Assembly: GCA_964625535.1 (NCBI GenBank)
Contig: CAZVEX010000001.1
Location: 64,295-128,294 of the forward strand
DNA length: 64,000 bases
Direction: 5' to 3'
From: an uncultured Gammaproteobacteria bacterium
GTDB lineage: Bacteria; Patescibacteriota; Microgenomatia; Daviesbacterales; UBA10151
Shown here: in pieces, positions 1 to 64,000 of the stretch
Layout: the number at the start of each line of letters is the position of its first letter
Position numbering within the stretch: position 1 is the first letter of the stretch
Made by a program: the position numbers and the translations under genes
Notes under the pieces: generated by a model
Seen by the model: only the letters and a program-made list of their open reading frames with translations
The model's database searches: none
What the model was told of the DNA's origin: nothing

Positions 1-538
1 AGAAGCAACGTTTTTCTTAAAACAAAGAAAAGTTATTGTAGCCTTTGCGCTAATAGTTCTGGGCTTAATTTTTACTCCGATGCGATTAAAAGTTCCATTA
101 TTTTTCTTATGGACAATTTTTTTGGGGGGATTGTATATGAAATTATACCTGCCAAATACCAGAGAATATTCTGTTAATCAGGGAGAATTGGATGCTTTAA
201 TACGTCTAAAGTTAATGGATGGGAAAAAGATTGTGGTAATGAATAATGTTTGCCTGCAATGCTCCTGGCATACAAGAGTGATGCCAGCTGTTTTTGCCAA
301 TAAGAGAGATTATGTGAAAAAGATAACCGGAAAGGAAATAGTTTATAATCTTGATGTGTTTAATGCTAAAACAAGAGAAGAGGGGAGAAGTAACCTAAAA
401 AGTCTAAATGCCGATTATATTTATGTTGTGCGGTTTGAAGACTATGTGGAAAAAACACCCTTTTCTCCGGGAGACTTAAATATAGAAGAAATATACTCAA
501 ATGCTAATGCAGAAATTTGGAGGATAAGGAAAAATTGA
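1..538 (+). CDS. 5'-truncated CDS; C-terminal part of a membrane-anchored protein (TM segment then ~130-aa soluble domain), function unknown
   Basis: Frame of the 80..538 ORF remains open back to nt 2 (no in-frame stop), so the gene starts upstream of the window; region VLGLIFTPMRLKVPLFFLWTIFLGGLY is TM-like; no recognisable catalytic motif. Confidence 0.4.
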   Translation, partial: EATFFLKQRKVIVAFALIVLGLIFTPMRLKVPLFFLWTIFLGGLYMKLYLPNTREYSVNQGELDALIRLKLMDGKKIVVMNNVCLQCSWHTRVMPAVFANKRDYVKKITGKEIVYNLDVFNAKTREEGRSNLKSLNADYIYVVRFEDYVEKTPFSPGDLNIEEIYSNANAEIWRIRKN

Positions 539-1644
539 ATATCTTAATCTTTTCATGGAGAGGTCCGGGGCATCCCAATGTGGGAGGAGCAGAAAGCTCC
601 ACTCATGAACATGCCAAAGGTTGGGTTAGAGCTGGACATAATGTCACTCTTTTTACCTCCCATTACCAAGGTGCAAGGCGGGAAGAAAATGTAGACGGAG
701 TGACTATCTTAAGAGCCGGATCTCAAGTAATGGGGGTTCAGATTGAGGCATTAAAATGGTATCTTTTTTCATCCCACCGGAAATTTGATTTGGTAATAGA
801 TCAATTTCATGGTATACCCTTTTTTACACCCTTTTTTGTACGGGTTAAAAAATTAGCTTTTATTCATGAAGTGACAAAGGAAATATGGAAACTTAATCCC
901 TGGCCAAAACCCTGGTACTTTATTCCTGCCATCTTCGGAAGCTTATTGGAGCCTTTGATTTTTAGGTTTTTTTATAGCCGCATGCCCTTTATGACGGTTT
1001 CAGAATCTACCAAGAAAGATTTAATGTCCTGGGGGATTCCTGCAGAGAATGTGAAAATGATTCATAATGGGATAACAGTTCCCCATATAAAGATTCCTGC
1101 CAAGGAAAATAAAAAAACCTTAATTTATTTAGGAAGCTTAAGTAAAGATAAAGGGACAGAAGATGCATTGAAGGTTTTTTCTCTGCTAAAGAAAGAAGAC
1201 TTTCAGTTTTGGGTAGTGGGAAAATCAGATCCCCGATATTTAAAATTCTTAAAAAAGATGAGTCAAAAATTGGGAATTGATAAAAGAGTGAAGTTTTTTG
1301 GATTTGTTCCGGAGGTGAGAAAATATGAGTTGTTGGCCAGGGCACATCTTTTGATTAATCCTTCTATTCGGGAAGGATGGGGACTGGTGGTGATTGAGGC
1401 AGCCAGAATGGGGACTCCGACTGTTGCCTATAATGTGGCGGGTTTAAAAGATTCAGTAGTAGATGGAAAAACTGGCATTCTCTGTCAGCATAATTCTGTT
1501 TCAAATTTGGCAGAGGAAATTTTAAAGCTACTGGACAATGAAGAAAAATTGCAGGGGATGAGCAAACAGGCAATTGCCTGGAGTAAAAAATTTAGATGGC
1601 ATGAATCAGTAGCGAGGAGCCTTAAGTTGATTGACAAAGTGTAG
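517..1644 (+). CDS. GT4-family (GT-B fold) glycosyltransferase
   Basis: N-terminal GGAESSTHEHAKGW and C-terminal EGWGLVVIEAARMGTPTVAYNVAGLKDSVVDGKTG (E-x7-E retaining GT4 motif); alternative TTG start at 535 would overlap upstream stop as TTGA with GGAGG 12 nt upstream. Confidence 0.85.
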   Translation: MEDKEKLNILIFSWRGPGHPNVGGAESSTHEHAKGWVRAGHNVTLFTSHYQGARREENVDGVTILRAGSQVMGVQIEALKWYLFSSHRKFDLVIDQFHGIPFFTPFFVRVKKLAFIHEVTKEIWKLNPWPKPWYFIPAIFGSLLEPLIFRFFYSRMPFMTVSESTKKDLMSWGIPAENVKMIHNGITVPHIKIPAKENKKTLIYLGSLSKDKGTEDALKVFSLLKKEDFQFWVVGKSDPRYLKFLKKMSQKLGIDKRVKFFGFVPEVRKYELLARAHLLINPSIREGWGLVVIEAARMGTPTVAYNVAGLKDSVVDGKTGILCQHNSVSNLAEEILKLLDNEEKLQGMSKQAIAWSKKFRWHESVARSLKLIDKV

Positions 1645-1668
1645 GCATCTTTGCTATAAAATTACTTT

Positions 1669-2700
1669 ATGCCGCAAGATTATAATTTAAAGGGTAAGAG
1701 AATTTTAATTACCGGGGGCGCTTCTTTTATCGGGTCACACCTGATTGATCATCTTTTGCATAAAAAACCAAAAAGCATTAGGGTGGTCGATGATCTCTCG
1801 GCCGGTAAACAAGAAAATATTGCCGAACACATTAGATCCAAAGCCGTGGAATTTATTTTTGGCGATTTAAGAAAACAATCGGTGACCAGAAAAGCCGTCA
1901 AGAATATTGATTTAATTTTTCATTTGGCAGCGGATCATGGAGGAAGGGGATATGTTGATCTTCACCAATCGGGTCCGGCTTCCAATAATTTTTTATCCGG
2001 TTTAATATTTTGGGAAGCTCTAAATGCGGGAGCGGAGAAAATAGTTTATGCCTCATCAGGTTGCGTTTACCCTAATTACATCCAGAAAGATCCCAAAAAG
2101 ATGCTTTATTTAACCGAGGATATGGTGGGTCCGCCGTTTGATCCGGATAATGAGTACGGTTGGGAAAAGTTAACCAGCGAAAGAGTTCTTCGAGCATATT
2201 GCAAAGAAAGAGGTTTAAGAGCTGCCTCGTGTCGTTACTTTACTGTCTATGGTCCTAAAGGCAAGGAAGATCATGCGGTGATTGCCTTTATTGCCCGGGC
2301 CTTTATCGGCCAGAACCCTTTTGAGGTTTGGGGTAATGGTAAACAGGTTAGAAACTGGACATATGTTTCCGATATTGCCGAAGGAACAATTTTGGCGGCC
2401 GAAAAAATTCATGATGGTAGCGGCATCAATTTGGGGACCATGGAAAGGGTGACGGTGTTGGAGGCGGTTCAAGAAGTTCTAAGGTACACCGGGCATAAAG
2501 CCAAGATTAAACTGCTGAAAAATATGCCCACCGGACCAATGAATAGGGTGGCAGATAATAGCTTGGCCAAAAAACTTTTGGGTTGGGAGCCAAAAGTTAA
2601 ATTTCAAGAGGGACTGCATAAAACCATTGACTGGTACTTTGCCAATAAAACCAGAGAAGAAGTTAGCAAAAAGTTTGCACAAAAGCTAACGGAGAGATGA
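1669..2700 (+). CDS. NAD-dependent nucleotide-sugar epimerase/dehydratase (extended SDR; UDP-glucuronate decarboxylase/4-epimerase-like)
   Basis: ILITGGASFIGSHLIDHLL Rossmann GxxGxxG; YASSGCVYP; catalytic Y-x3-K in EYGWEKLTSE; 343 aa. Confidence 0.8.
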   Translation: MPQDYNLKGKRILITGGASFIGSHLIDHLLHKKPKSIRVVDDLSAGKQENIAEHIRSKAVEFIFGDLRKQSVTRKAVKNIDLIFHLAADHGGRGYVDLHQSGPASNNFLSGLIFWEALNAGAEKIVYASSGCVYPNYIQKDPKKMLYLTEDMVGPPFDPDNEYGWEKLTSERVLRAYCKERGLRAASCRYFTVYGPKGKEDHAVIAFIARAFIGQNPFEVWGNGKQVRNWTYVSDIAEGTILAAEKIHDGSGINLGTMERVTVLEAVQEVLRYTGHKAKIKLLKNMPTGPMNRVADNSLAKKLLGWEPKVKFQEGLHKTIDWYFANKTREEVSKKFAQKLTER

Positions 2701-3405
2701 GTATTCGGGCAAGTTGGAAAAATAAACTTTCCCGATAGCTTTTAAAACATTAATTCCATCCTGTAGTGCTCTTATACCTGAAGTTCCTCCTAGTCTTTTA
2801 GTGTAGGTAATTGGTAGTTGGACTAAATTCATGCCCATTCTGCAAGCTTTGGTGACAGTTTCGGCTTCGTATTCAAAATGTCTTTCTTTTAAATCAAGGG
2901 CCAAGAAAGCATTTTTCTTAAATCCTTTGAAACCGGCCATCACATCGGTAATCTTGCGGCCGCAGGCCACAGAGGTAGCAGCGGACATCACCCAGTTACC
3001 GAAGTAGTTTCGAAAACTGACAGAACCTTTTTCAATTTTACCTCCACCAAATCTGGTACCGATTACCACATCCGCTCCTTTATCTAGTGCCTCTACAAAA
3101 ACGGGAATTTCGTTGGGCTGGAATTGATGGTCAGTGTCAATTTGGATAATATAATCACCGCTTGCCAAAAGCCCCCCTGCCCAAAAATCAGCCCCTTTGC
3201 CTCTTTTAAAGGGAAAACGCAAAATTCTATCTACCTTCATTCTTTTGGCAATCTCGATGGTTTTGTCCTTGGAGGCGGCATCTACTACAATAATCTCTAT
3301 GGGAAAAAATTTCTTTAAGGCCTTGCAATCTTTAATGGTTCTGCCAATATTTTTTTCCTCGTTATAGGAGGTAAGAATAATGCTAACCAATTTTTTCTTT
3401 TTCAT
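2686..3405 (-). CDS. GT2 glycosyltransferase, DPM1/GtrB-like (polyprenyl-phosphate sugar synthase type)
   Basis: LVSIILTSYNEEKNIGRTIKDC ... IIVVDAASKDKT ... IQIDTDHQF (GT-A DxD region); 239 aa with no multi-TM tail; overlaps convergent upstream gene end by 15 bp. Confidence 0.7.
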   Translation of the reverse strand: MKKKKLVSIILTSYNEEKNIGRTIKDCKALKKFFPIEIIVVDAASKDKTIEIAKRMKVDRILRFPFKRGKGADFWAGGLLASGDYIIQIDTDHQFQPNEIPVFVEALDKGADVVIGTRFGGGKIEKGSVSFRNYFGNWVMSAATSVACGRKITDVMAGFKGFKKNAFLALDLKERHFEYEAETVTKACRMGMNLVQLPITYTKRLGGTSGIRALQDGINVLKAIGKVYFSNLPEYSSLR

Positions 3406-3473
3406 AACAATTTTGGCAGAGTCTAGCTTATCTTATAGCCTTGCCTCTGTCAATATTTGAAAATTTTATTCTA

Positions 3474-3496
3474 TGAGATTATATATGAGATTATAA
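3474..3496. repeat. Tandem direct repeat ATGAGATTATA x2
   Basis: ctATGAGATTATAtATGAGATTATAat seen directly; overlaps a TATAAT box. Confidence 0.6.
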
Positions 3497-3610
3497 TAGT
3501 TGGTTACGAGAGAGCGAAGAGATTTAGATTAATAACAGCTTTATCGGCAGTTCACGATTTTGAGGAAGCGCTTGATCGTGTAAGTTTTGCCTACAAAAAT
3601 TTAGCTAATT

Positions 3611-3632
3611 AGATTTAGTTTAGATTTAGTTG
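3611..3632. repeat. Tandem AGATTTAGTT x2 (third AGATTTAG copy at 3520-3527)
   Basis: ttAGATTTAGTTtAGATTTAGTTg seen directly ~45 bp upstream of ATG 3674. Confidence 0.6.
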
Positions 3633-3673
3633 TTGATTTCTAACAGAATTTTATAGTAGGATCATTTAGTTTT

Positions 3674-5002
3674 ATGGATGATAAAAAAATTGCTATTTTT
3701 GGGGTAGGAAGAGTGGGACTTCCTTTAGCTTTGGTTTTGGCAGATAAAGGATTTGCTGTTACAGGTATTGATGTTGATCCTTACAGAATAAATCTGTTAC
3801 AACATAAAATAATGCCCTTTTTGGAAGAGGGCGCAGAGCCGCTTCTAGAAAAACACGCGGGGGGAAATTTTCAAGTTTTTTCGGAGGAACATATTGATAG
3901 GATAGTAGCCGAAAATGCGGTCATTATTTTTACTTTAGGTACGCCGATTGACGATACATACAGTCCCAATTTTTCCGACATTGAAACATTAATCAGAAGA
4001 ATTGCGCCGGTTATCAAATCCGGACATACTATTATTTTGCGAAGTACGGTTTCTCCCGGCGCCACAGCGCAGCTGGCCAGACAACTGGAAGAACAAACAA
4101 AACTAATTTTGGGTAAGACCTTATTTTTAGCGTATTGTCCCGAGCGGATTGCAGAAGGCAAGTCTGTAGAAGAATTGGGTCAAATACCGCAAATTATTGG
4201 CAGTTTGGAAGAGGCAAGCGCCAAAAAAGCGGCAAATATTTTTGAAAAGATTGCCCCCAAAATTTTATTTACCAACACCAGATCTGCAGAACTGGCCAAG
4301 TTATTTTGCAATATGTACCGCTACATAGATTTTGCTATAGGCAATGAATTTATGATGATTGCGGAAAGTTACGGATGCGATATTTACGAGGTTTTAAATT
4401 TAGTCAATCGTGATTATAAAAGGGCAGGGTTAAAATCACCGGGGTTAACAGCTGGTCCCTGTCTGGTGAAAGACGGTTTCTTTTTGATAGATAAAAGTCC
4501 TTACATGGAATTGGTGACAGCGGCGTGGAGATTAAACGAGAATATTCCCGGGTATCTACTATCCAGAATAAAGGAACAAGTTGGGGATTTAACTAAAAAA
4601 AAGGTGGCCATTTTGGGACTGGCTTTTAAGAAAAACATAGATGATACCCGCTATTCGCTATCCCCAAAACTGCAAAGATATTTTCTGGCAGAGGGTGCCC
4701 AAGTTTCTACCCATGATCCTTTTATTGATTCCCAGCCGATTGAGGATGCTCTGTTAGGCGCTCAAGTTTTAATTATTGGAGTAAATCACGATGTGTTTAA
4801 AAATATAACTTTTGAATATCTTGCAAAGTTTATCTCTGCCGACTGTATTATTGCCGACATCTGGAATCTTTTTGCAACCGGCAAGATCCTTTTTTCTTTT
4901 AAGGATGTTTTAAAAAAGAGCAAGAGCGAAATCAAACCCAACGGAGAGATGAAAGCCTATGAAAAAAACAAGCGCTTGGAACGGAGAAGAGTATCGGCGT
5001 GA
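3674..5002 (+). CDS. Nucleotide-sugar 6-dehydrogenase (UDP-glucose/GDP-mannose dehydrogenase family; WbpA/WecC/TviB-like)
   Basis: N-terminal KIAIFGVGRVGLPLALVLADKGFAVTGIDVD NAD fold; catalytic-cysteine motif TAGPCLVKDGF; C-terminal UDP-binding domain KVAILGLAFKKNIDDTR. Confidence 0.85.
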   Translation: MDDKKIAIFGVGRVGLPLALVLADKGFAVTGIDVDPYRINLLQHKIMPFLEEGAEPLLEKHAGGNFQVFSEEHIDRIVAENAVIIFTLGTPIDDTYSPNFSDIETLIRRIAPVIKSGHTIILRSTVSPGATAQLARQLEEQTKLILGKTLFLAYCPERIAEGKSVEELGQIPQIIGSLEEASAKKAANIFEKIAPKILFTNTRSAELAKLFCNMYRYIDFAIGNEFMMIAESYGCDIYEVLNLVNRDYKRAGLKSPGLTAGPCLVKDGFFLIDKSPYMELVTAAWRLNENIPGYLLSRIKEQVGDLTKKKVAILGLAFKKNIDDTRYSLSPKLQRYFLAEGAQVSTHDPFIDSQPIEDALLGAQVLIIGVNHDVFKNITFEYLAKFISADCIIADIWNLFATGKILFSFKDVLKKSKSEIKPNGEMKAYEKNKRLERRRVSA

Positions 5003-5952
5003 AAACAAAAGTGCTAGTCACAGGTGGAGCGGGATTTATTGGTAGTGAGGTAGTTCGGCAATTGTTTGAAAAAGGTTATAAAGTCAGAGTGGCAGATGAT
5101 TTATCCAAATTAGAAGCTAAAATCCCTAAAGGTAGCGAGTTTTTAAGAGTGGATTTGACTAATAAAAAGGCGGCAGCGCGCGCCATGGATGGGGTGGATT
5201 ATTGCATACATCTGGCTGCCAAAATTGGAGGAATAGGATATTTTCATAAATACCCGGCCACAATTTTATCCGAAAATAATAAAATGTATTCCTCTGTTTT
5301 CGAGGCGGCGGTTCTGAAAAAGATTAAGCGCATAGTTTACCTTTCTTCTTCTATGGTTTTTGAATCAACAGATAAATTTCCGAGCAGAGAGCAGGATTTA
5401 GGGGAAATCCCACCCCCGGTTTCGGCTTACGGATTTTCCAAACTGGCAGGAGAATGGTATTGCCGGGCGTTTCATGACGAGTTCGGCTTAAACTATACAA
5501 TCATCAGGCCCTTTAATGCTTACGGTATCAATGAAGCTCCGGGTGATGAAGTTGGATACGCGCATGTTATTCCGGATTTAATAAAAAAGATTTTATCCGG
5601 TCAATACCCCCTTGAGCTTTTGGGAAACGGTAAACAAACCAGGTGTTTTACTCATGTTTCTGATATAGCAAGAGGAATTATCTTGGCCATGGAATCTAAA
5701 AAAGCGGAGAACGAGGATTTCAATATTGGTTCCGAAAAAGAAATGACAATGCTTCAACTGGCAAAACTACTTTGGGAAAAATGCCAGGTAAAAAAACCTT
5801 TCAAAGCAAAATTTGTTACCGGTTTTAAATATGACATAAAGAAAAGAGTGCCTTTATCAAAAAAAGCAAGGAAAGTTTTAGGTTGGAAGCAGGAGAAGAA
5901 ATTAACGGAAGAATTGCCAAAAGTGATAGAATGGGTGAGAGGTCAAATATGA
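4999..5952 (+). CDS. NAD-dependent nucleotide-sugar epimerase/dehydratase (extended SDR)
   Basis: VLVTGGAGFIGSEVVRQL; Y-x3-K in YGFSKLAGE; 4-bp ATGA-type overlap with the upstream dehydrogenase (operon). Confidence 0.8.
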   Translation: MKTKVLVTGGAGFIGSEVVRQLFEKGYKVRVADDLSKLEAKIPKGSEFLRVDLTNKKAAARAMDGVDYCIHLAAKIGGIGYFHKYPATILSENNKMYSSVFEAAVLKKIKRIVYLSSSMVFESTDKFPSREQDLGEIPPPVSAYGFSKLAGEWYCRAFHDEFGLNYTIIRPFNAYGINEAPGDEVGYAHVIPDLIKKILSGQYPLELLGNGKQTRCFTHVSDIARGIILAMESKKAENEDFNIGSEKEMTMLQLAKLLWEKCQVKKPFKAKFVTGFKYDIKKRVPLSKKARKVLGWKQEKKLTEELPKVIEWVRGQI

Positions 5953-6431
5953 TTTTTAAAATAATAGTCTTATCTCTTATTATTTCCCTTGTTATGAGCG
6001 GTACCGCTTATGCAACAGAGGAGTTAAATCTGCCGGATACCAAAATTACTCCCGGATCGTTTTATTATCCCTTTAAAAGGATATGGGAAAAGGGTTGGGA
6101 AAAACTGCAGTTTAGCAGTGCCTCGAAAATTGCATTTTATAATTCGCAACTGAAGACAAGGCTTTCCGAGCTAAATTATGTTGTAGAGAAAAAACTTTTA
6201 TCCGAAGTGCAGAGATCAACTGAAAGATTTGCCTATCAGGCGGGAATTTTGACAGAAGAGACAATCAAGCAAAACAAGGCTGTTGATAAAGAAAATTTAA
6301 TCAAGGAATTTGAAAAGTTTAAACCATTTTTAGATAGTCTGCGGGATAAATATGAAGCAAATTCCAGTTTTTGGATGCTGATCCAGCATGATATTAATAC
6401 TTTAGGAATACTTTCAGAAAAGCTTAAATAA
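5949..6431 (+). CDS. Small secreted/exported protein of unknown function (signal peptide)
   Basis: Start chosen at ATG 5949 (ATGA overlap with upstream stop) giving MIFKIIVLSLIISLVMSGTAYA-TEE, a classic signal peptide with AYA cleavage site; remainder hydrophilic, K/E-rich. Confidence 0.5.
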   Translation: MIFKIIVLSLIISLVMSGTAYATEELNLPDTKITPGSFYYPFKRIWEKGWEKLQFSSASKIAFYNSQLKTRLSELNYVVEKKLLSEVQRSTERFAYQAGILTEETIKQNKAVDKENLIKEFEKFKPFLDSLRDKYEANSSFWMLIQHDINTLGILSEKLK

Positions 6432-6434
6432 CTT

Positions 6435-7142
6435 CTATCTAATAAATCTTTCTCGCCCAATTGGTCCAAGAAGTAAACTACCGCTATCTCTTGCCGTCAA
6501 ATAAGCAAATAATTGATCAAAAGTTGCTAATTTGTCTGTAGGGTCAGCAGTTTCTTGGTAGCTTAAAACTCTTTCTCGTTCGGCTTTTATATGCTGGTAG
6601 TGAGGTAGTAATTCAATGCTTTGGCTTCCATAAACTGGCTCATGCCATGCGGTAGAACTAGGAGCTGCATTATATACTCTCATCATATATCCTTTCTGCT
6701 TCATAACTTCCACCATTCCTAACATAAATCTCACTAATCTCTGGGGTTGCCCTAAATTAACAGCTGTCACTAACCCTAATTCCTTACATAACTCTAAAAA
6801 GGCATCATTTTCTTGTCGAGTATGAAATGCTTCCTTTCCATGAATAATGCAATTTTTTGGAATGTGTTGTTGTATTAAGTTGTCCATGCAGTCATTTATT
6901 CCCGGATTTGCCTCGCCAGGAATACTTCCCCCAAATCTTCTGCCATCATTATTTGTTATGGCAACTAATCTGACCAATCCTGCATGAAACAATTCCCCAG
7001 CTAATGAATAAAGTCCTGAATAATTTCTATGGGCATGATTGTAAAAAAGCATTACATCAACCTCTTCTGTAGGCCGGTCACTTAAAAGCATTGTTCTTGC
7101 ATCATCAAGCTGTTGGTATTTGTTTAAATTTTCTGTATGCAT
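6435..7142 (-). CDS. DUF218 (YdcF/SanA/ElyC-like) domain protein, tentative
   Basis: Pattern VDVMLFYN ... LVAITNNDG ... IPGEANPG ... IPKNCIIHGKEAFHTRQENDAF resembles the DUF218 core (SGG...EA...GIP...E..S.NT.ENA); gene looks GC-richer than neighbours by eye. Confidence 0.35.
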   Translation of the reverse strand: MHTENLNKYQQLDDARTMLLSDRPTEEVDVMLFYNHAHRNYSGLYSLAGELFHAGLVRLVAITNNDGRRFGGSIPGEANPGINDCMDNLIQQHIPKNCIIHGKEAFHTRQENDAFLELCKELGLVTAVNLGQPQRLVRFMLGMVEVMKQKGYMMRVYNAAPSSTAWHEPVYGSQSIELLPHYQHIKAERERVLSYQETADPTDKLATFDQLFAYLTARDSGSLLLGPIGRERFIR

Positions 7143-7153
7143 GATGATTAATT

Positions 7154-7195
7154 ATATCGCTATAGGATTTTAGTTTCAACTATTGAAATAGCGAT
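7154..7195. promoter_or_regulatory. Inverted repeat ATCGCTAT ... ATAGCGAT in 69-bp divergent intergenic region
   Basis: 8-bp perfect inverted repeat arms at 7156-7163 and 7188-7195 separated by ~24 bp. Confidence 0.3.
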
Positions 7196-7211
7196 TATCT
7201 CAAAGTAGAAT

Positions 7212-8459
7212 ATGCCAGTGAATAAAAAAGAGGTTATTAAGCTAGAAGTTTGCCGGGTGTGTGAAAGTAGAAATTTATTATTATTTCTTCAACTCGGGCC
7301 TACCCCTGTACCAAATGGATTTTTAAAAGCCCATCACCGTCACCGTGCAGAAAAATTCTATCCTCTGGATGTTTGTTTTTGCAAAAACTGCGGATTGGTA
7401 CAGTTGGCCCATGTAGTATCCCCTAAAGTTATGTTTAAAAATTATGTCTATATTCCTTCAACTTCCGAGACCATGCTTACTCATTTTGCTGCTTTAGCAA
7501 GGCAAGCAATTAAAAAATTAAATACTGAAGAGGGGGATCTGGTTTTGGATATCGGTTCAAACGATGGCACGCTTCTTAATTCCTTTAAAGCGCAAAAAAT
7601 GAGGATATTGGGGGTTGATCCTGCAGAGAACTTGGCCAAAAAAGCTAATCAGGACGGAGTTCAAACTATTTGCGCATTATTTACTAAAGAACTGGCTAAA
7701 GAAATACGTAAAAAAAATAAAGAAGCTAAAATTATTACTGCTACGAATGTGGTAGCTCATGTACATGATTTGGATAATTTCCTGGAAGGAATAAAAATTT
7801 TACTTTCAGATGATGGATTATTTATAAGTGAATTTCCCTATCTTCTAGATCTTCTTGAAAAGGTTGAGTTCGATACCATTTACCAGGAACATCTATCATA
7901 CTTTTCAATTTATCCCTTTGAAAAACTTCTTGTAAAACATGGCCTAACTTTAATTGATGTGCAAAGGGTTCCTGTCCATGGTGGTTCGGTGAGAGTATTT
8001 GTTAGCAAAAAACCCAGCAGTGTTAGCAGAAGAGTTAAAAAAATATTGCAACTTGAGAAAAAACGAGAGATCTTAAGTTCCCAGACATATTTAAAATTTA
8101 GGAAACAAGTGGATAGGGTAAGGCATGAATTAGTACAGCTTCTTTGGGGTCTGCGACTAAAAAATAAAAAGATTGTGGGTTACGGGGCATCCGCCAAAGG
8201 AAATATCATACTAAATTATTGCCGGATTGGTCCGGAAACGCTGGATTATATAGTGGACTCCATACCGTACAAGCAGGGAAAATATACCCCGGGGATGCAT
8301 ATTCCAATATATCCGGAGGCCAAGTTGTTGGAAGATATGCCGGATTATACGCTGCTTTTGGCATGGAATTTTGCAGACGAGATTATCAAAAAACAAGCCG
8401 AGTATCGCAAAAAGGGGGGAAAATTTATTCTGGCTATTCCAAAACTCGCAATTGTTTAG
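7212..8459 (+). CDS. SAM-dependent methyltransferase with N-terminal zinc ribbon and C-methyltransferase-type C-terminal domain (NDP-hexose C-methyltransferase/TylCIII-like architecture)
   Basis: CRVCES ... CKNCGLVQ Cys4 ribbon; SAM motif I LVLDIGSNDGTLL; long C-terminal domain typical of the sugar C-methyltransferase family. Confidence 0.65.
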   Translation: MPVNKKEVIKLEVCRVCESRNLLLFLQLGPTPVPNGFLKAHHRHRAEKFYPLDVCFCKNCGLVQLAHVVSPKVMFKNYVYIPSTSETMLTHFAALARQAIKKLNTEEGDLVLDIGSNDGTLLNSFKAQKMRILGVDPAENLAKKANQDGVQTICALFTKELAKEIRKKNKEAKIITATNVVAHVHDLDNFLEGIKILLSDDGLFISEFPYLLDLLEKVEFDTIYQEHLSYFSIYPFEKLLVKHGLTLIDVQRVPVHGGSVRVFVSKKPSSVSRRVKKILQLEKKREILSSQTYLKFRKQVDRVRHELVQLLWGLRLKNKKIVGYGASAKGNIILNYCRIGPETLDYIVDSIPYKQGKYTPGMHIPIYPEAKLLEDMPDYTLLLAWNFADEIIKKQAEYRKKGGKFILAIPKLAIV

Positions 8460-9318
8460 CCAGAATTTCAACAGTTTCCTCCCATTTTAAAAATTTTAAA
8501 TTAAGTATTTTTTGCGTTTTTTCCACTTTAAGTCCGCCGTATTGAGGGTATCTAATAGGACTATCTTTTAGAAAACCTTCAATGCTAATTGGTTTTACAG
8601 CATTTTTAATGCCTCTTGCTTTTTCTATTAGATAATTTGCTAATTTATAGGGAGTGAAAATATTAACGCTGGAAGTATGAAAAATTCCGGTTGATCTTTT
8701 TGCCAAAAGAGCTTTCAAAGTTTCCGTAACCTCATTAATATAAGTGAGTGTTAAATACTGATCGTTAAACATAGGATAAAGTTTTCCCGTATCGTAAAGC
8801 TTAAGAATTTTGCGGACATAATCCATTTTTGGGGCATATTTGGCTCTTGAGGGATTGGAAATTCGCAAAATTGAGGCATTTTTTAAATTATTCATGACCA
8901 GTTTTTCCGCTTCTTTTTTAGTCCAGCCATACCATGATAGAAAATCGGGGTTTTCTTCCGGTGAATCGTCTTCTGAATATGGTCCCGGATTTTCCTTTCT
9001 TCCGGAAAAAACTACATCTGTAGAAATAGAAATAAAATAAGTATCGGGATGTACTGCTCGAATCAGATTAGCGGTTCCTTCTACATTTACGATCCAACAG
9101 GGAGCATTTTTGTTGTTCCGTTGCTCCTCCGCCGCTGTTACATCCGTAAAAGCGGCAAAATGGATGATCACTTCCGGGGTATGCAATTTGAAAAAAATTT
9201 CTATTGATTTTTTATCGGTAATATCTAATTCGTTTACGGTGGGAGATAAGACATCTGGATAATTCTCAATGAAATGAGAACCAACTAAACCATTGCCGCC
9301 GGTGACTAATATTTTCAT
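8434..9318 (-). CDS. RmlD-like NAD(P)H-dependent nucleotide-4-keto-sugar reductase (dTDP-4-dehydrorhamnose reductase family)
   Basis: MKILVTGGNGLVGSHFIE; Y-x3-K in YGWTKKEAE; 294 aa; 4-nt overlap with downstream GT2 on same strand. Confidence 0.7.
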   Translation of the reverse strand: MKILVTGGNGLVGSHFIENYPDVLSPTVNELDITDKKSIEIFFKLHTPEVIIHFAAFTDVTAAEEQRNNKNAPCWIVNVEGTANLIRAVHPDTYFISISTDVVFSGRKENPGPYSEDDSPEENPDFLSWYGWTKKEAEKLVMNNLKNASILRISNPSRAKYAPKMDYVRKILKLYDTGKLYPMFNDQYLTLTYINEVTETLKALLAKRSTGIFHTSSVNIFTPYKLANYLIEKARGIKNAVKPISIEGFLKDSPIRYPQYGGLKVEKTQKILNLKFLKWEETVEILAKQLRVLE

Positions 9319-10049
9319 AGAAAAAGATCTGTCTTAAATCCTAATCTGGCTAAAATAAAAAGCCCTAGCACTTTAAATGTACCCAGGGAATATTTAATGC
9401 TGTTTTTCAGACTTGCCCCTCTTTTTTTGCCTGTATAACTAGTCTCAACCGGCACTTGAGCTATCCTGATTTTATGATAAGCTGCTTGGGCAATCAATTC
9501 AAAACTGAATAAATAATTATTCGAGTTCACTAAATAGTTTACCCTTTTAAGCATTTTTTTTGTGTAAACCCGAAATCCCTGATGGAAATCATCTAAGTTT
9601 ACACGCAGTATCATTTTATCGATAAGATTTAAAATTCTAATCGGAACCCATTTCCAAAAATACATGCCAGATTTTAACGGATTATCTGAAGTTCTGAAAC
9701 GGTTGCCCAAAATAAATTCTGAACCCGCTTCTATTTCTTTCAAAGCCCCGGGGATAGCTGAAGACTTATATTCGCCGTCCGGGTGAATATCTATAATTAT
9801 ATCTGCTCCGTCTTCAAGCGCTAATTTTAGGGCTCTTTTCATATTGCCGCCATAACCCAAATTGACCGAGTTACGATATGATTTGATTCCAAGTTTTTTT
9901 GCCAGTTTAAAAGTATTGTCATGTGAGGCATCATCGACTAAGATTATTTCATCAACTAAATTTTTGGGAAAATCACGATAAAATTTTTCCAGAGTTTGGG
10001 AAGCATTAAAGGCTAAAAAAATCGTAATAATCTTTGTCCGTTTTTTCAT
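9315..10049 (-). CDS. GT2 glycosyltransferase, DPM1-like polyprenyl-phosphate sugar synthase type
   Basis: IITIFLAFNASQTL ... EIILVDDASHDNTFKLAKKLG ... ADIIIDIHPDGEY; 244 aa. Confidence 0.7.
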   Translation of the reverse strand: MKKRTKIITIFLAFNASQTLEKFYRDFPKNLVDEIILVDDASHDNTFKLAKKLGIKSYRNSVNLGYGGNMKRALKLALEDGADIIIDIHPDGEYKSSAIPGALKEIEAGSEFILGNRFRTSDNPLKSGMYFWKWVPIRILNLIDKMILRVNLDDFHQGFRVYTKKMLKRVNYLVNSNNYLFSFELIAQAAYHKIRIAQVPVETSYTGKKRGASLKNSIKYSLGTFKVLGLFILARLGFKTDLFL

Positions 10050-10103
10050 ATGACATTATTGGTAAACATTATCACCAAAATAAAAATTTGGCAAGCCAAG
10101 ATG

Positions 10104-10997
10104 TTAATAATTTTTCTCTTTCTTATTTTTGGCAATAATTAATTCAATGGGGGACTGATTAATCAAATACAAAAAAATCTGCCAAAGAAACACAATCATA
10201 AATATTGGTGAGGCAATCATTAAGTAAAGCAGGGAAATATTTTTTTTAAATAAGGCTGAAGTATTAATTTTTAAAACTGCCAAAATACTGGCTACAAAAC
10301 CACCTAAAGAGTATTCAGGGGCTATGACACTTTGGCAAGAGAGTATTTTAAGATTATTATTTTTAAGTACTTTAATAAGTCCTCTTATCGTAAGATGAGT
10401 TAAATGTCTAGGGGGGTCCAGATGAAACCAATATTTTGAAAATATTTTTGATTCTAAACTGTTATATCTAGGAAATTCAATCATAACAAAACCGTTTTTA
10501 TTTAGAAGCGAGCTTGCTTTTTTAATATATTCTGCAGAATTTGAAATATGCTCCAGACTTTCCCAAAAAACCACGGCATCAAATTTTTGTTTTGTTTGCC
10601 ATTTAATAAAATCCTTTTTAATGACATCGGGGTTTTTAATTTCAGCACCCGGGACGTCTAAATTAATTACCTCAAATTGATCGGGTAAAGATCTACCGAA
10701 TATCCCTTCGCCAGAGCCTACATCCAAAATTTTCCCTGCACGTAAGTATTTTTTTACCCATTTTTTTCTACGGGCTTGGAATAATTGATATGACATTTCT
10801 TTTAATATTCCGGTTATGCCGGGACTTTCCCAATAAATATCAGAGTAATATTTTCCAATATTTTTAGGTACAGGATAGGTGAATCCTAGAAAACAGTTGT
10901 TACAATAAAGAATATGGAATTTTTGGTTGAGTGTAGGTAGAGTTATGGTAGCATTTGTTTGACACTGTGGACATCGTAGTTTATTCTTTGATTTCAT
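10104..10997 (-). CDS. Class I SAM-dependent methyltransferase with N-terminal zinc ribbon
   Basis: Start placed at MKSKNKLRCPQCQ...CNNCF (ATG rc at 10995-10997; ORF-track TTG start at 11027 would collide with divergent gene); SAM motif ILDVGSGEGIFGRSL. Confidence 0.7.
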   Translation of the reverse strand: MKSKNKLRCPQCQTNATITLPTLNQKFHILYCNNCFLGFTYPVPKNIGKYYSDIYWESPGITGILKEMSYQLFQARRKKWVKKYLRAGKILDVGSGEGIFGRSLPDQFEVINLDVPGAEIKNPDVIKKDFIKWQTKQKFDAVVFWESLEHISNSAEYIKKASSLLNKNGFVMIEFPRYNSLESKIFSKYWFHLDPPRHLTHLTIRGLIKVLKNNNLKILSCQSVIAPEYSLGGFVASILAVLKINTSALFKKNISLLYLMIASPIFMIVFLWQIFLYLINQSPIELIIAKNKKEKNY

Positions 10998-11026
10998 CTC
11001 TTGGGTTTTATTATATAATAATTTCA

Positions 11027-12904
11027 ATGAATAAAACTATTAAATTAGTTCAAAATACGGTATTGCTTACATTTTTAATAGTTACGGTTGTTACCTCCAA
11101 CTATTATCTGTTAAGCGATTCGCTGACTTTGGGTTTTAAGCCGGATGATTGGATTCTATTTTTTTCCTATAAGGCTCTTGGCACGAATCCTCTTTCTCAA
11201 ATTGCATCGGTTTGGGCTGAAAGGGGAATATATACCACATACCAAGTTTACTATATGGGTTTTTTGGATAGCCTTTTTGGATTAAATTATTATTCATTTC
11301 ACTTTGTTAACTTAATTTTTAAGATTGTTGCCACCATAAGTTTATACCCTTTAATTCTAGTACTGTTTAAAAACAAGTTACTAGCAGTTTTATCCGTAAT
11401 TCTATTTGCTATTAGTCATTCAACAGTAGGTCCCTTAGAGCTTGTTGTTAAGGGGAGCGATTATTTAGCCATCATTTGGATGAATCTATTTTTGTTGATA
11501 TATTATCTAATCATTGTAAATAAGCTGGTTGGATTAAAATATCACTTTCTTTTATTTATTCTTTTTATTCTATCTCTGGCTTTTTCACCGATTAGGATTT
11601 TCCCGCTTGTAGTAATTCCACCACTGGTTGAAATATTTTTGATACTGAAACATTTTGATTGGGCTGTAATGAAAAAGTCTTTAATCAGACTGGCAGTTCT
11701 TTACTGGCCCTTTGTTATTTTAATTCTGTATTCCCCTATCTCTGTCTTGGGGGATGCGAAAGGCCTTTTTGGCGTATTTGATGCTGTTTTAAAAGGCAAT
11801 TGGTTTTATGTTTTAGCACCAATTTCCGGTATTGGTCATACTTTCATAGCCAATGATTTTTGGGGCAAAATTTTCGGTTTGTTAACAACAGATAAATTTA
11901 ACCATTATCTACTTTTCTTATCCGGGGGTCCCACAGTTATCTGTGGGGTATTGACTTTGTTACTATCCTGGTCGAGAATTTTAAAACAAAAGCTTCTTTT
12001 TTTTATCCTTACTTCATTATTGAATTTTATAGTTCAGATTTTATTTTTCTTTGTCGCGTTCCATCATTTGCAAGTACCTGCCATTGTGAAGGCAAATTAT
12101 GATCCTTCAAATCTTTATTCGGTAATTTTTGGAGGATATATATTGGTAGTTGGTTTTATGATATTTCTGAACTGGTTAAAATGGGATAGAGATAGAATTT
12201 TAGCCTCACTCTGGATTGGTTCAGCCTTTTTATTTATTTTTACTTTTCTGACATGGTTGTTTGCTCCTTTGGGAACAGGGTTTAACGCTACCAGCTACTA
12301 TCTGGTGGTTGCCTCAATCGGATCGTCTCTGATGGTTGCGGCCTTTTTAGTTTCGGTCTACGATAAACTTAAGTTTAGCAGGACAAAACTATTAGCTTTT
12401 CTGCCATTTTTAATTCTTATCTTGATTTTTGGAATGAGCAGTTATGAGATTCGCCAGAGGTTTTCCGGTCTAAATAAAGATGGCCGTGGCGCGGCTGGAC
12501 AGATTATAATGCAAGAAGAGGCAAGACGGGTTTTGAAAGACTACAAGGTGGGAGATTTTATTCTGGTTTATTTTGATACTTCGGATATTGGCGGTAATGG
12601 GTCATTTTATTCAGAAGGATTTTTGACAAGCTTCCCTTTTTTTATGCATTTTCGTAATAACAGAATAGCTGACGGTTGCATTGGAGTAATTTTCGAAGAT
12701 AGTAACATGGTAGAATTAAGGAAATTGGTGCAAGATAAAAATGGAATAAAAGGATTTAATTATCAGGGTTTATGTGTAACGGAAGGAAAAAGCAGCTTAA
12801 GAACTTTATTTTTTACCCGGGATCACTTTTATGCATTCAAAATTAAAGATAGAAAACTGATTGATATTAAAGAAAGTGTTTTGAATCGGTTATATATTAA
12901 GTAA
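11027..12904 (+). CDS. Polytopic GT-C glycosyltransferase (PMT/ArnT, GT39/GT83-like), paralog 1
   Basis: Start at MNKTIK (ATG 11027) rather than 10955; >10 predicted TM helices; first extracytoplasmic loop carries DDW (LGFKPDDWILFFSYK) as in GT-C DE/DD catalytic loop; ~150-aa soluble C-terminal domain. Confidence 0.65.
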   Translation: MNKTIKLVQNTVLLTFLIVTVVTSNYYLLSDSLTLGFKPDDWILFFSYKALGTNPLSQIASVWAERGIYTTYQVYYMGFLDSLFGLNYYSFHFVNLIFKIVATISLYPLILVLFKNKLLAVLSVILFAISHSTVGPLELVVKGSDYLAIIWMNLFLLIYYLIIVNKLVGLKYHFLLFILFILSLAFSPIRIFPLVVIPPLVEIFLILKHFDWAVMKKSLIRLAVLYWPFVILILYSPISVLGDAKGLFGVFDAVLKGNWFYVLAPISGIGHTFIANDFWGKIFGLLTTDKFNHYLLFLSGGPTVICGVLTLLLSWSRILKQKLLFFILTSLLNFIVQILFFFVAFHHLQVPAIVKANYDPSNLYSVIFGGYILVVGFMIFLNWLKWDRDRILASLWIGSAFLFIFTFLTWLFAPLGTGFNATSYYLVVASIGSSLMVAAFLVSVYDKLKFSRTKLLAFLPFLILILIFGMSSYEIRQRFSGLNKDGRGAAGQIIMQEEARRVLKDYKVGDFILVYFDTSDIGGNGSFYSEGFLTSFPFFMHFRNNRIADGCIGVIFEDSNMVELRKLVQDKNGIKGFNYQGLCVTEGKSSLRTLFFTRDHFYAFKIKDRKLIDIKESVLNRLYIK

Positions 12905-12905
12905 A

Positions 12906-13652
12906 ATGATACATCATAAAAATAAAGGTTCTGAAGTTATAGTGGTAATTCCTGCATATAATTCGGAGAAAACAATTGAAAAAGTGTATAAAAGCATACC
13001 TCATGGGTTGGTCGATGAAGTAATTATAGTAGACGATGGATCTAAGGATAATACTGTTGTAGAGATAGAGCGTCTTGGTTTAGAACCAATCATCCATAAA
13101 AAAAATTTAGGGTATGGAGCAAATCAAAAAACTTTATATACTAATGCATTAAAAGCCGGGGCAAAATATGTAATTATGCTTCATCCGGATGATCAGTATG
13201 ACCCAAAAGATCTGCCAAAATTTATTGATGCTTTAAGAAATGGTAAAGGAGACCTAATTTTAGGATCCCGCTTTTTATCAAAAGGAGTTAATGAAACGCC
13301 GGGCTATAAATCAATTTCTTTAAAACTAATAGCAGTACTTTTTAATTTAATTTTAGGGTTACGTCTTTCAGAAGTTAATACTGGATACCGCGGTTATACT
13401 GCCAGATTACTAAAAACAATTCCTTTTTCAAAAAACGGCAACGGATATATTTTTGACCCGCAACTTATTATTCAAGCGGTTCATTTCGGTTTCAAAATTG
13501 CCGAAGTGCCGGTTTCCAAAAAATACAACAAAGAGGCAATCTCGCCCAATTTTTCAAAGTCTATTCATCATGGATTTGAGAATATGCAGCTTTTAATAGA
13601 ATATATTCTTCACCGTCTAAAATTGAAACAGGCTACTTTTTTAACAGCTTAA
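12906..13652 (+). CDS. GT2 glycosyltransferase, DPM1-like polyprenyl-phosphate sugar synthase type
   Basis: VIVVIPAYNSEKTIEKV ... EVIIVDDGSKDNT ... YVIMLHPDDQYDP; 248 aa; sandwiched between two GT-C paralogs. Confidence 0.75.
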   Translation: MIHHKNKGSEVIVVIPAYNSEKTIEKVYKSIPHGLVDEVIIVDDGSKDNTVVEIERLGLEPIIHKKNLGYGANQKTLYTNALKAGAKYVIMLHPDDQYDPKDLPKFIDALRNGKGDLILGSRFLSKGVNETPGYKSISLKLIAVLFNLILGLRLSEVNTGYRGYTARLLKTIPFSKNGNGYIFDPQLIIQAVHFGFKIAEVPVSKKYNKEAISPNFSKSIHHGFENMQLLIEYILHRLKLKQATFLTA

Positions 13653-13664
13653 TTTAATGCGAAT

Positions 13665-15554
13665 ATGAAAATGAAATTGTGGATATTTTTGCTCTTAATC
13701 GGTTTAGTTTTTTTTATCCAATTTACTCTCTTACAACCCATCATTCAATACAGATTATTTGTAGAAGATTGGACTCTGCTTACAGGTTATAAATATCTCT
13801 ATCCTAACCCCTTTTTAAGACTTGTGGATGTTTGGACGGGCAGCGGCGGCCTGCACACTACTGTCCAAATATACTATATCGGGATATTATCAGATTTTTT
13901 CGGATCTAATTACCAAGCATATCATATCGTAAATGTAATATTAAAAGGCATAGCTACCTTGACACTTTTTCCATTGGTATTGATTCTGTTTAGAAATAAA
14001 CTGTTAGCTTTTTTGACTACTACTTTCTACGCAATTAGCGCCGGCTCGGCAGGTCCTTTGATAATGGTAATTAAAGGTGGGGAGTATCTGGCGGTAGCAG
14101 CATTAAATGTATTCTTAATTGTTTATTATTATGCGATTTCTAAAAAGTCGGTTTTTCTTATCGCTATTTCATCTTTTTTATTTCTTCTTACTTTTCTTCT
14201 TTCCCCATCAAGAATGTTCCCAATTTTTTTTCTGGTTTTGCTGGTAGAAATATTTTGGTTAGTAAAGTCCAGAAGTCTTAAGAATTTAAAGTTTTCCCTA
14301 TTAAGGCTGGTATGTTTTTATATACCGGTTTTTTTGATTGCAAGATCTGCTCCTGTTTCTTCCTGCTGCCTGTTTGCTTCCCGTCCGCCCATTATTTTAA
14401 AAGAAATTCTTGATGGTAATTGGCATAATCTCCTTATTCCATTTGCCGGAATCGGTTATTCGCTTTTGACTACGGATTTTTGGAAATATTTTGGTCAAAT
14501 AGATTTTGCAACCTTCACTGATTTGGGGAATTACCTGCTTTTTCTTTTCAGGTCTTCTGTAATTTTCCTTTTTCTGACGATTATCATTTCAACAATAGTT
14601 TCCAAAAAGCCCGGTAAATTTTTCATTTTAGTTTTTGTCACAAATTTTATTCTGGATATTTTAATGTTTTTTGTAGCAAGTCACCATTTTTATATACCGG
14701 ACAAGCTTAGATCATTTATGGATCCTTCTTTCTACCTCATTACCAAATACCCGGCACTAGTGGCTATTTATATATTTACCGTATCTTTTTTTGCATTTTT
14801 AGAATGGAAAAAATCCGGAAGAAGCAAGCCCTTACTTATGGCCTTGTGGGTAGGCCCTGCTTTTTCGGTTGCTTTCTTATGGCCAACTTGGTTGGTTATA
14901 GGAACACTAATCGGTTATTATACTAGTGTTAGCTGGTACTTAATTATACCTCCAATAGGTCTTTCGTTATTTATATCTGCGATTCTAGTTTTGTTCTATG
15001 AGAAATTAAAATACAAAAGTTTGTCGAAGAGTATTGCCATATTAGTCATTTGTGCCATAATTTTCGTATTGTATAAAACAAGCGGGATGGAAATTACTAG
15101 AGCTTTTATGGCTATAAATTCGCAAAGAGTCAAGATAACCGATCAAGGATTGCTGCAGGATAAATTACTGGCAAAAATCGGCGACCGCTATAAAAGCGGA
15201 AACATTTTTGTCTATTTTGATATAGAAAATGATGTTAAATATTCTAAACAATATTATCAAGACGCACTGTCTTTAGATCATTTTGAATATTGGATGCATG
15301 TTAGAAGATCAGATGGTTTGGGTGGTTGCGTTTCCGGTATAAGCAATAAAGATGCTTTAAGGAAGACAGTTCAATCAATTGACGGGCAAGTTGAATTTGT
15401 TTACAAAGGGATTTGTATGGAGAAAGATAAGCAGGAAGTCCAGAAGTCTTACGATGCTATAGTTTATGATGTTAATGATTTCTACGCCTATAAATTAGAA
15501 AATGGGGAGTTTATAGATATTAAAGAACACACGCTTAAGGAGATAAACCCTTAA
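13665..15554 (+). CDS. Polytopic GT-C glycosyltransferase (PMT/ArnT-like), paralog 2
   Basis: Collinear with 11027..12904: LQPIIQYRLFVEDWTLLTGYKYLY (EDW loop motif), GGLHTTVQIYYIGILSDFFG, many TMs, soluble C-terminal domain ending FYAYKLENGEFIDIKEHTLKEI (compare FYAFKIKDRKLIDIKESVLNRL in paralog 1). Confidence 0.65.
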   Translation: MKMKLWIFLLLIGLVFFIQFTLLQPIIQYRLFVEDWTLLTGYKYLYPNPFLRLVDVWTGSGGLHTTVQIYYIGILSDFFGSNYQAYHIVNVILKGIATLTLFPLVLILFRNKLLAFLTTTFYAISAGSAGPLIMVIKGGEYLAVAALNVFLIVYYYAISKKSVFLIAISSFLFLLTFLLSPSRMFPIFFLVLLVEIFWLVKSRSLKNLKFSLLRLVCFYIPVFLIARSAPVSSCCLFASRPPIILKEILDGNWHNLLIPFAGIGYSLLTTDFWKYFGQIDFATFTDLGNYLLFLFRSSVIFLFLTIIISTIVSKKPGKFFILVFVTNFILDILMFFVASHHFYIPDKLRSFMDPSFYLITKYPALVAIYIFTVSFFAFLEWKKSGRSKPLLMALWVGPAFSVAFLWPTWLVIGTLIGYYTSVSWYLIIPPIGLSLFISAILVLFYEKLKYKSLSKSIAILVICAIIFVLYKTSGMEITRAFMAINSQRVKITDQGLLQDKLLAKIGDRYKSGNIFVYFDIENDVKYSKQYYQDALSLDHFEYWMHVRRSDGLGGCVSGISNKDALRKTVQSIDGQVEFVYKGICMEKDKQEVQKSYDAIVYDVNDFYAYKLENGEFIDIKEHTLKEINP

Positions 15555-16460
15555 TTATTTTCTTTGTAATTGCCGTTTAAACCTATCTAGCGCTTTTTCT
15601 ATGCCAGTAATATGGAATCCAAGAGACTCTATTTTTTTAGTACTTAACCAGGTATGTTGAGGCCTGGGGGCAATCCGTTTTTTGGATAAATTTAAAAATG
15701 ATATTGGTTTTATTAAAGTTGCGTCCAAGTTCATTATATGGGCAATTTTTTGAGCAAATTGAATAGGAGTTATATACTTTTGGGGAGAGTAATTTCCCGC
15801 CACATGGTAAATACCTGTTGCGCTACTTTCTAATAGAAATTTCAGAGCCTTTGCAATATCATCAACGCTTGTTGGTTTGATTTTTTGATCTTCTATTCCA
15901 AAATACGGCTCTTTATCTTTCAGTTTTTCAACAACTGCCCTGGCAATATCAAGTTTTCGTCTGTATACACCGCTGAAAGGATAGGAGATTCGAATGATTG
16001 AGAATTTTCCTCCGATTTGAATAATTCCCAGTTCACCTTCAGATTTGGTTATTGCATACCATGAATCTACCGGGTTAGGAGTATCTTCTTCAGTATAAGG
16101 ACTATCTTCCTTTTTTCCATTAAATACATAATCTGTTGAGATATGGTATAGAACCTTACCGGAAGATTTACAGGTTTCAGCTAGCCAAGTCGGCAAAAGA
16201 ACATTTATGGTATAAACTTCTCCGTCCCGGTCATTTTTTTCTTTTTCAGCTTCATCTACATTAGTATAGGCTGCAAAATTCAAAACAACACTGGCATCAG
16301 ATGATTGGACAGTTTTGGAAACTTCCTCTTTATTGGTTAGGTTTATCTTGATATCTGCATTATTTCTTCCAAGGGTAACAACTGAAAAATTGTTTTTAAC
16401 AAGCTCAATGAATCTTGAGCCGACCAAACCGGTAGAACCGGTAATTAGCAGTTTTTGCAT
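15555..16460 (-). CDS. RmlD-like nucleotide-4-keto-sugar reductase (second copy)
   Basis: MQKLLITGSTGLVGSRFIE; Y-x3-K in YAITKSEGE; 301 aa; abuts convergent GT-C gene with zero spacer. Confidence 0.7.
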   Translation of the reverse strand: MQKLLITGSTGLVGSRFIELVKNNFSVVTLGRNNADIKINLTNKEEVSKTVQSSDASVVLNFAAYTNVDEAEKEKNDRDGEVYTINVLLPTWLAETCKSSGKVLYHISTDYVFNGKKEDSPYTEEDTPNPVDSWYAITKSEGELGIIQIGGKFSIIRISYPFSGVYRRKLDIARAVVEKLKDKEPYFGIEDQKIKPTSVDDIAKALKFLLESSATGIYHVAGNYSPQKYITPIQFAQKIAHIMNLDATLIKPISFLNLSKKRIAPRPQHTWLSTKKIESLGFHITGIEKALDRFKRQLQRK

Positions 16461-16463
16461 ATT

Positions 16464-17633
16464 TTAGGAAGTGGCCTTTTTTATGGTATTGGCTACATAC
16501 TCCATGACCTCAACTGAAAGAGTCGGATGTACAGAGACCCAAAAGCTGCTGTGAAGCAATTGATCCGCATTGTTAAGTTTATCCCGGACTATCACATGGT
16601 CCAAAAAGGCAGGCTGGCGGGCAATATTCCCTGCCAAAATTGGCCGCCACTCAATGTTCGCTTTATCCAAAGCTTCCAAGACTTTTTTTCTTGGAATACC
16701 CTTTAAGGTAACAGGAAAAGTGTACCAGCAGACATCGGCCAGGGAATCAGCAACAGGTAAAACTATTCTATCTTCATATCTGGATAGTAATTTTTTTAGA
16801 ACTTGCGCATTTCTTTTCCTTGCCTTTTTAAATTCCTGTAACCTTCCAAGTTGTACCCTACCCATGGCTGCTTGCAGTTCCAGCGGTTTGAGGTTTGATC
16901 CCAGCTCGGAATATATATACCTTCTGTAATCGGCAGGGAAATCTCCCATCCCCTTTTTCCTATTTTCGAAATCTAAAATCCTTCCCCAATCCCTGATAGA
17001 AAGAACCCTGTCTGCTACATCGGAATTGTCGGTTAAGACTGCGCCTCCCTCTCCGGTTGATATGATATGAGCTGCATGGGTGGAGATAGCTGAAAATTCT
17101 CCAAAACTTCCCAGCATTTTTCCATCCCACATGCCGCCGAAACCGTCGCAATTATCCTCAATAATTTTTAGTTTGTTTTTCTTGGCAATTTTTAATATCT
17201 CATCCAGCTTACCTACTAGCCCTGCTGCATAGACAATAAAGATGGCAGAAGTTTTGTCGGTGATTGATTTTTCAACGGATTTTGGGGAGAGAAAATAATT
17301 CCCCAATTCTATATCGGCAACCACAGGTTTTAAACCGGAATTTATTAAAGATGCAATAGGGGTAGGAAATGAACAGGCGGGAACAATTACTTCCGACCCT
17401 TTTGATAACTGCAGTGCTCTTATTCCTAAATCCAGGGCCGAGGTACCCGAATTTGCTAAAATCGCCCTTTTTACCCCTTGGACTTTTGCCAGTTCCGACT
17501 CAAATAATTTTCCCTGTTCACTCAAACCCCACCAGTTTTTATCCAAAATTGCATCTATTGCCTTGCGTTCTTTTTTACCAAAAGCTACCCCGCCATATAA
17601 AACCCTGGTTTTTCCGGGGATAAATTTTTTCAT
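16464..17633 (-). CDS. DegT/DnrJ/EryC1-family PLP/PMP enzyme with His in place of the Schiff-base Lys: predicted sugar 3-dehydratase (ColD/E1-like) rather than aminotransferase
   Basis: Start placed at MKKFIPGKTRVLYGG (ATG rc 17631-17633); active-site stretch FSAISTHAAHIISTGEGGAV aligns to canonical SFHPVKNLGAFGDGGAV with K->H; immediately upstream of RmlD-like reductase. Confidence 0.6.
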   Translation of the reverse strand: MKKFIPGKTRVLYGGVAFGKKERKAIDAILDKNWWGLSEQGKLFESELAKVQGVKRAILANSGTSALDLGIRALQLSKGSEVIVPACSFPTPIASLINSGLKPVVADIELGNYFLSPKSVEKSITDKTSAIFIVYAAGLVGKLDEILKIAKKNKLKIIEDNCDGFGGMWDGKMLGSFGEFSAISTHAAHIISTGEGGAVLTDNSDVADRVLSIRDWGRILDFENRKKGMGDFPADYRRYIYSELGSNLKPLELQAAMGRVQLGRLQEFKKARKRNAQVLKKLLSRYEDRIVLPVADSLADVCWYTFPVTLKGIPRKKVLEALDKANIEWRPILAGNIARQPAFLDHVIVRDKLNNADQLLHSSFWVSVHPTLSVEVMEYVANTIKKATS

Positions 17634-17742
17634 TGTATTTTGCAGTTTAAGATGAGATTGTAAAAAAGTTTTTGTGAAAAAACAAGTATCTAAATTGATA
17701 GTGATTGACAATAATTTCTTTTAATTTAAAATTAAGAGATAA

Positions 17743-19662
17743 ATGCGATATTTTAAAAAACATTCCTTGAGCATTTGGATATTTTTTTTATGCGCAATTT
17801 TAGTATTTATTACTCAATTTACACTACTTCAATCTGTACTTCAGTATCGGTTATTTAATACCTCGGAGGATTGGGCGTATCTTATTTTATATCACTCCCT
17901 GGATTTAAATTTTTGGGATAAATTAGTTTATGTTTGGAAAACTTCCGGGCTGCACACATCAGCCCAAGTATTCCATATCGGGATTTTATCCGAGTTGTTA
18001 GGTTTTAATTATTCGGCTTATCAAGTGGTAAATGTAGTATTAAAAGCAATAGGGACGCTATCTTTTTTCCCGTTGATTTTGATCCTTTTTAAAAGCAGAA
18101 AGCTGGCATTTTTAGCAACTATTTTGTTTGGGATAAATTCTGCTACTGCCGGATCCTTTCTTTGGATTGTTAAGGGGAGTGAATACATAGGGATAATGTT
18201 GATGAACATTTTTCTTATTACTTACTACTTTGTAATCTTAAAAAATTCAAAAAAGCTTCTTTTTCTATCAAGCATTTTATTTTTATTAGCTTACTTGATG
18301 GCTCCGCCCAGGATGTTTCCACTGGTTTTACTGTTTCCTTTAATTGAAATTTATTGGCTACTTAAAACTCGTAAGATTCGCAATCTAAAATATTCAATCT
18401 TAAGAGGAGTATTTTATATCCTGCCTGTGATTTTAGTTTCCTTACCGGCTCCTGTTTCCCCGGGTTTTCCCTTTACCAAACAGCCGTTCGTTCTTTTAAA
18501 AGCAATACTCGACGGGAATTGGCATAATCTTATTGACCCATTCTCTAGTATAGGTTGGACACTTCTTACAAACGATTACTGGAAATTTTTAGGAAAGTTA
18601 GAATATGAAACTCTAACAAATTTAAAATTATATTTGACCTTTTTGTTTGATAGACCTGTCTTAATCTTCGGAATTTTAACAATGCTATTATCCCGTATTT
18701 TGTCGAATAAACCCCGGAAATTTTTTCTATTAGTTTTTGGTTTAAACTTTATGCTTGAAATTTTATTGTTTATATTAACCAGCCACCACCTTTATTTGCC
18801 GGAAAACCACATCAAGTCTTACCCGGGTCATTTTGTATTCACCAAATTTCCAGCTTTAGTTGGTTTTTATATATTTACGGTCGCTTTTGCCTGTTTTTTG
18901 GAATGGAGAAATGATAAAGAAAAAAGCAATCTATATATGGCTATGTGGGTTGGGGTGATATTTTCAGTAATTTTTCTTTGGCCAACATGGATAATAATGG
19001 GGCCATTAATCAATGATTATAGTAGTGTCCATTGGTATTTTGGTATACCGGCTGCGGGAACCACTCTTTTTTTAGCCGCAATATTGATCCTAATTTATGA
19101 TAAATTTAAACACAGAAGGTTATCCAGGGTATTTGCAGTACTCTTTATTTTGATAATAATAGTTGTTTTTTACCAATCTCATGGGACGGCAATTACCAAA
19201 CAATATATGGGTGTAAACCCCACAAAAGTAAGTTTGAAAGATCAACAAAAACTGCATGAGGAATTGATAATAAGCCTAGGAGATTCAGCAAAAAGCGGAG
19301 ATGTTTTGGTATACCTGGAAATTACTGAAGATGTTGTCAACTTAAGGAGGACACAAGAGTTTTATAAAGAAGCCTTGGTTGTAACAAAGTTTGGAGATTG
19401 GTTACACTTCAGAAGAAAAGAAACCGCCGGATGCATAGATGTTATCATTGATAAAAAGGTGCTTAAATCTGTTATTCAATTAAGGAATAATGAGAAAGGG
19501 TTTGCATACTACGGTAAATGTTTGGATAAAGAGAAGGGTATTTTGGTAAACAAAGAAAACCACCTCTATAAACTTGGTGACTTTTATGCATTACGAATAA
19601 AAAATGGTAACTTTATTAATATCAGAGACGAAATACTCGGAGAATTAAGGCTTAACCCCTGA
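17743..19662 (+). CDS. Polytopic GT-C glycosyltransferase (PMT/ArnT-like), paralog 3
   Basis: FTLLQSVLQYRLFNTSEDWAYLILYHS (EDW), SGLHTSAQVFHIGILSELLGFNYSAYQVVNVVLKAIGTLSFFPLILILFKSRKLAFLATILFGI collinear with paralogs 1-2; C-terminal soluble domain. Confidence 0.65.
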   Translation: MRYFKKHSLSIWIFFLCAILVFITQFTLLQSVLQYRLFNTSEDWAYLILYHSLDLNFWDKLVYVWKTSGLHTSAQVFHIGILSELLGFNYSAYQVVNVVLKAIGTLSFFPLILILFKSRKLAFLATILFGINSATAGSFLWIVKGSEYIGIMLMNIFLITYYFVILKNSKKLLFLSSILFLLAYLMAPPRMFPLVLLFPLIEIYWLLKTRKIRNLKYSILRGVFYILPVILVSLPAPVSPGFPFTKQPFVLLKAILDGNWHNLIDPFSSIGWTLLTNDYWKFLGKLEYETLTNLKLYLTFLFDRPVLIFGILTMLLSRILSNKPRKFFLLVFGLNFMLEILLFILTSHHLYLPENHIKSYPGHFVFTKFPALVGFYIFTVAFACFLEWRNDKEKSNLYMAMWVGVIFSVIFLWPTWIIMGPLINDYSSVHWYFGIPAAGTTLFLAAILILIYDKFKHRRLSRVFAVLFILIIIVVFYQSHGTAITKQYMGVNPTKVSLKDQQKLHEELIISLGDSAKSGDVLVYLEITEDVVNLRRTQEFYKEALVVTKFGDWLHFRRKETAGCIDVIIDKKVLKSVIQLRNNEKGFAYYGKCLDKEKGILVNKENHLYKLGDFYALRIKNGNFINIRDEILGELRLNP

Positions 19663-21414
19663 TTTTAATTGTTCCAGTTTATTTCTTGCCTCATTGGTGA
19701 TGTTTACCAGATTATCTTTTCCCTGCAAATAAAAGGCATAAACTCTATCAGGGGAGATTGGTTTTACCGGATATCCATAAGCGGATAAAGCCTTTCCGTC
19801 TGTAACAGCAGAAACTAACTGTCTGATGTCATCCATCGGCACAGGAAGACCCCCATCCTCCTCTCTTAGATTATAAAGTATTGCCATACGAGGTGGAAAT
19901 CCGAAGGTTATAACATCGTGGAGAATCCCTCCGTTGGTGCCATCCCCTTCAAAGTAAAAAATTATCGGCTCCTTACTTTTGCCAATTTCAGAAACATAGG
20001 GCATAGAAGACCAAATTTTTTTACTGATTTCCTGTCCGTGGCTATTTAAAAGACTGTTGATATACATTTTAGTTGCAATAATATGAATTACTAAAATTAT
20101 GCAAAGCGTTGCAAAAATGGCGATTTGTTGTTTTCTCTCTTTCCCCAAACTAATTATTGTTGCAAGTAATATGGATACACCTGCTGCAGATACGATTAAA
20201 TATCTGTAAGTAGTGGGGAAGATTGATGTTGGCACCCACCACCAGGCAAAAAAGAATGAAGTGATGGACCAGGAGGCTCCTAGAAAGAGAGCTTGAGATA
20301 TGTATTTTTCCTTGAAGTATTTTACTGCCAGAAAGCCAATCAGAATTAGGGTATATCCTCCAATCAGTAATGAAAAAATCTGGTTTGTATTATTGAAGAA
20401 ATTTAGATTTCCTTTATAAATCAATATAATCAGCGTGCTCCACAATCCTAAGGAAAATAACGTATAACAGAATAATTTAGATGTGAATATGCTTGCATTT
20501 TTCATTATAAAAAATACAAAAAGGGAGAAAATCGCAAATGAGGAGATGAGGAAAGGAAGAAGTTGTCTCAAGGCATTAATCTGTCCTTGTGGTCCTATTA
20601 AATCAGGGATCAGCATGCTTCCAAACATAACAATGGGATAAAAAAGAAAATCAAATCTTCCCTGCTGCAAAAGCATAGATATTGTTTGTATCCCTAAATT
20701 AAATCTCTCAGCTATTTCCTGCGGAGGACCCTGTGATTGACCCGTGTATCTGATAATTAGAAATATTGCCAAAAAGACGGAAAATCTAATGACAGATTTT
20801 TTAATTGTTTTAAAGTTTCTGTTTTGAATAACCCAAAAGACCTCAAGTAAAAAGATAAATGGTAGCGATCCATGCATCCTGATGGGAGTTGTTACATAGG
20901 CAAAATAGTAAAGGATTGCTGAAATAATTAAAGAAAAAGGTTTACTCTCCCCTCTTGCTTTAAAGAAGAAATACAAGCACAAATTAAGAAGAGCTACAGT
21001 TATATAGGAGGGCATATTAAAAACCCAGTTAGTAGCATCCAGTCCAATGGTTGTGATTGAGAAAAACCCAACTGCAAAAACAGATGCAATTTTACTCTTT
21101 GTGAGGTAGAAAACTAAAGGATAAAATGAGAATGCAGCCGTGATCCTTAATACATAAGAGGTTAAATAATACCAAGACGATTCAAAACCGAAGATTTTCT
21201 GCATGATTCCCATTAAAATATCCTGGGCCCCGTATGGCGTTAGATAGTAGGTTAGATGATTCCAGGCGCCCGGAGACCTTGGTCCTACATGTTGAAAATA
21301 TCTAAAAAATGCCAACCAGTCATCGCCCATAAGCGCAAGATTGAACGAGGGGTAGAGAGCAAAAAGACTAATAATTATTGAGAGTAAAATAGCAAGAATG
21401 TAGCCTTTTTTCAT
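19645..21414 (-). CDS. Polytopic GT-C glycosyltransferase (PMT/ArnT-like), divergent paralog 4
   Basis: Start placed at MKKGYILAILL (ATG rc 21412-21414, TAATG overlap with upstream gene stop); FNLALMGDDWLAFFRYFQ (DDW loop), many TMs, soluble C-terminal domain; 18-bp overlap with convergent paralog 3. Confidence 0.6.
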   Translation of the reverse strand: MKKGYILAILLSIIISLFALYPSFNLALMGDDWLAFFRYFQHVGPRSPGAWNHLTYYLTPYGAQDILMGIMQKIFGFESSWYYLTSYVLRITAAFSFYPLVFYLTKSKIASVFAVGFFSITTIGLDATNWVFNMPSYITVALLNLCLYFFFKARGESKPFSLIISAILYYFAYVTTPIRMHGSLPFIFLLEVFWVIQNRNFKTIKKSVIRFSVFLAIFLIIRYTGQSQGPPQEIAERFNLGIQTISMLLQQGRFDFLFYPIVMFGSMLIPDLIGPQGQINALRQLLPFLISSFAIFSLFVFFIMKNASIFTSKLFCYTLFSLGLWSTLIILIYKGNLNFFNNTNQIFSLLIGGYTLILIGFLAVKYFKEKYISQALFLGASWSITSFFFAWWWVPTSIFPTTYRYLIVSAAGVSILLATIISLGKERKQQIAIFATLCIILVIHIIATKMYINSLLNSHGQEISKKIWSSMPYVSEIGKSKEPIIFYFEGDGTNGGILHDVITFGFPPRMAILYNLREEDGGLPVPMDDIRQLVSAVTDGKALSAYGYPVKPISPDRVYAFYLQGKDNLVNITNEARNKLEQLKSGVKP

Positions 21415-23711
21415 TATGTTTTCCAAAGTTTGATGCCATTGCCGAGACCTGTCCATAACAGTTTTGCGTCGCAATTGCAAAATGTTTTTGGATCGGCGTT
21501 TTCACCTAAAACCAGATAGTCATAATGATTAGGGAGATTCAAGCGGAGAAAATAATCAACGTCTATCCTACCATTATAAAATGCAGCTGTGGGAATATTA
21601 TAAACTTCTCGGTCATTTAGAATCAGTCTTAAAGCGCGGAACATATGTTCCGGAATACTGGTGCGGTAGTCTATAAAAAATGTGCCTGTTTTCGGTGCAA
21701 ATTTGTCAAACTCCTCCAGTGTGCCTTCTAAATTTTTTGCTTCATTTAAGTATTTATCAGTTACTTTAAATACGCCTTCTGTCCTGTCTTGGCTTAAGAA
21801 TTTAGGCTGGAAATATTCACTGTTTAATATATCTGCTCTTCTTTTATCTGTTAAACCAGCAAGATATATGTCATTGATAATTAAATAATTTGCTTTGAGT
21901 ATTCTTAGCGAAAGGGGATTTAATGTGTAATACAAGTCAGCATAGGTAGGGCCCATATCGAAAATATCATACACCCGGGGTTTTGGCGCCCATAAAGGGG
22001 TTAAAGCACCGATTTCTGTAACTAGATTTAGATTTGAAGACGGGATGGGATTGGAATCGGTTAGAGCCAGCACTCTTTCTTGAACAGGGAGATTGTTCTT
22101 TACCCACTCAAAAGCCGGCCGCTCTGTTTTTGGCAGTATTTTATACCAATAATCTTGAGGTCTTGGGAAAAGTTTTGCAAAAGAAGGCAGGATAGAAATT
22201 ATGAATATCCAACTCAAAAAAATTTTAGGGATTAAATATTTTTTTTGTGGTGAACTAAACCACCAGTTGGAAATAAAAAAAGCAATGCCTAGCCCTGAAA
22301 AATAATAAGCTAATGCCAAAAAGCGGTTTCCGTTGGCGCCTAGATAATCTTTAGGGACTATGCCATGATATGCGATTAACGCTGTCGCGGATGAAATAAA
22401 AAGTAACCACATCATAGCGCGAAGGGATTTGTTTTTAAAAGTGATATAAATACAAATAGATAAAAGTATGCTTAAAGACCAAAAAATTCCCGGATGGAAC
22501 CACTGCAGAGGATAATAATGCGGCTGATCAGGGATTATTTTGGAGGATTGCTGTCTTGTCTGGTAGGTACTTTCTTGCTTGCCAGAGTCTGGTCCGTTTT
22601 TGGGAAAAATTATTACACTCGACTCGCCCTTATTCAATCCAACAATAGTTTCCGTAATGATTCCTCCCTGAAGGCTAATTATTAAGGCCGTCAAAGTTAC
22701 AAATAGAAACCATTTAATAATTGCTTTCCGGAATATGGTAATAAGAAGCATTAAAAGACAGGCAGGTAGGATTACTAAGAGTACAACTTCATCTGTTAGG
22801 GCTGTTGCTGAAAAAACGGCCAATAGGACAAGCGAGATAATAAATAAGTTATTGACAGGACGGATAATAATAGGAAGCAAGCCTATTACAAAAGATATAG
22901 ATAGCAGCCTGTGTATAAAATAAATTAAGACATCAAGATAATGTGGAGTGCCGTAAATTTCCTGCGCATTGTAAATAGTCGGTTGTTGGCTAAGCCATTT
23001 TAAAAAGCCTTCTTCCATATTAGGTAAACCAATTTGAGCAGGCCAGGCAACCATAAAGTTACCCATGGAGATAATCCCCGTTAACGCGGGTAGTGAAATA
23101 ACTAAAAGCGATAAATAGCCTTTTTTTACAGGTATCAGCCAGCTAAGTATTTGACTAATGGCAAGAAGTACAAAAAAAGAAATAAGGGAATGGGTAAAAT
23201 AATAGGGAGCATCTGTTAGTGCTCTCGTAGCCCCCAGAAATTCTCCGGCTCCCAAATGATAATACATTAAATAATCAGGCTGGAAAGGCGTATGAGGAGG
23301 GTAGTCGCCTCTTATGAAAAGCGAGGCTATAGAATAATGATTAACCGAATCTCCTCCGTTTGACTGTGCGTGCGCCGTAATAACGTATAAAAATATAGAC
23401 CAAAGCAGAAGTGAAACAATCCATAGCGTCAGTTGTGTGCCTTTAGGGAATTCTAATTTTGGAACATTCTTAAAATATTTAACCGCAGCAGCAATAACAA
23501 CTTCAGTTATTAAAGCAATAATTATGCCTGAAGGACCCTTGAGGAAATGAGCAAACAGGTTTATTAAAAAAATATATATTGCGATACCGATGATTGCACC
23601 GGCCGGTATTAAGATTTGGGCTCTGCTATCCGTTGTTGCCCTGCGGATTATGGTTATACCGGACCAGAAAAGAACAAGAAAGAAGATTAAAACCTTTATA
23701 TATATGAACAC
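21414..23711 (-). CDS. 765-aa polytopic membrane protein, distinct family (GT-C-like/YfhO-like?), co-transcribed with GT-C paralog 4
   Basis: ~14 hydrophobic segments plus ~230-aa C-terminal soluble domain; loop motif NGGDSVNHYSIASLFIRGDYPPHTPFQPDY; no catalytic motif recognised by eye. Confidence 0.4.
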   Translation of the reverse strand: MFIYIKVLIFFLVLFWSGITIIRRATTDSRAQILIPAGAIIGIAIYIFLINLFAHFLKGPSGIIIALITEVVIAAAVKYFKNVPKLEFPKGTQLTLWIVSLLLWSIFLYVITAHAQSNGGDSVNHYSIASLFIRGDYPPHTPFQPDYLMYYHLGAGEFLGATRALTDAPYYFTHSLISFFVLLAISQILSWLIPVKKGYLSLLVISLPALTGIISMGNFMVAWPAQIGLPNMEEGFLKWLSQQPTIYNAQEIYGTPHYLDVLIYFIHRLLSISFVIGLLPIIIRPVNNLFIISLVLLAVFSATALTDEVVLLVILPACLLMLLITIFRKAIIKWFLFVTLTALIISLQGGIITETIVGLNKGESSVIIFPKNGPDSGKQESTYQTRQQSSKIIPDQPHYYPLQWFHPGIFWSLSILLSICIYITFKNKSLRAMMWLLFISSATALIAYHGIVPKDYLGANGNRFLALAYYFSGLGIAFFISNWWFSSPQKKYLIPKIFLSWIFIISILPSFAKLFPRPQDYWYKILPKTERPAFEWVKNNLPVQERVLALTDSNPIPSSNLNLVTEIGALTPLWAPKPRVYDIFDMGPTYADLYYTLNPLSLRILKANYLIINDIYLAGLTDKRRADILNSEYFQPKFLSQDRTEGVFKVTDKYLNEAKNLEGTLEEFDKFAPKTGTFFIDYRTSIPEHMFRALRLILNDREVYNIPTAAFYNGRIDVDYFLRLNLPNHYDYLVLGENADPKTFCNCDAKLLWTGLGNGIKLWKT

Positions 23712-23783
23712 TTGTGTAAACTAAGGTAACAGAGAAAAGGAAAAATGTAAAGAAAGTTTCGGTATGTTATTATTTGGATTGAA

Positions 23784-24614
23784 ATGGCTAAGCCTTTGGT
23801 GTCTGTGGTTATTACTACAAAAAATGAAGAGAAAATGGTTAAGAAACTGCTTTTAACTATTAATAAACAAACATACAAAAATTGGGAAATTGTTTTAGTT
23901 GATAATCGTTCTACAGATAAGACTGTGCAAATTGCTAAGGAAATGGGCGTTAAAGTATATAGTTTTGGACCTGAGAGAAGCGCCCAGAGGAATTACGGCG
24001 CTAAAATGGCAAAAGGGAAATATCTGCTATTTTTGGATGCGGATATGGAACTTTCAGAAAATGTGATTTCAGAGTGTGTGGATGTAGTCCAATCAGGTAA
24101 AGATATTGGCGGAATCGCCATTCCGGAAAAGTCGAAAGCAGTTTACTTTTGGGAAAAAGTTAAAGCATATGAACGGTCTTTTTATAATGAAAAAGGGGAC
24201 CCGGTTACTGATGCAGCCAGATTTTTTAAAAAGCAGGTTTTTCAAAAAGTAGGAGGATACGATGAGACTATTACCGGGCCGGAAGATTGGGATCTGCCGG
24301 AAACTATTATAGAATTGGGTTTTAGGATTGATAGGATAAAGGCTCATATATATCACCGCGAGAGAGTGCCTTCGCCTTGGATTTTAGCAAAGAAGAAATT
24401 TTATTATGCGCTTTCAGCTTACCGCTATTTAGAAAAACATAATATCCATATGGTAAGTCCAAAGACGGTCTATTTCTTAAGGCCTGTTTTTTATAAAAAT
24501 TGGAAAAGGCTTTTATCCCATCCCGTTATGTCTTTTGCAATGTTTATCATGCTTTCAGCAGAGTTAGCAGGTGGCGGATTAGGGTATTTGATAGGGAGGA
24601 TCAAAAAACTTTGA
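23784..24614 (+). CDS. GT2 glycosyltransferase with C-terminal TM anchor
   Basis: VSVVITTKNEEKMVKKLLLTINKQTY ... EIVLVDNRSTDKT ... YLLFLDADM (DxD); C-terminal hydrophobic SFAMFIMLSAELAGGGLGYLIG. Confidence 0.8.
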   Translation: MAKPLVSVVITTKNEEKMVKKLLLTINKQTYKNWEIVLVDNRSTDKTVQIAKEMGVKVYSFGPERSAQRNYGAKMAKGKYLLFLDADMELSENVISECVDVVQSGKDIGGIAIPEKSKAVYFWEKVKAYERSFYNEKGDPVTDAARFFKKQVFQKVGGYDETITGPEDWDLPETIIELGFRIDRIKAHIYHRERVPSPWILAKKKFYYALSAYRYLEKHNIHMVSPKTVYFLRPVFYKNWKRLLSHPVMSFAMFIMLSAELAGGGLGYLIGRIKKL

Positions 24615-25729
24615 AAATCTTGCAGTTGACAGTCCATTTCAGGCCGAATATTGGCGGTGTGGAAACACATCTTGGGGATTTAATACAGGCATTATTAAAA
24701 AGAGAAATAATAGTATTTGTTTTAACCTATAGACCCTTAACTACTAAGGTGAGTTGGAAGATGTATGAAAATAAAAATAATTTAGAAATTTTGAGAATCC
24801 CCTGGTTGCCAAATTTATTCTATAATCTAATTAAATATCCTGTGCTGGAATTTCTTTATCTGATCCCGGGACTTTTTTTGATAACACCGCTTATTCTTTT
24901 CTTAAAAAGAATTGATGTGATTCATGCTCATGGATTGGTGGCCGGATTTGTGGGAGTGTTTTGGGGAAAGATTTTTAATAAAAGGACGGTTGTTTCTGTA
25001 CACAGTATTTATCATTTTCCCAAAAAAGGTTTATATAGAAATTTTACCAGCCGGATTTTTAAAAATGCCAATTTGGTTTTGGGTTTATCGAAACAGACTA
25101 AACAAGAAATTAAATCTCTTGGTATACCTTCCGAAAAAGTAGACTATTTTACATATTGGATTGATTTGGAGAAATTCAGGAAAGCGGAGAATGCCAAACA
25201 AAGCTTAGACTGGCAAGACGAATTCATAGTTTTGTTTGTTGGAAGGTTGGTTGCAGAAAAAGGAATTATTGAACTTTTGGAATCCGTAAAAACCTGGAAC
25301 GGAAATATCAGTCTAAAAATTATCGGGTCAGGGCCGCTGGAGGAAGAAGTAAAAAAGGCGGCATCTAAGTATAAAAATGTAGAATTTGTTGGGGTTATTG
25401 ATCAGGATAAGTTACCACTGTATTATAGTGGATCCGATATACTAATTGTTCCTTCTGCATCAGAAGAAGGATTCGGCAGAGTGATTTTGGAATCACTTTC
25501 TTGCGGTACGCCTGTTATTGGTGCCAACCGTGGGGCTATCCCCGAAGCTATGGATGAAACTGTTGGAAAATTAATTGATGTTACGCCAAATAATATAAAA
25601 GAGAGTATTGAATATTTTTACAGAAATAGGGGAGAATTGAAAAAAATGTCATTAGTTTGTAGAAAATTTGCAGAAAGGAGATATTCGGAAAAAAATGTCG
25701 AAAAAATTATCAGAGCGTATCAAGCATAA
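24611..25729 (+). CDS. GT4-family glycosyltransferase
   Basis: Start proposed at TTG 24611 (TTGA overlap with upstream stop; the ATG at 24500 would overlap 115 nt); LQLTVHFRPNIGGVETHLGDL; C-terminal EGFGRVILESLSCGTPVIGANRGAIPEAM GT4 motif. Confidence 0.8.
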   Translation: MKILQLTVHFRPNIGGVETHLGDLIQALLKREIIVFVLTYRPLTTKVSWKMYENKNNLEILRIPWLPNLFYNLIKYPVLEFLYLIPGLFLITPLILFLKRIDVIHAHGLVAGFVGVFWGKIFNKRTVVSVHSIYHFPKKGLYRNFTSRIFKNANLVLGLSKQTKQEIKSLGIPSEKVDYFTYWIDLEKFRKAENAKQSLDWQDEFIVLFVGRLVAEKGIIELLESVKTWNGNISLKIIGSGPLEEEVKKAASKYKNVEFVGVIDQDKLPLYYSGSDILIVPSASEEGFGRVILESLSCGTPVIGANRGAIPEAMDETVGKLIDVTPNNIKESIEYFYRNRGELKKMSLVCRKFAERRYSEKNVEKIIRAYQA

Positions 25730-26534
25730 TTTGGATGTATCTCTTAAAACAGTTGGTGATATGGCGTTAAAGCGAAGAGCTAAAAGAATTGTTGAGGAGC
25801 TGGATTTAAAAGACGGGGATAAGGTATTAGAAATAGGTTGCGGAAACGGATATTATCTTAGTTTATTAAACAGAGTAGGATTGAAATTAGCTCTTTTTGG
25901 AATAGACAATGATCAAATGGCGCTTTATGATGCTAAAAAATTTATTGGTGACGCTAAAGTCAAACTGATCAATGCGGATAGTTCAAAATTGCCCTTTGTA
26001 GAAAATTCCTTTGATAAGATAGTGATGAGTGAAGTATTGGAACACGTACAAGATGAAAATAAAACTCTAGAAGAAGCTTACAGGGTTTTACAAAAGAATG
26101 GGATATTTACTTTAACAACCTGTAACATTGATTATCCATTTCTTTGGGATCCAGTAAATTGGATCCTCCAGCATTTTTTTGGTACACACATACAATCCGG
26201 TTTTTGGGCAGGAATATGGAATCAACATACCAGGCTTTATAAAAAGGGGCGGGTAGAAAAATTAATTCAGAAGGCAGGTTTTAAAATTATTAAAGTAGAA
26301 TCTCTGACCAACTGGTGCCTTCCCTTTAACCACTATATAGTAAACTATATAGCGAAGCTTTTTTACTCGAGAATGTTGCCGGAAAGCATCCACAAAAGCA
26401 TGAATAAATTTCAAAATAACAAGCAACCGTTGCTTATAAATTTAGGGTTTAGGTTAATCAATGCATATGACAGTCTGAATGATATTTTCCCCCAGAAAAC
26501 AGGTGTTTCTATTTTTGTAAAAGCAAAAAAATAA
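25695..26534 (+). CDS. Class I SAM-dependent methyltransferase
   Basis: SAM motif I VLEIGCGNGYYLSLL, acidic motif II LFGIDND, motif post-II KLPFVENSFDKIVMSEVLEH; start could also be 25668. Confidence 0.75.
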   Translation: MSKKLSERIKHNLDVSLKTVGDMALKRRAKRIVEELDLKDGDKVLEIGCGNGYYLSLLNRVGLKLALFGIDNDQMALYDAKKFIGDAKVKLINADSSKLPFVENSFDKIVMSEVLEHVQDENKTLEEAYRVLQKNGIFTLTTCNIDYPFLWDPVNWILQHFFGTHIQSGFWAGIWNQHTRLYKKGRVEKLIQKAGFKIIKVESLTNWCLPFNHYIVNYIAKLFYSRMLPESIHKSMNKFQNNKQPLLINLGFRLINAYDSLNDIFPQKTGVSIFVKAKK

Positions 26535-27992
26535 TTATGCAATTCTGGCAAGTTTAAATTCCCGGATTAATCTTTCAGGATCGTTTTCTCTAAAGTGCAT
26601 GGCTCTTCCTCCATATTCTGCTCTGAATGCTGTAGAATAATTTGCGTTATCATCAATAAATAAAACGCTTTGAAGGTTAGGATGACCTAATTGATCGAAC
26701 AAAAACTCGAAGGCAGGGCTGTCTTTTTCTCTTTTGGCAGCTCCAATTACAGAGGAAATTAGAATATTGCCTCTTTTTATTCCAGGGTAAAATCTTGTTA
26801 CTATATCCAAATTCGGATTGACTAAAGGAGGTATGGCGTCAGAAAGAACAAAAACCGAAATGTTAGGATTACCCAAAATTTTCCCAACTAACTCCGGCAT
26901 TCCGGGTGTCGGATAATAAACCTCTGGATGATTAAAATAACCTTCAGCTTCCTCCATGGAAGAAGGAAAATGCAGACCTAACGTTGCAAAAAATCTTCTT
27001 AAGTAATGCTCTTTTGATATTTTGCCGGGCATGCCATCATCTAGTGACTGTGAAATAGCTGTGGAAATTTCCTCGGGAGAACATTTCAGTGCCAAAGCCA
27101 TGGCTTGCCAAAGCGCGTCATCTGCAAAATTGGTTAGCACTCCGCCTATATCAAAAACCACGGTTTGTATAGGGGGTTTTCCCAGCACTCTGTCAACTGC
27201 CAGATCCAGAGTTTCTTGGGCTTGTTTTAGAGCTCGGAGATAGTCTTGATTTTCAGCTAGACTGAATTCTGTAAAAGCAGCCCGTAGGACCTCGTTAATA
27301 TCCGAAACACCGGCATTCGCTAACAGTTTTATTTCGTCAAATATTAAATCAATGGCAAGTTGCTGTTTACTTCCTTGGGTTAATGCCCTAAGTCCAAATC
27401 TTTCTGACGCGAAGACGCCCCCAGTATATCGACTTGCCTGGGATTCGTAGAGACCTTGTATTTGTGTTATTGAAAGCGGCGTGCCGTCAGGATTTAATTT
27501 ACCCATGTTATCCGAAAGATCCAAGATAGCTTGGGGAAGAGTTAAGTTGTCAATAGTCATTACTGCTTGTCCTCTACCCAAAATTTCGGGTATTGGAGGA
27601 TGTTTAGCTGCCAAACTCTGTCTTACTCCAATATTTCTACTAACAAGCCTGCCGGCAACATTTTTTCTGAAGTAGCGATGGGGTACTACCAAGCTTCCAA
27701 TATCGTCAATAAGCTGCAGGCTTTCTGCTTCATATGGAGATAAAGTATTTGAACCGACTTTCCGGGCGATGTGTCTTGCTAAAATCGAGCTGTAAACAAT
27801 GTGATCCCAGTAATCGGGGAATACTTTAGGGTGGACATAAGGCGCCGCCAATAACAGTGCTTGTCTTGTCTCTACGATATCGCTTTGCTGGAAAGGTCTT
27901 TCCTGAACCAATGCGGTATTTGCCAGATTATCCCTTAAAATTTCTACTATAATAGGTCCTCTGGTCTTAACATCGTTTCTTTCAATCTCCAT
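26535..27992 (-). CDS. Two-domain hydrolase: N-terminal HD-like domain (degenerate) fused to C-terminal HAD-superfamily hydrolase
   Basis: C-terminal VVFDIGGVLTNF (HAD motif I variant DxGG) ... ISVFVLSDA ... SVLFIDDNANY (motif IV); N-terminal DHIVYSSILARHIARKVG ... LQLIDDIGS; gene noticeably GC-richer than surroundings. Confidence 0.4.
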   Translation of the reverse strand: MEIERNDVKTRGPIIVEILRDNLANTALVQERPFQQSDIVETRQALLLAAPYVHPKVFPDYWDHIVYSSILARHIARKVGSNTLSPYEAESLQLIDDIGSLVVPHRYFRKNVAGRLVSRNIGVRQSLAAKHPPIPEILGRGQAVMTIDNLTLPQAILDLSDNMGKLNPDGTPLSITQIQGLYESQASRYTGGVFASERFGLRALTQGSKQQLAIDLIFDEIKLLANAGVSDINEVLRAAFTEFSLAENQDYLRALKQAQETLDLAVDRVLGKPPIQTVVFDIGGVLTNFADDALWQAMALALKCSPEEISTAISQSLDDGMPGKISKEHYLRRFFATLGLHFPSSMEEAEGYFNHPEVYYPTPGMPELVGKILGNPNISVFVLSDAIPPLVNPNLDIVTRFYPGIKRGNILISSVIGAAKREKDSPAFEFLFDQLGHPNLQSVLFIDDNANYSTAFRAEYGGRAMHFRENDPERLIREFKLARIA

Positions 27993-28024
27993 CTTATAGG
28001 AATTCTACTGGAATTTATTGACGA

Positions 28025-29065
28025 ATGCAAAACTTTAGGCTAAACTCACGAGGTATGATTAACTGCGGACTCGTTGGCTATGGATACTGGGGGCCAAATA
28101 TTGCCAGGTCCATCACCAGGATTAAAGATGTTAATCTGTTAATGATTTGCGATAAAGATAGCTTTAAGTTGGATGGCGCCAAAGTTTTATATCCACAGGT
28201 TCTAACAACCAATAACGCGGATGAGATTTTAAAAAATCCTAAAATTGATGCGGTCATTATTGCGACTCCTGCCAGCAATCATTTTGAACTGGCTTCAAGA
28301 GCACTTAAATCGGGTAAGCATATTCTGATAGAAAAACCTGTTACGATCAATACCGCTCAAGCGCAGACTCTCATAAAACTTAACAAAAAAACTAAAAGAA
28401 TTGTTATGATAGGACACACTTTTGAATATAACCCGACAGTTTTAAAAATGAAACAGATTATCAAAGATGATGATCTGGGCAAAATTTATTATATGTATTC
28501 AACCAGAGTCAATCTGGGACAAATAAAAGGAGATGTTAATGCTTTATGGAATTTGGCTCCCCATGATATTTCCATTTTGAATTTTTTGCTGGATTCGCAA
28601 CCCCTTGAAGCAATGGCATTTGGTGCTTGTTACCTGCAAAAAGGAATTGAGGATGTGGTGTTTATGATATTAAGATATCCGGGGAATGTCTTGGCCAAGG
28701 TTCATGTCAGTTGGTTGGATCCGGCCAAAGAGCGTAAAATGACTATAGTCGGATCTAAAAAAATGCTGGTGTTTGATGATTTGGATAATGAGATGCCCTT
28801 GAAAATTTATGATAAAAGGGTAGATACCGGAGAGGTAGCCAGGGGGCTTGTCACGGAATACAAGATTAAGCTGCATTCGGGAGATATCTATGCGCCCCAA
28901 GTGGAGAATAAAGAACCCCTGCTTGAGGAGCTTAAACACTTTTTTGAGTGTATAGAAAAAAATAAGCCACCTGCAACAGATTTGGTTAACGGTTTAAGGG
29001 TAGTACAGGTTTTGGAAGCCTGTCAAAAATCTCTGGCGAACAAAAACAAATGGATAAAAATATAA
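28025..29065 (+). CDS. Gfo/Idh/MocA-family NAD-dependent sugar dehydrogenase (WbpB-like UDP-sugar 3-dehydrogenase candidate)
   Basis: MINCGLVGYGYWGPNIARSI Rossmann; AVIIATPASNHFELASRALKSGKHILIEKP (EKP motif). Confidence 0.75.
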   Translation: MQNFRLNSRGMINCGLVGYGYWGPNIARSITRIKDVNLLMICDKDSFKLDGAKVLYPQVLTTNNADEILKNPKIDAVIIATPASNHFELASRALKSGKHILIEKPVTINTAQAQTLIKLNKKTKRIVMIGHTFEYNPTVLKMKQIIKDDDLGKIYYMYSTRVNLGQIKGDVNALWNLAPHDISILNFLLDSQPLEAMAFGACYLQKGIEDVVFMILRYPGNVLAKVHVSWLDPAKERKMTIVGSKKMLVFDDLDNEMPLKIYDKRVDTGEVARGLVTEYKIKLHSGDIYAPQVENKEPLLEELKHFFECIEKNKPPATDLVNGLRVVQVLEACQKSLANKNKWIKI

Positions 29066-29595
29066 GGGTTGAAGAATTTGTTATTATCAAAGGAGATGCT
29101 AAGATAGGAAAAAATAGCATTATCAGATCGCATAGCGTTATATACCCGGGTAATAAAATAGGGGACAGTTTCCAGACCGGTCATGGCGTTTTGATCAGGG
29201 AAAATAATAAAATAGGCAACAATGTCAGTATAGGCAGTCACACAGTTATTGAGCATGATGTTGTTATTGAGGATGGTTGTCGAGTGCATTCCAATGCTTT
29301 TATTCCTGAATTTTCGGTTCTGAAAAGAAACTCATGGATTGGGCCTTGTGTGGTTTTGACAAATGCCAAGTACCCAAGATCTAAAAACGTAAAGCAAAAT
29401 TTAAAAGGAGTGGTAGTTGGCGAGAATGCTAAAATAGGCGCAGGGGCTGTAATTTTACCGGGAGTTAAGATCGGTAAAAATGCTTTGGTTGGGGCGGGTA
29501 GTGTGGTTACTAAAGATGTTTTAGATAATGCTGTTGTTGCAGGAAACCCGGCAAAAGTGATAAAAAGTGTTTTAGAAATAAAAGATTATGATTAA
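29050..29595 (+). CDS. Left-handed beta-helix (hexapeptide) acetyltransferase, WbpD/PglD-like sugar N-acetyltransferase
   Basis: Repeating hexapeptides IGKNSIIRSHSVIYPGNKIGDSFQTGHGVLIRENNKIGNNVSIGSHTVIEHDVVIEDGCRVHS; overlaps both neighbours. Confidence 0.75.
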   Translation: MDKNIRVEEFVIIKGDAKIGKNSIIRSHSVIYPGNKIGDSFQTGHGVLIRENNKIGNNVSIGSHTVIEHDVVIEDGCRVHSNAFIPEFSVLKRNSWIGPCVVLTNAKYPRSKNVKQNLKGVVVGENAKIGAGAVILPGVKIGKNALVGAGSVVTKDVLDNAVVAGNPAKVIKSVLEIKDYD

Positions 29596-30697
29596 AAAAA
29601 TATCATTGATGGATTTACCGGGTCAATATGAATTAGTTGAGAAGGAAGTTTTACCTAAGATTAAAGAAGTTTTGAAATCCGGCCGCTACATCATGGGGCC
29701 GGAGGTAAAAAGGTTTGAAGAAAATTTCGCCAAATATTGTCATGCAAAGTATTGTATCGGTACTAGTTCAGGAACAGAATCGCTATACCTTTCTCTGCGC
29801 GCCCTTGGTATAGGAGAAAGGGATGAGGTTATTACCGTACCGAATACATTTACCGCAACAGCGGAAGTAATCGTGTTAGTTGGGGCAAAACCTGTTTTTT
29901 GCGATGTGGATCCTGAAACTTTGAATTTAGACCCTAAATCCTTCAAAAATAAAATTACAAAAAAAACAAAGGCTGTAATTCCGGTTCATCTGCATGGTAA
30001 TCCTGTTGATATGGATGAAATTCATAAAATTTGTAAGGTAAAAAAGATTGCCGTAATTGAGGATGCCGCACAAGCGCATGGCGCTAAATATAAAGGGAGA
30101 GCAATAGGCTCTCTAGCTTCAGAGACCACCTGTTTTAGTTTTCATCCCGTTAAAAATTTAGGGGCTTTTGGAGACGGCGGGGCGGTTGTTACAAACAATG
30201 GGGGACTTGAAGAAATTATCAGAAAGTTATCAAACCATGGCCGGGAAGATCACTACTTTCATAGTTTGATAGGTATGACTGGCAGGTTGGATGCGCTACA
30301 AGGGGCAATTTTGGATATTAAGTTGAAGTATTTGAGTAAATGGATTAAACAGAAGACAAAACTTGTTGAATATTACCGGAAAAAATTGCCAAGTGTTTGT
30401 AAATTTATAGAGACAATAAAAGGAGGGGAAAGTAGCCATCACATTTTTGCAATAATTATTTCAAAAAGAGACGAACTGGCAAAATATCTAAAGGATTTTG
30501 GGATTGAAACAGGCATACATTATCCTACCCCCCTTCATTTGCAACCGGCTTACAAATTTTTAGAGTATAAAACCGGGGATTTTCCTGTGGCGGAAAAATA
30601 TGCCAATGAAACTCTCTCGCTTCCACTGTACCCGCATATGAGAAAAGAAGAAATAGATTTCGTCATTGAAAAAATTCATCAATTTTATGACCAGTAA
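29588..30697 (+). CDS. DegT/DnrJ/EryC1-family PLP-dependent sugar aminotransferase (WbpE-like), canonical Lys present
   Basis: TCFSFHPVKNLGAFGDGGAV with Schiff-base Lys; N-terminal GPEVKRFEENFAKY. Confidence 0.8.
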   Translation: MIKKISLMDLPGQYELVEKEVLPKIKEVLKSGRYIMGPEVKRFEENFAKYCHAKYCIGTSSGTESLYLSLRALGIGERDEVITVPNTFTATAEVIVLVGAKPVFCDVDPETLNLDPKSFKNKITKKTKAVIPVHLHGNPVDMDEIHKICKVKKIAVIEDAAQAHGAKYKGRAIGSLASETTCFSFHPVKNLGAFGDGGAVVTNNGGLEEIIRKLSNHGREDHYFHSLIGMTGRLDALQGAILDIKLKYLSKWIKQKTKLVEYYRKKLPSVCKFIETIKGGESSHHIFAIIISKRDELAKYLKDFGIETGIHYPTPLHLQPAYKFLEYKTGDFPVAEKYANETLSLPLYPHMRKEEIDFVIEKIHQFYDQ

Positions 30698-31637
30698 AAA
30701 AATATTAATTACCGGCGGTGGGGGTTTTATCGGCAGTTTCCTGACGGAAGCATTCTATAAAGACAACAAAATAACTTTATTTGACAACGGCAGAAGAAAT
30801 TCTTTTCAATTCTTACCTGAATCAATTAAGGAGAAGGTTTCTTTTATCAAAGGGGACATCAGGGAGGTGGAGGCGGTTAAGAAAGCTGTTAAGAATAAAG
30901 ATATTATTATTCATTTGGCCGCAATTGCAGGGGCTTCTTTTTACGAAACAGACCCGCTTTTGACTCTAGAGGTAAATCTTTTTGGAACTGCCAATTTGCT
31001 GAAAGTTTTATCAAATATATCGGTTGAACGGATTATTACTTTTTCCACTTCTGAAGTCTATGGACCTTCTGCAGTTAATGTATCAGAGTATGACCCAACA
31101 TGCATAGGCCCTGTATCCGAAGGCAGATGGTCATATGCGATCTCGAAAGTAGCTTCCGATCATTTGGCCAGAGCATATTTTAAAAAATACGGCTTGCCGG
31201 TTAATATGGTAAGACCGTTTAATATTTACGGGCCAAGGCAAGTTGGCGAAGGAGCTATCAGCAATATGTTAACCTCGGCCATAAAGACCGGAAAGGTTTA
31301 TGTTACGGGTGACGGATCGCAAAAAAGAGCCTGGTGCTACATATCGGATATGGTCAGGGCAATAGAGCTGATGCTTAAAAAAAATACTTTTGGAGAGTGT
31401 TTCAATATTGGTAATCCTCGCGCGTACGCAACCATGCTGGAGCTGGCCAAAAAAATTCAGAAGCTTGTTAAAGGGGCAGAAATAATTTTTACCAAGGGTA
31501 GAAAAGTTGAAGTTTTGGACAGAAAGCCAAATATTGCAAAGGCTAATGAGTCTTTGGGGTTTACACCGGAAAAGGGATTGGATGAGGGTTTGAAATTAAC
31601 TTTTGACTGGTGGGAGAAAAATATATCTAAATTCTAA
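30687..31637 (+). CDS. NAD-dependent nucleotide-sugar epimerase/dehydratase (extended SDR)
   Basis: KILITGGGGFIGSFLTEAF; Y-x3-K in YAISKVASDHLARAY; start at 30687 (MTSKK) or 30666. Confidence 0.8.
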   Translation: MTSKKILITGGGGFIGSFLTEAFYKDNKITLFDNGRRNSFQFLPESIKEKVSFIKGDIREVEAVKKAVKNKDIIIHLAAIAGASFYETDPLLTLEVNLFGTANLLKVLSNISVERIITFSTSEVYGPSAVNVSEYDPTCIGPVSEGRWSYAISKVASDHLARAYFKKYGLPVNMVRPFNIYGPRQVGEGAISNMLTSAIKTGKVYVTGDGSQKRAWCYISDMVRAIELMLKKNTFGECFNIGNPRAYATMLELAKKIQKLVKGAEIIFTKGRKVEVLDRKPNIAKANESLGFTPEKGLDEGLKLTFDWWEKNISKF

Positions 31638-33132
31638 AAACTTGGGTATCTTCTGTTTCAAATAACAGATCCTTCTTTGTCATATTTAATTCTTCCATTG
31701 ATGCATAGTCTTTCTTAAGAATCAGGGTACTTAAGTTATATTTTTTGGCAATATCTTTAACCGAAGCTTTTAGGATCGGGAAAACATCTTCTATTTTTTG
31801 CAATGTTCCTGCTTGAATATCTACTAGCACTTTTGCTTTAGTATTGTATAAAATCATAGTAGTGATCTGATGAGGAATACAAAGGATTCTAGGGACAGGT
31901 TTTAACCTATTTATGAAAGAAAAGATTTTTTTCATATCTTTGGTAACGGAGCGATTTTTATCTTCAATGATGCCTTTCCACTGAATAAAAACTGTTAAAG
32001 ACAGATTTACAAAAAGAATAGATAAGAAAGCAACTATGGCCGCATTTTTATAACTTGTATCTAACAATGCAAAAAAGGTAACGGCCGAAATAACAGCAGT
32101 TGGGGCCAGTACCATTTCCAAATATCTTTGTCCTTCCCCAATAGGTATCAGGTATTTGACTGACAAAACCAAAATGGACAAAATATAAAAGAACACCACC
32201 AGTATGCTCATTTTATATAAAAGAGGGTTGTCGACAGGCGTAAGTTGCCAGCCAAAGGAAGCGGCTACAAAAAAAAGTAAAGGAAAAACTATCCACATAT
32301 TGGTCCCGATTAAAGTTACAGGTGTAAAAGTGCCTAGAAGGTAATAAATTTTGCCGACGAAATCTGTTTTTCCTCGCTGTTTTATAATTCCTCTTACCTG
32401 GTGGGCAAACCGGTACTGAAAATTTCTCATCCAAAATCGGATGTTATCAATATGTCCCTGGAGGATTCTTAGGTAATAACCCCTGCTTATGAGGATTGCT
32501 GTCAATAAAGATGCGAAGAAAATTAGTAAATATGGAAAAGTTCTATTCTCTATAATCGAGAAAAATATACAAGCAAAAAGGAGAGATTGGGTAGCAAACT
32601 TATGGGTAAAAAAACTCAAAGTAACAAAGATAAAGGATATCAAAAGATAGGATATATTGGGAGAGATGGAATAAAGTAACATTGGATAAAAGGCCAGTGT
32701 AAAATTTAAATAACCTAAAGATCTAGGAGTCAGGTAGCTATTTTCCAAAATTGCCAAAGGAATGGTTGCATAGATAAGTTGGGCAAGAAGGGCTATTTCC
32801 ACTTTGCCTGTGATTTGCAAAGTTATAATAAAAACCAATATATTTTGCAAAATATCGAAAATTGGGGCAATAAACCCCTGGATGCTAAAAAGCATTTTTT
32901 TGGATATAAAAGAGAGTAACCAAGGTAAAGCAGGTGGATAATTAAAGAATCCTTCCAGGATAAAACCGTCTTGGATTTTCTGCATTGGGATTTTATGCCG
33001 GTTTTTTCTGATATAATCTGTTTCAAGCATTCTTGACCAGACATCTACCCCAAAATATCTGTTGAAAAAGCGGGGATATGATTGGAAAATAAAACTTAAT
33101 ATTGGTATGATGATGCCGACAAGGTAATGCAT
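31627..33132 (-). CDS. 501-aa polytopic membrane protein (Wzy/O-antigen-polymerase-like or other glycan-processing integral membrane enzyme), unassigned
   Basis: ~11 hydrophobic segments followed by ~110-aa hydrophilic C-terminus; no soluble-enzyme motifs. Confidence 0.35.
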   Translation of the reverse strand: MHYLVGIIIPILSFIFQSYPRFFNRYFGVDVWSRMLETDYIRKNRHKIPMQKIQDGFILEGFFNYPPALPWLLSFISKKMLFSIQGFIAPIFDILQNILVFIITLQITGKVEIALLAQLIYATIPLAILENSYLTPRSLGYLNFTLAFYPMLLYSISPNISYLLISFIFVTLSFFTHKFATQSLLFACIFFSIIENRTFPYLLIFFASLLTAILISRGYYLRILQGHIDNIRFWMRNFQYRFAHQVRGIIKQRGKTDFVGKIYYLLGTFTPVTLIGTNMWIVFPLLFFVAASFGWQLTPVDNPLLYKMSILVVFFYILSILVLSVKYLIPIGEGQRYLEMVLAPTAVISAVTFFALLDTSYKNAAIVAFLSILFVNLSLTVFIQWKGIIEDKNRSVTKDMKKIFSFINRLKPVPRILCIPHQITTMILYNTKAKVLVDIQAGTLQKIEDVFPILKASVKDIAKKYNLSTLILKKDYASMEELNMTKKDLLFETEDTQVFRI

Positions 33133-33152
33133 AAAACTTTGCCTATTATATT

Positions 33153-33815
33153 ATGAATAAAACAAAAAAGATAATCATACTTGGTACAGGCGGAACCTCA
33201 ATAGATATTTTAGATGTCGTTTACGACATTAATAAGTTTTACGGCAGTAAAATCTATCAGGTTCTGGGTTTTCTTGATGATGATAAGTCGAAGTTGAGTA
33301 GAGAGATAGATGGTATTAAAATACTGGGATCTCTTGCTTCTGCAAAAGACTATACGCAGGCTTTTTTTGTAAACGGCATTGGCAATCCAACAACTTTCTT
33401 TTTGAAAGAGAAAATAATTGCAAAGACAAATGTTTCTTTGGACCGATTTATTACACTGATACATCCGTCAGCAAATATTTCAAAATCTGCAGAAATTGGA
33501 TTAGGATCGGTTATATTTCAGAATGTTGTAGTTGGCTCTAATGCTAAAATAGGAAAGCATGTTGTAATTCTACCAAATACCGTAATAAGTCATGACGATA
33601 GAGTGGGAGATTATACTTGCATAGCGGGCTGTGTTTATATATCGGGTGCAGTGTCAATTGGTCAGACTTGCTATATTGGGGCGAATGCTTCTGTCAAAGA
33701 ATCTCTATCTATTGGCGAGGGTTCTCTTGTAGGGATGGGCAGCGTGGTAATAGTTAATGTTTCCAGTAGAAGTGTTTATGCCGGTAATCCCGCAAAATTC
33801 ATAAGAGGTTTGTAA
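33153..33815 (+). CDS. NeuD/PglD-family sugar acetyltransferase (N-terminal Rossmann-like + hexapeptide LbH)
   Basis: KKIIILGTGGTSIDILDVVYD ... VLGFLDDD then hexapeptide repeats IGSNAKIGKHVVILPNTVISHDDRVGDYTCIAGCVYISGAVSIG. Confidence 0.75.
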   Translation: MNKTKKIIILGTGGTSIDILDVVYDINKFYGSKIYQVLGFLDDDKSKLSREIDGIKILGSLASAKDYTQAFFVNGIGNPTTFFLKEKIIAKTNVSLDRFITLIHPSANISKSAEIGLGSVIFQNVVVGSNAKIGKHVVILPNTVISHDDRVGDYTCIAGCVYISGAVSIGQTCYIGANASVKESLSIGEGSLVGMGSVVIVNVSSRSVYAGNPAKFIRGL

Positions 33816-34369
33816 TGATCAAAAGTAATATCAGGAAAATTTTAAAAGAAATAAATTTGGTCTTATCAAAAATTGAGGAAGAAGAAGTTGATAAATTAGT
33901 TGATGAAATTGTAAAAGCGCAAAAAATTATTACTATTGGAGCCGGTCGGGTAGGACTTTCCGCAAGGGGGTTTGCAATGAGGTTGGGACATTTAGGTCTG
34001 TTGTCTTTTACTACCGCAGATACTACTATTCCGGCAATAGGGGAAAAGGATCTACTTATTGTTTGTTCCGGTTCGGGTGAAACCCAGGCTGTTTATGACT
34101 TGGCATTAATCGGTAAAAACCACAAGGTAAAAATTTGCGCAATCACGGCAAATCCCAAATCAAGGATTGGACAATTGGCTGATTTAATTGTTAGGATAAA
34201 ATCGCCGACAAAGTTGAAATCTTTAAATGGTTTTAAATCCATACAACCGATGACTACTTTAAATGAGCAATGCTTGATGATTTTTTTTGATTCATTAGTT
34301 TTGAAACTGATGAAAAAGTTGGGTGAGAACGATGAAAGTATGTGGAAGCGCCATTCCAATCTAGAATGA
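33815..34369 (+). CDS. SIS-domain sugar-phosphate isomerase (6-phospho-3-hexuloisomerase/PHI-like; GmhA/KdsD-like alternatives)
   Basis: ITIGAGRVGLSARGFAMRLGHLGLLS ... LLIVCSGSGET; 184 aa single SIS domain. Confidence 0.65.
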   Translation: MIKSNIRKILKEINLVLSKIEEEEVDKLVDEIVKAQKIITIGAGRVGLSARGFAMRLGHLGLLSFTTADTTIPAIGEKDLLIVCSGSGETQAVYDLALIGKNHKVKICAITANPKSRIGQLADLIVRIKSPTKLKSLNGFKSIQPMTTLNEQCLMIFFDSLVLKLMKKLGENDESMWKRHSNLE

Positions 34370-35037
34370 AATTTAAGTTATCGGCATCTTTAATTTGCGC
34401 AAAATTAATCGCTTTGAAGCAAGAGTTAAAGCTTCTGGAAAAAGGCGGAATTGACCGCATTCATTTTGATGTGATGGACGGGATATTTGTGCCAAGATAC
34501 GGTTTGCCTCCTGAAATATTAAAAGAAGTACACCAAGTTACCAATATCCCAGTTACTGTACATCTGATGGTTTCGGATCCTGAACCATATATTGAAGTTT
34601 TTGCTAAAGCCGGGGCAGATGCATTTGTTTTTCATATTGAACCGGTATTTCATGCAAACAGGGTTTTAAAAAAGGTTAAAGATGCCGGCATGAAAGCAGG
34701 AGTAGCTCTGAATCCGGCCACCTCTCTTGGAGTTTTAGATTATGTTTTGGAGGATTTGGATCTGGTAATGCTGATGGCTATAAACCCCGGTATTTTAGGC
34801 CATAAATTAATTCCCGGAATGCTTGCAAAAATTGCAGATTTAAAAAATAAATTAAAAAATTATCCCGATATCAAAATAGAAATTGACGGTGGGGTAACCT
34901 TTGAAAGCGCCCCCAGGATGATAAAAAACGGCGCAGATATCCTAGTCTGCGGCAATTCAACAATTTTTAAACCGGATGCGTTGGTAGATCAAAAGATTAA
35001 AGAATTAAGAAAAGCAATTGCTGATTCTTTAAATTAG
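34366..35037 (+). CDS. Ribulose-phosphate 3-epimerase-like (RPE family TIM barrel)
   Basis: Start at ATG 34366 (ATGA overlap with SIS gene); HFDVMDGIFVP, VTVHLMV, GVALNPATS, LMAINPGILG, IEIDGGV, VCGNSTIF match the RPE signature series. Confidence 0.7.
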   Translation: MKFKLSASLICAKLIALKQELKLLEKGGIDRIHFDVMDGIFVPRYGLPPEILKEVHQVTNIPVTVHLMVSDPEPYIEVFAKAGADAFVFHIEPVFHANRVLKKVKDAGMKAGVALNPATSLGVLDYVLEDLDLVMLMAINPGILGHKLIPGMLAKIADLKNKLKNYPDIKIEIDGGVTFESAPRMIKNGADILVCGNSTIFKPDALVDQKIKELRKAIADSLN

Positions 35038-35038
35038 C

Positions 35039-35578
35039 TTAAACTCTTTGGTACATATCAGCTATTCTACGAATATCAGCCTCATCAGATGGGTGGGTAG
35101 GATCTGTATGAATCCAAAGTTCTGCAAAAATAGCCCGTTGCTCCAAGCCAACCGGTCGATGGCGTGTTCCAACTGGTATATGAAAACACTCTCCACTTTG
35201 ATAAGTTTGGAGCTCTTGGGGTTGTACGTCAGTTATGCTTAAATAAAGACCTACCGGACCATCTATAACCCTATTAAACTCACCCCTTCTTTCGTGAACC
35301 TGCCATGATGTCATTTGTCCAGCTTCTACTACTGTAATTTTTGGGCTAACCGTTAAAACTGTAGGTATGGGTTCAGGGAGCGGTATGCCTCCAAAATAAG
35401 TTTCTATATATAAAACCCTACACCTATCTGCTATTCTATGAAATCCTCCCCAAGGTCTCCCAAAATCTGTTTCAATTATTTCCATGCCCTGTTCATGCAA
35501 AATTTCTTCCAGTCTTCGAGAAACTTCAATTTTCGCTAAACCTGGAGGAAAATCAAAAGGTTTTAATATTTCGCTCAT
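35039..35578 (-). CDS. Cupin-domain protein (mannose-6-phosphate-isomerase-type cupin?)
   Basis: SWQVHERRGEFNRVIDGPVGLYL ... GECFHIPVGTRHRP two-motif cupin; GC-richer than neighbours. Confidence 0.4.
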   Translation of the reverse strand: MSEILKPFDFPPGLAKIEVSRRLEEILHEQGMEIIETDFGRPWGGFHRIADRCRVLYIETYFGGIPLPEPIPTVLTVSPKITVVEAGQMTSWQVHERRGEFNRVIDGPVGLYLSITDVQPQELQTYQSGECFHIPVGTRHRPVGLEQRAIFAELWIHTDPTHPSDEADIRRIADMYQRV

Positions 35579-35640
35579 TTTGTTCCTAATTATACCACTT
35601 CTTGTTCAAAAATCAACTATGGGATAAAATCAGAAAATTA

Positions 35641-35649
35641 TGGTATAAT
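35641..35649 (+). promoter_or_regulatory. Extended -10 element TGGTATAAT ~11 nt upstream of PfkB kinase start codon (leaderless or near-leaderless transcript)
   Basis: TGGTATAAT at 35641-35649, ATG at 35660; no convincing -35. Confidence 0.35.
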
Positions 35650-35659
35650 CTTTCCTGCG

Positions 35660-36634
35660 ATGACAGAAATACCCATAATTACGATTGGCGAAATGGTTAT
35701 CGACATGATTCATGAAGGGGGAGACCCCCAAGTTTTAGGGGATAGATTTTTAGCTGTACCAGGCGGTGCTCCGGCAAATGTTGCAATTGGCGTTTCAAGA
35801 CTTGGAGTAACTGCAGGTTTTATAGGAATCGTTGGGAAAGATTATTTTGGAGATCAACTGGTACGTGTTTTAAGAGAAAACAGTGTTGACACAGGTAGTG
35901 TTTTTCAGGCTGATGATGGGAGAACTACTGAGGTTAAAATTTTCCCGGGGGATGATGGAAAGAAACAAATTGAGTATAGCGGGGCGCCTGCGCATAAGTT
36001 ATTAAGTCCGGAGCATATTATTCCGGATTACTTTAAAGGTGTTAAATTCTTACATTTTTGTTCGGTTAGCCTAGCGAAAGAACTTACATATCAGGCAACA
36101 ATGAAAGCAGTAAGAATAGCTCAAGAAAGGGGTGCGATAATTTCTTTTGATCCTAATCATCGTCCGCCTGCTTGGTCGGATCAAGAACTGGCTAGGCAAA
36201 GGATTTGGGAGGGGATTAGAAAAGCAGATATTATCAAAATAAGCGATGAAGAATTACCTTTCATTGCGGAAGATGATGATACTGAAAAAGGGGTTAATAA
36301 AATATTAGCCCATTCCGACGCCGAAATTGTAATTGCAACAATGGCAGAAAAAGGAGCTTACTATAAAACCAGGAGAGGATTCGAAGCATACATTCAGGGA
36401 TTTCAAGTAGAAGTGGTGGAAGTTACTGGTGCGGGGGATGCGTTTTCTGCCTCGGTATTAGCAGATATTCATAAAAGAGGAGTAACTGGGAATCTTCATA
36501 GTCTATCGGAAAATGATTGGAGAGGTGTTATTACCAGAGCTAATGGTGCGGGAGCGTTGGCTGTTACAAAAAGGGGAGCGATACCTGCTTTACCAACAGA
36601 AAAAGAGTTGAATGATTTTCTCAATAACAGGTGA
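35660..36634 (+). CDS. PfkB-family carbohydrate kinase (fructokinase-like)
   Basis: AVPGGAPANVAIGVSRLG; DPNHRP; anion-hole VTGAGDAFSASVL; 324 aa. Confidence 0.75.
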   Translation: MTEIPIITIGEMVIDMIHEGGDPQVLGDRFLAVPGGAPANVAIGVSRLGVTAGFIGIVGKDYFGDQLVRVLRENSVDTGSVFQADDGRTTEVKIFPGDDGKKQIEYSGAPAHKLLSPEHIIPDYFKGVKFLHFCSVSLAKELTYQATMKAVRIAQERGAIISFDPNHRPPAWSDQELARQRIWEGIRKADIIKISDEELPFIAEDDDTEKGVNKILAHSDAEIVIATMAEKGAYYKTRRGFEAYIQGFQVEVVEVTGAGDAFSASVLADIHKRGVTGNLHSLSENDWRGVITRANGAGALAVTKRGAIPALPTEKELNDFLNNR

Positions 36635-36648
36635 TAGAATAGGTTTAA

Positions 36649-38238
36649 ATGAATAAATACAAAGTTTTAATTACAACATCCGGTTTGGGGCAGAGATTGG
36701 GGGAGTTGACTCAATATACAAATAAGTCACTAATCAGAGTCGGTAAAAAACCTATCTTGTCTTACATCATTGAGGCCTATCCTAAAGATACCGAATTTGT
36801 TATCACTGTCGGATATTTCGCAGACCAGATTAAAGATTTTATTAAAATCGCCTATCCCAATTTAAAGGTTACTTTTGTTCCGGTTGATAAATATCAGGGG
36901 CCTGGGACCAGTTTGGGTTATTCCATGCTTCAGGCCAAAAAATATCTGCAGTGTCCCTTTATATTCCATTGTAACGATACCATAGTTTCGGAAACTATCC
37001 CTATTCCTGATAAAAATTGGAATGGAGGGTTTAAAGGAGATTCATCTGCCAACTATTCCACATTTTCCCTGTCAAAAGACAAGGTGGGGTTAATAAACGA
37101 CAAAGGCGCGCTTGATTTTGACTTTATTCATATCGGACTTGTGGGTATTAAAGACTATGAATCGTTTTGGTACAACCTTGAATCATTAATTTTGGGTTCT
37201 TTATATAAGGATCTCCAAGATACTTCTTTAAATGATTGCAAGGTGATAAATTTAATGATCGGACAGGGTAAGGATTTTGTTGTTGAGGAGTTTACCAGCT
37301 GGTTAGATACGGGTAATGCTGATGGATTAAACAAAGCAAGAGAAAAGCTGTCAGACGGTTTTTATAATCTGGATAAATCGGGAGAATCTATTTTCATTTT
37401 TCCTAAATTTGTTATCAAATTTTATTTTGATAAAGAGTTAGTTGAAAAAAAGATTAAAAGGGCAAAAGTCCTAAAAGGTTTAGTTCCGGATATTGAGAAA
37501 TCAGTTGGTAATTTCTTTAGATATAAGTATATAGAAGGAGATCTTTATTCAGGAAGCGTCACAGTTTCGGATTTTGAAAAATTCCTCAACTGGTGTAAGA
37601 AAAATTTGTGGATTAAGAAAAATATTTTACCGGATAAAAAATTCAGGGAGCTTTGCGGCAATTTTTATATAGACAAAACAAAACAAAGGGTTCAGAAATT
37701 CTTAGAAATTACTAAAGTCGAAGATAAAGAGGAGATTATTAACGGAGATAAAGTGCCTTCTGTTACCGGGATGCTCAAAGAAATTGATTTTGCCTGGCTT
37801 TCCGCAGGAATTCAAAGCCTTATGCATGGAGATTTAGTTTTGGAAAATATTATCAAGACAAAGAGCGGTTATCAACTGCTTGACTGGAGGCAGGATTTTG
37901 GAGGAAATCTGGAAATCGGCGATATGTATTATGATTTAGCAAATTTAAATAAGAACTTTACGCTCAATCATGAATTAGTTGATAAGGGACACTTTATTGT
38001 TGAAAACAAAAGTAAGGATGTAAAGTGTGATATCCTGGAAAGCCATAATCTGGTTGAATGTCAGCAGATTTTGTGGCGTTTTATTCAAAAAGAAGGACTT
38101 GATCTTAAAAAAGTAAAAGTTTTAACAGCTCTCAAATGGCTTTCTATGTCCCCTTTGCACCCAACCCCTGTAAATTTTAATTTATTCCTTTATTATTTTG
38201 GAAAACTAAATTTATTTAGAGCGCTCAAACAAGAATGA
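36649..38238 (+). CDS. Bifunctional activation enzyme: N-terminal sugar-/aminoalcohol-phosphate nucleotidyltransferase fused to C-terminal APH/choline-kinase-fold kinase
   Basis: N-term VLITTSGLGQRLGELTQYTNKSLIRVGKKPIL (RmlA/GlmU-like G-x-G-x-R-L); C-term Brenner/APH motifs HGDLVLENII and LDWRQDFGGNLEIGDMYYDLA. Confidence 0.65.
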   Translation: MNKYKVLITTSGLGQRLGELTQYTNKSLIRVGKKPILSYIIEAYPKDTEFVITVGYFADQIKDFIKIAYPNLKVTFVPVDKYQGPGTSLGYSMLQAKKYLQCPFIFHCNDTIVSETIPIPDKNWNGGFKGDSSANYSTFSLSKDKVGLINDKGALDFDFIHIGLVGIKDYESFWYNLESLILGSLYKDLQDTSLNDCKVINLMIGQGKDFVVEEFTSWLDTGNADGLNKAREKLSDGFYNLDKSGESIFIFPKFVIKFYFDKELVEKKIKRAKVLKGLVPDIEKSVGNFFRYKYIEGDLYSGSVTVSDFEKFLNWCKKNLWIKKNILPDKKFRELCGNFYIDKTKQRVQKFLEITKVEDKEEIINGDKVPSVTGMLKEIDFAWLSAGIQSLMHGDLVLENIIKTKSGYQLLDWRQDFGGNLEIGDMYYDLANLNKNFTLNHELVDKGHFIVENKSKDVKCDILESHNLVECQQILWRFIQKEGLDLKKVKVLTALKWLSMSPLHPTPVNFNLFLYYFGKLNLFRALKQE

Positions 38239-38750
38239 AAAATTTTATCATTGATGTTGACGGATGTTTAACAACCGGACAATTTTTTTATTCCGCAAAA
38301 GGGAAAATTTATAAGGTTTTCGGGCCGGATGACGCGGATGCTTTATCAATTTTAAAAAGTAAAATTTATATTCACATGATTTCCGGCGATAAAAGAGGAT
38401 ACCCTATTACCAAGAAAAGAATTGAAGATATGAAATTTCCCTTAAATTTAGTAAGCACCTTCGAGAGACTAAAATGGATAGAAGGGAGATTTGATTTAAA
38501 AGAGACAATTTATATGGGTGACGGTATTTACGATGCACTGGTGTTTGAGAAGGTTGGTTACAGCATTGCCCCGGCCAACGCTTTTTTTATTGCCAAACAA
38601 AAGGCTGATTTTGTAACACAAGCTAAAGGTGGGGAAGGAGCTGTAGCCGAGGCCTGCTTGCATATCATGGAAAAATTCTTTGAACCGTTTGATTTATCGA
38701 AGATAGATTTATCTTCTGGTTCAGGAGCTTGGGATAATCTTAAAGTCTAG
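38235..38750 (+). CDS. HAD-IIIA phosphatase, KdsC/GmhB-like sugar-phosphate phosphatase
   Basis: FIIDVDGCLTTG (DxDG motif I), IHMISGDKRG, YMGDGIYDAL, VTQAKGGEGAVAEAC matches the KdsC family closely; 171 aa; ATGA overlap with upstream gene. Confidence 0.7.
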   Translation: MKNFIIDVDGCLTTGQFFYSAKGKIYKVFGPDDADALSILKSKIYIHMISGDKRGYPITKKRIEDMKFPLNLVSTFERLKWIEGRFDLKETIYMGDGIYDALVFEKVGYSIAPANAFFIAKQKADFVTQAKGGEGAVAEACLHIMEKFFEPFDLSKIDLSSGSGAWDNLKV

Positions 38751-39713
38751 ATAAGAATGGCTTCTTAAACGCCTTTTCAACAATATAGAGCTTATTTTTT
38801 TACCCAAGATTTTTGTATACCTTAAGATAAATCCAGGCATAATAAATATTACTCTGTAAAGAAATTTATTTGTAGCCTTATCCCGTAAACACTCCTCAAA
38901 GTATTTTTTTACTAACTTTGGGTTATGCGAATATATTTTATAATTAATAAGTTCAAGAAGGTTAGTTTTATTTCGGAATTTTCTCCCAATAAGATAAAAG
39001 CTTTTTCTAACCCCCTCACTGCTGGAAACTGTCTCATCATAAATATTTAATGCAAGTTGATTATGTTCGGTTTTAGCAAATAAGGTAATTTTGTCTGGCA
39101 AAAAAAGTAGTTTTTTTTGGATCAATATTTTCAGAAGAGGTGCAATAAATGGACTTACCAAATCATTGTAAGGACTTGTATTCGGCTCAAAAAGGTCGTT
39201 TTTGTACAGTTGTCCCGAATAAAAATCAACATGGAATGGGAATGCTTTATCAAGTTCTGATAGATGTTGTAAGGCTTTGATTTGTTTTTGGGTGTATGTA
39301 TAGACTTGTGTTATATTCCTGACAGAGCCTACAAAGGTAGCAAAACCACCCCGTACGAGATGTACGCCGGAGTCGGTTTGCATCAACTGGAATAAATCTG
39401 CAATAACAGTAGGGTATGCAAGCACATCGTCGTCACTTAAGAGGAATGTATACCGAAAACCTAAATTTTTAACATATTGCGTAGCATAGCGAAAATTGTT
39501 TGCAAATCCTATATTTTTTTTATGGCGAATATAAGTTACATTATTTTTTGGAATAACTGTTTCAAGTGATTTATCCGAGGCATTATCGAAAATAAAGACA
39601 TGAAGTTTCACCCCTTTCTGTTTAAGAACAGAGTTGAGGGCAAGCTGAAACTCTTCGTAACGGTTATGTGTCAGGATAATAACCGCGATTCCATCTTTTT
39701 TTCTTTGTCTCAT
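38721..39713 (-). CDS. GT2 glycosyltransferase
   Basis: Start at MRQRKKDGIAVIILTHNRYEE (ATG rc 39711-39713) rather than 39761, which would leave only 6 bp to the divergent gene; ...VFIFDNASD; 30-bp overlap with convergent gene end. Confidence 0.75.
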   Translation of the reverse strand: MRQRKKDGIAVIILTHNRYEEFQLALNSVLKQKGVKLHVFIFDNASDKSLETVIPKNNVTYIRHKKNIGFANNFRYATQYVKNLGFRYTFLLSDDDVLAYPTVIADLFQLMQTDSGVHLVRGGFATFVGSVRNITQVYTYTQKQIKALQHLSELDKAFPFHVDFYSGQLYKNDLFEPNTSPYNDLVSPFIAPLLKILIQKKLLFLPDKITLFAKTEHNQLALNIYDETVSSSEGVRKSFYLIGRKFRNKTNLLELINYKIYSHNPKLVKKYFEECLRDKATNKFLYRVIFIMPGFILRYTKILGKKISSILLKRRLRSHSYLDFKIIPSS

Positions 39714-39720
39714 ACAGAAG

Positions 39721-39726
39721 ATTATA
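39721..39726 (-). promoter_or_regulatory. -10 box TATAAT (minus strand) 7 nt upstream of proposed GT2 start 39713
   Basis: minus-strand gacctgTATAATcttctgtATG. Confidence 0.3.
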
Positions 39727-39767
39727 CAGGTCTGATCAAAAATATGATAATATTTGTTCAATAAAAA

Positions 39768-40547
39768 ATGAAAGTTATTATTCTTTGTGGTGGTGCAGGC
39801 ACAAGATTAAAAGAAGAAACAGAATTCAAGCCAAAACCCATGGTGTATGTTGGAAACCAGCCTATCATATGGCATATCATGAAAATTTATTCTCACTTCG
39901 GATTCAACGAATTTATTCTGGCGTTAGGATATAAAGCAGAATACATTAAGGATTTTTTTCTTAACCAGAAAGCATTAACATCTGATTTTACTCTGAATAC
40001 CTCAAATTACAAAACAATTTATCACACAGATAGTAGAAAAAATCCAGATCATTTTAAAATTACATTTGTTGATACAGGTGTAGAAACTTTAATTGGAGAA
40101 CGAATCTTAATGTGCAAAAAGTACATTCCCGTTAAAGACAAATTATTTATGGTTACTTATGGTGATGGAGTTGCAAATGTAAATATTAAGGAAATTATTA
40201 GATTCCATAAGAAAAAAAAGACACTAGGTACAATAACCGGTGTTCATCCAAGATCAAAGTTTGGTCTTATTAAATTGGAAAAAGGTGGACTTGTTAAATC
40301 ATTCGTAGAAAAACCAGTATTGAATGATTGGGTAAACGGTGGCTTTATGGTTTTTAATAAGAAATTTTTTGATTTTATAAACCCCGGTGAGATGGAACAT
40401 GAGGCACTCAAAAGGATTGCTACAAAAAACGGTCTGGCCCTTTATAAACATAAAGGTTTTTGGTTTGCAGTTGATACTTATAGGGAACTTGAAGAGTTAA
40501 ATAAAATATGGGAAAGCGGTAATCCTCCCTGGAAAATATGGACATGA
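39768..40547 (+). CDS. rfbF: Glucose-1-phosphate cytidylyltransferase (RfbF/DdhA)
   Basis: MKVIILCGGAGTRLKEETEFKPKPMVYVGNQPIIWHIMKIYSHFGFNEFILALGYKAEYIKDFF is the characteristic RfbF N-terminus; 259 aa. Confidence 0.85.
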   Translation: MKVIILCGGAGTRLKEETEFKPKPMVYVGNQPIIWHIMKIYSHFGFNEFILALGYKAEYIKDFFLNQKALTSDFTLNTSNYKTIYHTDSRKNPDHFKITFVDTGVETLIGERILMCKKYIPVKDKLFMVTYGDGVANVNIKEIIRFHKKKKTLGTITGVHPRSKFGLIKLEKGGLVKSFVEKPVLNDWVNGGFMVFNKKFFDFINPGEMEHEALKRIATKNGLALYKHKGFWFAVDTYRELEELNKIWESGNPPWKIWT

Positions 40548-41572
40548 GAAGAATTTTAGTAACCGGCTCGGATGGTTATATTGGAGCGGTTCTGATTAAT
40601 AAATTATTGGAAAAAGGATATGAAGTTACAGGCTTAGATACTCTTTTCTTTAAGAACTCAGTTCTAGGTAATTATAATCCCAAATATAGACTCATAAAAT
40701 CAGATATACGGCAAATTCAAAATATAAATTTGTCTAAATTTGATGCAATAATCCACCTTGCAGCTTTATCAAATGACCCAATGGGTGAGATAGACCCGGA
40801 TCTGACAGAAGAAATAAATTACAGGGCAACTATAAAACTTGCAAAAAAGGCCAAAAAAGATCGAGTCAAAAGATTCATTTTTTCTTCATCCTGTAGCATT
40901 TATGGTAAATCTGAACAGGAAATAGTTGATGAAAATTCCAATATCAATCCTTTGACTGCTTATGCAAAATCTAAAATTGATTCGGAGAATGAGCTAAAAA
41001 AACTTGCAGATAAAAATTTCTGTGTATGTTTACCTCGGAACTCAACTGTCTATGGATATTCTCCAAAATTTAGGGATGATTTAGTAGTTAATAATCTTAT
41101 AACCCCTGCAATAGCTCTAAAAAAAATTTTTGTCAAAAGCGATGGGAGTCCTTGGCGTCCTCTTATTGACGTTAGGGATCTTGCTAATATTTTTATAAAT
41201 TTTTTAGAGATAGATAGTTATTTAGTAAATGGGCAGGTAATTAATATTGGCTTTAATGATAGTAATTATCAAGTTAATGATATTTTAAAAATAATTAAGG
41301 AACAGGTTCCTCAATGTGAAGTTATTTATACCGGTGAACATAGAGCTGATACAAGAAGCTACAGAGTTTCTTTCGATAAATTTATTTCACTTTTTCCTAA
41401 TATTAGACGGGAATGGCCATTACAAAAATCAACAAGAGATTTAATTGATAAATTAGAAAAATCAATGTTTAATGAGAAAGATTTAAATTCAAATAAATAC
41501 TCCAGAATAGAGGTTTTAAAAAGATTAATCTCGGATAAGAAAGTGGATAAAAAACTTTTTTGGATTCATTAA
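40538..41572 (+). CDS. CDP-glucose 4,6-dehydratase-like extended SDR (RfbG/DdhB-like)
   Basis: ILVTGSDGYIGAVLINKLLEKGYEVTGLD; Y-x3-K YAKSKIDSE; directly downstream of rfbF with 10-nt overlap. Confidence 0.65.
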   Translation: MDMRRILVTGSDGYIGAVLINKLLEKGYEVTGLDTLFFKNSVLGNYNPKYRLIKSDIRQIQNINLSKFDAIIHLAALSNDPMGEIDPDLTEEINYRATIKLAKKAKKDRVKRFIFSSSCSIYGKSEQEIVDENSNINPLTAYAKSKIDSENELKKLADKNFCVCLPRNSTVYGYSPKFRDDLVVNNLITPAIALKKIFVKSDGSPWRPLIDVRDLANIFINFLEIDSYLVNGQVINIGFNDSNYQVNDILKIIKEQVPQCEVIYTGEHRADTRSYRVSFDKFISLFPNIRREWPLQKSTRDLIDKLEKSMFNEKDLNSNKYSRIEVLKRLISDKKVDKKLFWIH

Positions 41573-42502
41573 ATGAATATTTTAATAACCGGCGGGACAG
41601 GCTTCATCGGTAGTCATCTTACCTTTAGACTGTTATCTTTGGGGCATAAAATAACCGTCTTAAAAAGACCAACATCAGATATCTGGCGAATAAAAGAAAT
41701 TGCCAGAAAAATAAATATTATAGATCTTGAATCTTTTAAAAATCTAGAATCTGTATTTATAAATAACAACCTCGATACAGTTATTCACTTGGCAACTGCA
41801 TATATAAAACATTCTGACAGGAGAAAAGAAATTAATCAAATGAAAAATACAAACATAACTTTCCCGTCTTTGCTGCTTAATTTTGCCATTAAAAATAAAG
41901 TTAAATATTTTATTAACACAGGCACTTGTTTTGAATACAAGCTCTCAGATACAAAAATAGATGAAAATCATAAAATATCCCCATATAATTTTTATGCCTC
42001 TACAAAAATAGCTTTTGAAGTCCTACTTAAATCTTTTGTAGAAAAAAATTACATCAGAGGAATTACCCTGAAATTATTTTACCCATATGGAGAAAAGGAT
42101 AACAATAAGGTGATTCCTCTAATGATTAAAGCTATTTTAAAAAAAGAGAAATTAAACTTAACTAAAGGTGAGCAAGAATTGGACTTTACCTATGTTGATG
42201 ATATTGTGGAGGCTTACATAAAAGCTCTTAGCTTTATTTCTTCAATAAAATATAAAAAGTATGAAGTTTTTAATATTGGAACAGATGAAGTATATAAACT
42301 AAAAAATATCGGTAAACTGTTAGAGAATTTGAGTGGAAATTATAAAAGTTTAAATTTTTCTAACCCCTATCCTTTAGATGAAATAATGTATATGTCTTGC
42401 AATTATAAAAAGGCAATGAAATTATTGAATTGGAAACCCGAAACAAGTATAATAAACGGAATAACAAAGACCTATGAGTCTTATTTAGAAAGCCTGAAAT
42501 GA
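41573..42502 (+). CDS. SDR nucleotide-sugar reductase/epimerase (CDP-paratose/abequose-synthase-like position)
   Basis: ILITGGTGFIGSHLTFRL; Y-x3-K YASTKIAFE; start codon abuts upstream stop. Confidence 0.65.
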   Translation: MNILITGGTGFIGSHLTFRLLSLGHKITVLKRPTSDIWRIKEIARKINIIDLESFKNLESVFINNNLDTVIHLATAYIKHSDRRKEINQMKNTNITFPSLLLNFAIKNKVKYFINTGTCFEYKLSDTKIDENHKISPYNFYASTKIAFEVLLKSFVEKNYIRGITLKLFYPYGEKDNNKVIPLMIKAILKKEKLNLTKGEQELDFTYVDDIVEAYIKALSFISSIKYKKYEVFNIGTDEVYKLKNIGKLLENLSGNYKSLNFSNPYPLDEIMYMSCNYKKAMKLLNWKPETSIINGITKTYESYLESLK

Positions 42503-42951
42503 TCGATGGAGTAAAAATCAAAAATTTAAAGAAAATCCCTGATGAAAGAGGAACTGTAATGCATATGCTAAGAAGTGATGATCCTGAATTTAAAAAATTT
42601 GGGGAAATTTATTTTACCACAGCTTACCCGCAAGTGATAAAAGGTTGGCATCTTCATTCCAAAATGACTTTAAACTATGTGGTAATTTCAGGAATGATAA
42701 AACTTGTTTTATACGATGACAGAAAGGAGTCAAAAACTAAAGGGGAAATAATGGAGTTATTTTTAGGTGAAGATAATTATTCCTTGGTCACAATACCACC
42801 TCTTGTTTGGAATGGATTTAAGGTTATTGGAGGTAAAACCGCAATTTTGGCAAATTGTCCGGATTTACCGCATGATCCTAAAGAGATGAAGAGATTGGAT
42901 CCATTAAAGAATAGCGTTATTCCCTATAATTGGGGCATTAAGCTAAAATAA
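42499..42951 (+). CDS. Small cupin nucleotide-sugar epimerase/ketoisomerase (RmlC/FdtA-like)
   Basis: 150 aa; GEIYFTTAYPQVIKGWHLHSKMTLNYVVISGMIKLVLYDD cupin core; 4-nt overlap with upstream SDR. Confidence 0.55.
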   Translation: MIDGVKIKNLKKIPDERGTVMHMLRSDDPEFKKFGEIYFTTAYPQVIKGWHLHSKMTLNYVVISGMIKLVLYDDRKESKTKGEIMELFLGEDNYSLVTIPPLVWNGFKVIGGKTAILANCPDLPHDPKEMKRLDPLKNSVIPYNWGIKLK

Positions 42952-42952
42952 T

Positions 42953-44182
42953 ATGCGCTCAAAATCCCCAAAAGATGATTTACGGGTTAGCTATGCTAAA
43001 GCCGTACATGGCGAGGCGGAGAAAAAAAGAGTAATAGCTGTTCTGGATGAGCACAGAACAATAATGGGTCAAGAAATTAATGAATTTGAAGAAAGAGTAA
43101 GTAAGTTTTTCGGTCGCAAATACGGAGTAATGATTAATTCAGGTTCCTCTGCAAATTTACTTGCCCTAGAAATTCTAAATTTTCCCGAAGGTTCTGAAAT
43201 AATTACCCCTCTTTTAACATTCTCAACAACTGTTGCTCCAATTGTACAAAAAAAACTTATACCGGTCTTTGCTGATGTTGAAAATGGAAGCTATCAAATA
43301 AATGTGGATCAAATTGAGAAACTAGTTACCATAAAAACTAGAGCCTTAATGATTCCTCTTCTTTTAGGAAATGTTCCTGATCTTGAAAGATTACATCATC
43401 TTGCCAGAAAGAAAAAGTTAATTCTGATAGAAGATTCTTGTGATACATTTGCAGCAATTTTTAATGGTAAACCAACCAGTAGTTTTAGCGATATTACAAC
43501 AACCAGTTTTTATGGTTCACATATAATAACTGCGGGGGGAGGAGGAGGGATGATTATGATGGATAATATGAAATGGAGAGATAAGGCTAAAGTTTTTAGA
43601 GGATGGGGTAGAAGTTCTTCTATATTTGGTGAATCAGAAAGTATTGCAATCCGCTTTAAAGCAAAAATTGGAAATATTCCATATGATGCTAAGTTTGTTT
43701 TTAGTGAACCTGGCTATAATTTTTTACCCATAGAGATGTGTGCCGCATTTGGTAATGCTCAACTAGATAAAATAAAGGACTTTAGAAAATTGCGTGAATA
43801 TAATTTTAAAAGACTATATATTTTTTTTAGAAAATATTCGAACTTTTTTGAATTACCCATACAAGATAAAAGGGTAAAAACTTGGTGGCTTTCGTTTCCT
43901 CTAACAATAAAACCAAACGCTCCGTTCACCAGAATTGAAATTATGACATATTTGGAGAAAAATAATATACAAACAAGGCCAATTTTCACGGGAAATGTAT
44001 TAAAACAACCGGGATTTAAAAAAATTCCTCACAGATTGCTTGCCGGATATGATTACCCGATTACTAATGAGATAATGAAGCAAGGGTTTGTTATAGGTTG
44101 TCATCATGGTTTGACAGATAAACATCTTGAAAAGATTGAGCGAATTTTTACGCTATTTTTAAATGAATGTGTTTCATTTTGA
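42953..44182 (+). CDS. DegT-family enzyme with His replacing PLP Lys: predicted PMP-dependent 4-keto-6-deoxy-sugar 3-dehydratase (E1/DdhC/ColD-like)
   Basis: TTSFYGSHIITAGGGGGM aligns to canonical SF(H/Y)xxKxx...GEGG with K->H as in ColD/E1; last gene of rfbF-led operon. Confidence 0.6.
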   Translation: MRSKSPKDDLRVSYAKAVHGEAEKKRVIAVLDEHRTIMGQEINEFEERVSKFFGRKYGVMINSGSSANLLALEILNFPEGSEIITPLLTFSTTVAPIVQKKLIPVFADVENGSYQINVDQIEKLVTIKTRALMIPLLLGNVPDLERLHHLARKKKLILIEDSCDTFAAIFNGKPTSSFSDITTTSFYGSHIITAGGGGGMIMMDNMKWRDKAKVFRGWGRSSSIFGESESIAIRFKAKIGNIPYDAKFVFSEPGYNFLPIEMCAAFGNAQLDKIKDFRKLREYNFKRLYIFFRKYSNFFELPIQDKRVKTWWLSFPLTIKPNAPFTRIEIMTYLEKNNIQTRPIFTGNVLKQPGFKKIPHRLLAGYDYPITNEIMKQGFVIGCHHGLTDKHLEKIERIFTLFLNECVSF

Positions 44183-44815
44183 CAAGCGTCTTGGAGTGAT
44201 TATTATAATATTGTGATTTATTTCCATATTGTAGCAATTATTTTCCTTTAAAATAATTTTTTCAATCTTAGCGATTGTTGGATAATCTTTTTTTCCCATA
44301 AACGCATCGGCATCATCTATTAAAATGACATGGCGTTTGATTTTGTGACTAAGAATAGAAGTAAGCTCTTCCCATACGGGAGTTTCCTTTATTCCTTTGA
44401 TTGTAATTCCTTTTGAATAATGAGCATCTAACCAAAATAGGCATGGCCTGTTTATTTTTTTTATAATTTTAGGTAACATAACCGAACTGTCTCCGTGTAT
44501 AATTTGTATAGTCTTAAATTTTTTAAATTTGCTTTTTGCGCGCTCGTATAATTTTCTGTCCAGTTCTATTGAATAAATCCGGGAAAAAATATTTTTATTA
44601 GCGCTTACAGTGGTTCCGAGGTAAGTGCCAGTCTCAATCAAAATTGACAACTTATATTTTGTTGCGTGGCTTTTAATTATTTCTTGTTTTATAAATTGGG
44701 GCGTATATTTATGATTACTTTCCAGAAACCACTCTATTTTTTGTAATATTTGCAAGACTGGATAAATGAGATCATATAGAAAGGTATATTTTAATTTCTC
44801 AAAAAATTTTTCCAT
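44174..44815 (-). CDS. SAM-dependent methyltransferase-like protein (class I fold, sugar O-methyltransferase candidate)
   Basis: ILIETGTYLGTTV (motif I-like), FWLDAHYSK, VILIDDADAF resemble TylF/FkbM-type MTases; 213 aa. Confidence 0.45.
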   Translation of the reverse strand: MEKFFEKLKYTFLYDLIYPVLQILQKIEWFLESNHKYTPQFIKQEIIKSHATKYKLSILIETGTYLGTTVSANKNIFSRIYSIELDRKLYERAKSKFKKFKTIQIIHGDSSVMLPKIIKKINRPCLFWLDAHYSKGITIKGIKETPVWEELTSILSHKIKRHVILIDDADAFMGKKDYPTIAKIEKIILKENNCYNMEINHNIIIITPRRLSK

Positions 44816-44879
44816 TTTTTGGTTGACTTTTGTTTAGTATATAATATAACAACTTTCAACTATTTTTGAGAATTGTAAC

Positions 44880-46646
44880 ATGATTACTGTTGGTTTTTAT
44901 AAGGGACATAATGCTACTGCCTGTATATTAAAGGATGGCAAAATAATTGCTGCAGTCTCTGAAGAGAGATTTAATCGGATCAAAAATGCCGACGTTTTTC
45001 CTATTGAGGCAATCAAGTTTTGTTTGAGGCAGGCAAACGTTAAAGCGCAGGATGTAGATTATTATGTCAGGACATATACGCATCCGGAGGGATTTGTCGC
45101 CTCATCCCGTGAAACAAGAATGCCGATGCTTATCCAACTATTAACTTATCTTTTAGTGTTTGCAAGAAAATTACTACTTATCTTTCCGCCTCTGATCTCT
45201 TTAGGCAGATTTTTACATGAGCTTATTTATACAAAGACTTTAACCCCTTGGTATCAAAATCAGTTTAGAAAAACTATGTCAGAATATTTGAAAATTGACA
45301 AAAATAAAATAATTTTTGCTGATCATCACACATGTCATGCGTATGCTGTATACTACGGATTTGTACCAGAGGAAAAACAAAATGAAGATTGGTTAGTGAT
45401 TACTTTAGATGGAGCAGGAGATGGGGACTGTGGAGGTGTTTGGGCAGTTGAGGATGGTAAGTGGAGCAGACTAGCTAAAACGCCGGCAGGCTCATCCATT
45501 GCGCTTTTTTATGGAATGATCACAAGATATTTAGGGATGAAGTTGAATGAGCATGAGTATAAAGTAATGGGTCTTGCCCCATATGTTTCTTCTCATGAAA
45601 TTTCCAAAGTTTATTCTTTATTTGAGGGATTATTTAGGACTGATGAAAATTTGGTTATGCATTCAAAGATTCTGTCTGGAGCACTTCTTGATTACTTTGA
45701 TACCATTTTAAGGCATAAACGCTTTGATGGTATAGCTGGTGCTGCCCAAAAGTATGTAGAAGATGTAGTTTCGGATTTAGTAGTAAAAGCTATTAAAAAA
45801 AGTGGTATAAAAAACCTAGCAGTTGCGGGAGGGTTTTTTATGAATGTAAAAGCTAATAAAAAGATTGCGGAACTCAAAGAAATTGGAGAGTTTATTCCCT
45901 GTCCTACCGCATCTGATGAGTCAACTGTTTTCGGAGCAGCATTCTTCGGATATGAGCTGCTATGCAAGCAAACAGATAAACCTTTCTCAACTGAGAATAT
46001 TAAGACTCTTTATCTGGGTCCAAAATTTTCAGATGCGGAGATAAGTGAAGTACTAAAGAAAAATAAACATTTACAAAGATATAGAGTTAAGAAATTTAAA
46101 GATATAGAGAAAAAGATAGCCTCACTTTTAGTAAAAGGTAAGATAGTCGGTAGATTTAAGGATAAAATGGAATGGGGAGCGAGAGCCTTGGGTAATAGAT
46201 CTATCTTTATGGATCCACGACGTAAGGATCTAATTATGAAATTAAATGAACAAATAAAATCCCGGGATTTTTGGATGCCTTTTGCAGCAAGCATTTTGGA
46301 TACTTGTGAAGAAAAATATATTGTAAACAGCAAAGGCATTAACGGCGAATTCATGATTTTAGGTTTTGATACAACTCGTAGGGGGAAGTCTGACTTGGCT
46401 GCTGCGATCCATCCCTACGATTTTACATGCAGGCCTCAAATTGTAAAAAAAGAGGCCAATCCTGATTATTACAACTTAATTAAATATTTTGAACAGGGAA
46501 CAGGAGTAGGTGCGATTTTAAACACATCTTTCAACCTGCACGGTGAGCCGATTGTTTGTGTCCCGCAGGATGCGATTAGTACCTTTGAAAGATGTGATCT
46601 AGAGTATTTAGCATTAGGAAGTTACCTGGTATGGAAAAAAAGATGA
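44880..46646 (+). CDS. NodU/CmcH-family O-carbamoyltransferase
   Basis: MITVGFYKGHNATACILKDGKIIAAVSEERFNRIKNADVFP is the hallmark N-terminus (Kae1/YgjD-like fold); 588 aa typical length. Confidence 0.85.
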   Translation: MITVGFYKGHNATACILKDGKIIAAVSEERFNRIKNADVFPIEAIKFCLRQANVKAQDVDYYVRTYTHPEGFVASSRETRMPMLIQLLTYLLVFARKLLLIFPPLISLGRFLHELIYTKTLTPWYQNQFRKTMSEYLKIDKNKIIFADHHTCHAYAVYYGFVPEEKQNEDWLVITLDGAGDGDCGGVWAVEDGKWSRLAKTPAGSSIALFYGMITRYLGMKLNEHEYKVMGLAPYVSSHEISKVYSLFEGLFRTDENLVMHSKILSGALLDYFDTILRHKRFDGIAGAAQKYVEDVVSDLVVKAIKKSGIKNLAVAGGFFMNVKANKKIAELKEIGEFIPCPTASDESTVFGAAFFGYELLCKQTDKPFSTENIKTLYLGPKFSDAEISEVLKKNKHLQRYRVKKFKDIEKKIASLLVKGKIVGRFKDKMEWGARALGNRSIFMDPRRKDLIMKLNEQIKSRDFWMPFAASILDTCEEKYIVNSKGINGEFMILGFDTTRRGKSDLAAAIHPYDFTCRPQIVKKEANPDYYNLIKYFEQGTGVGAILNTSFNLHGEPIVCVPQDAISTFERCDLEYLALGSYLVWKKR

Positions 46647-47338
46647 TTAAATTTTCAAAGAAATATAATTTATTTTTAACCTTCTTATTTTATGCATATG
46701 GCTTCTTAAATTCTTTGCTATTCAAGTTTCAACTTTCAGTAATTTATTATCATTACGAGAAAAAGATTTTAAACTTAATTAATAATCTTCGTTCAAGTGG
46801 AGACTTACTTCTTACAGTTGTAGAAAGCCTACAAGTGTATGAATGCGCGAGAAGTGCACAAAAAATAAAAGGGGATTTTGCAGAAGTTGGAGTTTATAGA
46901 GGAGGGAGTGCTGTAATCATTTCAGAGGTCAAAAAAGGAAAGAAGTTCCATCTTTTTGATACTTTTGAAGGGTTGCCTGATAATGAGAAAATAGATTCAC
47001 TTGTTGGGGATAATTCAATGGTAAGCAATCTGGATGAAGTGAAAAGTAAATTAAAAAGATACAAGAATGTCTATTTTTATAAAGGTTTATTTCCAAAAAC
47101 CGGGAATAAAATAAAAAAAGATAAATTTGCATTTGTGCATCTGGATGTTGATTTATACAGAAGTACAATCAATAGTTTAAAATTTTTCTACCCTAAAATG
47201 AGCAAAGGAGGAATCATACTTTCACATGATTATCCCTTTATGCCGGGAGTAAAAAGAGCTTTTGATGAGTTTTTTGAAAATAGAAGGGAATTAGTTTTAA
47301 AGCTTTCAGGAAATCAAGCTATTGTAATTAAAATATAA
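46643..47338 (+). CDS. TylF/MycF-family sugar O-methyltransferase
   Basis: GDFAEVGVYRGGSAVIISEV, FDTFEGLP, HLDVDLYRST, SKGGIILSHDY match the macrocin-O-MTase family; start at 46643 (ATGA overlap) or 46631. Confidence 0.75.
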   Translation: MIKFSKKYNLFLTFLFYAYGFLNSLLFKFQLSVIYYHYEKKILNLINNLRSSGDLLLTVVESLQVYECARSAQKIKGDFAEVGVYRGGSAVIISEVKKGKKFHLFDTFEGLPDNEKIDSLVGDNSMVSNLDEVKSKLKRYKNVYFYKGLFPKTGNKIKKDKFAFVHLDVDLYRSTINSLKFFYPKMSKGGIILSHDYPFMPGVKRAFDEFFENRRELVLKLSGNQAIVIKI

Positions 47339-47340
47339 TT

Positions 47341-48105
47341 ATGGAAAACTATGAAGCTTTAAATGCATTAGAGAATGCAGTTAACTCCATTAAGGATAAG
47401 AAGGATAGGGAATTTTCTCTAGATGCCTTTTCGGGGCATAAAAGGAGATACCTTAATGATTTAAATATTATAAGAAATTTTTATAAAGGGGGCAAAATAC
47501 TGGACATAGGTTCATCTCCATACCATATGCTATTTTTGCTCAAAAAACTTAAGTGGGATGTATATGGCATAGATATAAATCCTCAAATCTTAAGGAAATT
47601 TCAAGCACAGCACGGATTAAAAGTAAAAAGTTGCGATATAGAAAAAGAGAAAATCCCCTTTAAAGATGGTCAATTTTCTTTCATCATTTTTAATGAAGTG
47701 TTTGAGCATCTAAGGATAGATCCCCTTGCTGCAATATTAGAAGTTAAGAGAGTATTAAAAAAAGGAGGCATATTACTTTTAACAACCCCCAACCTTTACG
47801 CTTTACACAAGATTATAATGTTTAACACCGGTTTTAGTTTCAACAATGCTTTTTTTGAATTTAATAAAGTTAAAACTACCGGATATATGGGACACATAAG
47901 GGAATACTCAAATAAAGAAATAAAAGAAATACTGATAAATTCAGGATTTAGAGTTAAATACACAAATTTTGAAAATTATAATAATTTTTCAAATGTTCAT
48001 TTTTTGAAGAGATTTCCTTTAAATATCCTTGTGCTGCTTTTTGATTTTATATTAAAAATCATTCCTCCATTTAGACAGTATCAGATTGTTGTTGCAATTA
48101 AATGA
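47341..48105 (+). CDS. Class I SAM-dependent methyltransferase
   Basis: ILDIGSSPYHMLFLL (motif I), VYGIDINP, GILLLTTPNLYALH. Confidence 0.7.
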   Translation: MENYEALNALENAVNSIKDKKDREFSLDAFSGHKRRYLNDLNIIRNFYKGGKILDIGSSPYHMLFLLKKLKWDVYGIDINPQILRKFQAQHGLKVKSCDIEKEKIPFKDGQFSFIIFNEVFEHLRIDPLAAILEVKRVLKKGGILLLTTPNLYALHKIIMFNTGFSFNNAFFEFNKVKTTGYMGHIREYSNKEIKEILINSGFRVKYTNFENYNNFSNVHFLKRFPLNILVLLFDFILKIIPPFRQYQIVVAIK

Positions 48106-48112
48106 AAATAAT

Positions 48113-49183
48113 ATGAAAATCAAAAGAAGAAATCATCCTTTAGTTTCGGTTTTGATTTTAACTTACAATAGGACGGATCTTTTAAAGATGTGTCTGGACA
48201 GCGCCTTAAAATCTAACTACCCAAATTCGGAATTTATTGTTTCCGATAATGCTTCACAGGATGATATAGCGGGATTTATCAGAAAAACTTACCCCCAAAA
48301 AAAGATTAGAGTTTACAAGAAAAAGAAGAACGGTGGTTTAACAGGGGGATTTAATTTTGGCTATCAATATTGTCGGGGGAAATACGTCATGTTGCTTTGT
48401 AATGATACCACCATCGCCAAGAAATCAATTTCCGAGATGGTCAAAATGGCGGAAAATGATCCAAAAATTGGCGCGATTGCTCCGAAAGTGACACAGATGA
48501 GACATCACGGTTATATCCACAGCGCTGGTAGCTTTCTAACTTCCAGTGGCCTGCTTTACCATTATGGAGTCTATCAAAAAGATGGTAAAAAATACCAAAA
48601 AAGTTATTATATTTTCAGTACAACAGGAGCAGGATTTCTCGTTAGAAGCGAAACTATAGCAAAGACCGGACTTTACACTGAGGATTTTTTTATGGCATAT
48701 GATGAGAGTGACCTGTGTCATCGCATTTGGCTTGCCGGGTACACAGTTGTTTATTGTCCCAAGGCGGAAGTTAAACATATGTGGAGCGCCACCATGCAGG
48801 TTATGAGTAACCCCGCAATTTGGTTTTGGAACCAAAGAAACGTAAATAGTTCCTTTATCTACAATTTTCAGTTGCGATATCTATGGCGATTTTTAATTAG
48901 CATTAATCTGGCGTTTATATTTTTTTCCATCTACAGACTTTTTAGCAGGCAAAGGGTATTTTCGGCAACTATTATCCAGGCATATTTATGGCACATTTTT
49001 CATATCAGACAAACACTGAAGAAACGGAAAATTATACAAAAAAAGAGAATTGTTTCAGACCGGGAAATTTTCCAAAAAGCCATGGTAAATCCTGACTTGG
49101 GATACTATCTAATCCATTTCCGGAAAAAATATTCGGATATGGAACTGCCAAAAAGAATAATCTACAACCTCAAATCTCCTTGA
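48113..49183 (+). CDS. GT2 glycosyltransferase with C-terminal membrane segments
   Basis: LVSVLILTYNRTDLLKMCLDSAL ... EFIVSDNASQDD ... YDESDLC; C-terminal hydrophobic LWRFLISINLAFIFFSIYRLF; start 48113 or 48086. Confidence 0.8.
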   Translation: MKIKRRNHPLVSVLILTYNRTDLLKMCLDSALKSNYPNSEFIVSDNASQDDIAGFIRKTYPQKKIRVYKKKKNGGLTGGFNFGYQYCRGKYVMLLCNDTTIAKKSISEMVKMAENDPKIGAIAPKVTQMRHHGYIHSAGSFLTSSGLLYHYGVYQKDGKKYQKSYYIFSTTGAGFLVRSETIAKTGLYTEDFFMAYDESDLCHRIWLAGYTVVYCPKAEVKHMWSATMQVMSNPAIWFWNQRNVNSSFIYNFQLRYLWRFLISINLAFIFFSIYRLFSRQRVFSATIIQAYLWHIFHIRQTLKKRKIIQKKRIVSDREIFQKAMVNPDLGYYLIHFRKKYSDMELPKRIIYNLKSP

Positions 49184-50333
49184 AGGCTTTGTCAAGAATA
49201 AAATTCAGGTCGTATTTTTTTGACAACTTTATGGCGTTTGTTTTATATTTTAAATAATTCTTTTTGCTGTTTAATATTTTTTCTACGGCTTTTACAAAAT
49301 CAATCTCACTGTAGTCAATGACTATTCCCGACTTCGTTTTTGAAATTTGGGAAGCAATTGTAGTCACTATTGTTGTTATGACCGGTAATCCGCAAATAAG
49401 ATATAGTTTTATCTTAGACGGATCAGATTTATAACTTACGCTCTCTTTAAGCGGAGCATAAGGCGCAAGGCCGATGCTTGATCTGGCAACTATATTTATC
49501 AGTTTGTAATAGTCTTCAATAAAACCTAAGAACTCCACATGATTTGAGATATTTAATTCTTTTATTAATCTCTTTAATTCTTTTTCGTAATAACCAGACC
49601 CAATAATAGTAAGCTTTATTTTGGAAAATTTAGTAATAAGTTTGGGGATTGATTTAATCACAAGTTGTAGACCTGCCCATTCCAGTAATCCGCCTGTAAA
49701 AATTATTCTAAAGTAATTAATCCTATCAATCGGCATGGGTTTAATTTCTGACCTGTCATAACCGATAGGAACAATTGAAAATTGTGAGAATTGGTTTAGG
49801 GGACCATAATTTGCCTTTCTTGCATTGATTTGTTCTTTAGTAACTACCCAATTAATATCTGAATATCTGCATGAAGCTTTGTCAATTAAGTAGTAAAGAT
49901 TATTCATTATTCTGTTGTTAAAACGCTTATTTGTGTAATCTATTGAATAATAAACTAAATTATTGATTAGGCCGATTTTCCTAAAGATTAAGGTTGAAAT
50001 TAGGGATAAATTTTCACAGGCAATGCAGATATCGAATCTAGAGAAAGATCTGACGATGAAGTATGAGGAAAGTAAGAAGTGGTATATAAATTGCAGCCAA
50101 TCAGGTCCTTTAATATTTGCAACCTTCTTTTGATAAACAAGTGTGCCTCTTTTAAAAATGCTTAGAAAAGAATATTGGATTTGAGCATGCGGGAAAGGGT
50201 GTTCAATATAAACAACCGTATCCGTTCTTTTTAGTAAGTATTTAAGAATTCCTGGAGCAGCCGGACCCTGGTTTGTCCTGATTACAAAATGCGTTAAAAG
50301 TAAAGTTTTTGTACTATCTTTTTTTATTTGCAT
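49170..50333 (-). CDS. GT4-like (GT-B) glycosyltransferase
   Basis: C-terminal [52 protein letters not shown] resembles GT4 E-x7-E region; 14-bp overlap with convergent GT2. Confidence 0.55.
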
Positions 50334-51276
50334 GCCTTTGATTTTTCAGATACCAGTCAATGGTTTGTTGCAAGCCTTTTTCAAAAGTTGTTTTTGCAGA
50401 AAAACCAAATTCTGATTTTGCTTTTTCTACATTAAGAAACCTTCTTGGTTGTCCATCCGGTTTGGTTTTGTCATAAATGATTTTTGCTTCAAAGCCGATT
50501 AATCTGCATATTAACTGCGTTAAATTTTTAATAGAGATTTCAAAGCCTGAACCTAAATTAACAGGTTCCGGTTTATTATATTTTTCAGCCGCTAAAATTA
50601 TTCCTTTCGCAGCGTCTTCTACAAATAGAAATTCCCGGGTAGGTTTTCCAGTCCCCCAAATTGTAATTGTTTTTTGGCCACCATTTTTTGCATCAATGAT
50701 TTTTCTTATGAGGGCAGGTATTACATGAGAATCTTTCGGATCAAAATTATCACCGGGTCCGTATAAATTTACCGGTAGAAGATAAATTGAATTGAAGTTA
50801 TACTGCTTTCTGTAAGCCTGGGATTGCACCAGAAGCATTTTTTTTGCAAGGCCATAAGGAGCATTTGTTTCTTCAGGATACCCATCCCATAAATCTTCTT
50901 CTCTAAATGGGATCTTAGTAAACTTCGGATAAGCGCATATTGTCCCAATTGCAACGAATTTTTTTACTTTAGCTTTTCTTGCTTCTTCCATTAACTGTAC
51001 ACCCATTATTATGTTGTCATAAAAAAGTTTTCCTGGATATTTTTGGTTATAACCTATGCCGCCTACATTTCCTGCTAGGTGAATTACGATGTCAGTATCC
51101 TTAACAACTTTTTTGCAGTTTGCTTTAAACCTTAAGTCAAAATCTTTAGAGCGCGGGATGATAATTTTTTTTGGATTTAATTTTTTGAGCTTATTGATTA
51201 CATGGATTCCTAAAAAACCACCCCCTCCAGTGACAGTTACTGTTTTTCCTTTCCAGAAAGAACTGATTTTTTTCAT
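50314..51276 (-). CDS. GDP-L-fucose synthase-like 3,5-epimerase/4-reductase (Fcl/WcaG/ColC-like)
   Basis: [18 protein letters not shown]; [15 protein letters not shown]; [28 protein letters not shown] is the Fcl signature. Confidence 0.75.
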
Positions 51277-51320
51277 TGGTCGCTGAAAATTTTATCATAG
51301 GAGTATATAATTTACTAGCT

Positions 51321-53993
51321 ATGAGACAGGTCCTGTTTTTGATTATTTTATGTTTAACCCTGACCTTTATTTGGTTTCATAAGGGCTTAGTATTTGCCGG
51401 CGGAGAAGAAGGCATGCCATTTTACGATCTTGAAAAAACAGTAAGATATTATTCATCGGTTTGGCATGAATCAGGTACAGGATTTCCAGCAGTTAATGAA
51501 CAAAGAATTCCCATATTTAGTTTTCTTAGGATGTTTTACCAAGTAGGTATTCCGGGATTTGTGCTTCAGGCTTTCCTGTTTTTCTTATTGATGAGTATTG
51601 GCACTGTTTCAGTATATTTTTTAATAAAAGAAACAATTACAGCAGATCATAAGTATCTTCCACTGATTGGGGGAATATTTTATCTTCTTAATCCTTTTTC
51701 CATGACTCAAATTTGGGGAAGAGGACTCTATATGCAATTTTTCCCTTTTGCTCTTTTCCCGCTTTTTTTAATTTTGTTTATTTTAGGTTTGAAAAGAAAG
51801 AATTTTTTGTACGGGATTGCAGCTTTGATTTCTTCTGTTGTGTTTTCGGCGGCTTTTGACAATATTAGTTATGCTCTATCTCTTTGGCTTGTTATCTTCC
51901 TTTACGGTCTTTTTCACCTGATTAAACATTTTAATAAAAAAGAGATTATTTTTACTGTTGCATTTTTTACATTTCTGTTTTTAGGTTGGATTTTGTTACA
52001 TCTTTTTTGGATCCTGCCTTTTCTTGCTCTTTCCACCCAGCCTTATGCGGGTATAACAGAGAACCCGGAGCAGGGATTAGGTAGTTTAAGGGGTGTCAGT
52101 AGACAATACCCTTTGCATGTTTTGATAAGACTGATGCACAGCGGCTATTTTTTTGAGGATTTATACGGAAAAATTTATTCTGGTTTTATATTTGGTTTGA
52201 TCAGCTGGATTATTCCGCTGGTTTCACTTTTTTCCATCAAACAATTTAAAAAACTTTCCCATTTTTGGTTTTTTACCCCCCTTTTTCTTATTGGATTGTT
52301 TATCAGTTTAGGATCTAATTTCCCGTCGGGTTGGTTGTTCGAAGTACTGTTTAAATACATGCCCTTTTTCCAGATGTTCAGAAACCCTTTTGAAAAATTC
52401 GGTTTGGTTTTTTTAATTGCGTATGTGCCGTTTTTCTCTCTGGGAGCTTTAATAGTTGCTCAAAAAATTGGACATATCTTTAAAAAAGAAACAGCCAGAT
52501 TTCTAAGTCTTGCGATAATTATCGTGTTAGTTTGTGGAATCTATGTTTGGCCGATGTGGACAGGGATATTTGCGGGAGGCTATAGACTGAATCCATGGGT
52601 TAAAGTGCCGGATGATTATAAAGAAATGGAAAAGTGGCTGGATGGAAATTCGGAAGATTATAGAGTCTTTATGACCCCCATCTGGAGTGGTGATGGAACA
52701 TTCTACCAGTGGGGCAATACAAGATTTCAAGGGACTGACCCAATGATATATCTTATTAACCAACCGGCGGTTTCTTACAGCAGCCAGGTGCCTGGTTTTC
52801 TTTCAAGTATGCGGAAAAATATGGAGAGGATCAATCTGGCTCCATCTCTTGCGCTTTTTCAAGCCAAATACCTAATAGACCGGGTTGATGCGGTAATGAT
52901 CACAGAGGCTGAAAAACAGCACAGTAAGTTTTTAACAAGATTTGTGTATCCGCCTATGGGAATAAACTTAAGTACTCAAAAAGTTTGCCAAGACAAATAC
53001 GCGGATTCTAAAGCAAACGGCGTTGCTTGGATAACTTGTCAAATATCAGGTACCAATAGAGATTGGAGTAAAATAAAGTATGCGCATTTTGAGATTAAAA
53101 CAGATGTGCCGGCCTTTTTGGAAATTGCACTTAGAGATCAAGACGGGATTAGGATCAGGTGGTATGGTCCTGCTGATGCAGAATATCAAACAAACAATAA
53201 TGAATGGACAGTTGTGACCATTCCTTTAAGCGCGCCTACAGAATATAATCAGGCAATAAATTTTTCTAAAGTAGATTTAATAGAAATATTTGCCCATCCA
53301 ATATATTCCCCCCAGACCAGTGTGGGAGAAATCTTCCTTAAAGATATTATATTGGATCCTGGCAAAGAGGAGAAAACGCAAAGTTTTCACTTAGTTAATA
53401 CATTCGGCAAGCTACAAGTTTATGAGCCTTTCAACTTTAATTCTCCCCCTGAATTTGGTAGTTTATCATCGCTTAACTTGGTTCAGGACTTTGCGCAGTT
53501 GTTTGAGGAAGTAAACAGACAAATAGGTCAGCTTGATACAATAGGGTATATCTTAGCAACACAAAACAGCAGGAAAAATTTGCAGGAATTACCCTCTGAT
53601 GGTATCCTGCAGGTTATAGATAAAGATAAGATTTCTGATTCCAGATATTGGCTGGAGGTGAATAAAGGTGATGGTAACGGGTTGATTATTCTTAGTAAAA
53701 CATTTAATTCTCAGTGGAAAGTAATCCCCGGGATCAGCAAAGATCAGCTTAGCGGTAAATTTTTTGATAATTTGGTTCTTATTAGGGAAGCAGTATTGCC
53801 AGAAGACCAGCATTTTGCAGTTAATGGCTATGCAAATTTATGGAAAGTGAGCGAGCAAGATTCACAATATGCGATTGTATTCATGCCTCAAATTTTTGCC
53901 GATATTGGTTGGAAAGTATCTATTTTCAGTATAATATTGTTAGGTGGAGTTACATTAGTATGGGTTCTAAAAAAATATACATTTTTGCACTAG
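51321..53993 (+). CDS. Giant polytopic membrane protein with ~450-aa extracytoplasmic C-terminal domain (GT-C-like; DUF3367/AftD-like?), paralog A
   Basis: Start at ATG 51321 (MRQVLFLIIL); conserved with paralogs B/C: GGEEGMPFYDL, MFRNPFEKFGLVFLIAYVPFFSLG, VWPMWTGIFAGGY; C-terminal TM anchor. Confidence 0.5.
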   Translation: MRQVLFLIILCLTLTFIWFHKGLVFAGGEEGMPFYDLEKTVRYYSSVWHESGTGFPAVNEQRIPIFSFLRMFYQVGIPGFVLQAFLFFLLMSIGTVSVYFLIKETITADHKYLPLIGGIFYLLNPFSMTQIWGRGLYMQFFPFALFPLFLILFILGLKRKNFLYGIAALISSVVFSAAFDNISYALSLWLVIFLYGLFHLIKHFNKKEIIFTVAFFTFLFLGWILLHLFWILPFLALSTQPYAGITENPEQGLGSLRGVSRQYPLHVLIRLMHSGYFFEDLYGKIYSGFIFGLISWIIPLVSLFSIKQFKKLSHFWFFTPLFLIGLFISLGSNFPSGWLFEVLFKYMPFFQMFRNPFEKFGLVFLIAYVPFFSLGALIVAQKIGHIFKKETARFLSLAIIIVLVCGIYVWPMWTGIFAGGYRLNPWVKVPDDYKEMEKWLDGNSEDYRVFMTPIWSGDGTFYQWGNTRFQGTDPMIYLINQPAVSYSSQVPGFLSSMRKNMERINLAPSLALFQAKYLIDRVDAVMITEAEKQHSKFLTRFVYPPMGINLSTQKVCQDKYADSKANGVAWITCQISGTNRDWSKIKYAHFEIKTDVPAFLEIALRDQDGIRIRWYGPADAEYQTNNNEWTVVTIPLSAPTEYNQAINFSKVDLIEIFAHPIYSPQTSVGEIFLKDIILDPGKEEKTQSFHLVNTFGKLQVYEPFNFNSPPEFGSLSSLNLVQDFAQLFEEVNRQIGQLDTIGYILATQNSRKNLQELPSDGILQVIDKDKISDSRYWLEVNKGDGNGLIILSKTFNSQWKVIPGISKDQLSGKFFDNLVLIREAVLPEDQHFAVNGYANLWKVSEQDSQYAIVFMPQIFADIGWKVSIFSIILLGGVTLVWVLKKYTFLH

Positions 53994-55120
53994 CTGCAGC
54001 AGGTCAGGGGATTTCTGGCGGAGATAGAATCTTCATTGAATTTGCCAAGAATTGGAGTAAAAGATTTCCCGTCACAATTTATCTCTGGGAGGAAGGATAC
54101 CAGATGTGTAAAAGAGCACATTTGGATTCTCACATCAAATTTCTAATTTCTAAAATGGGGCCATGGAAGAATTTTGGATTTTTCATAAATTATATTGCTA
54201 GAATCATTGAAGGAGTAAGACTTGGGTTAACCTTAAAAATTGAAGATCCTGAAAATACCATGGTATATTCGGCTTCGGAATTTTGGATGGATTCCTTGGC
54301 GGCGTTTATTTTAAAGTTGAGGTATCAAAAAATAGTATGGGCAGCAGCCTGGTATCAAACAGCGCCCAATCCGTTAGAAGGGTTTTCCGGCTTTCTACCT
54401 TATTGGTTAGTTCAACTCCCAATAAAACCTCTGATTGATAGATTTGCCAATTTTGTTTTGGTAAATAATGATCTTGAGAAGAAGGTATTTAAAAAACTAG
54501 ACAGGGAAAACAAAGCTATTGTAGTTTTAGGAGCAATAGATCTTAAGGAAATAAAAAAGTGGCAAAAGATTATAGGTAAAAAGGAGAAAATTTACGATTG
54601 TGTATTTCAGGGAAGATTTCATCCGCAAAAAGGAGTTTTGGAGATGATTGATATTTGGGCAAGAGTGATAGGATTTAAAAAAGATGCAAAACTTATAATG
54701 ATAGGAGATGGACCGCTAATGCAAAGGGTAAAGGATAAAGTGAAAAGGGAAAAGTTAGAAAAAAATATAGAGCTGACAGGATACTTATTTGATGGAGAGG
54801 AAAAATATAAAATATTTGTTCAAAGTAAGATAGTGGTGCATCCTGCTATTTTTGATTCCGGAGGGATGGCTTCGGCAGAGGCCATGGCTTTCGGTCTGCC
54901 TGCTGTTGGATTTAATTTGAGCGCTTATCAATACTACTATCCAAAAGGAATGATTAAAGTTCCGATCAAAGATTTAGACGCTTTTGCCAAAGAAATTATA
55001 ATGTTACTATCAGATGAAAAATTTTACAAAAAAGTGAGCAAAGAAGTTTTGCAGTTTATAAACGATACATGGAGCTGGGAATATAGATCTCGTCAAATAC
55101 TCCAGGCGGTGTTAAAATAA
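53960..55120 (+). CDS. GT4-family glycosyltransferase
   Basis: Start at ATG 53960 with GGTGGAG 9 nt upstream; C-terminal GGMASAEAMAFGLPAVGFNL and GRFHPQKG motifs. Confidence 0.8.
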   Translation: MGSKKIYIFALAAAGQGISGGDRIFIEFAKNWSKRFPVTIYLWEEGYQMCKRAHLDSHIKFLISKMGPWKNFGFFINYIARIIEGVRLGLTLKIEDPENTMVYSASEFWMDSLAAFILKLRYQKIVWAAAWYQTAPNPLEGFSGFLPYWLVQLPIKPLIDRFANFVLVNNDLEKKVFKKLDRENKAIVVLGAIDLKEIKKWQKIIGKKEKIYDCVFQGRFHPQKGVLEMIDIWARVIGFKKDAKLIMIGDGPLMQRVKDKVKREKLEKNIELTGYLFDGEEKYKIFVQSKIVVHPAIFDSGGMASAEAMAFGLPAVGFNLSAYQYYYPKGMIKVPIKDLDAFAKEIIMLLSDEKFYKKVSKEVLQFINDTWSWEYRSRQILQAVLK

Positions 55121-55128
55121 CTTCTTAT

Positions 55129-56052
55129 ATGAAAAGCAAACCCTTGGTGGGTGTTTCGGCAGTAATACCAAGCTTTAATGATAAATTAAAAGTTTTTAGG
55201 CTTCTTGATTCTTTAAAAAAATCAACATATCCGAAACTGGAAGTTATTGTTGTTGTAAACGGGCCGATTGATACACTTTCAGAAGGCAAAATTAAGTATG
55301 ATTGGGTCCACTGGATTGATGGAGGAAGAGAAAATATCGGTCAGACCGGCTGCTATAACTTGGGTTTTGCCTATGCTGATAAAAAATGTGATCTGCTTTA
55401 TGTTGATTCTGATGTGATAGTTGATAAGAATATGATTTCCAATCTGGTTAAAGCCGCCTACTCAAATCCCAAAATCGGCATAGTAACGCCGATGATTTCG
55501 TATCTTTCTGATAAAAATTGGGTCAACCAGGCAGGGGCAAATGTGAATCTGATAACCGGGAAAGTGTCAGTAGGTTGGGGTCCACGAAAAGATTTTTTGC
55601 TCGCCAAGGAAGTACAGAATTCTGGTACTGCGATGTTGATTAAGAGAAAAGTGGTTGATAAAATCGGGGGCGTTGACGATTGGTTTCTGTGTTATTTTGA
55701 TCCGGATTATTGTTTAAGGGCCAAAAAGGCCGGATTTATCATCTGGTATGAGCCCAAAGCTATCTGCTATCATGATCAGTCAAAAGATCCGGATCTGTGG
55801 AGGCCCAGAGTTTTGACAAGGGCATATCTTTTGGGAAGAAACAGGGTTTTGTTTATGAGAAGGCATGGTAACATGATAACTTTTTCTCTTTTTCTTCCTC
55901 TGCTTTTAGGTTATTATTTCTTCGAAGTCTTGCGCTTTGGGCAAATTAGAAAATTTTTTGAGCTTACATGGGGGAGTATCGTGGGGTATTTTTATCCCCT
56001 AAAGCAGGATAATTTTATCCCACTGCCAAAGATAAAAAATAGGTTAAAATAG
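55129..56052 (+). CDS. GT2 glycosyltransferase with C-terminal TM segment
   Basis: VSAVIPSFNDKLKVFRLLDSLKKSTYPKLEVIVVVNG ... YVDSDV ... FDPDYCLR. Confidence 0.8.
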   Translation: MKSKPLVGVSAVIPSFNDKLKVFRLLDSLKKSTYPKLEVIVVVNGPIDTLSEGKIKYDWVHWIDGGRENIGQTGCYNLGFAYADKKCDLLYVDSDVIVDKNMISNLVKAAYSNPKIGIVTPMISYLSDKNWVNQAGANVNLITGKVSVGWGPRKDFLLAKEVQNSGTAMLIKRKVVDKIGGVDDWFLCYFDPDYCLRAKKAGFIIWYEPKAICYHDQSKDPDLWRPRVLTRAYLLGRNRVLFMRRHGNMITFSLFLPLLLGYYFFEVLRFGQIRKFFELTWGSIVGYFYPLKQDNFIPLPKIKNRLK

Positions 56053-56055
56053 CTT

Positions 56056-56715
56056 ATGAGCCTTTTTGACAAACTAAAGATTACCTTACCTTTTTCATAT
56101 ATGAAGCTTCTTCGTGACGGCATAGGAGAGGGAGAAACCATTTTAGATCTTGGTTGTGAAGACGGCAGATTGCTGGATCTTCTGTCTGAAGGAAAAGATT
56201 GGAAAATTACCGGTGTGGATATTTTTCAAAAGAATGTTCGGAAAGCGGCCAAAAGAAAAATTTTTGTAAAGGTGGTCAAGGGAGATGTGGTGGAAATTTC
56301 AAAAAAATTAATTAAGCAAAAGGCAAAATTCGATGTGGTATTTTGTTCTCAAGTTATAGAACATATAAACAGAAAAAAGGGTGAAGAGCTTTTAAGCATA
56401 GTTGATAAATTAGCGAGGAAAAAAATTATAATGGGGACTCCGCGCGGTTTTATGGAGCAGCCACACGCTTTTTTGGGAGATAATCCCCACCAGGTGCATA
56501 AGTCCGGTTGGACTGAAGTTGACTTTAAGAAAAGAGGCTACAAAGTATATGGTATAGGGTTTGGTCCTGTCTGGTCCGAGGCAGGATTAGGCAGAGCCTA
56601 TTCTAAACCGGTTGCCTTTTTGGCAAGCATTATTTCCTATATCTTTTCTCCGGTAGTTTATTTCTTTCCTTTTTTGGCTGCCGGGATACTCTGTTTTAAA
56701 GAGATAAAAAGATGA
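56056..56715 (+). CDS. Class I SAM-dependent methyltransferase with C-terminal TM anchor
   Basis: ILDLGCEDGRLLDLL (motif I), FCSQVIEH; paralogous to C-terminal domain of 56712..58316. Confidence 0.7.
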   Translation: MSLFDKLKITLPFSYMKLLRDGIGEGETILDLGCEDGRLLDLLSEGKDWKITGVDIFQKNVRKAAKRKIFVKVVKGDVVEISKKLIKQKAKFDVVFCSQVIEHINRKKGEELLSIVDKLARKKIIMGTPRGFMEQPHAFLGDNPHQVHKSGWTEVDFKKRGYKVYGIGFGPVWSEAGLGRAYSKPVAFLASIISYIFSPVVYFFPFLAAGILCFKEIKR

Positions 56716-58316
56716 ACCTAAAATTAGTTTCCGTTGTTATAGTTTCCAAAGACAGAAAGAAAGATTTAATAGATTGTATAAATTCGTATCTTCAATCCTC
56801 CTATAAATCATTGGAAATTATTGTCGTTGATAATGGTTCCAGACCGCCGCTTTTTAGCTGGTTTACAAAGAAATACCCAGGCGTGAAACTGATTACTTCA
56901 GAATTTAATATAGGTGCCGCAGCCGGGAGGAATTTAGGGTTTAAAGAGGCAAAAGGGGATTATATTCAATTTAGTGACGATGATGCTTATGCGGATAAAA
57001 ATATGATTAAAAATTTAGTATCAGTATTTGAAAAAAATCCGCAGGCAGGCATAGTCCAACCTCTTGTTTATGATAGAGCAAGAAAAGATATGTTGCAGGG
57101 TGCAGGTCATGATATAGATTTAACCACGGGTAGAATTAAGGCTTGGGGCGTAAAAGAGAAAGATAAAGGGCAATACGAGGGACTGCGGGAAGTTCCTATG
57201 TGTGGATGTGTTTGGATGGTAAAAAGGGAAGTGTTTGAGCGGATTGGTAACTATGATGAGGACTATTTTATTCCCTATGAAGATTCTGATTTTTCGATAA
57301 GAGCAAGAAAAGCAGGTTTTAAACTTTACTGCTATTCAGAGGCTAAAACATGGCACAGGGGACTCAAAGCAACCTTTGTCCATCCATGGATAGAATGGTT
57401 GGGGATAACATCTCCCGAGAGGGCCTACCGAGTAGCCAGAAATAAAATAATTTTTATGAGGAAACACTCTCCTTTTCCTTTGAATCTTGTCTTCTTTTTA
57501 ATTTTAGTACCGGCATATTTATTGACTCATTCTACGATTATTGCTCTGGCAAAAAGATTAGACATCCTTTTTAAATATTGGTCGGGAGCTCTATCGGGTA
57601 TTTTATACGCCATAACCTACCCCTTTGGAAAAAAAATTATTAATAAATACAAACAGCTGGATGAAAAGCTGGAAGGATTTAAAGTTTGGCTTTTGGCCTG
57701 GACAGATCCATTAACCTGGGTGTTGGATCCCGGTGTTAAAACTGTTTTGGATTTGGGGTGCGGACAGGGAAAGCCGATGGAGTTTATAAAATACAGGATT
57801 AAGATAAAAAAATCCGTCGGCGTAGATTTATTTGAACCATACATTGAAGAGGCAAGACAAAAAAAGATTCATGATAAGTATTTGATTGCCGATATAAGAA
57901 AATTGAAATTACCGGCAAAATCTTTTGATTTGGTGATGGCCTCTCATGTTTTGGAGCACATGCCAAAGAGTGATGCCTGGAAATTATTAAGTAATATGGA
58001 AAGGATGGCCAAAAAGCAGGTAATTATAGCAACTCCAATTGGCGAACATTACCACCAGCTGGAAGATGGGAATATTTGGCAACTGCATGTGTCGGCTTTC
58101 ACACCGAAAGATTTTGAGGATAGAGGATACAAGATTAAAAAATATGGCTGGAAGTGGTTGTTGGGGGATCACGGCATAGTGCATACCGTCAAAAATGACA
58201 TAATTAGAAAATTACTTTATACCTTTAACATACTGGCCACCCCTATTTACTATTATTTCCAGTCCAGTTGTGATTATATATTTGTGGCATTCAAGGATCT
58301 TGAGAATGATAAGTAA
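56712..58316 (+). CDS. Bifunctional GT2 glycosyltransferase - SAM methyltransferase fusion
   Basis: N-term VSVVIVSKDRKKDLIDC ... EIIVVDNGS ... FSDDDAY ... YEDSDFS (GT2), mid TM segments, C-term VLDLGCGQGKPMEF ... MASHVLEHMP (MTase). Confidence 0.75.
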   Translation: MNLKLVSVVIVSKDRKKDLIDCINSYLQSSYKSLEIIVVDNGSRPPLFSWFTKKYPGVKLITSEFNIGAAAGRNLGFKEAKGDYIQFSDDDAYADKNMIKNLVSVFEKNPQAGIVQPLVYDRARKDMLQGAGHDIDLTTGRIKAWGVKEKDKGQYEGLREVPMCGCVWMVKREVFERIGNYDEDYFIPYEDSDFSIRARKAGFKLYCYSEAKTWHRGLKATFVHPWIEWLGITSPERAYRVARNKIIFMRKHSPFPLNLVFFLILVPAYLLTHSTIIALAKRLDILFKYWSGALSGILYAITYPFGKKIINKYKQLDEKLEGFKVWLLAWTDPLTWVLDPGVKTVLDLGCGQGKPMEFIKYRIKIKKSVGVDLFEPYIEEARQKKIHDKYLIADIRKLKLPAKSFDLVMASHVLEHMPKSDAWKLLSNMERMAKKQVIIATPIGEHYHQLEDGNIWQLHVSAFTPKDFEDRGYKIKKYGWKWLLGDHGIVHTVKNDIIRKLLYTFNILATPIYYYFQSSCDYIFVAFKDLENDK

Positions 58317-61300
58317 AAATCGATTTCTTCCACCAGCCTTTTTTGCCTTGCTGGCAACCGTACTCATTATCTCATGGTTTCGATATGGCCATCTTTATGG
58401 CGGAGGAGACGTGGGGATTCCATCCTACGATCCGCAGAGGATTCTGGATATTGCCAGGTTTGTCTGGTGGGATGTGTCAGCTCCCGGAACTACTGTTCCT
58501 CACGGTTTGACCTCCGTACCCTTTCAATTTATTCAGGCCAATCTTGCTAATTTTGGATTATCATATGTGGCTATTCAGGCGCTATTTTTTTGGATAATTC
58601 TCTTTTTGATGGGGTATGGGATGTTTCTTTTGTCGCTGACTGTTTTTGGCAAAGATAAGATAGGTTTGGCGCTTTTGTCAGGCCTTTTTTATGAGCTTAA
58701 CCCTTATATGATGATTGAGATTTGGCACAGGTTTATCCACACCACATTTTTTTTAGCGGCCGCGTTGCCATTTATTTTCATTTTTTGGACAAAATGGATT
58801 AAGAATGGCAAATTTACATTTTTGTTCTTATTTCTTTTAGTAAGTTTTTTGAGTACTCATCTTTTTGGAACCCTTGGCTTTGCCTTCACCATCATTTTTC
58901 TTCTTATTTTTATCTTCTTGGTTGAAGGGTTTATTCCCTGGCAAGGCATCTCTCATTTTCGAACTGTCAATGCAAGATTTGTAGTGGGTGCGCTATTTTG
59001 GCTTACCATTCATCTGTGGTGGTTGTTGCCGGTTCTAAATATTACTCCTGTTACTGTATCTGCCCAACATACCATTGGGGGAAGTTTGGCAACTTTACGG
59101 GAAATTAGCAAGCAAAGTATTATTCCTCATATTTTGGCGGGGATAAATCCCTATTATCTTTATGAAGTGGCCGATTGGGGTGAAATTTATGATTGGGCGA
59201 TCTTCCGCATGACCCCCTTTTTGGTACTGGTTTTTCTGATACCGGGTTTTGCGATATCTTTGCAAAGCAAAAAATTGGTTGGTTGGTCTCTGCTTTTTTT
59301 ATCAGCCATTATGCTTTCCAAAGGTATGGCTGAACCTTTTGGTAATCTTTTTTCCTTGGCCTTTAGCAAGTTTTTTGTACTAGGGACCATCAGAAATCCT
59401 TTTGAAAAGCTGGGGATTTTAATTCCTTTTGCCAGTTCCATCTTGTTTTCCATGGGAATAAGTTTTTATTTACGACATTTTGGCGGTAAGTCCCAATGGT
59501 TTGTTAAACCTATGATTACCATAGTCTTAATTTTATTCTTGGGGTTTTTTGCTTGGCCTATGTGGGGCGGAAAGTTATTCGGTAAGTATGACAAACTGGC
59601 TTTCGTGGAAATACCCCCCAGCTATATCGAGGCTGACAACTTCCTAAAAAGCGAGGGTAAGGATGGTAACATCTTACACTTACCGCTCACAGTTGGTGAA
59701 TCTGCCACTTATTATTGGCAATACGGTTACAACGGCGTTGAATCTTCTCAACTGTATTTCACTGCTTTGCCTTCTATATCGCGCGGATTTAACATAGATC
59801 ATATTGACGATGCCCTTTTGGCTTTGTCCAATATTTTTTCCTCAACTTCCGTTGATGACGAGAAAATTATTACTTTACTAAAATCCTTCAATGTGAGATT
59901 TATTATTTTACACAAAGATATGGAGTGGCGGGGGGGGAGCTTACGCGATCCGGCAGAACTGGAGCTAGTATTAAATAGAGCGAACTTCCTTTTAAGAGAA
60001 GCCCAATTTGATCAACTGGTAATTTATCAAGTGAAGGATGAGTACTTTGCCCCCAGAATCGAACTGACCAACCAGGTGCAGTACTTAGATTCCGGTAAGG
60101 GTGGCCTGTGGCCGCATCTTTTAAGGCAAAATCAAGGCGCTTTCATTACTCCTCAGGATTCCAAGAAGCTAATTTTGTCCAAGGCGGATGAAAAGATCAT
60201 CCTGCCGCAACAATCTTATCTTTATGATTTTTTGGATACTCCCTTGGAGCAGGCAGTGGGAGAGTTGCCTTCTCCTTCAAGCAAATTTTTTCCTGATTCT
60301 CCGCTTTATTTTTTTACAAGACTTAAAGAAAAAATTGATGTTTTAACTGCTTCTTATGATCAGAAGTTTCTTGTTAAATTAGCACATGCCGGCAAAAGGT
60401 TGGTTGAAGCTTATAATTTGAAGCAAAAATCAATTTCAGTTCTCGGTACTATCAAGATATATCAAAATCAGATGAACGATTTATTCAAGGATAAGTTTTT
60501 CCGGAATGAACTGGGAAGCTCATTGGATAGGCAAACTTTGGGAAAGATTTTTTCAAAACACTTGGCTATTCTGAAATCCTTAGAATCAAGCGCCCATGGG
60601 GTAGAGTTGGAGTTGTTGGACAATTTGAGGACATATAATTTTATTCCCAAAGTAAGTAAGGACCAGGAGCAAGCACAGGTCAATATAGCCAATTTTGAGA
60701 TTCCCGAGACAGGCCCATACCAGCTCTTGCTTGTCTCTCAAGATAGCGAAAATTTCTATCCTCAAAATCTCAAAAAGATGCGTTTTTACATCAACGGTCA
60801 ACCTGTTGATCTGTCAGGGGAAAAATTCGGGCAATTTCTTTCTTTTGGTGATATTGCTCTGGATGGAGGACCAGTAGAGATTTCATACCCGGTTTTGGAT
60901 TCTAATAATCTGATAGAAGTAAAAGATGAAACTCAAGAACTGGAGTTAACTTCCGACAAACACCAGCCAACACAATATGAGGTAGAAATAACTCCTGTCA
61001 GTCCCAATACGGAGTATAGATTTGAATTTGAATCCTGGATTAAAAAAGGTGATTGGTTTAAGGTAGAACTTATACAGGATACGGATCGTAGTTTCCCCGG
61101 CCAAGAGTGGACTATTGTAAAAGATAATTACAATAATTTCTTTAGTAATAATACCGTCTCTTTTACCCTTCACTCTCAAACAACACAGGCAAAAATAAAA
61201 CTTTTAGTGGAACCTTGGGATGATTGCAAAAAATTTTATGGAATTGAAAAAAAGTGTCAAACAAAAAAATCGAGAGAGCCCTTTGAGCGGGAATCTCAGG

Positions 61301-61710
61301 TTACTTTTAAAAACTTAAAACTTATCAGAAGATTAAATAATCCGGTATTTTTAAAATCCCATCCTGTCAAAAAAGATATCGAGAGTGGCGGCAGCATCAC
61401 ATTCAGACAAGTTAGCTCTGTTCTTTTTCAGGGAGAGCTTAAGCTCGCCAGGCCCTCCTTCCTGATATTTAAAGAAAGCTTCCATCCTGACTGGCAGCTT
61501 AAATTGGAAGGAGATCAGGGTAGCTTTTATCCGCAAGAGAGATTTTCTGCTAACAGCTTTGCCAATGCTTGGTATATAGAAGAGACAGGAGATTATCGCT
61601 TCAGCCTAGAGTTTGTTGGCCAAAGATGGGTAGACTTTGGTAGAGGATTAAGTATTTTCGGAGCTGCATCCGTAGTATTTTTGGCCATTTGGCAAAAAAG
61701 AAGAGGGTAA
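58306..61710 (+). CDS. Giant (~1134 aa) polytopic membrane protein with ~650-aa extracytoplasmic C-terminal domain, paralog B of 51321..53993
   Basis: Start at ATG 58306 (MISKNRFLPPAFF); GGDVGIPSYDPQRILDIARFVWWDVSAPGTTVPHGLTSVPFQF, IRNPFEKLGILIPFASSILFSMG, AWPMWGGKLFGKY; C-terminal TM FGAASVVFLAIW. Confidence 0.5.
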   Translation: MISKNRFLPPAFFALLATVLIISWFRYGHLYGGGDVGIPSYDPQRILDIARFVWWDVSAPGTTVPHGLTSVPFQFIQANLANFGLSYVAIQALFFWIILFLMGYGMFLLSLTVFGKDKIGLALLSGLFYELNPYMMIEIWHRFIHTTFFLAAALPFIFIFWTKWIKNGKFTFLFLFLLVSFLSTHLFGTLGFAFTIIFLLIFIFLVEGFIPWQGISHFRTVNARFVVGALFWLTIHLWWLLPVLNITPVTVSAQHTIGGSLATLREISKQSIIPHILAGINPYYLYEVADWGEIYDWAIFRMTPFLVLVFLIPGFAISLQSKKLVGWSLLFLSAIMLSKGMAEPFGNLFSLAFSKFFVLGTIRNPFEKLGILIPFASSILFSMGISFYLRHFGGKSQWFVKPMITIVLILFLGFFAWPMWGGKLFGKYDKLAFVEIPPSYIEADNFLKSEGKDGNILHLPLTVGESATYYWQYGYNGVESSQLYFTALPSISRGFNIDHIDDALLALSNIFSSTSVDDEKIITLLKSFNVRFIILHKDMEWRGGSLRDPAELELVLNRANFLLREAQFDQLVIYQVKDEYFAPRIELTNQVQYLDSGKGGLWPHLLRQNQGAFITPQDSKKLILSKADEKIILPQQSYLYDFLDTPLEQAVGELPSPSSKFFPDSPLYFFTRLKEKIDVLTASYDQKFLVKLAHAGKRLVEAYNLKQKSISVLGTIKIYQNQMNDLFKDKFFRNELGSSLDRQTLGKIFSKHLAILKSLESSAHGVELELLDNLRTYNFIPKVSKDQEQAQVNIANFEIPETGPYQLLLVSQDSENFYPQNLKKMRFYINGQPVDLSGEKFGQFLSFGDIALDGGPVEISYPVLDSNNLIEVKDETQELELTSDKHQPTQYEVEITPVSPNTEYRFEFESWIKKGDWFKVELIQDTDRSFPGQEWTIVKDNYNNFFSNNTVSFTLHSQTTQAKIKLLVEPWDDCKKFYGIEKKCQTKKSREPFERESQVTFKNLKLIRRLNNPVFLKSHPVKKDIESGGSITFRQVSSVLFQGELKLARPSFLIFKESFHPDWQLKLEGDQGSFYPQERFSANSFANAWYIEETGDYRFSLEFVGQRWVDFGRGLSIFGAASVVFLAIWQKRRG

Positions 61711-61714
61711 TTTC

Positions 61715-62047
61715 ATGAAAAGACTCGGGCAATTTATTCTTTTATTTTTAATTTTATTACCGGTGATATCTTTTATCAATACTAATCTTTTAATAAATTT
61801 TTGGGCTAAAATGAGTCAGGATTTAATTTTTAGCGTTTGTTTGTCAAGCTCCATATTCTTTCCTGGGCTTAAGAAATATTATCTGATTTTAGCTGCTATT
61901 TTGATTGTCCTGATGGTAGGATCATTTATGTTCAAAGTTGTCGCAATATCGGATTTGTTGGGCAGTACGGCAATTGGAATAGTAACTGTCATATTAATAA
62001 GCTATGTTCCTCAACTGGTAAAAAAGGGTTATATTGAAAATATATGA
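61715..62047 (+). CDS. Small (110 aa) three-TM membrane protein, unknown function
   Basis: MKRLGQFILLFLILLPVISFI ..., hydrophobic throughout; wedged between giant paralogs B and C with ATGA overlap to C. Confidence 0.45.
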   Translation: MKRLGQFILLFLILLPVISFINTNLLINFWAKMSQDLIFSVCLSSSIFFPGLKKYYLILAAILIVLMVGSFMFKVVAISDLLGSTAIGIVTVILISYVPQLVKKGYIENI

Positions 62048-64000
62048 AAAAATTTCTGCCGCCAGTAATTTTTTTGATAATATCCGCAGGAGTAACTTTT
62101 AGCTGGTTTAGACACGGCTTGATCTATGGAGGTGGTGATGTAGGATTACCCACCTATGATCCTGCAAGAATTTTCGAGATTGCGAGATTTGTCTGGTGGG
62201 ACGGGGCTGCTCCCGGCACGCCCGTACCCCACGGTTTAACTTCGGTTCCGGTTCAATTTGGACTGTCCATTTTACAACTTGTTGGTTTTTCACCCCTGTG
62301 GTTACAGGCCACACTATTTTTTTTGCTACTTTTTTTAATGGGATTTGGTATGTATCTGTTCGTAGTTTTAACTTTTGGAGGGAAGTTTCGTTACTTTGCC
62401 CTGGTTGCCGGGTTGTTTTATATGTTCAATCCCTACATGATGATTTCCGTTTGGCATCGGTTTGTCCACAATGCCATTTTTCTGGCAGCCACACTGCCCT
62501 ATTTGGTCATTTTTTGGATCGCCTGGCTTAAAAAGGGCAGCCTTAAATATTTGCTGTTTTTTTTAATCACTAACTTACTTGGTGTTTACCTTTACGGCTC
62601 TTTGGCGTTTATTGTGACCGTATGGCTTTTAATGTTTTTAATCACATTGGGCCTGGGGATTTTCCCTTGGCAGGGTATTAAAAATCTGACAAAAATTTTT
62701 AGCCTTTTTCTGATTGGTTTGTTTTGCTTTGTGCTGACCAATGCTTGGTGGCTGGTGCCCACCTTTACTGTCGGGCCGGGACTTTTTTCCAAACAACATA
62801 GCCTTGAAGAAAATGTGGTGGGTTTAATCAGTTTAAGCAGACAGTCTATACTTCCCTTTACCCTTCAACTAATCAATCCATTTTATGTTATTAATCAGTC
62901 CGATTTTGGAAAAGCTCATAAACAGATACCTTTTTCCCTTATTCCCTGGTTAATCTTCGCTGTAGTGACGGTTGGGTTAGTAGCAGTGACCCGTTTGAAA
63001 GATAAGGTTTTTTGGGCCCCTGTTTTTTTAAGTATAGTGTTTTTAGCTAAGGGAGCTGCCGCTCCTTTTGAATTTATTTATTTGTGGGCGTTTACTAACT
63101 TTTTCCCCTTGGGAATAATTAGAAACCCCTTTGAAAAAATCGGTATCCTGCTGCCTTTTGTATCTTCGATATTGTTTGTGGTTGGTTTACAGATTTTATA
63201 TTTGAAGCTTAAAAGAATTTTTGATCATAAAGGCGCGGTGTTAATATTGATTTCCTTGATGCTTGTGATTTTGGTGTACGCTTGGCCAATGTTTTTGGGT
63301 AAAATTTTCGGACAACTGGATAATCCTTCTTTTGTGGAAGTTCCTCCCTATATCAGATCGGCCAGTGAATGGATCAAAATGCAGGGGAGGGAAGGAAGAA
63401 TCCTCCATCTTCCTCTATCAGTAACAGAGGATATCAGTTATAAGTGGCAGTGGGGATACCAGGGAGTTGAATCAAGCGATCTTTTCTTTAGTTCGTCTTC
63501 TGTAGCAAGGGGGTTTAATCTTCAGCCGGTAGATGATACTTTAAGTACCCTGTCGCTTTTTTTTAATAAGGCTTATGGAAAAAATTTAAAGCCGCTGGAG
63601 GAACTGATTGGAGCATTGAATATAAGATTCATCGTTTTACATAAAGATATTGACTGGAAGGGAAAAGAAATTTATAGCCCTGATGAGACAGAAAAATTTC
63701 TGGAGAATCTTCCCCTGGTTAAAAAGAAGGTCCGGTTTGGGGAACTTCTGATTTATGAGGTAAATGAAGAAGTTTATAGCGAGAAAGTGTCGGTTGCGCA
63801 AAATCTCGCATTTGTAACGCTCGGCAAAAATTTGAAAGTTTGGCCGTGGTTAGCAAAATCGGAGAACGGTGATATGGTTTCTCCAGCAGGTGACAGCCTT
63901 GATCAAGAACTCTTGGAGCAAGCCAGCATAGTAGTAGTTACCGCCAAAGAGCAGATGACCTTTTCCGAAGCGTCAAAAAGCGCCTTATTAAATAAAACTG
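62044..64000 (+). CDS. Giant membrane protein paralog C (3'-truncated by window end); not present in the supplied ORF track
   Basis: ATG 62044 opens a frame running to the window end: MKKFLPPVIFLIISAGVTFSWFRHGLIYGGGDVGLPTYDPARIFEIARFVWWDGAAPGTPVPHGLTSVPVQF ... IRNPFEKIGILLPFVSSILFVVG ... AWPMFLGKIFGQL, collinear with paralog B; listed ORFs 62108..62314(-) and 62196..62531(+) are shadow frames. Confidence 0.55.
   Translation, partial: MKKFLPPVIFLIISAGVTFSWFRHGLIYGGGDVGLPTYDPARIFEIARFVWWDGAAPGTPVPHGLTSVPVQFGLSILQLVGFSPLWLQATLFFLLLFLMGFGMYLFVVLTFGGKFRYFALVAGLFYMFNPYMMISVWHRFVHNAIFLAATLPYLVIFWIAWLKKGSLKYLLFFLITNLLGVYLYGSLAFIVTVWLLMFLITLGLGIFPWQGIKNLTKIFSLFLIGLFCFVLTNAWWLVPTFTVGPGLFSKQHSLEENVVGLISLSRQSILPFTLQLINPFYVINQSDFGKAHKQIPFSLIPWLIFAVVTVGLVAVTRLKDKVFWAPVFLSIVFLAKGAAAPFEFIYLWAFTNFFPLGIIRNPFEKIGILLPFVSSILFVVGLQILYLKLKRIFDHKGAVLILISLMLVILVYAWPMFLGKIFGQLDNPSFVEVPPYIRSASEWIKMQGREGRILHLPLSVTEDISYKWQWGYQGVESSDLFFSSSSVARGFNLQPVDDTLSTLSLFFNKAYGKNLKPLEELIGALNIRFIVLHKDIDWKGKEIYSPDETEKFLENLPLVKKKVRFGELLIYEVNEEVYSEKVSVAQNLAFVTLGKNLKVWPWLAKSENGDMVSPAGDSLDQELLEQASIVVVTAKEQMTFSEASKSALLNKT

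Follow-up and report, generated by a model that had tools for sequence, protein, structure and literature searches.

A carbamoyltransferase and three neighboring methyltransferases most likely decorating a surface glycan in a Patescibacteria bacterium

The 64-kb stretch of DNA analyzed here (hereafter the window) belongs to a Patescibacteria/CPR genome and is filled by a glycan island of more than 60 kb. Its gene content comprises glycosyltransferases, NDP-sugar enzymes, GT-C proteins, including several AftD-like GT-C membrane proteins, and approximately nine methyltransferases. A TylC3-type sugar C-methyltransferase is also encoded at 7212–8459. The 64-kb window has no recognizable exporter of the Wzx, Wzy, or ABC type. 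The initial annotation described a carbamoyltransferase (hereafter CarbT) followed by a TylF-like and a second methyltransferase (MT254), and preceded by a divergent methyltransferase-like gene (MT213). All four ORFs were found where it had placed them, and its family assignments proved right, by Pfam matches and, for the divergent gene, by the predicted fold. The family matches of these genes are far beyond the chance level. The features of the locus are as follows.

39768–44182, forward strand: CDP-deoxyhexose pathway, with glucose-1-phosphate cytidylyltransferase, two SDRs, a cupin epimerase-like protein, and an E1/RfbH-type 3-dehydrase (NCBIfam, PDB, GC ranking)
44174–44815, reverse strand: putative cation-dependent O-methyltransferase MT213, divergent (weak RrnaAD/Erm matches, motifs, AlphaFold and Foldseek)
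44880–46646, forward strand: O-carbamoyltransferase CarbT, 588 aa (Pfam, PDB sequence matches, residue conservation, AlphaFold, Foldseek)
46631–46645, forward strand: relic of the ancestral GT2 start (ATGGAAAAAAAG, 'MEKK') within the 3' end of CarbT (comparison with loci L084, L085, and L087)
46643–47338, forward strand: O-methyltransferase of the TylF/MycF family, in a short 231-aa form that depends on SAM and metal (PF05711, PDB matches, conservation)
47341–48105, forward strand: generic class I SAM methyltransferase MT254, partner of TylF in an accessory cassette (Pfam, PDB, gene order, hydropathy)
48113–49183, forward strand: GT2 glycosyltransferase, 356 aa, conserved partner of CarbT (Pfam Glycos_transf_2, 9.7e-22)
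49170–51276, reverse strand: GT4 (387 aa) and GDP-L-fucose-synthase-like SDR (320 aa) (Pfam, NCBIfam, co-occurrence)
51276–61710, forward strand: remainder of the core, with an AftD-like GT-C membrane protein (905 aa), GT4 (426 aa), GT2 (307 aa), MT219, a GT2-methyltransferase fusion (534 aa), and a 1146-aa membrane protein (Pfam, gene order)

CarbT exceeds the Pfam gathering scores of Carbam_trans_N (3.5e-34) and Carbam_trans_C (1.7e-56) by a wide margin, and the ORF contains the N-terminus quoted in the initial annotation, MITVGFYKGHNATACIL...SEERFNRIKN. It is a complete enzyme of the TobZ/NovN/GdmN type (NodU/CmcH family), and all catalytic residues are present. The N-terminal Kae1-like transfer domain carries the base H10 and the metal ligands H149, H153, D177, and D346, and the C-terminal YrdC-like carbamoyl-adenylate-forming domain carries GARALGNRS from residue 433, K460, R462, and NTSFN from residue 548, with residue roles assigned after PMC9633730. 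Across 56–118 homologues, the transfer-domain residues and the YrdC-type motifs vary little or not at all; the metal-binding His pair and the YrdC-like domain, both of which had been proposed as checks, are thus in place. The sequence matches TobZ, VtdB, GdmN, and NovN in the PDB at 1e-50 to 1e-57, and the AlphaFold model (pLDDT 91.7) matches the same four enzymes in Foldseek with E of approximately 1e-45 and TM 0.77–0.83. TsaD/Kae1 reaches only 0.009 by sequence and TM 0.37 by fold, and HypF only TM 0.30 by fold. Since HypF and Kae1 match CarbT far worse, the closer alignment with HypF or Kae1/TsaD that would have spoken against the NodU/CmcH assignment was not found.

CarbT shares with the class III two-domain enzymes TobZ, NovN, GdmN, and VtdB the architecture, the catalytic His base, the His-His-Asp-Asp metal site, and the YrdC-type carbamoyl-AMP-forming motifs, but the identity is only 24–26%. 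The distance from the catalytic His to the HHxxH motif is 100 residues in TobZ and 139 in CarbT, which has a helical hairpin inserted at residues 83–137, whereas the extra C-terminal dimerization region of GdmN and NovN is missing from CarbT. The hairpin is strongly hydrophobic in CarbT's subclade. Since this TM-like hydrophobicity is restricted to the closest subclade, the insert points only weakly to a lipid-linked substrate.

The homologues of CarbT form at least 7,900 clusters, mostly from uncultured bacteria and archaea, and glycosyltransferase and sugar-pathway genes surround the homologue in every relative whose neighborhood was examined. Many phages also encode family members (146 records), and a metagenomic study reportedly linked carbamoyltransferases to cytosine modification, so CarbT might carbamoylate a nucleic-acid or other hydroxyl, as proposed for phage members acting on hydroxymethylcytosine, with its adjacency to glycan genes incidental. 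We give this reading almost no weight: the translational coupling of CarbT and GT2 is kept in six relatives, one homologue (P0061) is a CarbT-GT4 fusion protein, and DNA-modification and phage genes are absent nearby.

The TylF-like ORF contains GDFAEVGVYRGGS, as first reported, and matches PF05711 (TylF) at 1.4e-24 and 87 bits (cutoff 23). Its length is 231 aa from 46643, or 235 aa if the upstream ATG at 46631 is used. It differs from the canonical family in this short form, in matching only profile positions 87–246 of 264, with the canonical N-terminal region unmatched, and in carrying HDY in place of DDY. The SAM motif (E81-x-G83...G87 and D106) and the metal-site residues (D168, D170, and H195-D196) are conserved among 120 homologues, and the PDB matches are 5i10/4cdz, NovP (2.4e-13), and MycF. 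The ATGA overlap with CarbT is real, with the ATG of TylF at 46643–46645 and the TGA of CarbT at 46644–46646.

In the novobiocin pathway, NovP is a TylF-family 4-O-methyltransferase and NovN a 3-O-carbamoyltransferase, and they share the deoxysugar noviose. Since both act on noviose, the two chemistries are able to coexist on one 6-deoxysugar. The side-by-side TylF and CarbT belong to the same two families, with NovN (3e-55) and NovP (2.4e-13) among their top solved matches; the pair could modify the sugar of a diffusible glycolipid or a secondary-metabolite-like signal rather than a surface polymer. NovP/NovN and NodU/NolO/NoeI (Nod factors) are analogues for such a role, the nearest solved structures (NovN, NovP, TobZ, GdmN, VtdB, and MycF) are all natural-product enzymes, and the TylC3-type gene lies in the window. 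However, antibiotic pathways are over-represented among solved structures, PKS, NRPS, NodA/B/C, aglycone-forming, and efflux genes are all missing from the window, and the GT/GT-C core around CarbT is syntenic across Patescibacteria. The TobZ-type enzymes are encoded in antibiotic clusters, whereas CarbT lies in a glycan island. NodU and NolO belong to the Pfam family of CarbT and also work on a GT2-made (NodC) oligosaccharide, but CarbT is not orthologous to them: with the NCBIfam NodU model it reaches 67 bits (cutoff 1000), on residues 271–557 only, an annotated NodU is only 25% identical across half the length (residues 268–555), and nodABC genes are lacking at this locus. We therefore consider a small-molecule role very improbable.

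MT254 matches Methyltransf_23 (2.7e-17), Methyltransf_11 (5.9e-16), and Methyltransf_25/31, as well as PDB 3cc8 (7e-12), and its C-terminal segment is hydrophobic. In MT213, the sequence search found no Pfam domain, and the RrnaAD/Erm matches were sub-threshold only. Foldseek pairs its AlphaFold model (pLDDT 88.5) with class I O-methyltransferases of the cation-dependent type at a probability of 1.0, and ETGTxxG, E84, D130, H132, D167, and D168 are invariant in the family. MT213 has more than 3,500 homologues. Since the Foldseek match and the invariant SAM and metal motifs agree, the earlier label of a methyltransferase-like gene is fair.

L001, L003, L004, and L086, where CarbT is 58–61% identical, share the collinear order CarbT-GT2-GT-C-GT4-GT2-(MT)-GT2/MT-large protein, and MT219 is the variable member. 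GT2, which starts at ATG 48113 with TTG 48086 as a possible alternative and has only generic GT-A enzymes among its PDB matches, abuts or overlaps CarbT in six relatives (L001, L003, L084, L085, L086, and L087) and is CarbT's conserved partner, to which it is normally coupled in translation. In L084, L085, and L087, GT2 begins within the 3' end of CarbT, at the corresponding position, with ATGGAAAAA ('MEK'), and the relic at 46631 marks the left junction of an insertion. TylF and MT254 lie adjacent to each other upstream of CarbT in L084 and L085, they are not at the CarbT/GT2 junction in L087, and 80 species-level loci lack them. TylF and MT254 form an accessory cassette of low GC whose insertion point is precisely this junction, and the pairing of CarbT with TylF appears to be evolutionarily recent and positional. 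NovP and NovN act on one sugar, whereas TylF and CarbT are neighbors through cassette insertion. Among the loci examined, MT213 is present solely in the window's own strain. The four genes initially grouped as one block therefore do not form one evolutionary unit: CarbT belongs to the core, and TylF and MT254 belong to the cassette.

TylF, MT254, and MT213 are within the five lowest-GC genes of the window's 55, and against 700-bp windows they fall under the 4th percentile. The TylF genes of the relatives are likewise low in GC, and this could reflect gene-intrinsic composition, not recent transfer. Like the three methyltransferases, the adjacent CDP-deoxyhexose pathway (G1P_cyt_trans 2.8e-82, RfbH 1.2e-99; the 3-dehydrase matches PDB E1 3bcx at 1.4e-69 and keeps the active-site His) bears the low-GC signature, and it is a candidate supplier of the methylated sugar. 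The GT4 and GDP-L-fucose-synthase-like SDR genes (GDPFucSynFcl 6.2e-87, under the model cutoff) co-occur with CarbT homologues in distant loci (L005, L009, L013, L019, L049, L084, and L085) and are a second accessory pair, inserted within the conserved core.

CarbT is a genuine carbamoyltransferase, and together with its three neighboring methyltransferases it most likely decorates a surface glycan of this CPR bacterium. With moderate confidence, we consider that the block encodes cytoplasmic tailoring enzymes for a Patescibacteria envelope glycan with core carbamoylation and accessory methylation, and the best inference is that the exported glycan would bear O-carbamoyl and O-methyl groups. 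The two-domain mechanism is established for this family, and we infer it for CarbT since residue conservation is full. The YrdC-like domain would convert carbamoyl phosphate and ATP to carbamoyl-AMP, as in TobZ, GdmN, and NovN, and the Kae1-like domain, holding a metal via H149, H153, D177, and D346, would carbamoylate a sugar hydroxyl deprotonated by His10. Since CarbT is a core member usually coupled to GT2 and followed by the AftD-like GT-C, GT4, GT2, and the GT2-MT fusion, its target is most likely, judging from gene coupling, the GT2-installed sugar on a lipid-linked intermediate ahead of export or extracytoplasmic assembly. Putative O-methyl groups would be added by the TylF-type enzyme, using SAM and a divalent metal, by MT254, and by the lone MT213. 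With lower confidence, their target may be a 6-deoxy or 3,6-dideoxyhexose, with either the CDP-sugar pathway or the Fcl-like SDR/GT4 pair as its supplier. Carbamoylation of the surface glycan is predicted to be clade-conserved, and the methylation pattern strain- or lineage-variable.

The methyl and/or carbamoyl group might instead sit only on the non-reducing terminal sugar of the finished polymer, stopping elongation and marking it for export, and not on every repeat unit. Models are WbdD of E. coli O8/O9a and WsaE of the Geobacillus S-layer glycan; like Rv2954c/55c/56 of PGL-tb, these are SAM methyltransferases in surface-glycan loci, as here. O-methyl caps are standard, established termination signals in O-antigens and S-layer glycans, and WsaE is a glycosyltransferase-methyltransferase fusion (PMC2943079), a type likewise found in the core here (56712–58316). 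The PGL-tb terminus of M. tuberculosis is a tri-O-methyl-fucose built by three methyltransferases (PMC3594219), and its locus, with a fucose-synthase-like gene near several methyltransferases, resembles the three methyltransferases by the Fcl-like SDR/GT4 pair. However, no Wzm/Wzt ABC transporter or cap-recognizing carbohydrate-binding module was found within 64 kb, nor a kinase or a methyltransferase with an attached coiled-coil 'ruler' domain, and the multiple GT-C enzymes argue for extracytoplasmic assembly rather than full cytoplasmic polymerization. We regard a purely terminal modification as unlikely.

GT-C enzymes include oligosaccharyl- and protein-mannosyl-transferases. The island encodes several large GT-C/PMT-like membrane proteins (a faint PMT_2 match at 31627–33132 and the AftD-like protein at 51276–53993), and a PglD-like acetyltransferase and DegT aminotransferases in the window recall bacillosamine-type protein-glycan pathways. 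The tailored product might thus be an O- or N-linked oligosaccharide carried by a surface protein, such as an S-layer protein or a pilin, not a free polysaccharide or lipoglycan. This is a minor possibility: no PglB/AglB/PglL oligosaccharyltransferase domain is recognizable, no target protein was identified, and the sole GT-C match over the Pfam threshold is to the polysaccharide-building AftD (GT-C_AftD, 5.2e-9). We thus favor decoration of an envelope glycan, for which carbamoylation also has a precedent. The 7-O-carbamoyl-heptose (HepII) of the Pseudomonas LPS core is attributed to the putative carbamoyltransferase WapO (PA5005)/PSPTO_4992, which resembles CarbT in family and glycosyltransferase-gene setting (PMC8005017); the CPR host presumably lacks LPS, and the partners of CarbT differ (GT2 and GT-C). 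Given these precedents, the abundance of homologues, and the glycan-type neighborhoods of all relatives examined, there is no support for the initial suggestion that secondary-metabolite sugars and Nod factors bear such groups more typically than cell-surface polysaccharides do. The gene families involved are already well known and widespread, and the annotation of the locus is sound and fairly ordinary.

The four open reading frames of the decoration block (44174-48105) are present exactly as described in the initial annotation, and are followed by the glycosyltransferase gene coupled to CarbT.

Decoration genes and the following glycosyltransferase gene
44174-44815, minus strand: MT213, divergent methyltransferase-like gene
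44880-46646, plus strand: CarbT, O-carbamoyltransferase, 588 aa
46643-47338: TylF, short TylF-family methyltransferase
47341-48105: MT254, class I methyltransferase
48113-49183: GT2, glycosyltransferase

CarbT carries both Pfam carbamoyltransferase domains above the gathering scores, PF02543 (Carbam_trans_N, 3.5e-34, residues 10-354) and PF16861 (Carbam_trans_C, 1.7e-56, residues 414-586), which bears out its placement in the NodU/CmcH family. This Pfam layout comprises an N-terminal Kae1/ASKHA-like and a C-terminal YrdC-like domain. The nearest solved relatives in the PDB by sequence are O-carbamoyltransferases throughout: VtdB (7xb6, 1.8e-57), NovN (9s2t, 3e-55), TobZ (1e-50), and GdmN (1e-50). 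The AlphaFold model (pLDDT 91.7, pTM 0.91) matches TobZ, VtdB, GdmN, and NovN over its full length in Foldseek (E~1e-45, TM 0.77-0.83). HypF and Kae1/TsaD, which the initial annotation had named as the competing identities, are much poorer matches by sequence, profile, and fold, and the carbamoyltransferase assignment stands. HypF (TIGR00143) aligns over 62 residues and reaches 28.6 bits where the cutoff is 466, with a Foldseek TM of 0.30, and TsaD/Kae1 reaches 15.6 bits (cutoff 296), with E=0.0086 in the PDB sequence search and a TM of 0.33-0.38; the two NCBIfam models cover just ~60 residues of CarbT. Orthology to NodU was likewise rejected. The NodU model NF041651, whose cutoff is 1000 bits, gives 67.5 bits and aligns to residues 271-557 only, and an annotated nodU shares 25.5% identity across 49% of the query. 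A Pfam/profile search of the 64-kb window found no nodABC genes that would give a nod gene context.

The catalytic residues can be followed in the alignments. The Kae1-like metal-binding His pair, one of two features that the initial annotation proposed to check, is present as H149 and H153, which align in HMMER to chain residues 120 and 124 of TobZ. Given a 6-residue tag offset, we take these to be the TobZ metal ligands H114 and H118, the full set being H114, H118, D137, and D338. The remaining two ligands are supplied by the aligned TLDGAGD motif, with D177 in CarbT, and the aligned ASDE motif, with D346, and all four residues are 100% conserved in 118 CarbT homologues. In GdmN, the metal ligands are H133, H137, residue 156, and residue 333 (PMC9633730). 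His10 of CarbT aligns with the His of TobZ, NovN, and VtdB; it is 97% conserved in the 118 homologues and invariant in a 56-sequence set. The general-base role of this N-terminal His has been described for TobZ H14 and GdmN H27 (PMC9633730), and the PDB title of 3vex, "TobZ H14N variant", agrees with the H14 numbering. The second feature, the YrdC-like C-terminal domain, is PF16861, and its motifs are invariant in the homologues (G433-x-R-x-L-G-N-R-S, K460, R462, and N548-T-S-x-N552). In enzymes of this family, the C-terminal domain converts carbamoyl phosphate and ATP to carbamoyl-AMP, and the N-terminal domain then passes the carbamoyl group on to a hydroxyl. From the conserved motifs, the same two-step mechanism can be assumed for CarbT. 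CarbT is a genuine, complete TobZ-type (class III) O-carbamoyltransferase, with every testable defining feature in place.

CarbT differs from TobZ in the distance from the base His to the HHxxH motif, which is 139 residues instead of 100. The longer segment is modelled by AlphaFold at lower confidence as two helices (83-101 and 105-137), and the insert length is typical of genome-encoded relatives. Its TM-like hydrophobicity (Kyte-Doolittle 1.95-2.28) is found only in the subclade of the window (the window, L084, L085, and L087) and in one outlier locus, L017. Since it is so restricted, a family-wide membrane anchor is ruled out, and the insert gives only a weak hint of possible contact with a membrane or lipid substrate.

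The methyltransferases were also assigned largely as first proposed. The ATGA overlap is real, with the TylF ATG at 46643-46645 and the CarbT TGA at 46644-46646, and the TylF/MycF-family assignment is confirmed by PF05711 (1.4e-24, 87.2 bits against a cutoff of 23). The TylF-like protein contains GDFAEVGVYRGGS, and its SAM motif (E81-V-G83...G87 and D106) is 100% conserved. Its PDB matches are 5i10/4cdz (1.5e-14), NovP (2.4e-13), and MycF (4e-7). The divalent-metal site of the family is built from LDxD and DD(Y) aspartates, and its candidate residues here are the conserved LDVD aspartates D168 and D170 and the 97% conserved D196. The first Asp of "DDY" is replaced by an invariant His (H195) in the short TylF subfamily, and this His could serve as a metal ligand. 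Canonical TylF, MycF, and NovP enzymes have ~250-280 aa with an N-terminal auxiliary/lid region, whereas the enzyme here has no match in that region: of the 264 profile positions, Pfam aligns only 87-246, and residues 1-70, outside the match, are moderately hydrophobic (KD peak 1.43). The short form of ~230-245 aa is common to 120 TylF homologues among the matches listed, from >3,300 hits overall. MT254 is, as stated initially, a generic class I methyltransferase (Methyltransf_23/11/25/31). MT213, which shares 81% identity with a Daviesbacteria protein, reaches no Pfam threshold and shows sub-threshold RrnaAD/Erm similarity only; its family has >3,500 members. In an alignment of 54 homologues, ETGTxxG, E84, D130, H132, and D167-D168 are invariant. 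Its AlphaFold model (pLDDT 88.5, pTM 0.86) matches cation-dependent class I O-methyltransferases (3ntv, TrmR, COMT, and SafC) with a Foldseek probability of 1.0, at a TM of only 0.5-0.6. These invariant motifs and the fold match justify the "MTase-like" label. Taken alone, the family-level functions of the tailoring enzymes merit very high confidence.

A different picture of the gene block emerged from synteny across 80 species-level genome loci and six metagenomic contigs. In four loci with 58-61% CarbT identity (L001, L003, L004, and L086), the gene order is CarbT, GT2, AftD-like GT-C (a membrane glycosyltransferase class), GT4, GT2, an optional methyltransferase, a GT2-methyltransferase fusion, and a >1,100-aa protein. 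This order is collinear with 44880-61710 of the window after removal of three insertions.

Insertions in the window relative to the four collinear loci
46643-48105: TylF and MT254
49170-51276, minus strand: GT4_387 (GT4 glycosyltransferase) and the Fcl-like SDR (SDR320)
MT219: variable methyltransferase of the core

CarbT and GT2 overlap or abut in 6/6 close relatives examined, and GT2 of L084, L085, and L087 begins (ATGGAAAAA, "MEK...") within the final codons of CarbT. The window keeps a relic GT2 start, ATGGAAAAAAAG, at 46631, ahead of the TylF ATG at 46643, and its GT2 restarts at the ATG at 48113, where MKIKRRNHPLVSVLILTYNRT aligns with MEKxxxPLVSVLILTYNRT of the relatives. The relic and the restart indicate that the cassette was inserted directly behind the first three GT2 codons. 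The locus shows, at nucleotide resolution, a tailoring cassette placed in an operon junction with translational coupling unbroken.

A conserved four-gene "decoration operon" is ruled out by the distribution of these genes. A TylF homologue is found in 0/80 species-level loci, a TylF+MT254-like pair lies upstream of CarbT in L084 and L085 (74-75% identity), and TylF relatives (55-58% identity) occur in other CPR glycan loci without CarbT, beside GT4, aminosugar, and MBOAT/AlgX genes. The contig L087 (80% identity) has no TylF+MT254 at the CarbT/GT2 junction and other genes upstream of CarbT. MT213 was found, among the loci compared, only in contigs of the window's own strain. The GC contents of TylF (0.292), MT254 (0.293), and MT213 (0.298) are among the five lowest of the 55 window genes, the other two being SDRs of the adjacent CDP-sugar pathway, while CarbT (0.367) and GT2 (0.373) are average, in agreement with a core and an accessory part. 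Repeat searches gave no meaningful direct repeats flanking the cassette, and promoter and terminator scans gave the same counts as shuffled sequence.

The whole 64 kb window is one glycan island of a CPR bacterium, with many GT2/GT4 genes (>10 glycosyltransferases), several NDP-sugar pathways, and about nine methyltransferases, among which are a TylC3-type sugar C-methyltransferase and the GT2-methyltransferase fusion. Scans for tRNA and Rfam RNA found none in the window. Pfam recognised no Wzx, Wzy, or ABC exporter in the window, where several large membrane proteins remain without annotation.

Very large proteins of the window (500-1146 aa), with absent or faint Pfam matches
10955-12904
13665-15554
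17743-19662
19645-21480, minus strand
21414-23711, minus strand
31627-33132, minus strand
51276-53993, 905-aa AftD-like protein
58270-61710

Among the seven or eight large membrane proteins, only the 905-aa protein is above the Pfam threshold for AftD GT-C (GT-C_AftD, 5.2e-9), and it has no sequence match in the PDB; others have faint PMT_2 and DUF5667 matches. The N-termini of the 905- and 1146-aa proteins look similar by eye. These proteins may form a GT-C glycosyltransferase family that assembles the glycan outside the membrane. The coupled GT2 (GT2_365) was considered as a DPM1/GtrB-type polyprenyl-phosphate sugar synthase feeding GT-C, a role that is not supported, its best PDB hits being chondroitin synthase, GalT1, and similar enzymes.

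Two modules could supply a deoxysugar. The genes at 39768-44182 encode a glucose-1-phosphate cytidylyltransferase (2.8e-82), two SDRs, a cupin epimerase-like protein, and an E1/RfbH-type 3-dehydrase, and are a CDP-3,6-dideoxyhexose-type pathway of putative chemistry. The 3-dehydrase (42953-44182; best PDB match 3bcx, 1.4e-69) keeps the active-site His in SFYGSH, but is cysteine-free where it aligns with the cysteine-containing stretch of E1. No E3 reductase gene is visible nearby, and the enzyme may perform ColD-like chemistry on a CDP-sugar. In the second module, SDR320 resembles GDP-L-fucose synthase (6.2e-87, below cutoff), and SDR320 and GT4_387 recur beside CarbT homologues in distant loci. 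The characteristic substrates of TylF-family enzymes are 6-deoxysugars, as established for TylF, MycF, and NovP. Given this preference, the deoxyhexose of one or the other module is most likely the methyl acceptor; the specific acceptor assignments carry low confidence.

Other sugar genes of the island were noted. The TylC3-type C-methyltransferase (7212-8459; Methyltransf_13 zinc-binding and Methyltransf_14, 3.6e-59), an "antibiotic-type" tailoring enzyme, predicts a branched-chain sugar. The region 33815-38750 encodes a 6-phospho-3-hexuloisomerase (TIGR03127, 4.4e-55, above cutoff), a ribulose-phosphate 3-epimerase, a PfkB sugar kinase, a 529-aa nucleotidyltransferase/kinase-like fusion, and a HAD phosphatase, a set that resembles a route for activating an unusual sugar derived from a ketose or heptose. 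At 28025-30697, a GFO/IDH/MocA oxidoreductase, a hexapeptide acetyltransferase, and a DegT aminotransferase stand in a row, reminiscent of WbpB/WbpD/WbpE, the enzymes leading to 2,3-diacetamido uronic acids; three comparable genes lie together beside TylF relatives in L088 and L089.

Carbamoylation and methylation draw on ATP, carbamoyl phosphate, and SAM, which are cytoplasmic. Since all three chemistries need cytoplasmic cofactors, decoration must precede export. CarbT would most likely carbamoylate the residue placed by the coupled GT2 on a lipid-linked intermediate, and the methyltransferase cassette would add O-methyl groups that vary by lineage. We consider this overall reading reasonably probable. 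The methyl or carbamoyl groups might instead cap the non-reducing end and terminate the chain, by analogy with WbdD and WsaE (PMC2943079). The GT2-methyltransferase fusion at 56712-58316 (534 aa), a conserved core member that is 61-70% identical in L001 and L086, has an architecture analogous to that of WsaE, a chain-terminating rhamnosyltransferase/methyltransferase; we regard termination as unlikely. A protein-linked glycan in place of a polymer seems similarly improbable. Both alternatives refine, rather than truly exclude, pre-export carbamoylation with lineage-variable methylation. NovP and NovN acting on noviose are the closest functional analogy for the adjacent TylF/CarbT pair, and all solved structures of CarbT relatives come from antibiotic pathways. 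A diffusible product of the NovP/NovN or Nod-factor kind is nevertheless very improbable for this locus.

The initial annotation had proposed an exported glycan with O-carbamoyl and O-methyl groups and had called these decorations more typical of secondary-metabolite sugars and Nod factors than of surface polysaccharides. This interpretation is partly supported. From the enzyme families, the first part is probable. The second part fails at the genomic level, since the CarbT family is very large and widespread, with at least 7,924 clusters (90% identity) at E<=1e-10. Homologues occur in CPR, Omnitrophota, DPANN archaea, Leptospira, Pelagibacter, and Prochlorococcus, as well as on plasmids, in cyanophages, and in pelagiphages. 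The closest species-level relatives are Patescibacteria, including Woesebacteria (58-59% identity), and metagenomic contigs carry relatives at 74-80%. A 2026 review of carbamate-bearing carbohydrates mentions neither polysaccharides nor LPS; as a biological precedent, the WapO-dependent 7-O-carbamoyl-heptose in the LPS core of Pseudomonas comes closest (PMC8005017). For annotation, neither TobZ-type carbamoyltransferases nor short TylF-type methyltransferases mark secondary metabolism; both are common in glycan loci of uncultured lineages.

Taken one by one, the enzymes are ordinary representatives of known families. Of more interest are the conserved CarbT-GT2-GT-C module and the nucleotide-level view of cassette insertion. 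The candidate assembly module comprises CarbT translationally coupled to GT2, the AftD-like GT-C, GT4, GT2, the GT2-methyltransferase fusion, and the >1,100-aa GT-C-like protein, and our literature search found no report of a CarbT-GT2-GT-C module in Patescibacteria. We tentatively suggest, as a possibility still short of an even chance, that CarbT is a fixed part of a so far undescribed envelope-glycan module of Patescibacteria, with the carbamoylated glycan as a clade hallmark and methyltransferase and deoxysugar cassettes giving strain-level variation. The surfaces of these bacteria mediate their episymbiotic lifestyle, and to our knowledge the chemistry of their envelopes is almost uncharacterised. 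If the suggestion holds, swappable cassettes would serve, for example, host attachment or phage evasion in ultrasmall episymbiotic bacteria. The locus predicts a clade-conserved +43 Da carbamate and strain-varying +14 Da methyl ethers.

In phages, 146 records encode "Nol-like carbamoyltransferase" homologues with 25-30% identity, such as those of Synechococcus phage S-SSM7 (103614-105362) and of Pelagibacter phage HTVC008M (128890-130401). In HTVC008M, the features beneath the match are annotated as carbamoyltransferase and methyltransferase. A non-sugar substrate, as proposed for phage enzymes, is exceedingly improbable for CarbT. A 958-aa homologue (P0061) is a natural CarbT-GT4 glycosyltransferase fusion, a "Rosetta-stone" link of the CarbT clade to glycan assembly. 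Two CarbT paralogues share one glycan locus in L009 (16752-17651, minus strand) and in L039/L041 (same contig, MFLZ01000023.1), and L049 has tandem copies at 6246-7958 and 8001-9767. These pairs suggest that those organisms carbamoylate two or more sites or acceptors.

Follow-up and report, generated by a model that had tools for sequence, protein, structure and literature searches.

Gene content and conservation of the locus

The window analyzed here, i.e., the whole 64,000-nucleotide stretch of DNA, belongs to the genome of a Candidatus Daviesbacteria organism (Microgenomates/Patescibacteria, CPR) and is made up throughout of genes for sugar-nucleotide and glycan enzymes, as identified by Pfam. 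From position 51321 to the window end, its plus strand encodes three large membrane proteins, hereafter paralogs A, B, and C. Paralog A (51321..53993, 890 aa by ORF and translation) lies in an ORF of 51276..53993, in which an earlier reading of the sequence had chosen the ATG at 51321; the database copy of this protein (P0121) has 884 aa, and the corresponding start would be a TTG at 51339. Paralog B (58306..61710, plus strand, 1134 aa, the same as database protein P0001) begins at the ATG at 58306 within an ORF of 58270..61710. Paralog C (plus strand) starts at 62044 and runs past the window end at 64000, with the first 652 of its 1080 aa in the window; the full length was obtained from an overlapping public contig (L001). 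As the sequence-only reading had supposed, C was missing from the ORF list because it runs off the window. The array of three described in that reading is indeed formed by A, B, and C, but it does not end there: on L001, C has the gene for a second small protein (112 aa) behind it, and a remote fourth paralog, D (878 aa), lies just past the window end, with a Wzx-like flippase gene 3' of D.

The paralog genes were correctly seen to be interleaved with genes for GT4, GT2, methyltransferase, and GT2-methyltransferase fusion enzymes, all identified by Pfam, and with a hydrophobic ORF for a 110-aa membrane protein. Downstream of A on the plus strand is a cytoplasmic GT4 gene (53960..55120; Glycos_transf_1, 79-80 bits), whose ORF opens at 53840 and whose likely start is the ATG at 53960 (N-terminus MGSKKIYIF; homologs of 389-407 aa). 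It is followed on the same strand by a gene for a 307-aa GT2 (55129..56052; Glycos_transf_2 and Glyco_tranf_2_3) with one hydrophobic segment near its C-terminus, by a class I SAM-dependent methyltransferase gene (56056..56715, 219 aa; Methyltransf_12/25/31/23), and by a GT2-methyltransferase fusion gene (56712..58316, 534 aa; Glycos_transf_2 at 89 bits, Methyltransf_11 at 61 bits), the stop of which overlaps the B start by 11 nt. The gene for the 110-aa protein (61715..62047, plus strand), with approximately four predicted hydrophobic helices, begins 4 nt past the B stop and overlaps, with its stop codon, the C start; no small partner gene is found 3' of A. The upstream flank comprises genes for a GT2 (48086..49183, plus strand), a GT4 (49170..50333, minus strand), and an NAD-dependent epimerase/dehydratase (50314..51276, minus strand), all assigned by Pfam.

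A survey of genomic context, which had been suggested for homologs of the paralogs with a view to co-occurrence with GT2-MTase fusions, revealed that the order A-GT4-GT2-MTase-GT2/MTase-B-small-C-small-(GT-C-like)-D is kept in about 20 Daviesbacteria/Microgenomates genomes. The GT4, the methyltransferase, and the fusion are syntenic in related loci, and orthologs of the 307-aa GT2, 67-82% identical, occupy the same position. The upstream flank (48086..51276) is partly syntenic; all three of its genes precede the A ortholog in one locus (L010), and its GT2 also precedes the A orthologs in two others (L008 and L011). The neighbor genes suggest amino-, methyl-, and carbamoyl-decorated deoxyhexoses together with a heptose-like pathway. 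In addition, three GT2s of ~240 aa in the window resemble polyprenyl-phosphate sugar synthases (PpgS, AglJ, and Dol-P-hexose transferase), with scores far under the curated cut-offs; they lie 35-55 kb away, outside the cluster. The remaining large membrane proteins in the window constitute a separate family, and a second array of paralogs lies at 10955..21480.

Paralogy, fold, and conserved residues of the large membrane proteins

Pairwise alignment confirmed that A, B, and C are paralogs, with similarity far beyond chance. B and C share 40% identity over 648 aa (E = 1e-156) and 34% end to end over 1137 aa, while A shares 26% identity with B over 495 aa (E = 2e-35) and 27% with C over 482 aa (E = 8e-41). 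No additional paralog copy was detected by tblastn within the window.

The sequence-only reading had likened these proteins to AftD/DUF3367-type arabinofuranosyltransferases and named an HMM search as the check. PF11847 (GT-C_AftD), with a gathering cut-off of 26 bits for the whole-protein score, was exceeded by A at 35.1 bits, in a match spanning residues 391-475 only, and by C at 38.0-38.1 bits, with residues 84-577 aligned to profile positions 70-552. B itself gave no PF11847 match at E ≤ 0.01; the domain is precomputed on many orthologs of A and B. No NCBIfam model matches A, B, or C, and none of the three has a Pfam PMT_2, Emb-family, or YfhO match at E ≤ 0.01, although one A homolog carries the name "YfhO family protein" in a source database; some other homologs are named "alpha-(1->3)-arabinofuranosyltransferase family protein" by NCBI. 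Neither Pfam nor the fold gave any signal for a transporter or a protease. When A, B, and C were run by phmmer, and a 51-sequence profile by hmmsearch, against PDB sequences, no AftD or other GT-C match was obtained at E ≤ 1. It is the Pfam profile and the fold that tie the paralogs to AftD.

Structural comparison had likewise been proposed. AlphaFold2 gave confident models for A and B, and AftD proved to be the best solved match of both. For A (pLDDT 90.0, pTM 0.86), the best Foldseek matches were AftD 6wby/6w98 at E = 2.4e-11. Identity in the structural alignments with AftD is 9-13%; STT3, AftA, PglB, ALG12, AglB, ArnT, and Emb follow as lower matches. The B model displays the GT-C hallmarks given for AftD, namely, two short helices between TM1 and TM2 (43-50 and 65-82), a break in a helix at the conserved N132-P133 (119-131/133-141), and one very long helix (215-246), among ~11 core helices. 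Altogether, the results support that A, B, and C adopt a GT-C fold and belong to the AftD-like branch (PF11847), nearest to mycobacterial AftD.

Paralogs A to D share a layout of an ~11-helix membrane core, an external alpha/beta domain, at least one CBM-like beta-sandwich, and a single C-terminal anchor helix. In the model of A, the AftD-like GT-C membrane core is predicted at residues 1-413, the alpha/beta domain at 431-540, beta-sandwich modules at 559-854, and the single membrane helix at 855-889. In that of B, the core would comprise residues 1-421, followed by the alpha/beta domain (438-640), a helical bundle (647-777) with a weak DUF5667 match, CBM-like beta-sandwich modules (791-1103), and the C-terminal helix (1106-1133); the architecture of C is that of B. 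The C-terminal domain of B is long, as had been claimed, although its size is ~685 aa (residues 422-1105) rather than about 650. By these models, more than half of each protein is external and includes the CBM-like modules. In line with the carbohydrate-binding modules anticipated for this region, the beta-sandwiches of A and B match CBM4/11/16/22-type modules, with CBM11 matches for the A sandwich. Past residue 550, exactly one hydrophobic segment was counted in 217 of 239 long homologs.

The two motifs that had been quoted from the sequence are present as given and show little or no variation in 51 B/C-family and 43 A-family homologs. The first, GG(D/E)xG, lies on the plus strand in the first external loop as GGEEG in A (51399..51413) and as GGDVG in B (58402..58416) and C (62131..62145). 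The second, RNPFEK, is encoded on the plus strand at 52380..52397 in A, where it occupies the loop preceding the second-to-last core helix, at 59392..59409 in B, and at 63121..63138 in C. The FVWWD block reported for B and C was seen in their alignment (FVWWD..APGT.VPHGLTSVP), and the PMW block said to be shared by all three holds for A and B (WPMW), while C has WPMF. In the 51 B/C-family sequences, R363, N364, P365, E367, and K368 are invariant, and G32-G34, D35, G37, Y41, and P43 show 90% conservation or more; in the 43 A-family sequences, R354, P356, E358, and K359 are invariant. The loop-1 column, placed after TM1 by the model, is acidic in all sub-families (E29 in 74% of A, D35 in 96% of B/C, and D31 in 100% of D-type sequences), and the R and K of RNPFEK are the sole basic residues to be 100% conserved in each of the A, B/C, and D sub-families.

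AftD has five reported essential residues, K39, D41, E251, K361, and D474, for which B offers positional candidates in D35 (loop 1), K368 (before the tenth core helix), and E465 (external domain). Candidate catalytic residues were assigned by position alone: D35 of B is a candidate catalytic base, E29/E30 of A supply the candidate acidic residue, and the R and K of RNPFEK are candidate ligands of the donor phosphate. An acidic residue and an R/K pair kept over such deep divergence form the pattern expected of active sites.

A small membrane protein gene downstream of B- and C-type enzymes

No Pfam or NCBIfam family matches the 110-aa protein encoded after B, and a word-indexed homolog search with it as the query returned only the query itself. 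An exhaustive phmmer search of 1.84 billion representative proteins recovered 52 relatives, all stand-alone proteins of 59-129 aa. A small ORF with at least three hydrophobic segments is found 3' of 13 of 14 B-type and 16 of 21 C-type genes but of none of 19 D-type genes and at most one of four A-type genes, that single case being the remote 1024-aa relative in locus L028. Moreover, in 25 of 28 cases, a small protein and its nearest relative from another genome are encoded after enzymes of the same type. A GtrA- or SMR-type flippase was considered and rejected, as 22 homologs scanned against Pfam at E ≤ 10 gave no GtrA (PF04138) or SMR match; the same scan returned scattered noise, the commonest hit being DUF2070 (11 members, best E = 0.33). 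B- and C-type enzymes probably act together with a small four-helix membrane protein of their own, encoded directly downstream, possibly as a physical complex.

In AftD, 16 membrane helices are contained in a single chain, comprising the 11 of the GT-C core, TM12, and a four-helix bundle, TM13-16. Situated after TM12, the single re-entry helix, this bundle is unique to AftD; it binds acyl carrier protein and is needed for function. It is conceivable, though rather doubtful, that the small proteins after B and C are the separately encoded counterpart of TM13-16. The helix arithmetic (1 + 4), the probable N-in/C-in topology, and the gene order fit this idea, as do the specificity of the pairing for B- and C-type enzymes and the co-divergence of the small proteins with them. 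A small-protein profile found no match among PDB sequences and provides no sequence tie to AftD. A C-terminal block of four to five hydrophobic segments occurs in none of the 239 long homologs, and no fusion of a small protein to a large GT-C enzyme was encountered among these or the 52 relatives, a result that speaks neither for nor against the idea. If the idea were true, GT-C glycosyltransferases of the B and C types would consist of two subunits, both obligate, the small one being regulatory or cofactor-binding, and the AftD chain would represent a fusion of two CPR genes, or the CPR genes a fission.

Proposed function and comparison with known systems

The conserved Daviesbacteria cluster most likely decorates a cell-surface glycan. 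As a whole explanation, we consider it probable that A through D are AftD-like GT-C enzymes transferring sugars from polyprenyl-phosphate onto this glycan, with the donor type, the acceptor, and the catalytic residues deduced from what is established for GT-C enzymes. By this mechanism, cytoplasmic enzymes of the 64-kb glycan island would make nucleotide sugars and a lipid-linked glycan, and small GT2 enzymes would make polyprenyl-phosphate sugars, which would reach the outer face of the membrane. Each paralog would then move one kind of sugar from polyprenyl-phosphate to the growing surface polysaccharide, which the beta-sandwich modules may hold; the loop-1 acidic residue (D35 in B) would act as the catalytic base, and the R and K of RNPFEK would bind the donor phosphate. 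Each of the four conserved paralogs may serve a linkage or step of its own. The sequence-only reading had spoken of polymerases or branching transferases, a role that such enzymes might have.

A different acceptor is implied if the paralogs are of the oligosaccharyltransferase type (STT3, PglB, AglB), moving a pre-assembled glycan from a polyprenyl-diphosphate carrier to a surface (S-layer) protein. We regard this as unlikely; AftD is a far better Foldseek match (E = 2.5e-16 versus 7.6e-7), the core has ~11 helices like that of AftD and not the 13 of STT3, AglB, PglB, and ArnT, and a regular-expression scan found no WWDYG-type motif past the last core helix, the only WWD being in loop 1 (residues 54-56 of B and 51-53 of C) and absent from A and D. 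The CBM-like sandwiches also suggest a glycan rather than a peptide acceptor, and four co-conserved paralogs better fit stepwise elaboration. That AftD is the best match in both Pfam and structure, and that NCBI applies arabinofuranosyltransferase names to some homologs, might alternatively be taken to mean that the paralogs are true functional orthologs of AftD, i.e., arabinofuranosyltransferases that would build a branched arabinan from decaprenyl-phospho-arabinose. This appears more improbable still, given the 9-13% identity, the absence of a direct sequence match, and the lack of the four-helix bundle in the chain. Furthermore, a Pfam scan of window ORFs of at least 150 aa identified no UbiA-type or DprE-type arabinose-donor gene, the neighbor genes point instead to decorated deoxyhexoses and a heptose-like pathway, and the published PSI-BLAST search with AftD found homologs within Actinobacteria only.

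Even with an AftD-like fold, the proteins could be catalytically inactive GT-C relics that serve as membrane-anchored glycan-binding or scaffolding proteins in envelope assembly. The size of the external CBM-like region would suit such a role, and in mycobacteria, too, AftD is a partner of TmaT in a membrane complex; within that complex, however, AftD has to be catalytically active, and the loop-1 acidic residue and R/K pair are retained in A, B/C, and D, making this the least probable of the explanations weighed here and a very remote one. We favor polyprenyl-phosphate-dependent sugar transfer onto a surface glycan by A to D. A literature search on DUF3367, DUF5667, and Patescibacteria/Daviesbacteria glycosyltransferases yielded nothing on these proteins and no experiment with a CPR member.

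Attachment to other cells and very small genomes are typical of CPR/Patescibacteria, and the chemistry of their envelope has hardly been described. The genome studied here gives at least 64 kb to glycan synthesis, including four large AftD-like enzymes, whose occurrence in the same order across Daviesbacteria argues for a complex, conserved surface polysaccharide important to the lifestyle. The claim of an undescribed system goes too far, as the family is in Pfam and some homologs have been named by NCBI; it is the CPR sub-architecture and the conserved cluster that are undescribed. A known enzyme family is extended to a new lineage with a modified architecture, and current knowledge is not overturned; what is new is the array continuing past the window, the conserved cluster order, and the pairing of B and C with a separate small protein. 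The cluster offers natural "minimal" relatives of AftD without the ACP-binding bundle as well as relatives paired with a separate four-helix protein, and these could help dissect the role of the bundle in AftD, an essential mycobacterial drug-target enzyme.

In the GtrA/GtrB/GtrC, CsbB/GtcA/YfhO, and ArnC/ArnEF/ArnT systems, a GT2 loads polyprenyl phosphate and a GT-C enzyme modifies an envelope polymer outside. The same logic of a GT2, a small membrane protein of about four helices, and a GT-C enzyme is seen here, but the small protein matches neither GtrA (PF04138) nor SMR, the candidate GT2s do not adjoin the cluster, and the GT-C enzymes are far larger, carry CBM-like modules, and form a set of four co-conserved paralogs. 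STT3, PglB, and AglB share the GT-C fold and make up the second tier of structural matches; they differ in helix count and have a peptide-binding domain in place of the CBM-like modules. EmbA/B/C, AftA, ArnT, PMT, and ALG9/ALG12 score below AftD, and their helix counts and external domains differ.

The closest resemblance is to AftD of Mycobacterium abscessus/smegmatis (6W98, 6WBX, 6WBY; PF11847, formerly DUF3367), which has in common with the paralogs an ~11-helix core in which TM1 is followed by a pair of juxtamembrane helices, the third helix is kinked at a proline, and one of the helices is very long. They also have in common an external alpha/beta domain, the CBM-like beta-sandwiches after it, and a single re-entry membrane helix; the external region of AftD has three carbohydrate-binding modules. 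In contrast to AftD, which is ~1400 aa long, the paralogs span 890-1134 aa, and the A and B chains end after the re-entry helix, without the ACP-binding bundle TM13-16. B and C contain a DUF5667-like helical insert, with which AftD has not been described, and have their four-helix partner as a separate gene, and the host of the paralogs is a CPR bacterium without the mycolata-type envelope.

Three paralogous membrane proteins with a GT-C fold

All three plus-strand genes placed by the sequence-only reading were found: A (ORF 51276..53993, ATG at 51321; 890 aa), B (ORF 58270..61710, ATG at 58306; 1134 aa, identical to the public protein P0001), and C, which starts at 62044 and was absent from the ORF listing because it runs past the window end. 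On L001, an identical public contig (Logan assembly of SRR12113419) reaching past this end, C encodes 1080 aa. Sequence comparison puts their paralogy, claimed earlier, far above chance, with B and C sharing 40% identity over 648 aa (E 1e-156), A and B 26% over 495 aa (E 2e-35), and A and C 27% over 482 aa (E 8e-41); end to end, C and B are 34% identical, and tblastn revealed no further copies inside the window. The intervening genes encode, as claimed, a GT4, a GT2, a class I methyltransferase, a GT2-methyltransferase fusion, and a hydrophobic protein of 110 aa; for the GT4, the most likely start is ATG 53960, not 53840.

A and C belong to the Pfam family PF11847 (GT-C_AftD, formerly DUF3367), scoring 35.1 and 38 bits, respectively, against a gathering cut-off of 26 bits, with the match in C covering residues 84-577. 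No PF11847 match was detected in B at E <= 0.01; many B orthologs (34-48% identical) carry this domain in precomputed annotation. NCBIfam had no model for A, B, or C, and neither sequence nor profile queries of the PDB sequences led from any of the three to AftD, a mycobacterial arabinofuranosyltransferase. The structures of A and B were predicted with family alignments (pLDDT 90.0 and pTM 0.86 for A; 83.4 and 0.79 for B), and Foldseek returned AftD as the best solved match of both models (E 2.4e-11 for A; 2.5e-16 for B). The core of the B model comprises about 11 helices and contains several GT-C hallmarks listed in the AftD structure paper, i.e., two short helices between TM1 and TM2 (43-50 and 65-82), a helix break at the conserved N132-P133, and one 32-residue helix (215-246), placing the proteins in the GT-C fold class.

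For the B model, the next family after AftD was STT3 (E 7.6e-7), and the lower matches of both models were all GT-C enzymes (STT3, AftA, PglB, ALG12, AglB, ALG9, ArnT, DPY19, PMT, and Emb). An oligosaccharyltransferase role for the paralogs is nevertheless the weaker explanation, as the structural scores fall below those of AftD, a WWDYG-type motif is absent from the right position, and the external modules are CBM-like. These modules are beta-sandwiches (B 791-1103; A 559-854) matching CBM4, CBM11, CBM16, CBM22, and related carbohydrate-binding modules; they follow an alpha/beta domain (B 438-640; A 431-540) and a helical bundle confined to B and C (B 647-777), and they precede a single C-terminal membrane helix. 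The external C-terminal region of B is long, as had been noted; its size is about 685 aa rather than about 650 aa, and it ends in this one helix. Within the helical bundle, residues 662-726 of B weakly match DUF5667 (22.9 bits; cut-off, 27), and a stand-alone 182-aa protein (5883..6431, +) has a DUF5667 domain above the cut-off (33.9 bits); DUF5667 may be a recurring envelope-associated helical module of this lineage. Altogether, the PF11847 scores, the best fold match, and the CBM-like sandwiches support that A, B, and C are AftD-like GT-C enzymes with CBM-like modules, as the sequence-only reading had suspected, and the family and fold evidence does not uphold a transporter or protease identity.

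Among the motif blocks proposed as shared, GGEEG/GGDVG and RNPFEK are present in the paralogs and FVWWD..APGT.VPHGLTSVP in B and C, whereas WPMW does not hold throughout, as C reads WPMF. Conservation in homologs is evident: R363, N364, P365, E367, and K368 are invariant among 51 B/C-type sequences, in which conservation is 90% or higher at G32-G34, D35, G37, Y41, and P43, and R354, P356, E358, and K359 are invariant among 43 A-type sequences. Only a handful of polar residues are common to the A, B/C, and D sub-families (D being a remote fourth paralog), namely an acidic residue in loop 1 (E29 in A, D35 in B/C, and D31 in D) and the R and K of RNPFEK, both at 100% in each sub-family. From this pattern, we propose the acidic residue as a candidate catalytic base and the R and K as candidate phosphate ligands; by position only, they would be expected to correspond to the essential D41 and K361 of AftD.

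Cluster conservation and the small membrane proteins

Beyond the window, C is followed on L001 by a second four-helix protein (9149..9487, +; 112 aa), a paralog of the 110-aa protein, and then by a polytopic protein of 482 aa whose loop 1 bears an SQDDF motif (9482..10930, -), D (11126..13762, +; 878 aa, no Pfam match), and a Wzx-like Polysacc_synt flippase (13770..14375, +). D aligns with A over 280-399 aa at 25-26% identity (E down to 6e-15), and the collinearity extends through the RNPFEK motif, where D has FRDSSKF instead of FRNPFEK.

When 185,579 species genomes were scanned for the family motifs, 26 loci were obtained, nearly all from Candidatus Daviesbacteria, Microgenomates, or Patescibacteria MAGs. 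The order A, GT4, GT2, MTase, GT2/MTase, B, small protein, C, small protein, (482-aa protein), D is kept in about 20 of the 26. At the B position, some loci have a much more divergent relative of about 1165 aa with just 24-26% identity to B (L020 6113..9622, L021 6183..9668, L023 3635..7138, L024 1587..5084, and L026 3689..7177); it usually precedes a small ORF of 104-117 aa with two to four hydrophobic segments and no BLAST link to the 110-aa family, and in some of these loci D and C are swapped. Given this replacement and swapping, the cluster is conserved yet still evolving. Many loci (L006, L009, L012, L016-L019, L021, L024-L027, and L029) come from binchicken co-assembly MAGs titled "uncultured Gammaproteobacteria bacterium," which looks like placeholder or wrong taxonomy, since the genes present and their order agree with Daviesbacteria/Microgenomates; the label "Actinobacteria bacterium" on one A homolog is a similar case.

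The small protein contains about four hydrophobic helices, its C-terminal tail is conserved (consensus GS.GFG...SYLP.LIK.GYIEK), and it matched no Pfam family. Its 52 relatives among 1.84 billion representative proteins are all stand-alone (59-129 aa). Counting small ORFs with at least three hydrophobic segments directly after the enzyme gene, we found one after 13 of 14 B-type, 16 of 21 C-type, and 5 of 7 divergent B-like genes, none after the 19 D-type genes, and at most one after the four A-type genes, that case being a remote 1024-aa relative in locus L028. The genes are tightly packed: the end of the GT2-MTase gene and the beginning of B share 11 nt, 4 nt separate the B stop from the small gene, and the stop of the latter overlaps the C start. 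In 25 of 28 cases, the closest relative of a small protein in another genome lies behind an enzyme of the same type; B and C, each with its small protein, are therefore old duplicated two-gene modules.

Glycan context and proposed working

Beside the observed fold, family, motif conservation, synteny, and small-protein pairing, GT-C biochemistry suggests how the enzymes might work: each paralog would be a cytoplasmic-membrane enzyme whose active site faces outward and which transfers a sugar from a polyprenyl-phosphate donor to a surface glycan, presumably held by the CBM-like modules. The co-conservation of four paralogs suggests four distinct linkages. All 64 kb of the window form a glycan island, encoding GT4s, GT2s, epimerases/dehydratases, DegT aminotransferases, C- and O-methyltransferases, a carbamoyltransferase, acyltransferases, and a heptose-like SIS/kinase/phosphatase/nucleotidyltransferase set, which fits sugar transfer at the outer face. 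Three GT2 proteins of about 240 aa (2686..3405, -; 9315..10049, -; 12906..13652, +) best match NCBIfam models of polyprenyl- or dolichyl-phosphate sugar synthases (PpgS, AglJ, and Dol-P-hexose transferase), with scores well below the curated cut-offs, and are candidates for making the lipid-linked donors that the many GT-C-like enzymes would use.

One of these GT2s lies between two members of a second paralog array, unrelated to A/B/C, of four polytopic proteins (10955..12904, +; 13665..15554, +; 17743..19662, +; 19645..21480, -) of 611-649 aa with 10-13 hydrophobic segments each. The first three are mutually 34-46% identical and 23-24% identical to the fourth; none matched Pfam at E <= 1e-3, and they show weak similarity to the 482-aa protein encoded beyond C. 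In each, the first helix is closely followed by an acidic pair and an aromatic residue (KPDDW, VEDW, SEDW, and GDDW), resembling an ArnT/PMT-type GT-C motif. A 765-aa polytopic protein (21414..23711, -) with 12 hydrophobic segments and no Pfam match and a 501-aa polytopic protein (31627..33132, -) with a weak, below-cut-off PMT_2 match (E 7e-4) may be further GT-C-like enzymes.

The region 33815..38750 encodes a SIS-domain isomerase, a ribulose-phosphate 3-epimerase, a PfkB-family sugar kinase, a protein of 529 aa that weakly matches a nucleotidyltransferase, and a HAD-type phosphatase, a run that we take to resemble a nucleotide-activated heptose pathway (GmhA/HddA/GmhB/HddC-like). The window also has three DegT aminotransferases and several dehydratases/epimerases. 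Together with a sugar C-methyltransferase (Methyltransf_14/13; 7212..8459, +), a NodU/CmcH-type carbamoyltransferase (44880..46646, +), and a TylF-type O-methyltransferase (46631..47338, +), these predicted functions imply that deoxy-amino sugars are heavily decorated, as is more usual in antibiotic or O-antigen pathways.

Comparison with AftD and other systems

According to its structure paper, AftD has 16 helices, with a single re-entry helix, TM12, followed by four more (TM13-16) forming a bundle that is needed for function and to which acyl carrier protein binds; the PSI-BLAST search of the AftD paper reported homologs only in Actinobacteria. In contrast, the A and B chains stop after the single C-terminal helix, and additional C-terminal helices are missing from all 239 long homologs. 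Lacking both this bundle and detectable direct sequence similarity, the paralogs fall outside AftD proper. Since the one helix of B/C plus a four-helix protein matches the 1 + 4 arrangement of AftD, the small proteins could be a separately encoded counterpart of TM13-16, a reading by analogy that we consider unlikely. Mycobacterial and corynebacterial AftD form a 1:1 membrane complex with TmaT (two 2026 preprints), and intramembrane partnerships are therefore part of AftD family biology. On the other side, no sequence link between the small protein and AftD was found, nor any fused intermediate among the 52 small-protein relatives or the 239 long homologs.

The three-component logic of Gtr/YfhO/ArnT-type systems, i.e., a GT2, a small membrane protein, and a GT-C enzyme, offers a good functional analogy, although the small protein here lies outside the GtrA and SMR families. 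The cluster gives insight into the envelope glycans of CPR bacteria and provides natural variants for asking what the AftD C-terminal bundle does. It is not a new kind of system but a divergent branch, with a modified architecture, of a known enzyme family, kept in an uncultured CPR lineage as a four-paralog cluster with an uncharacterised small partner protein.
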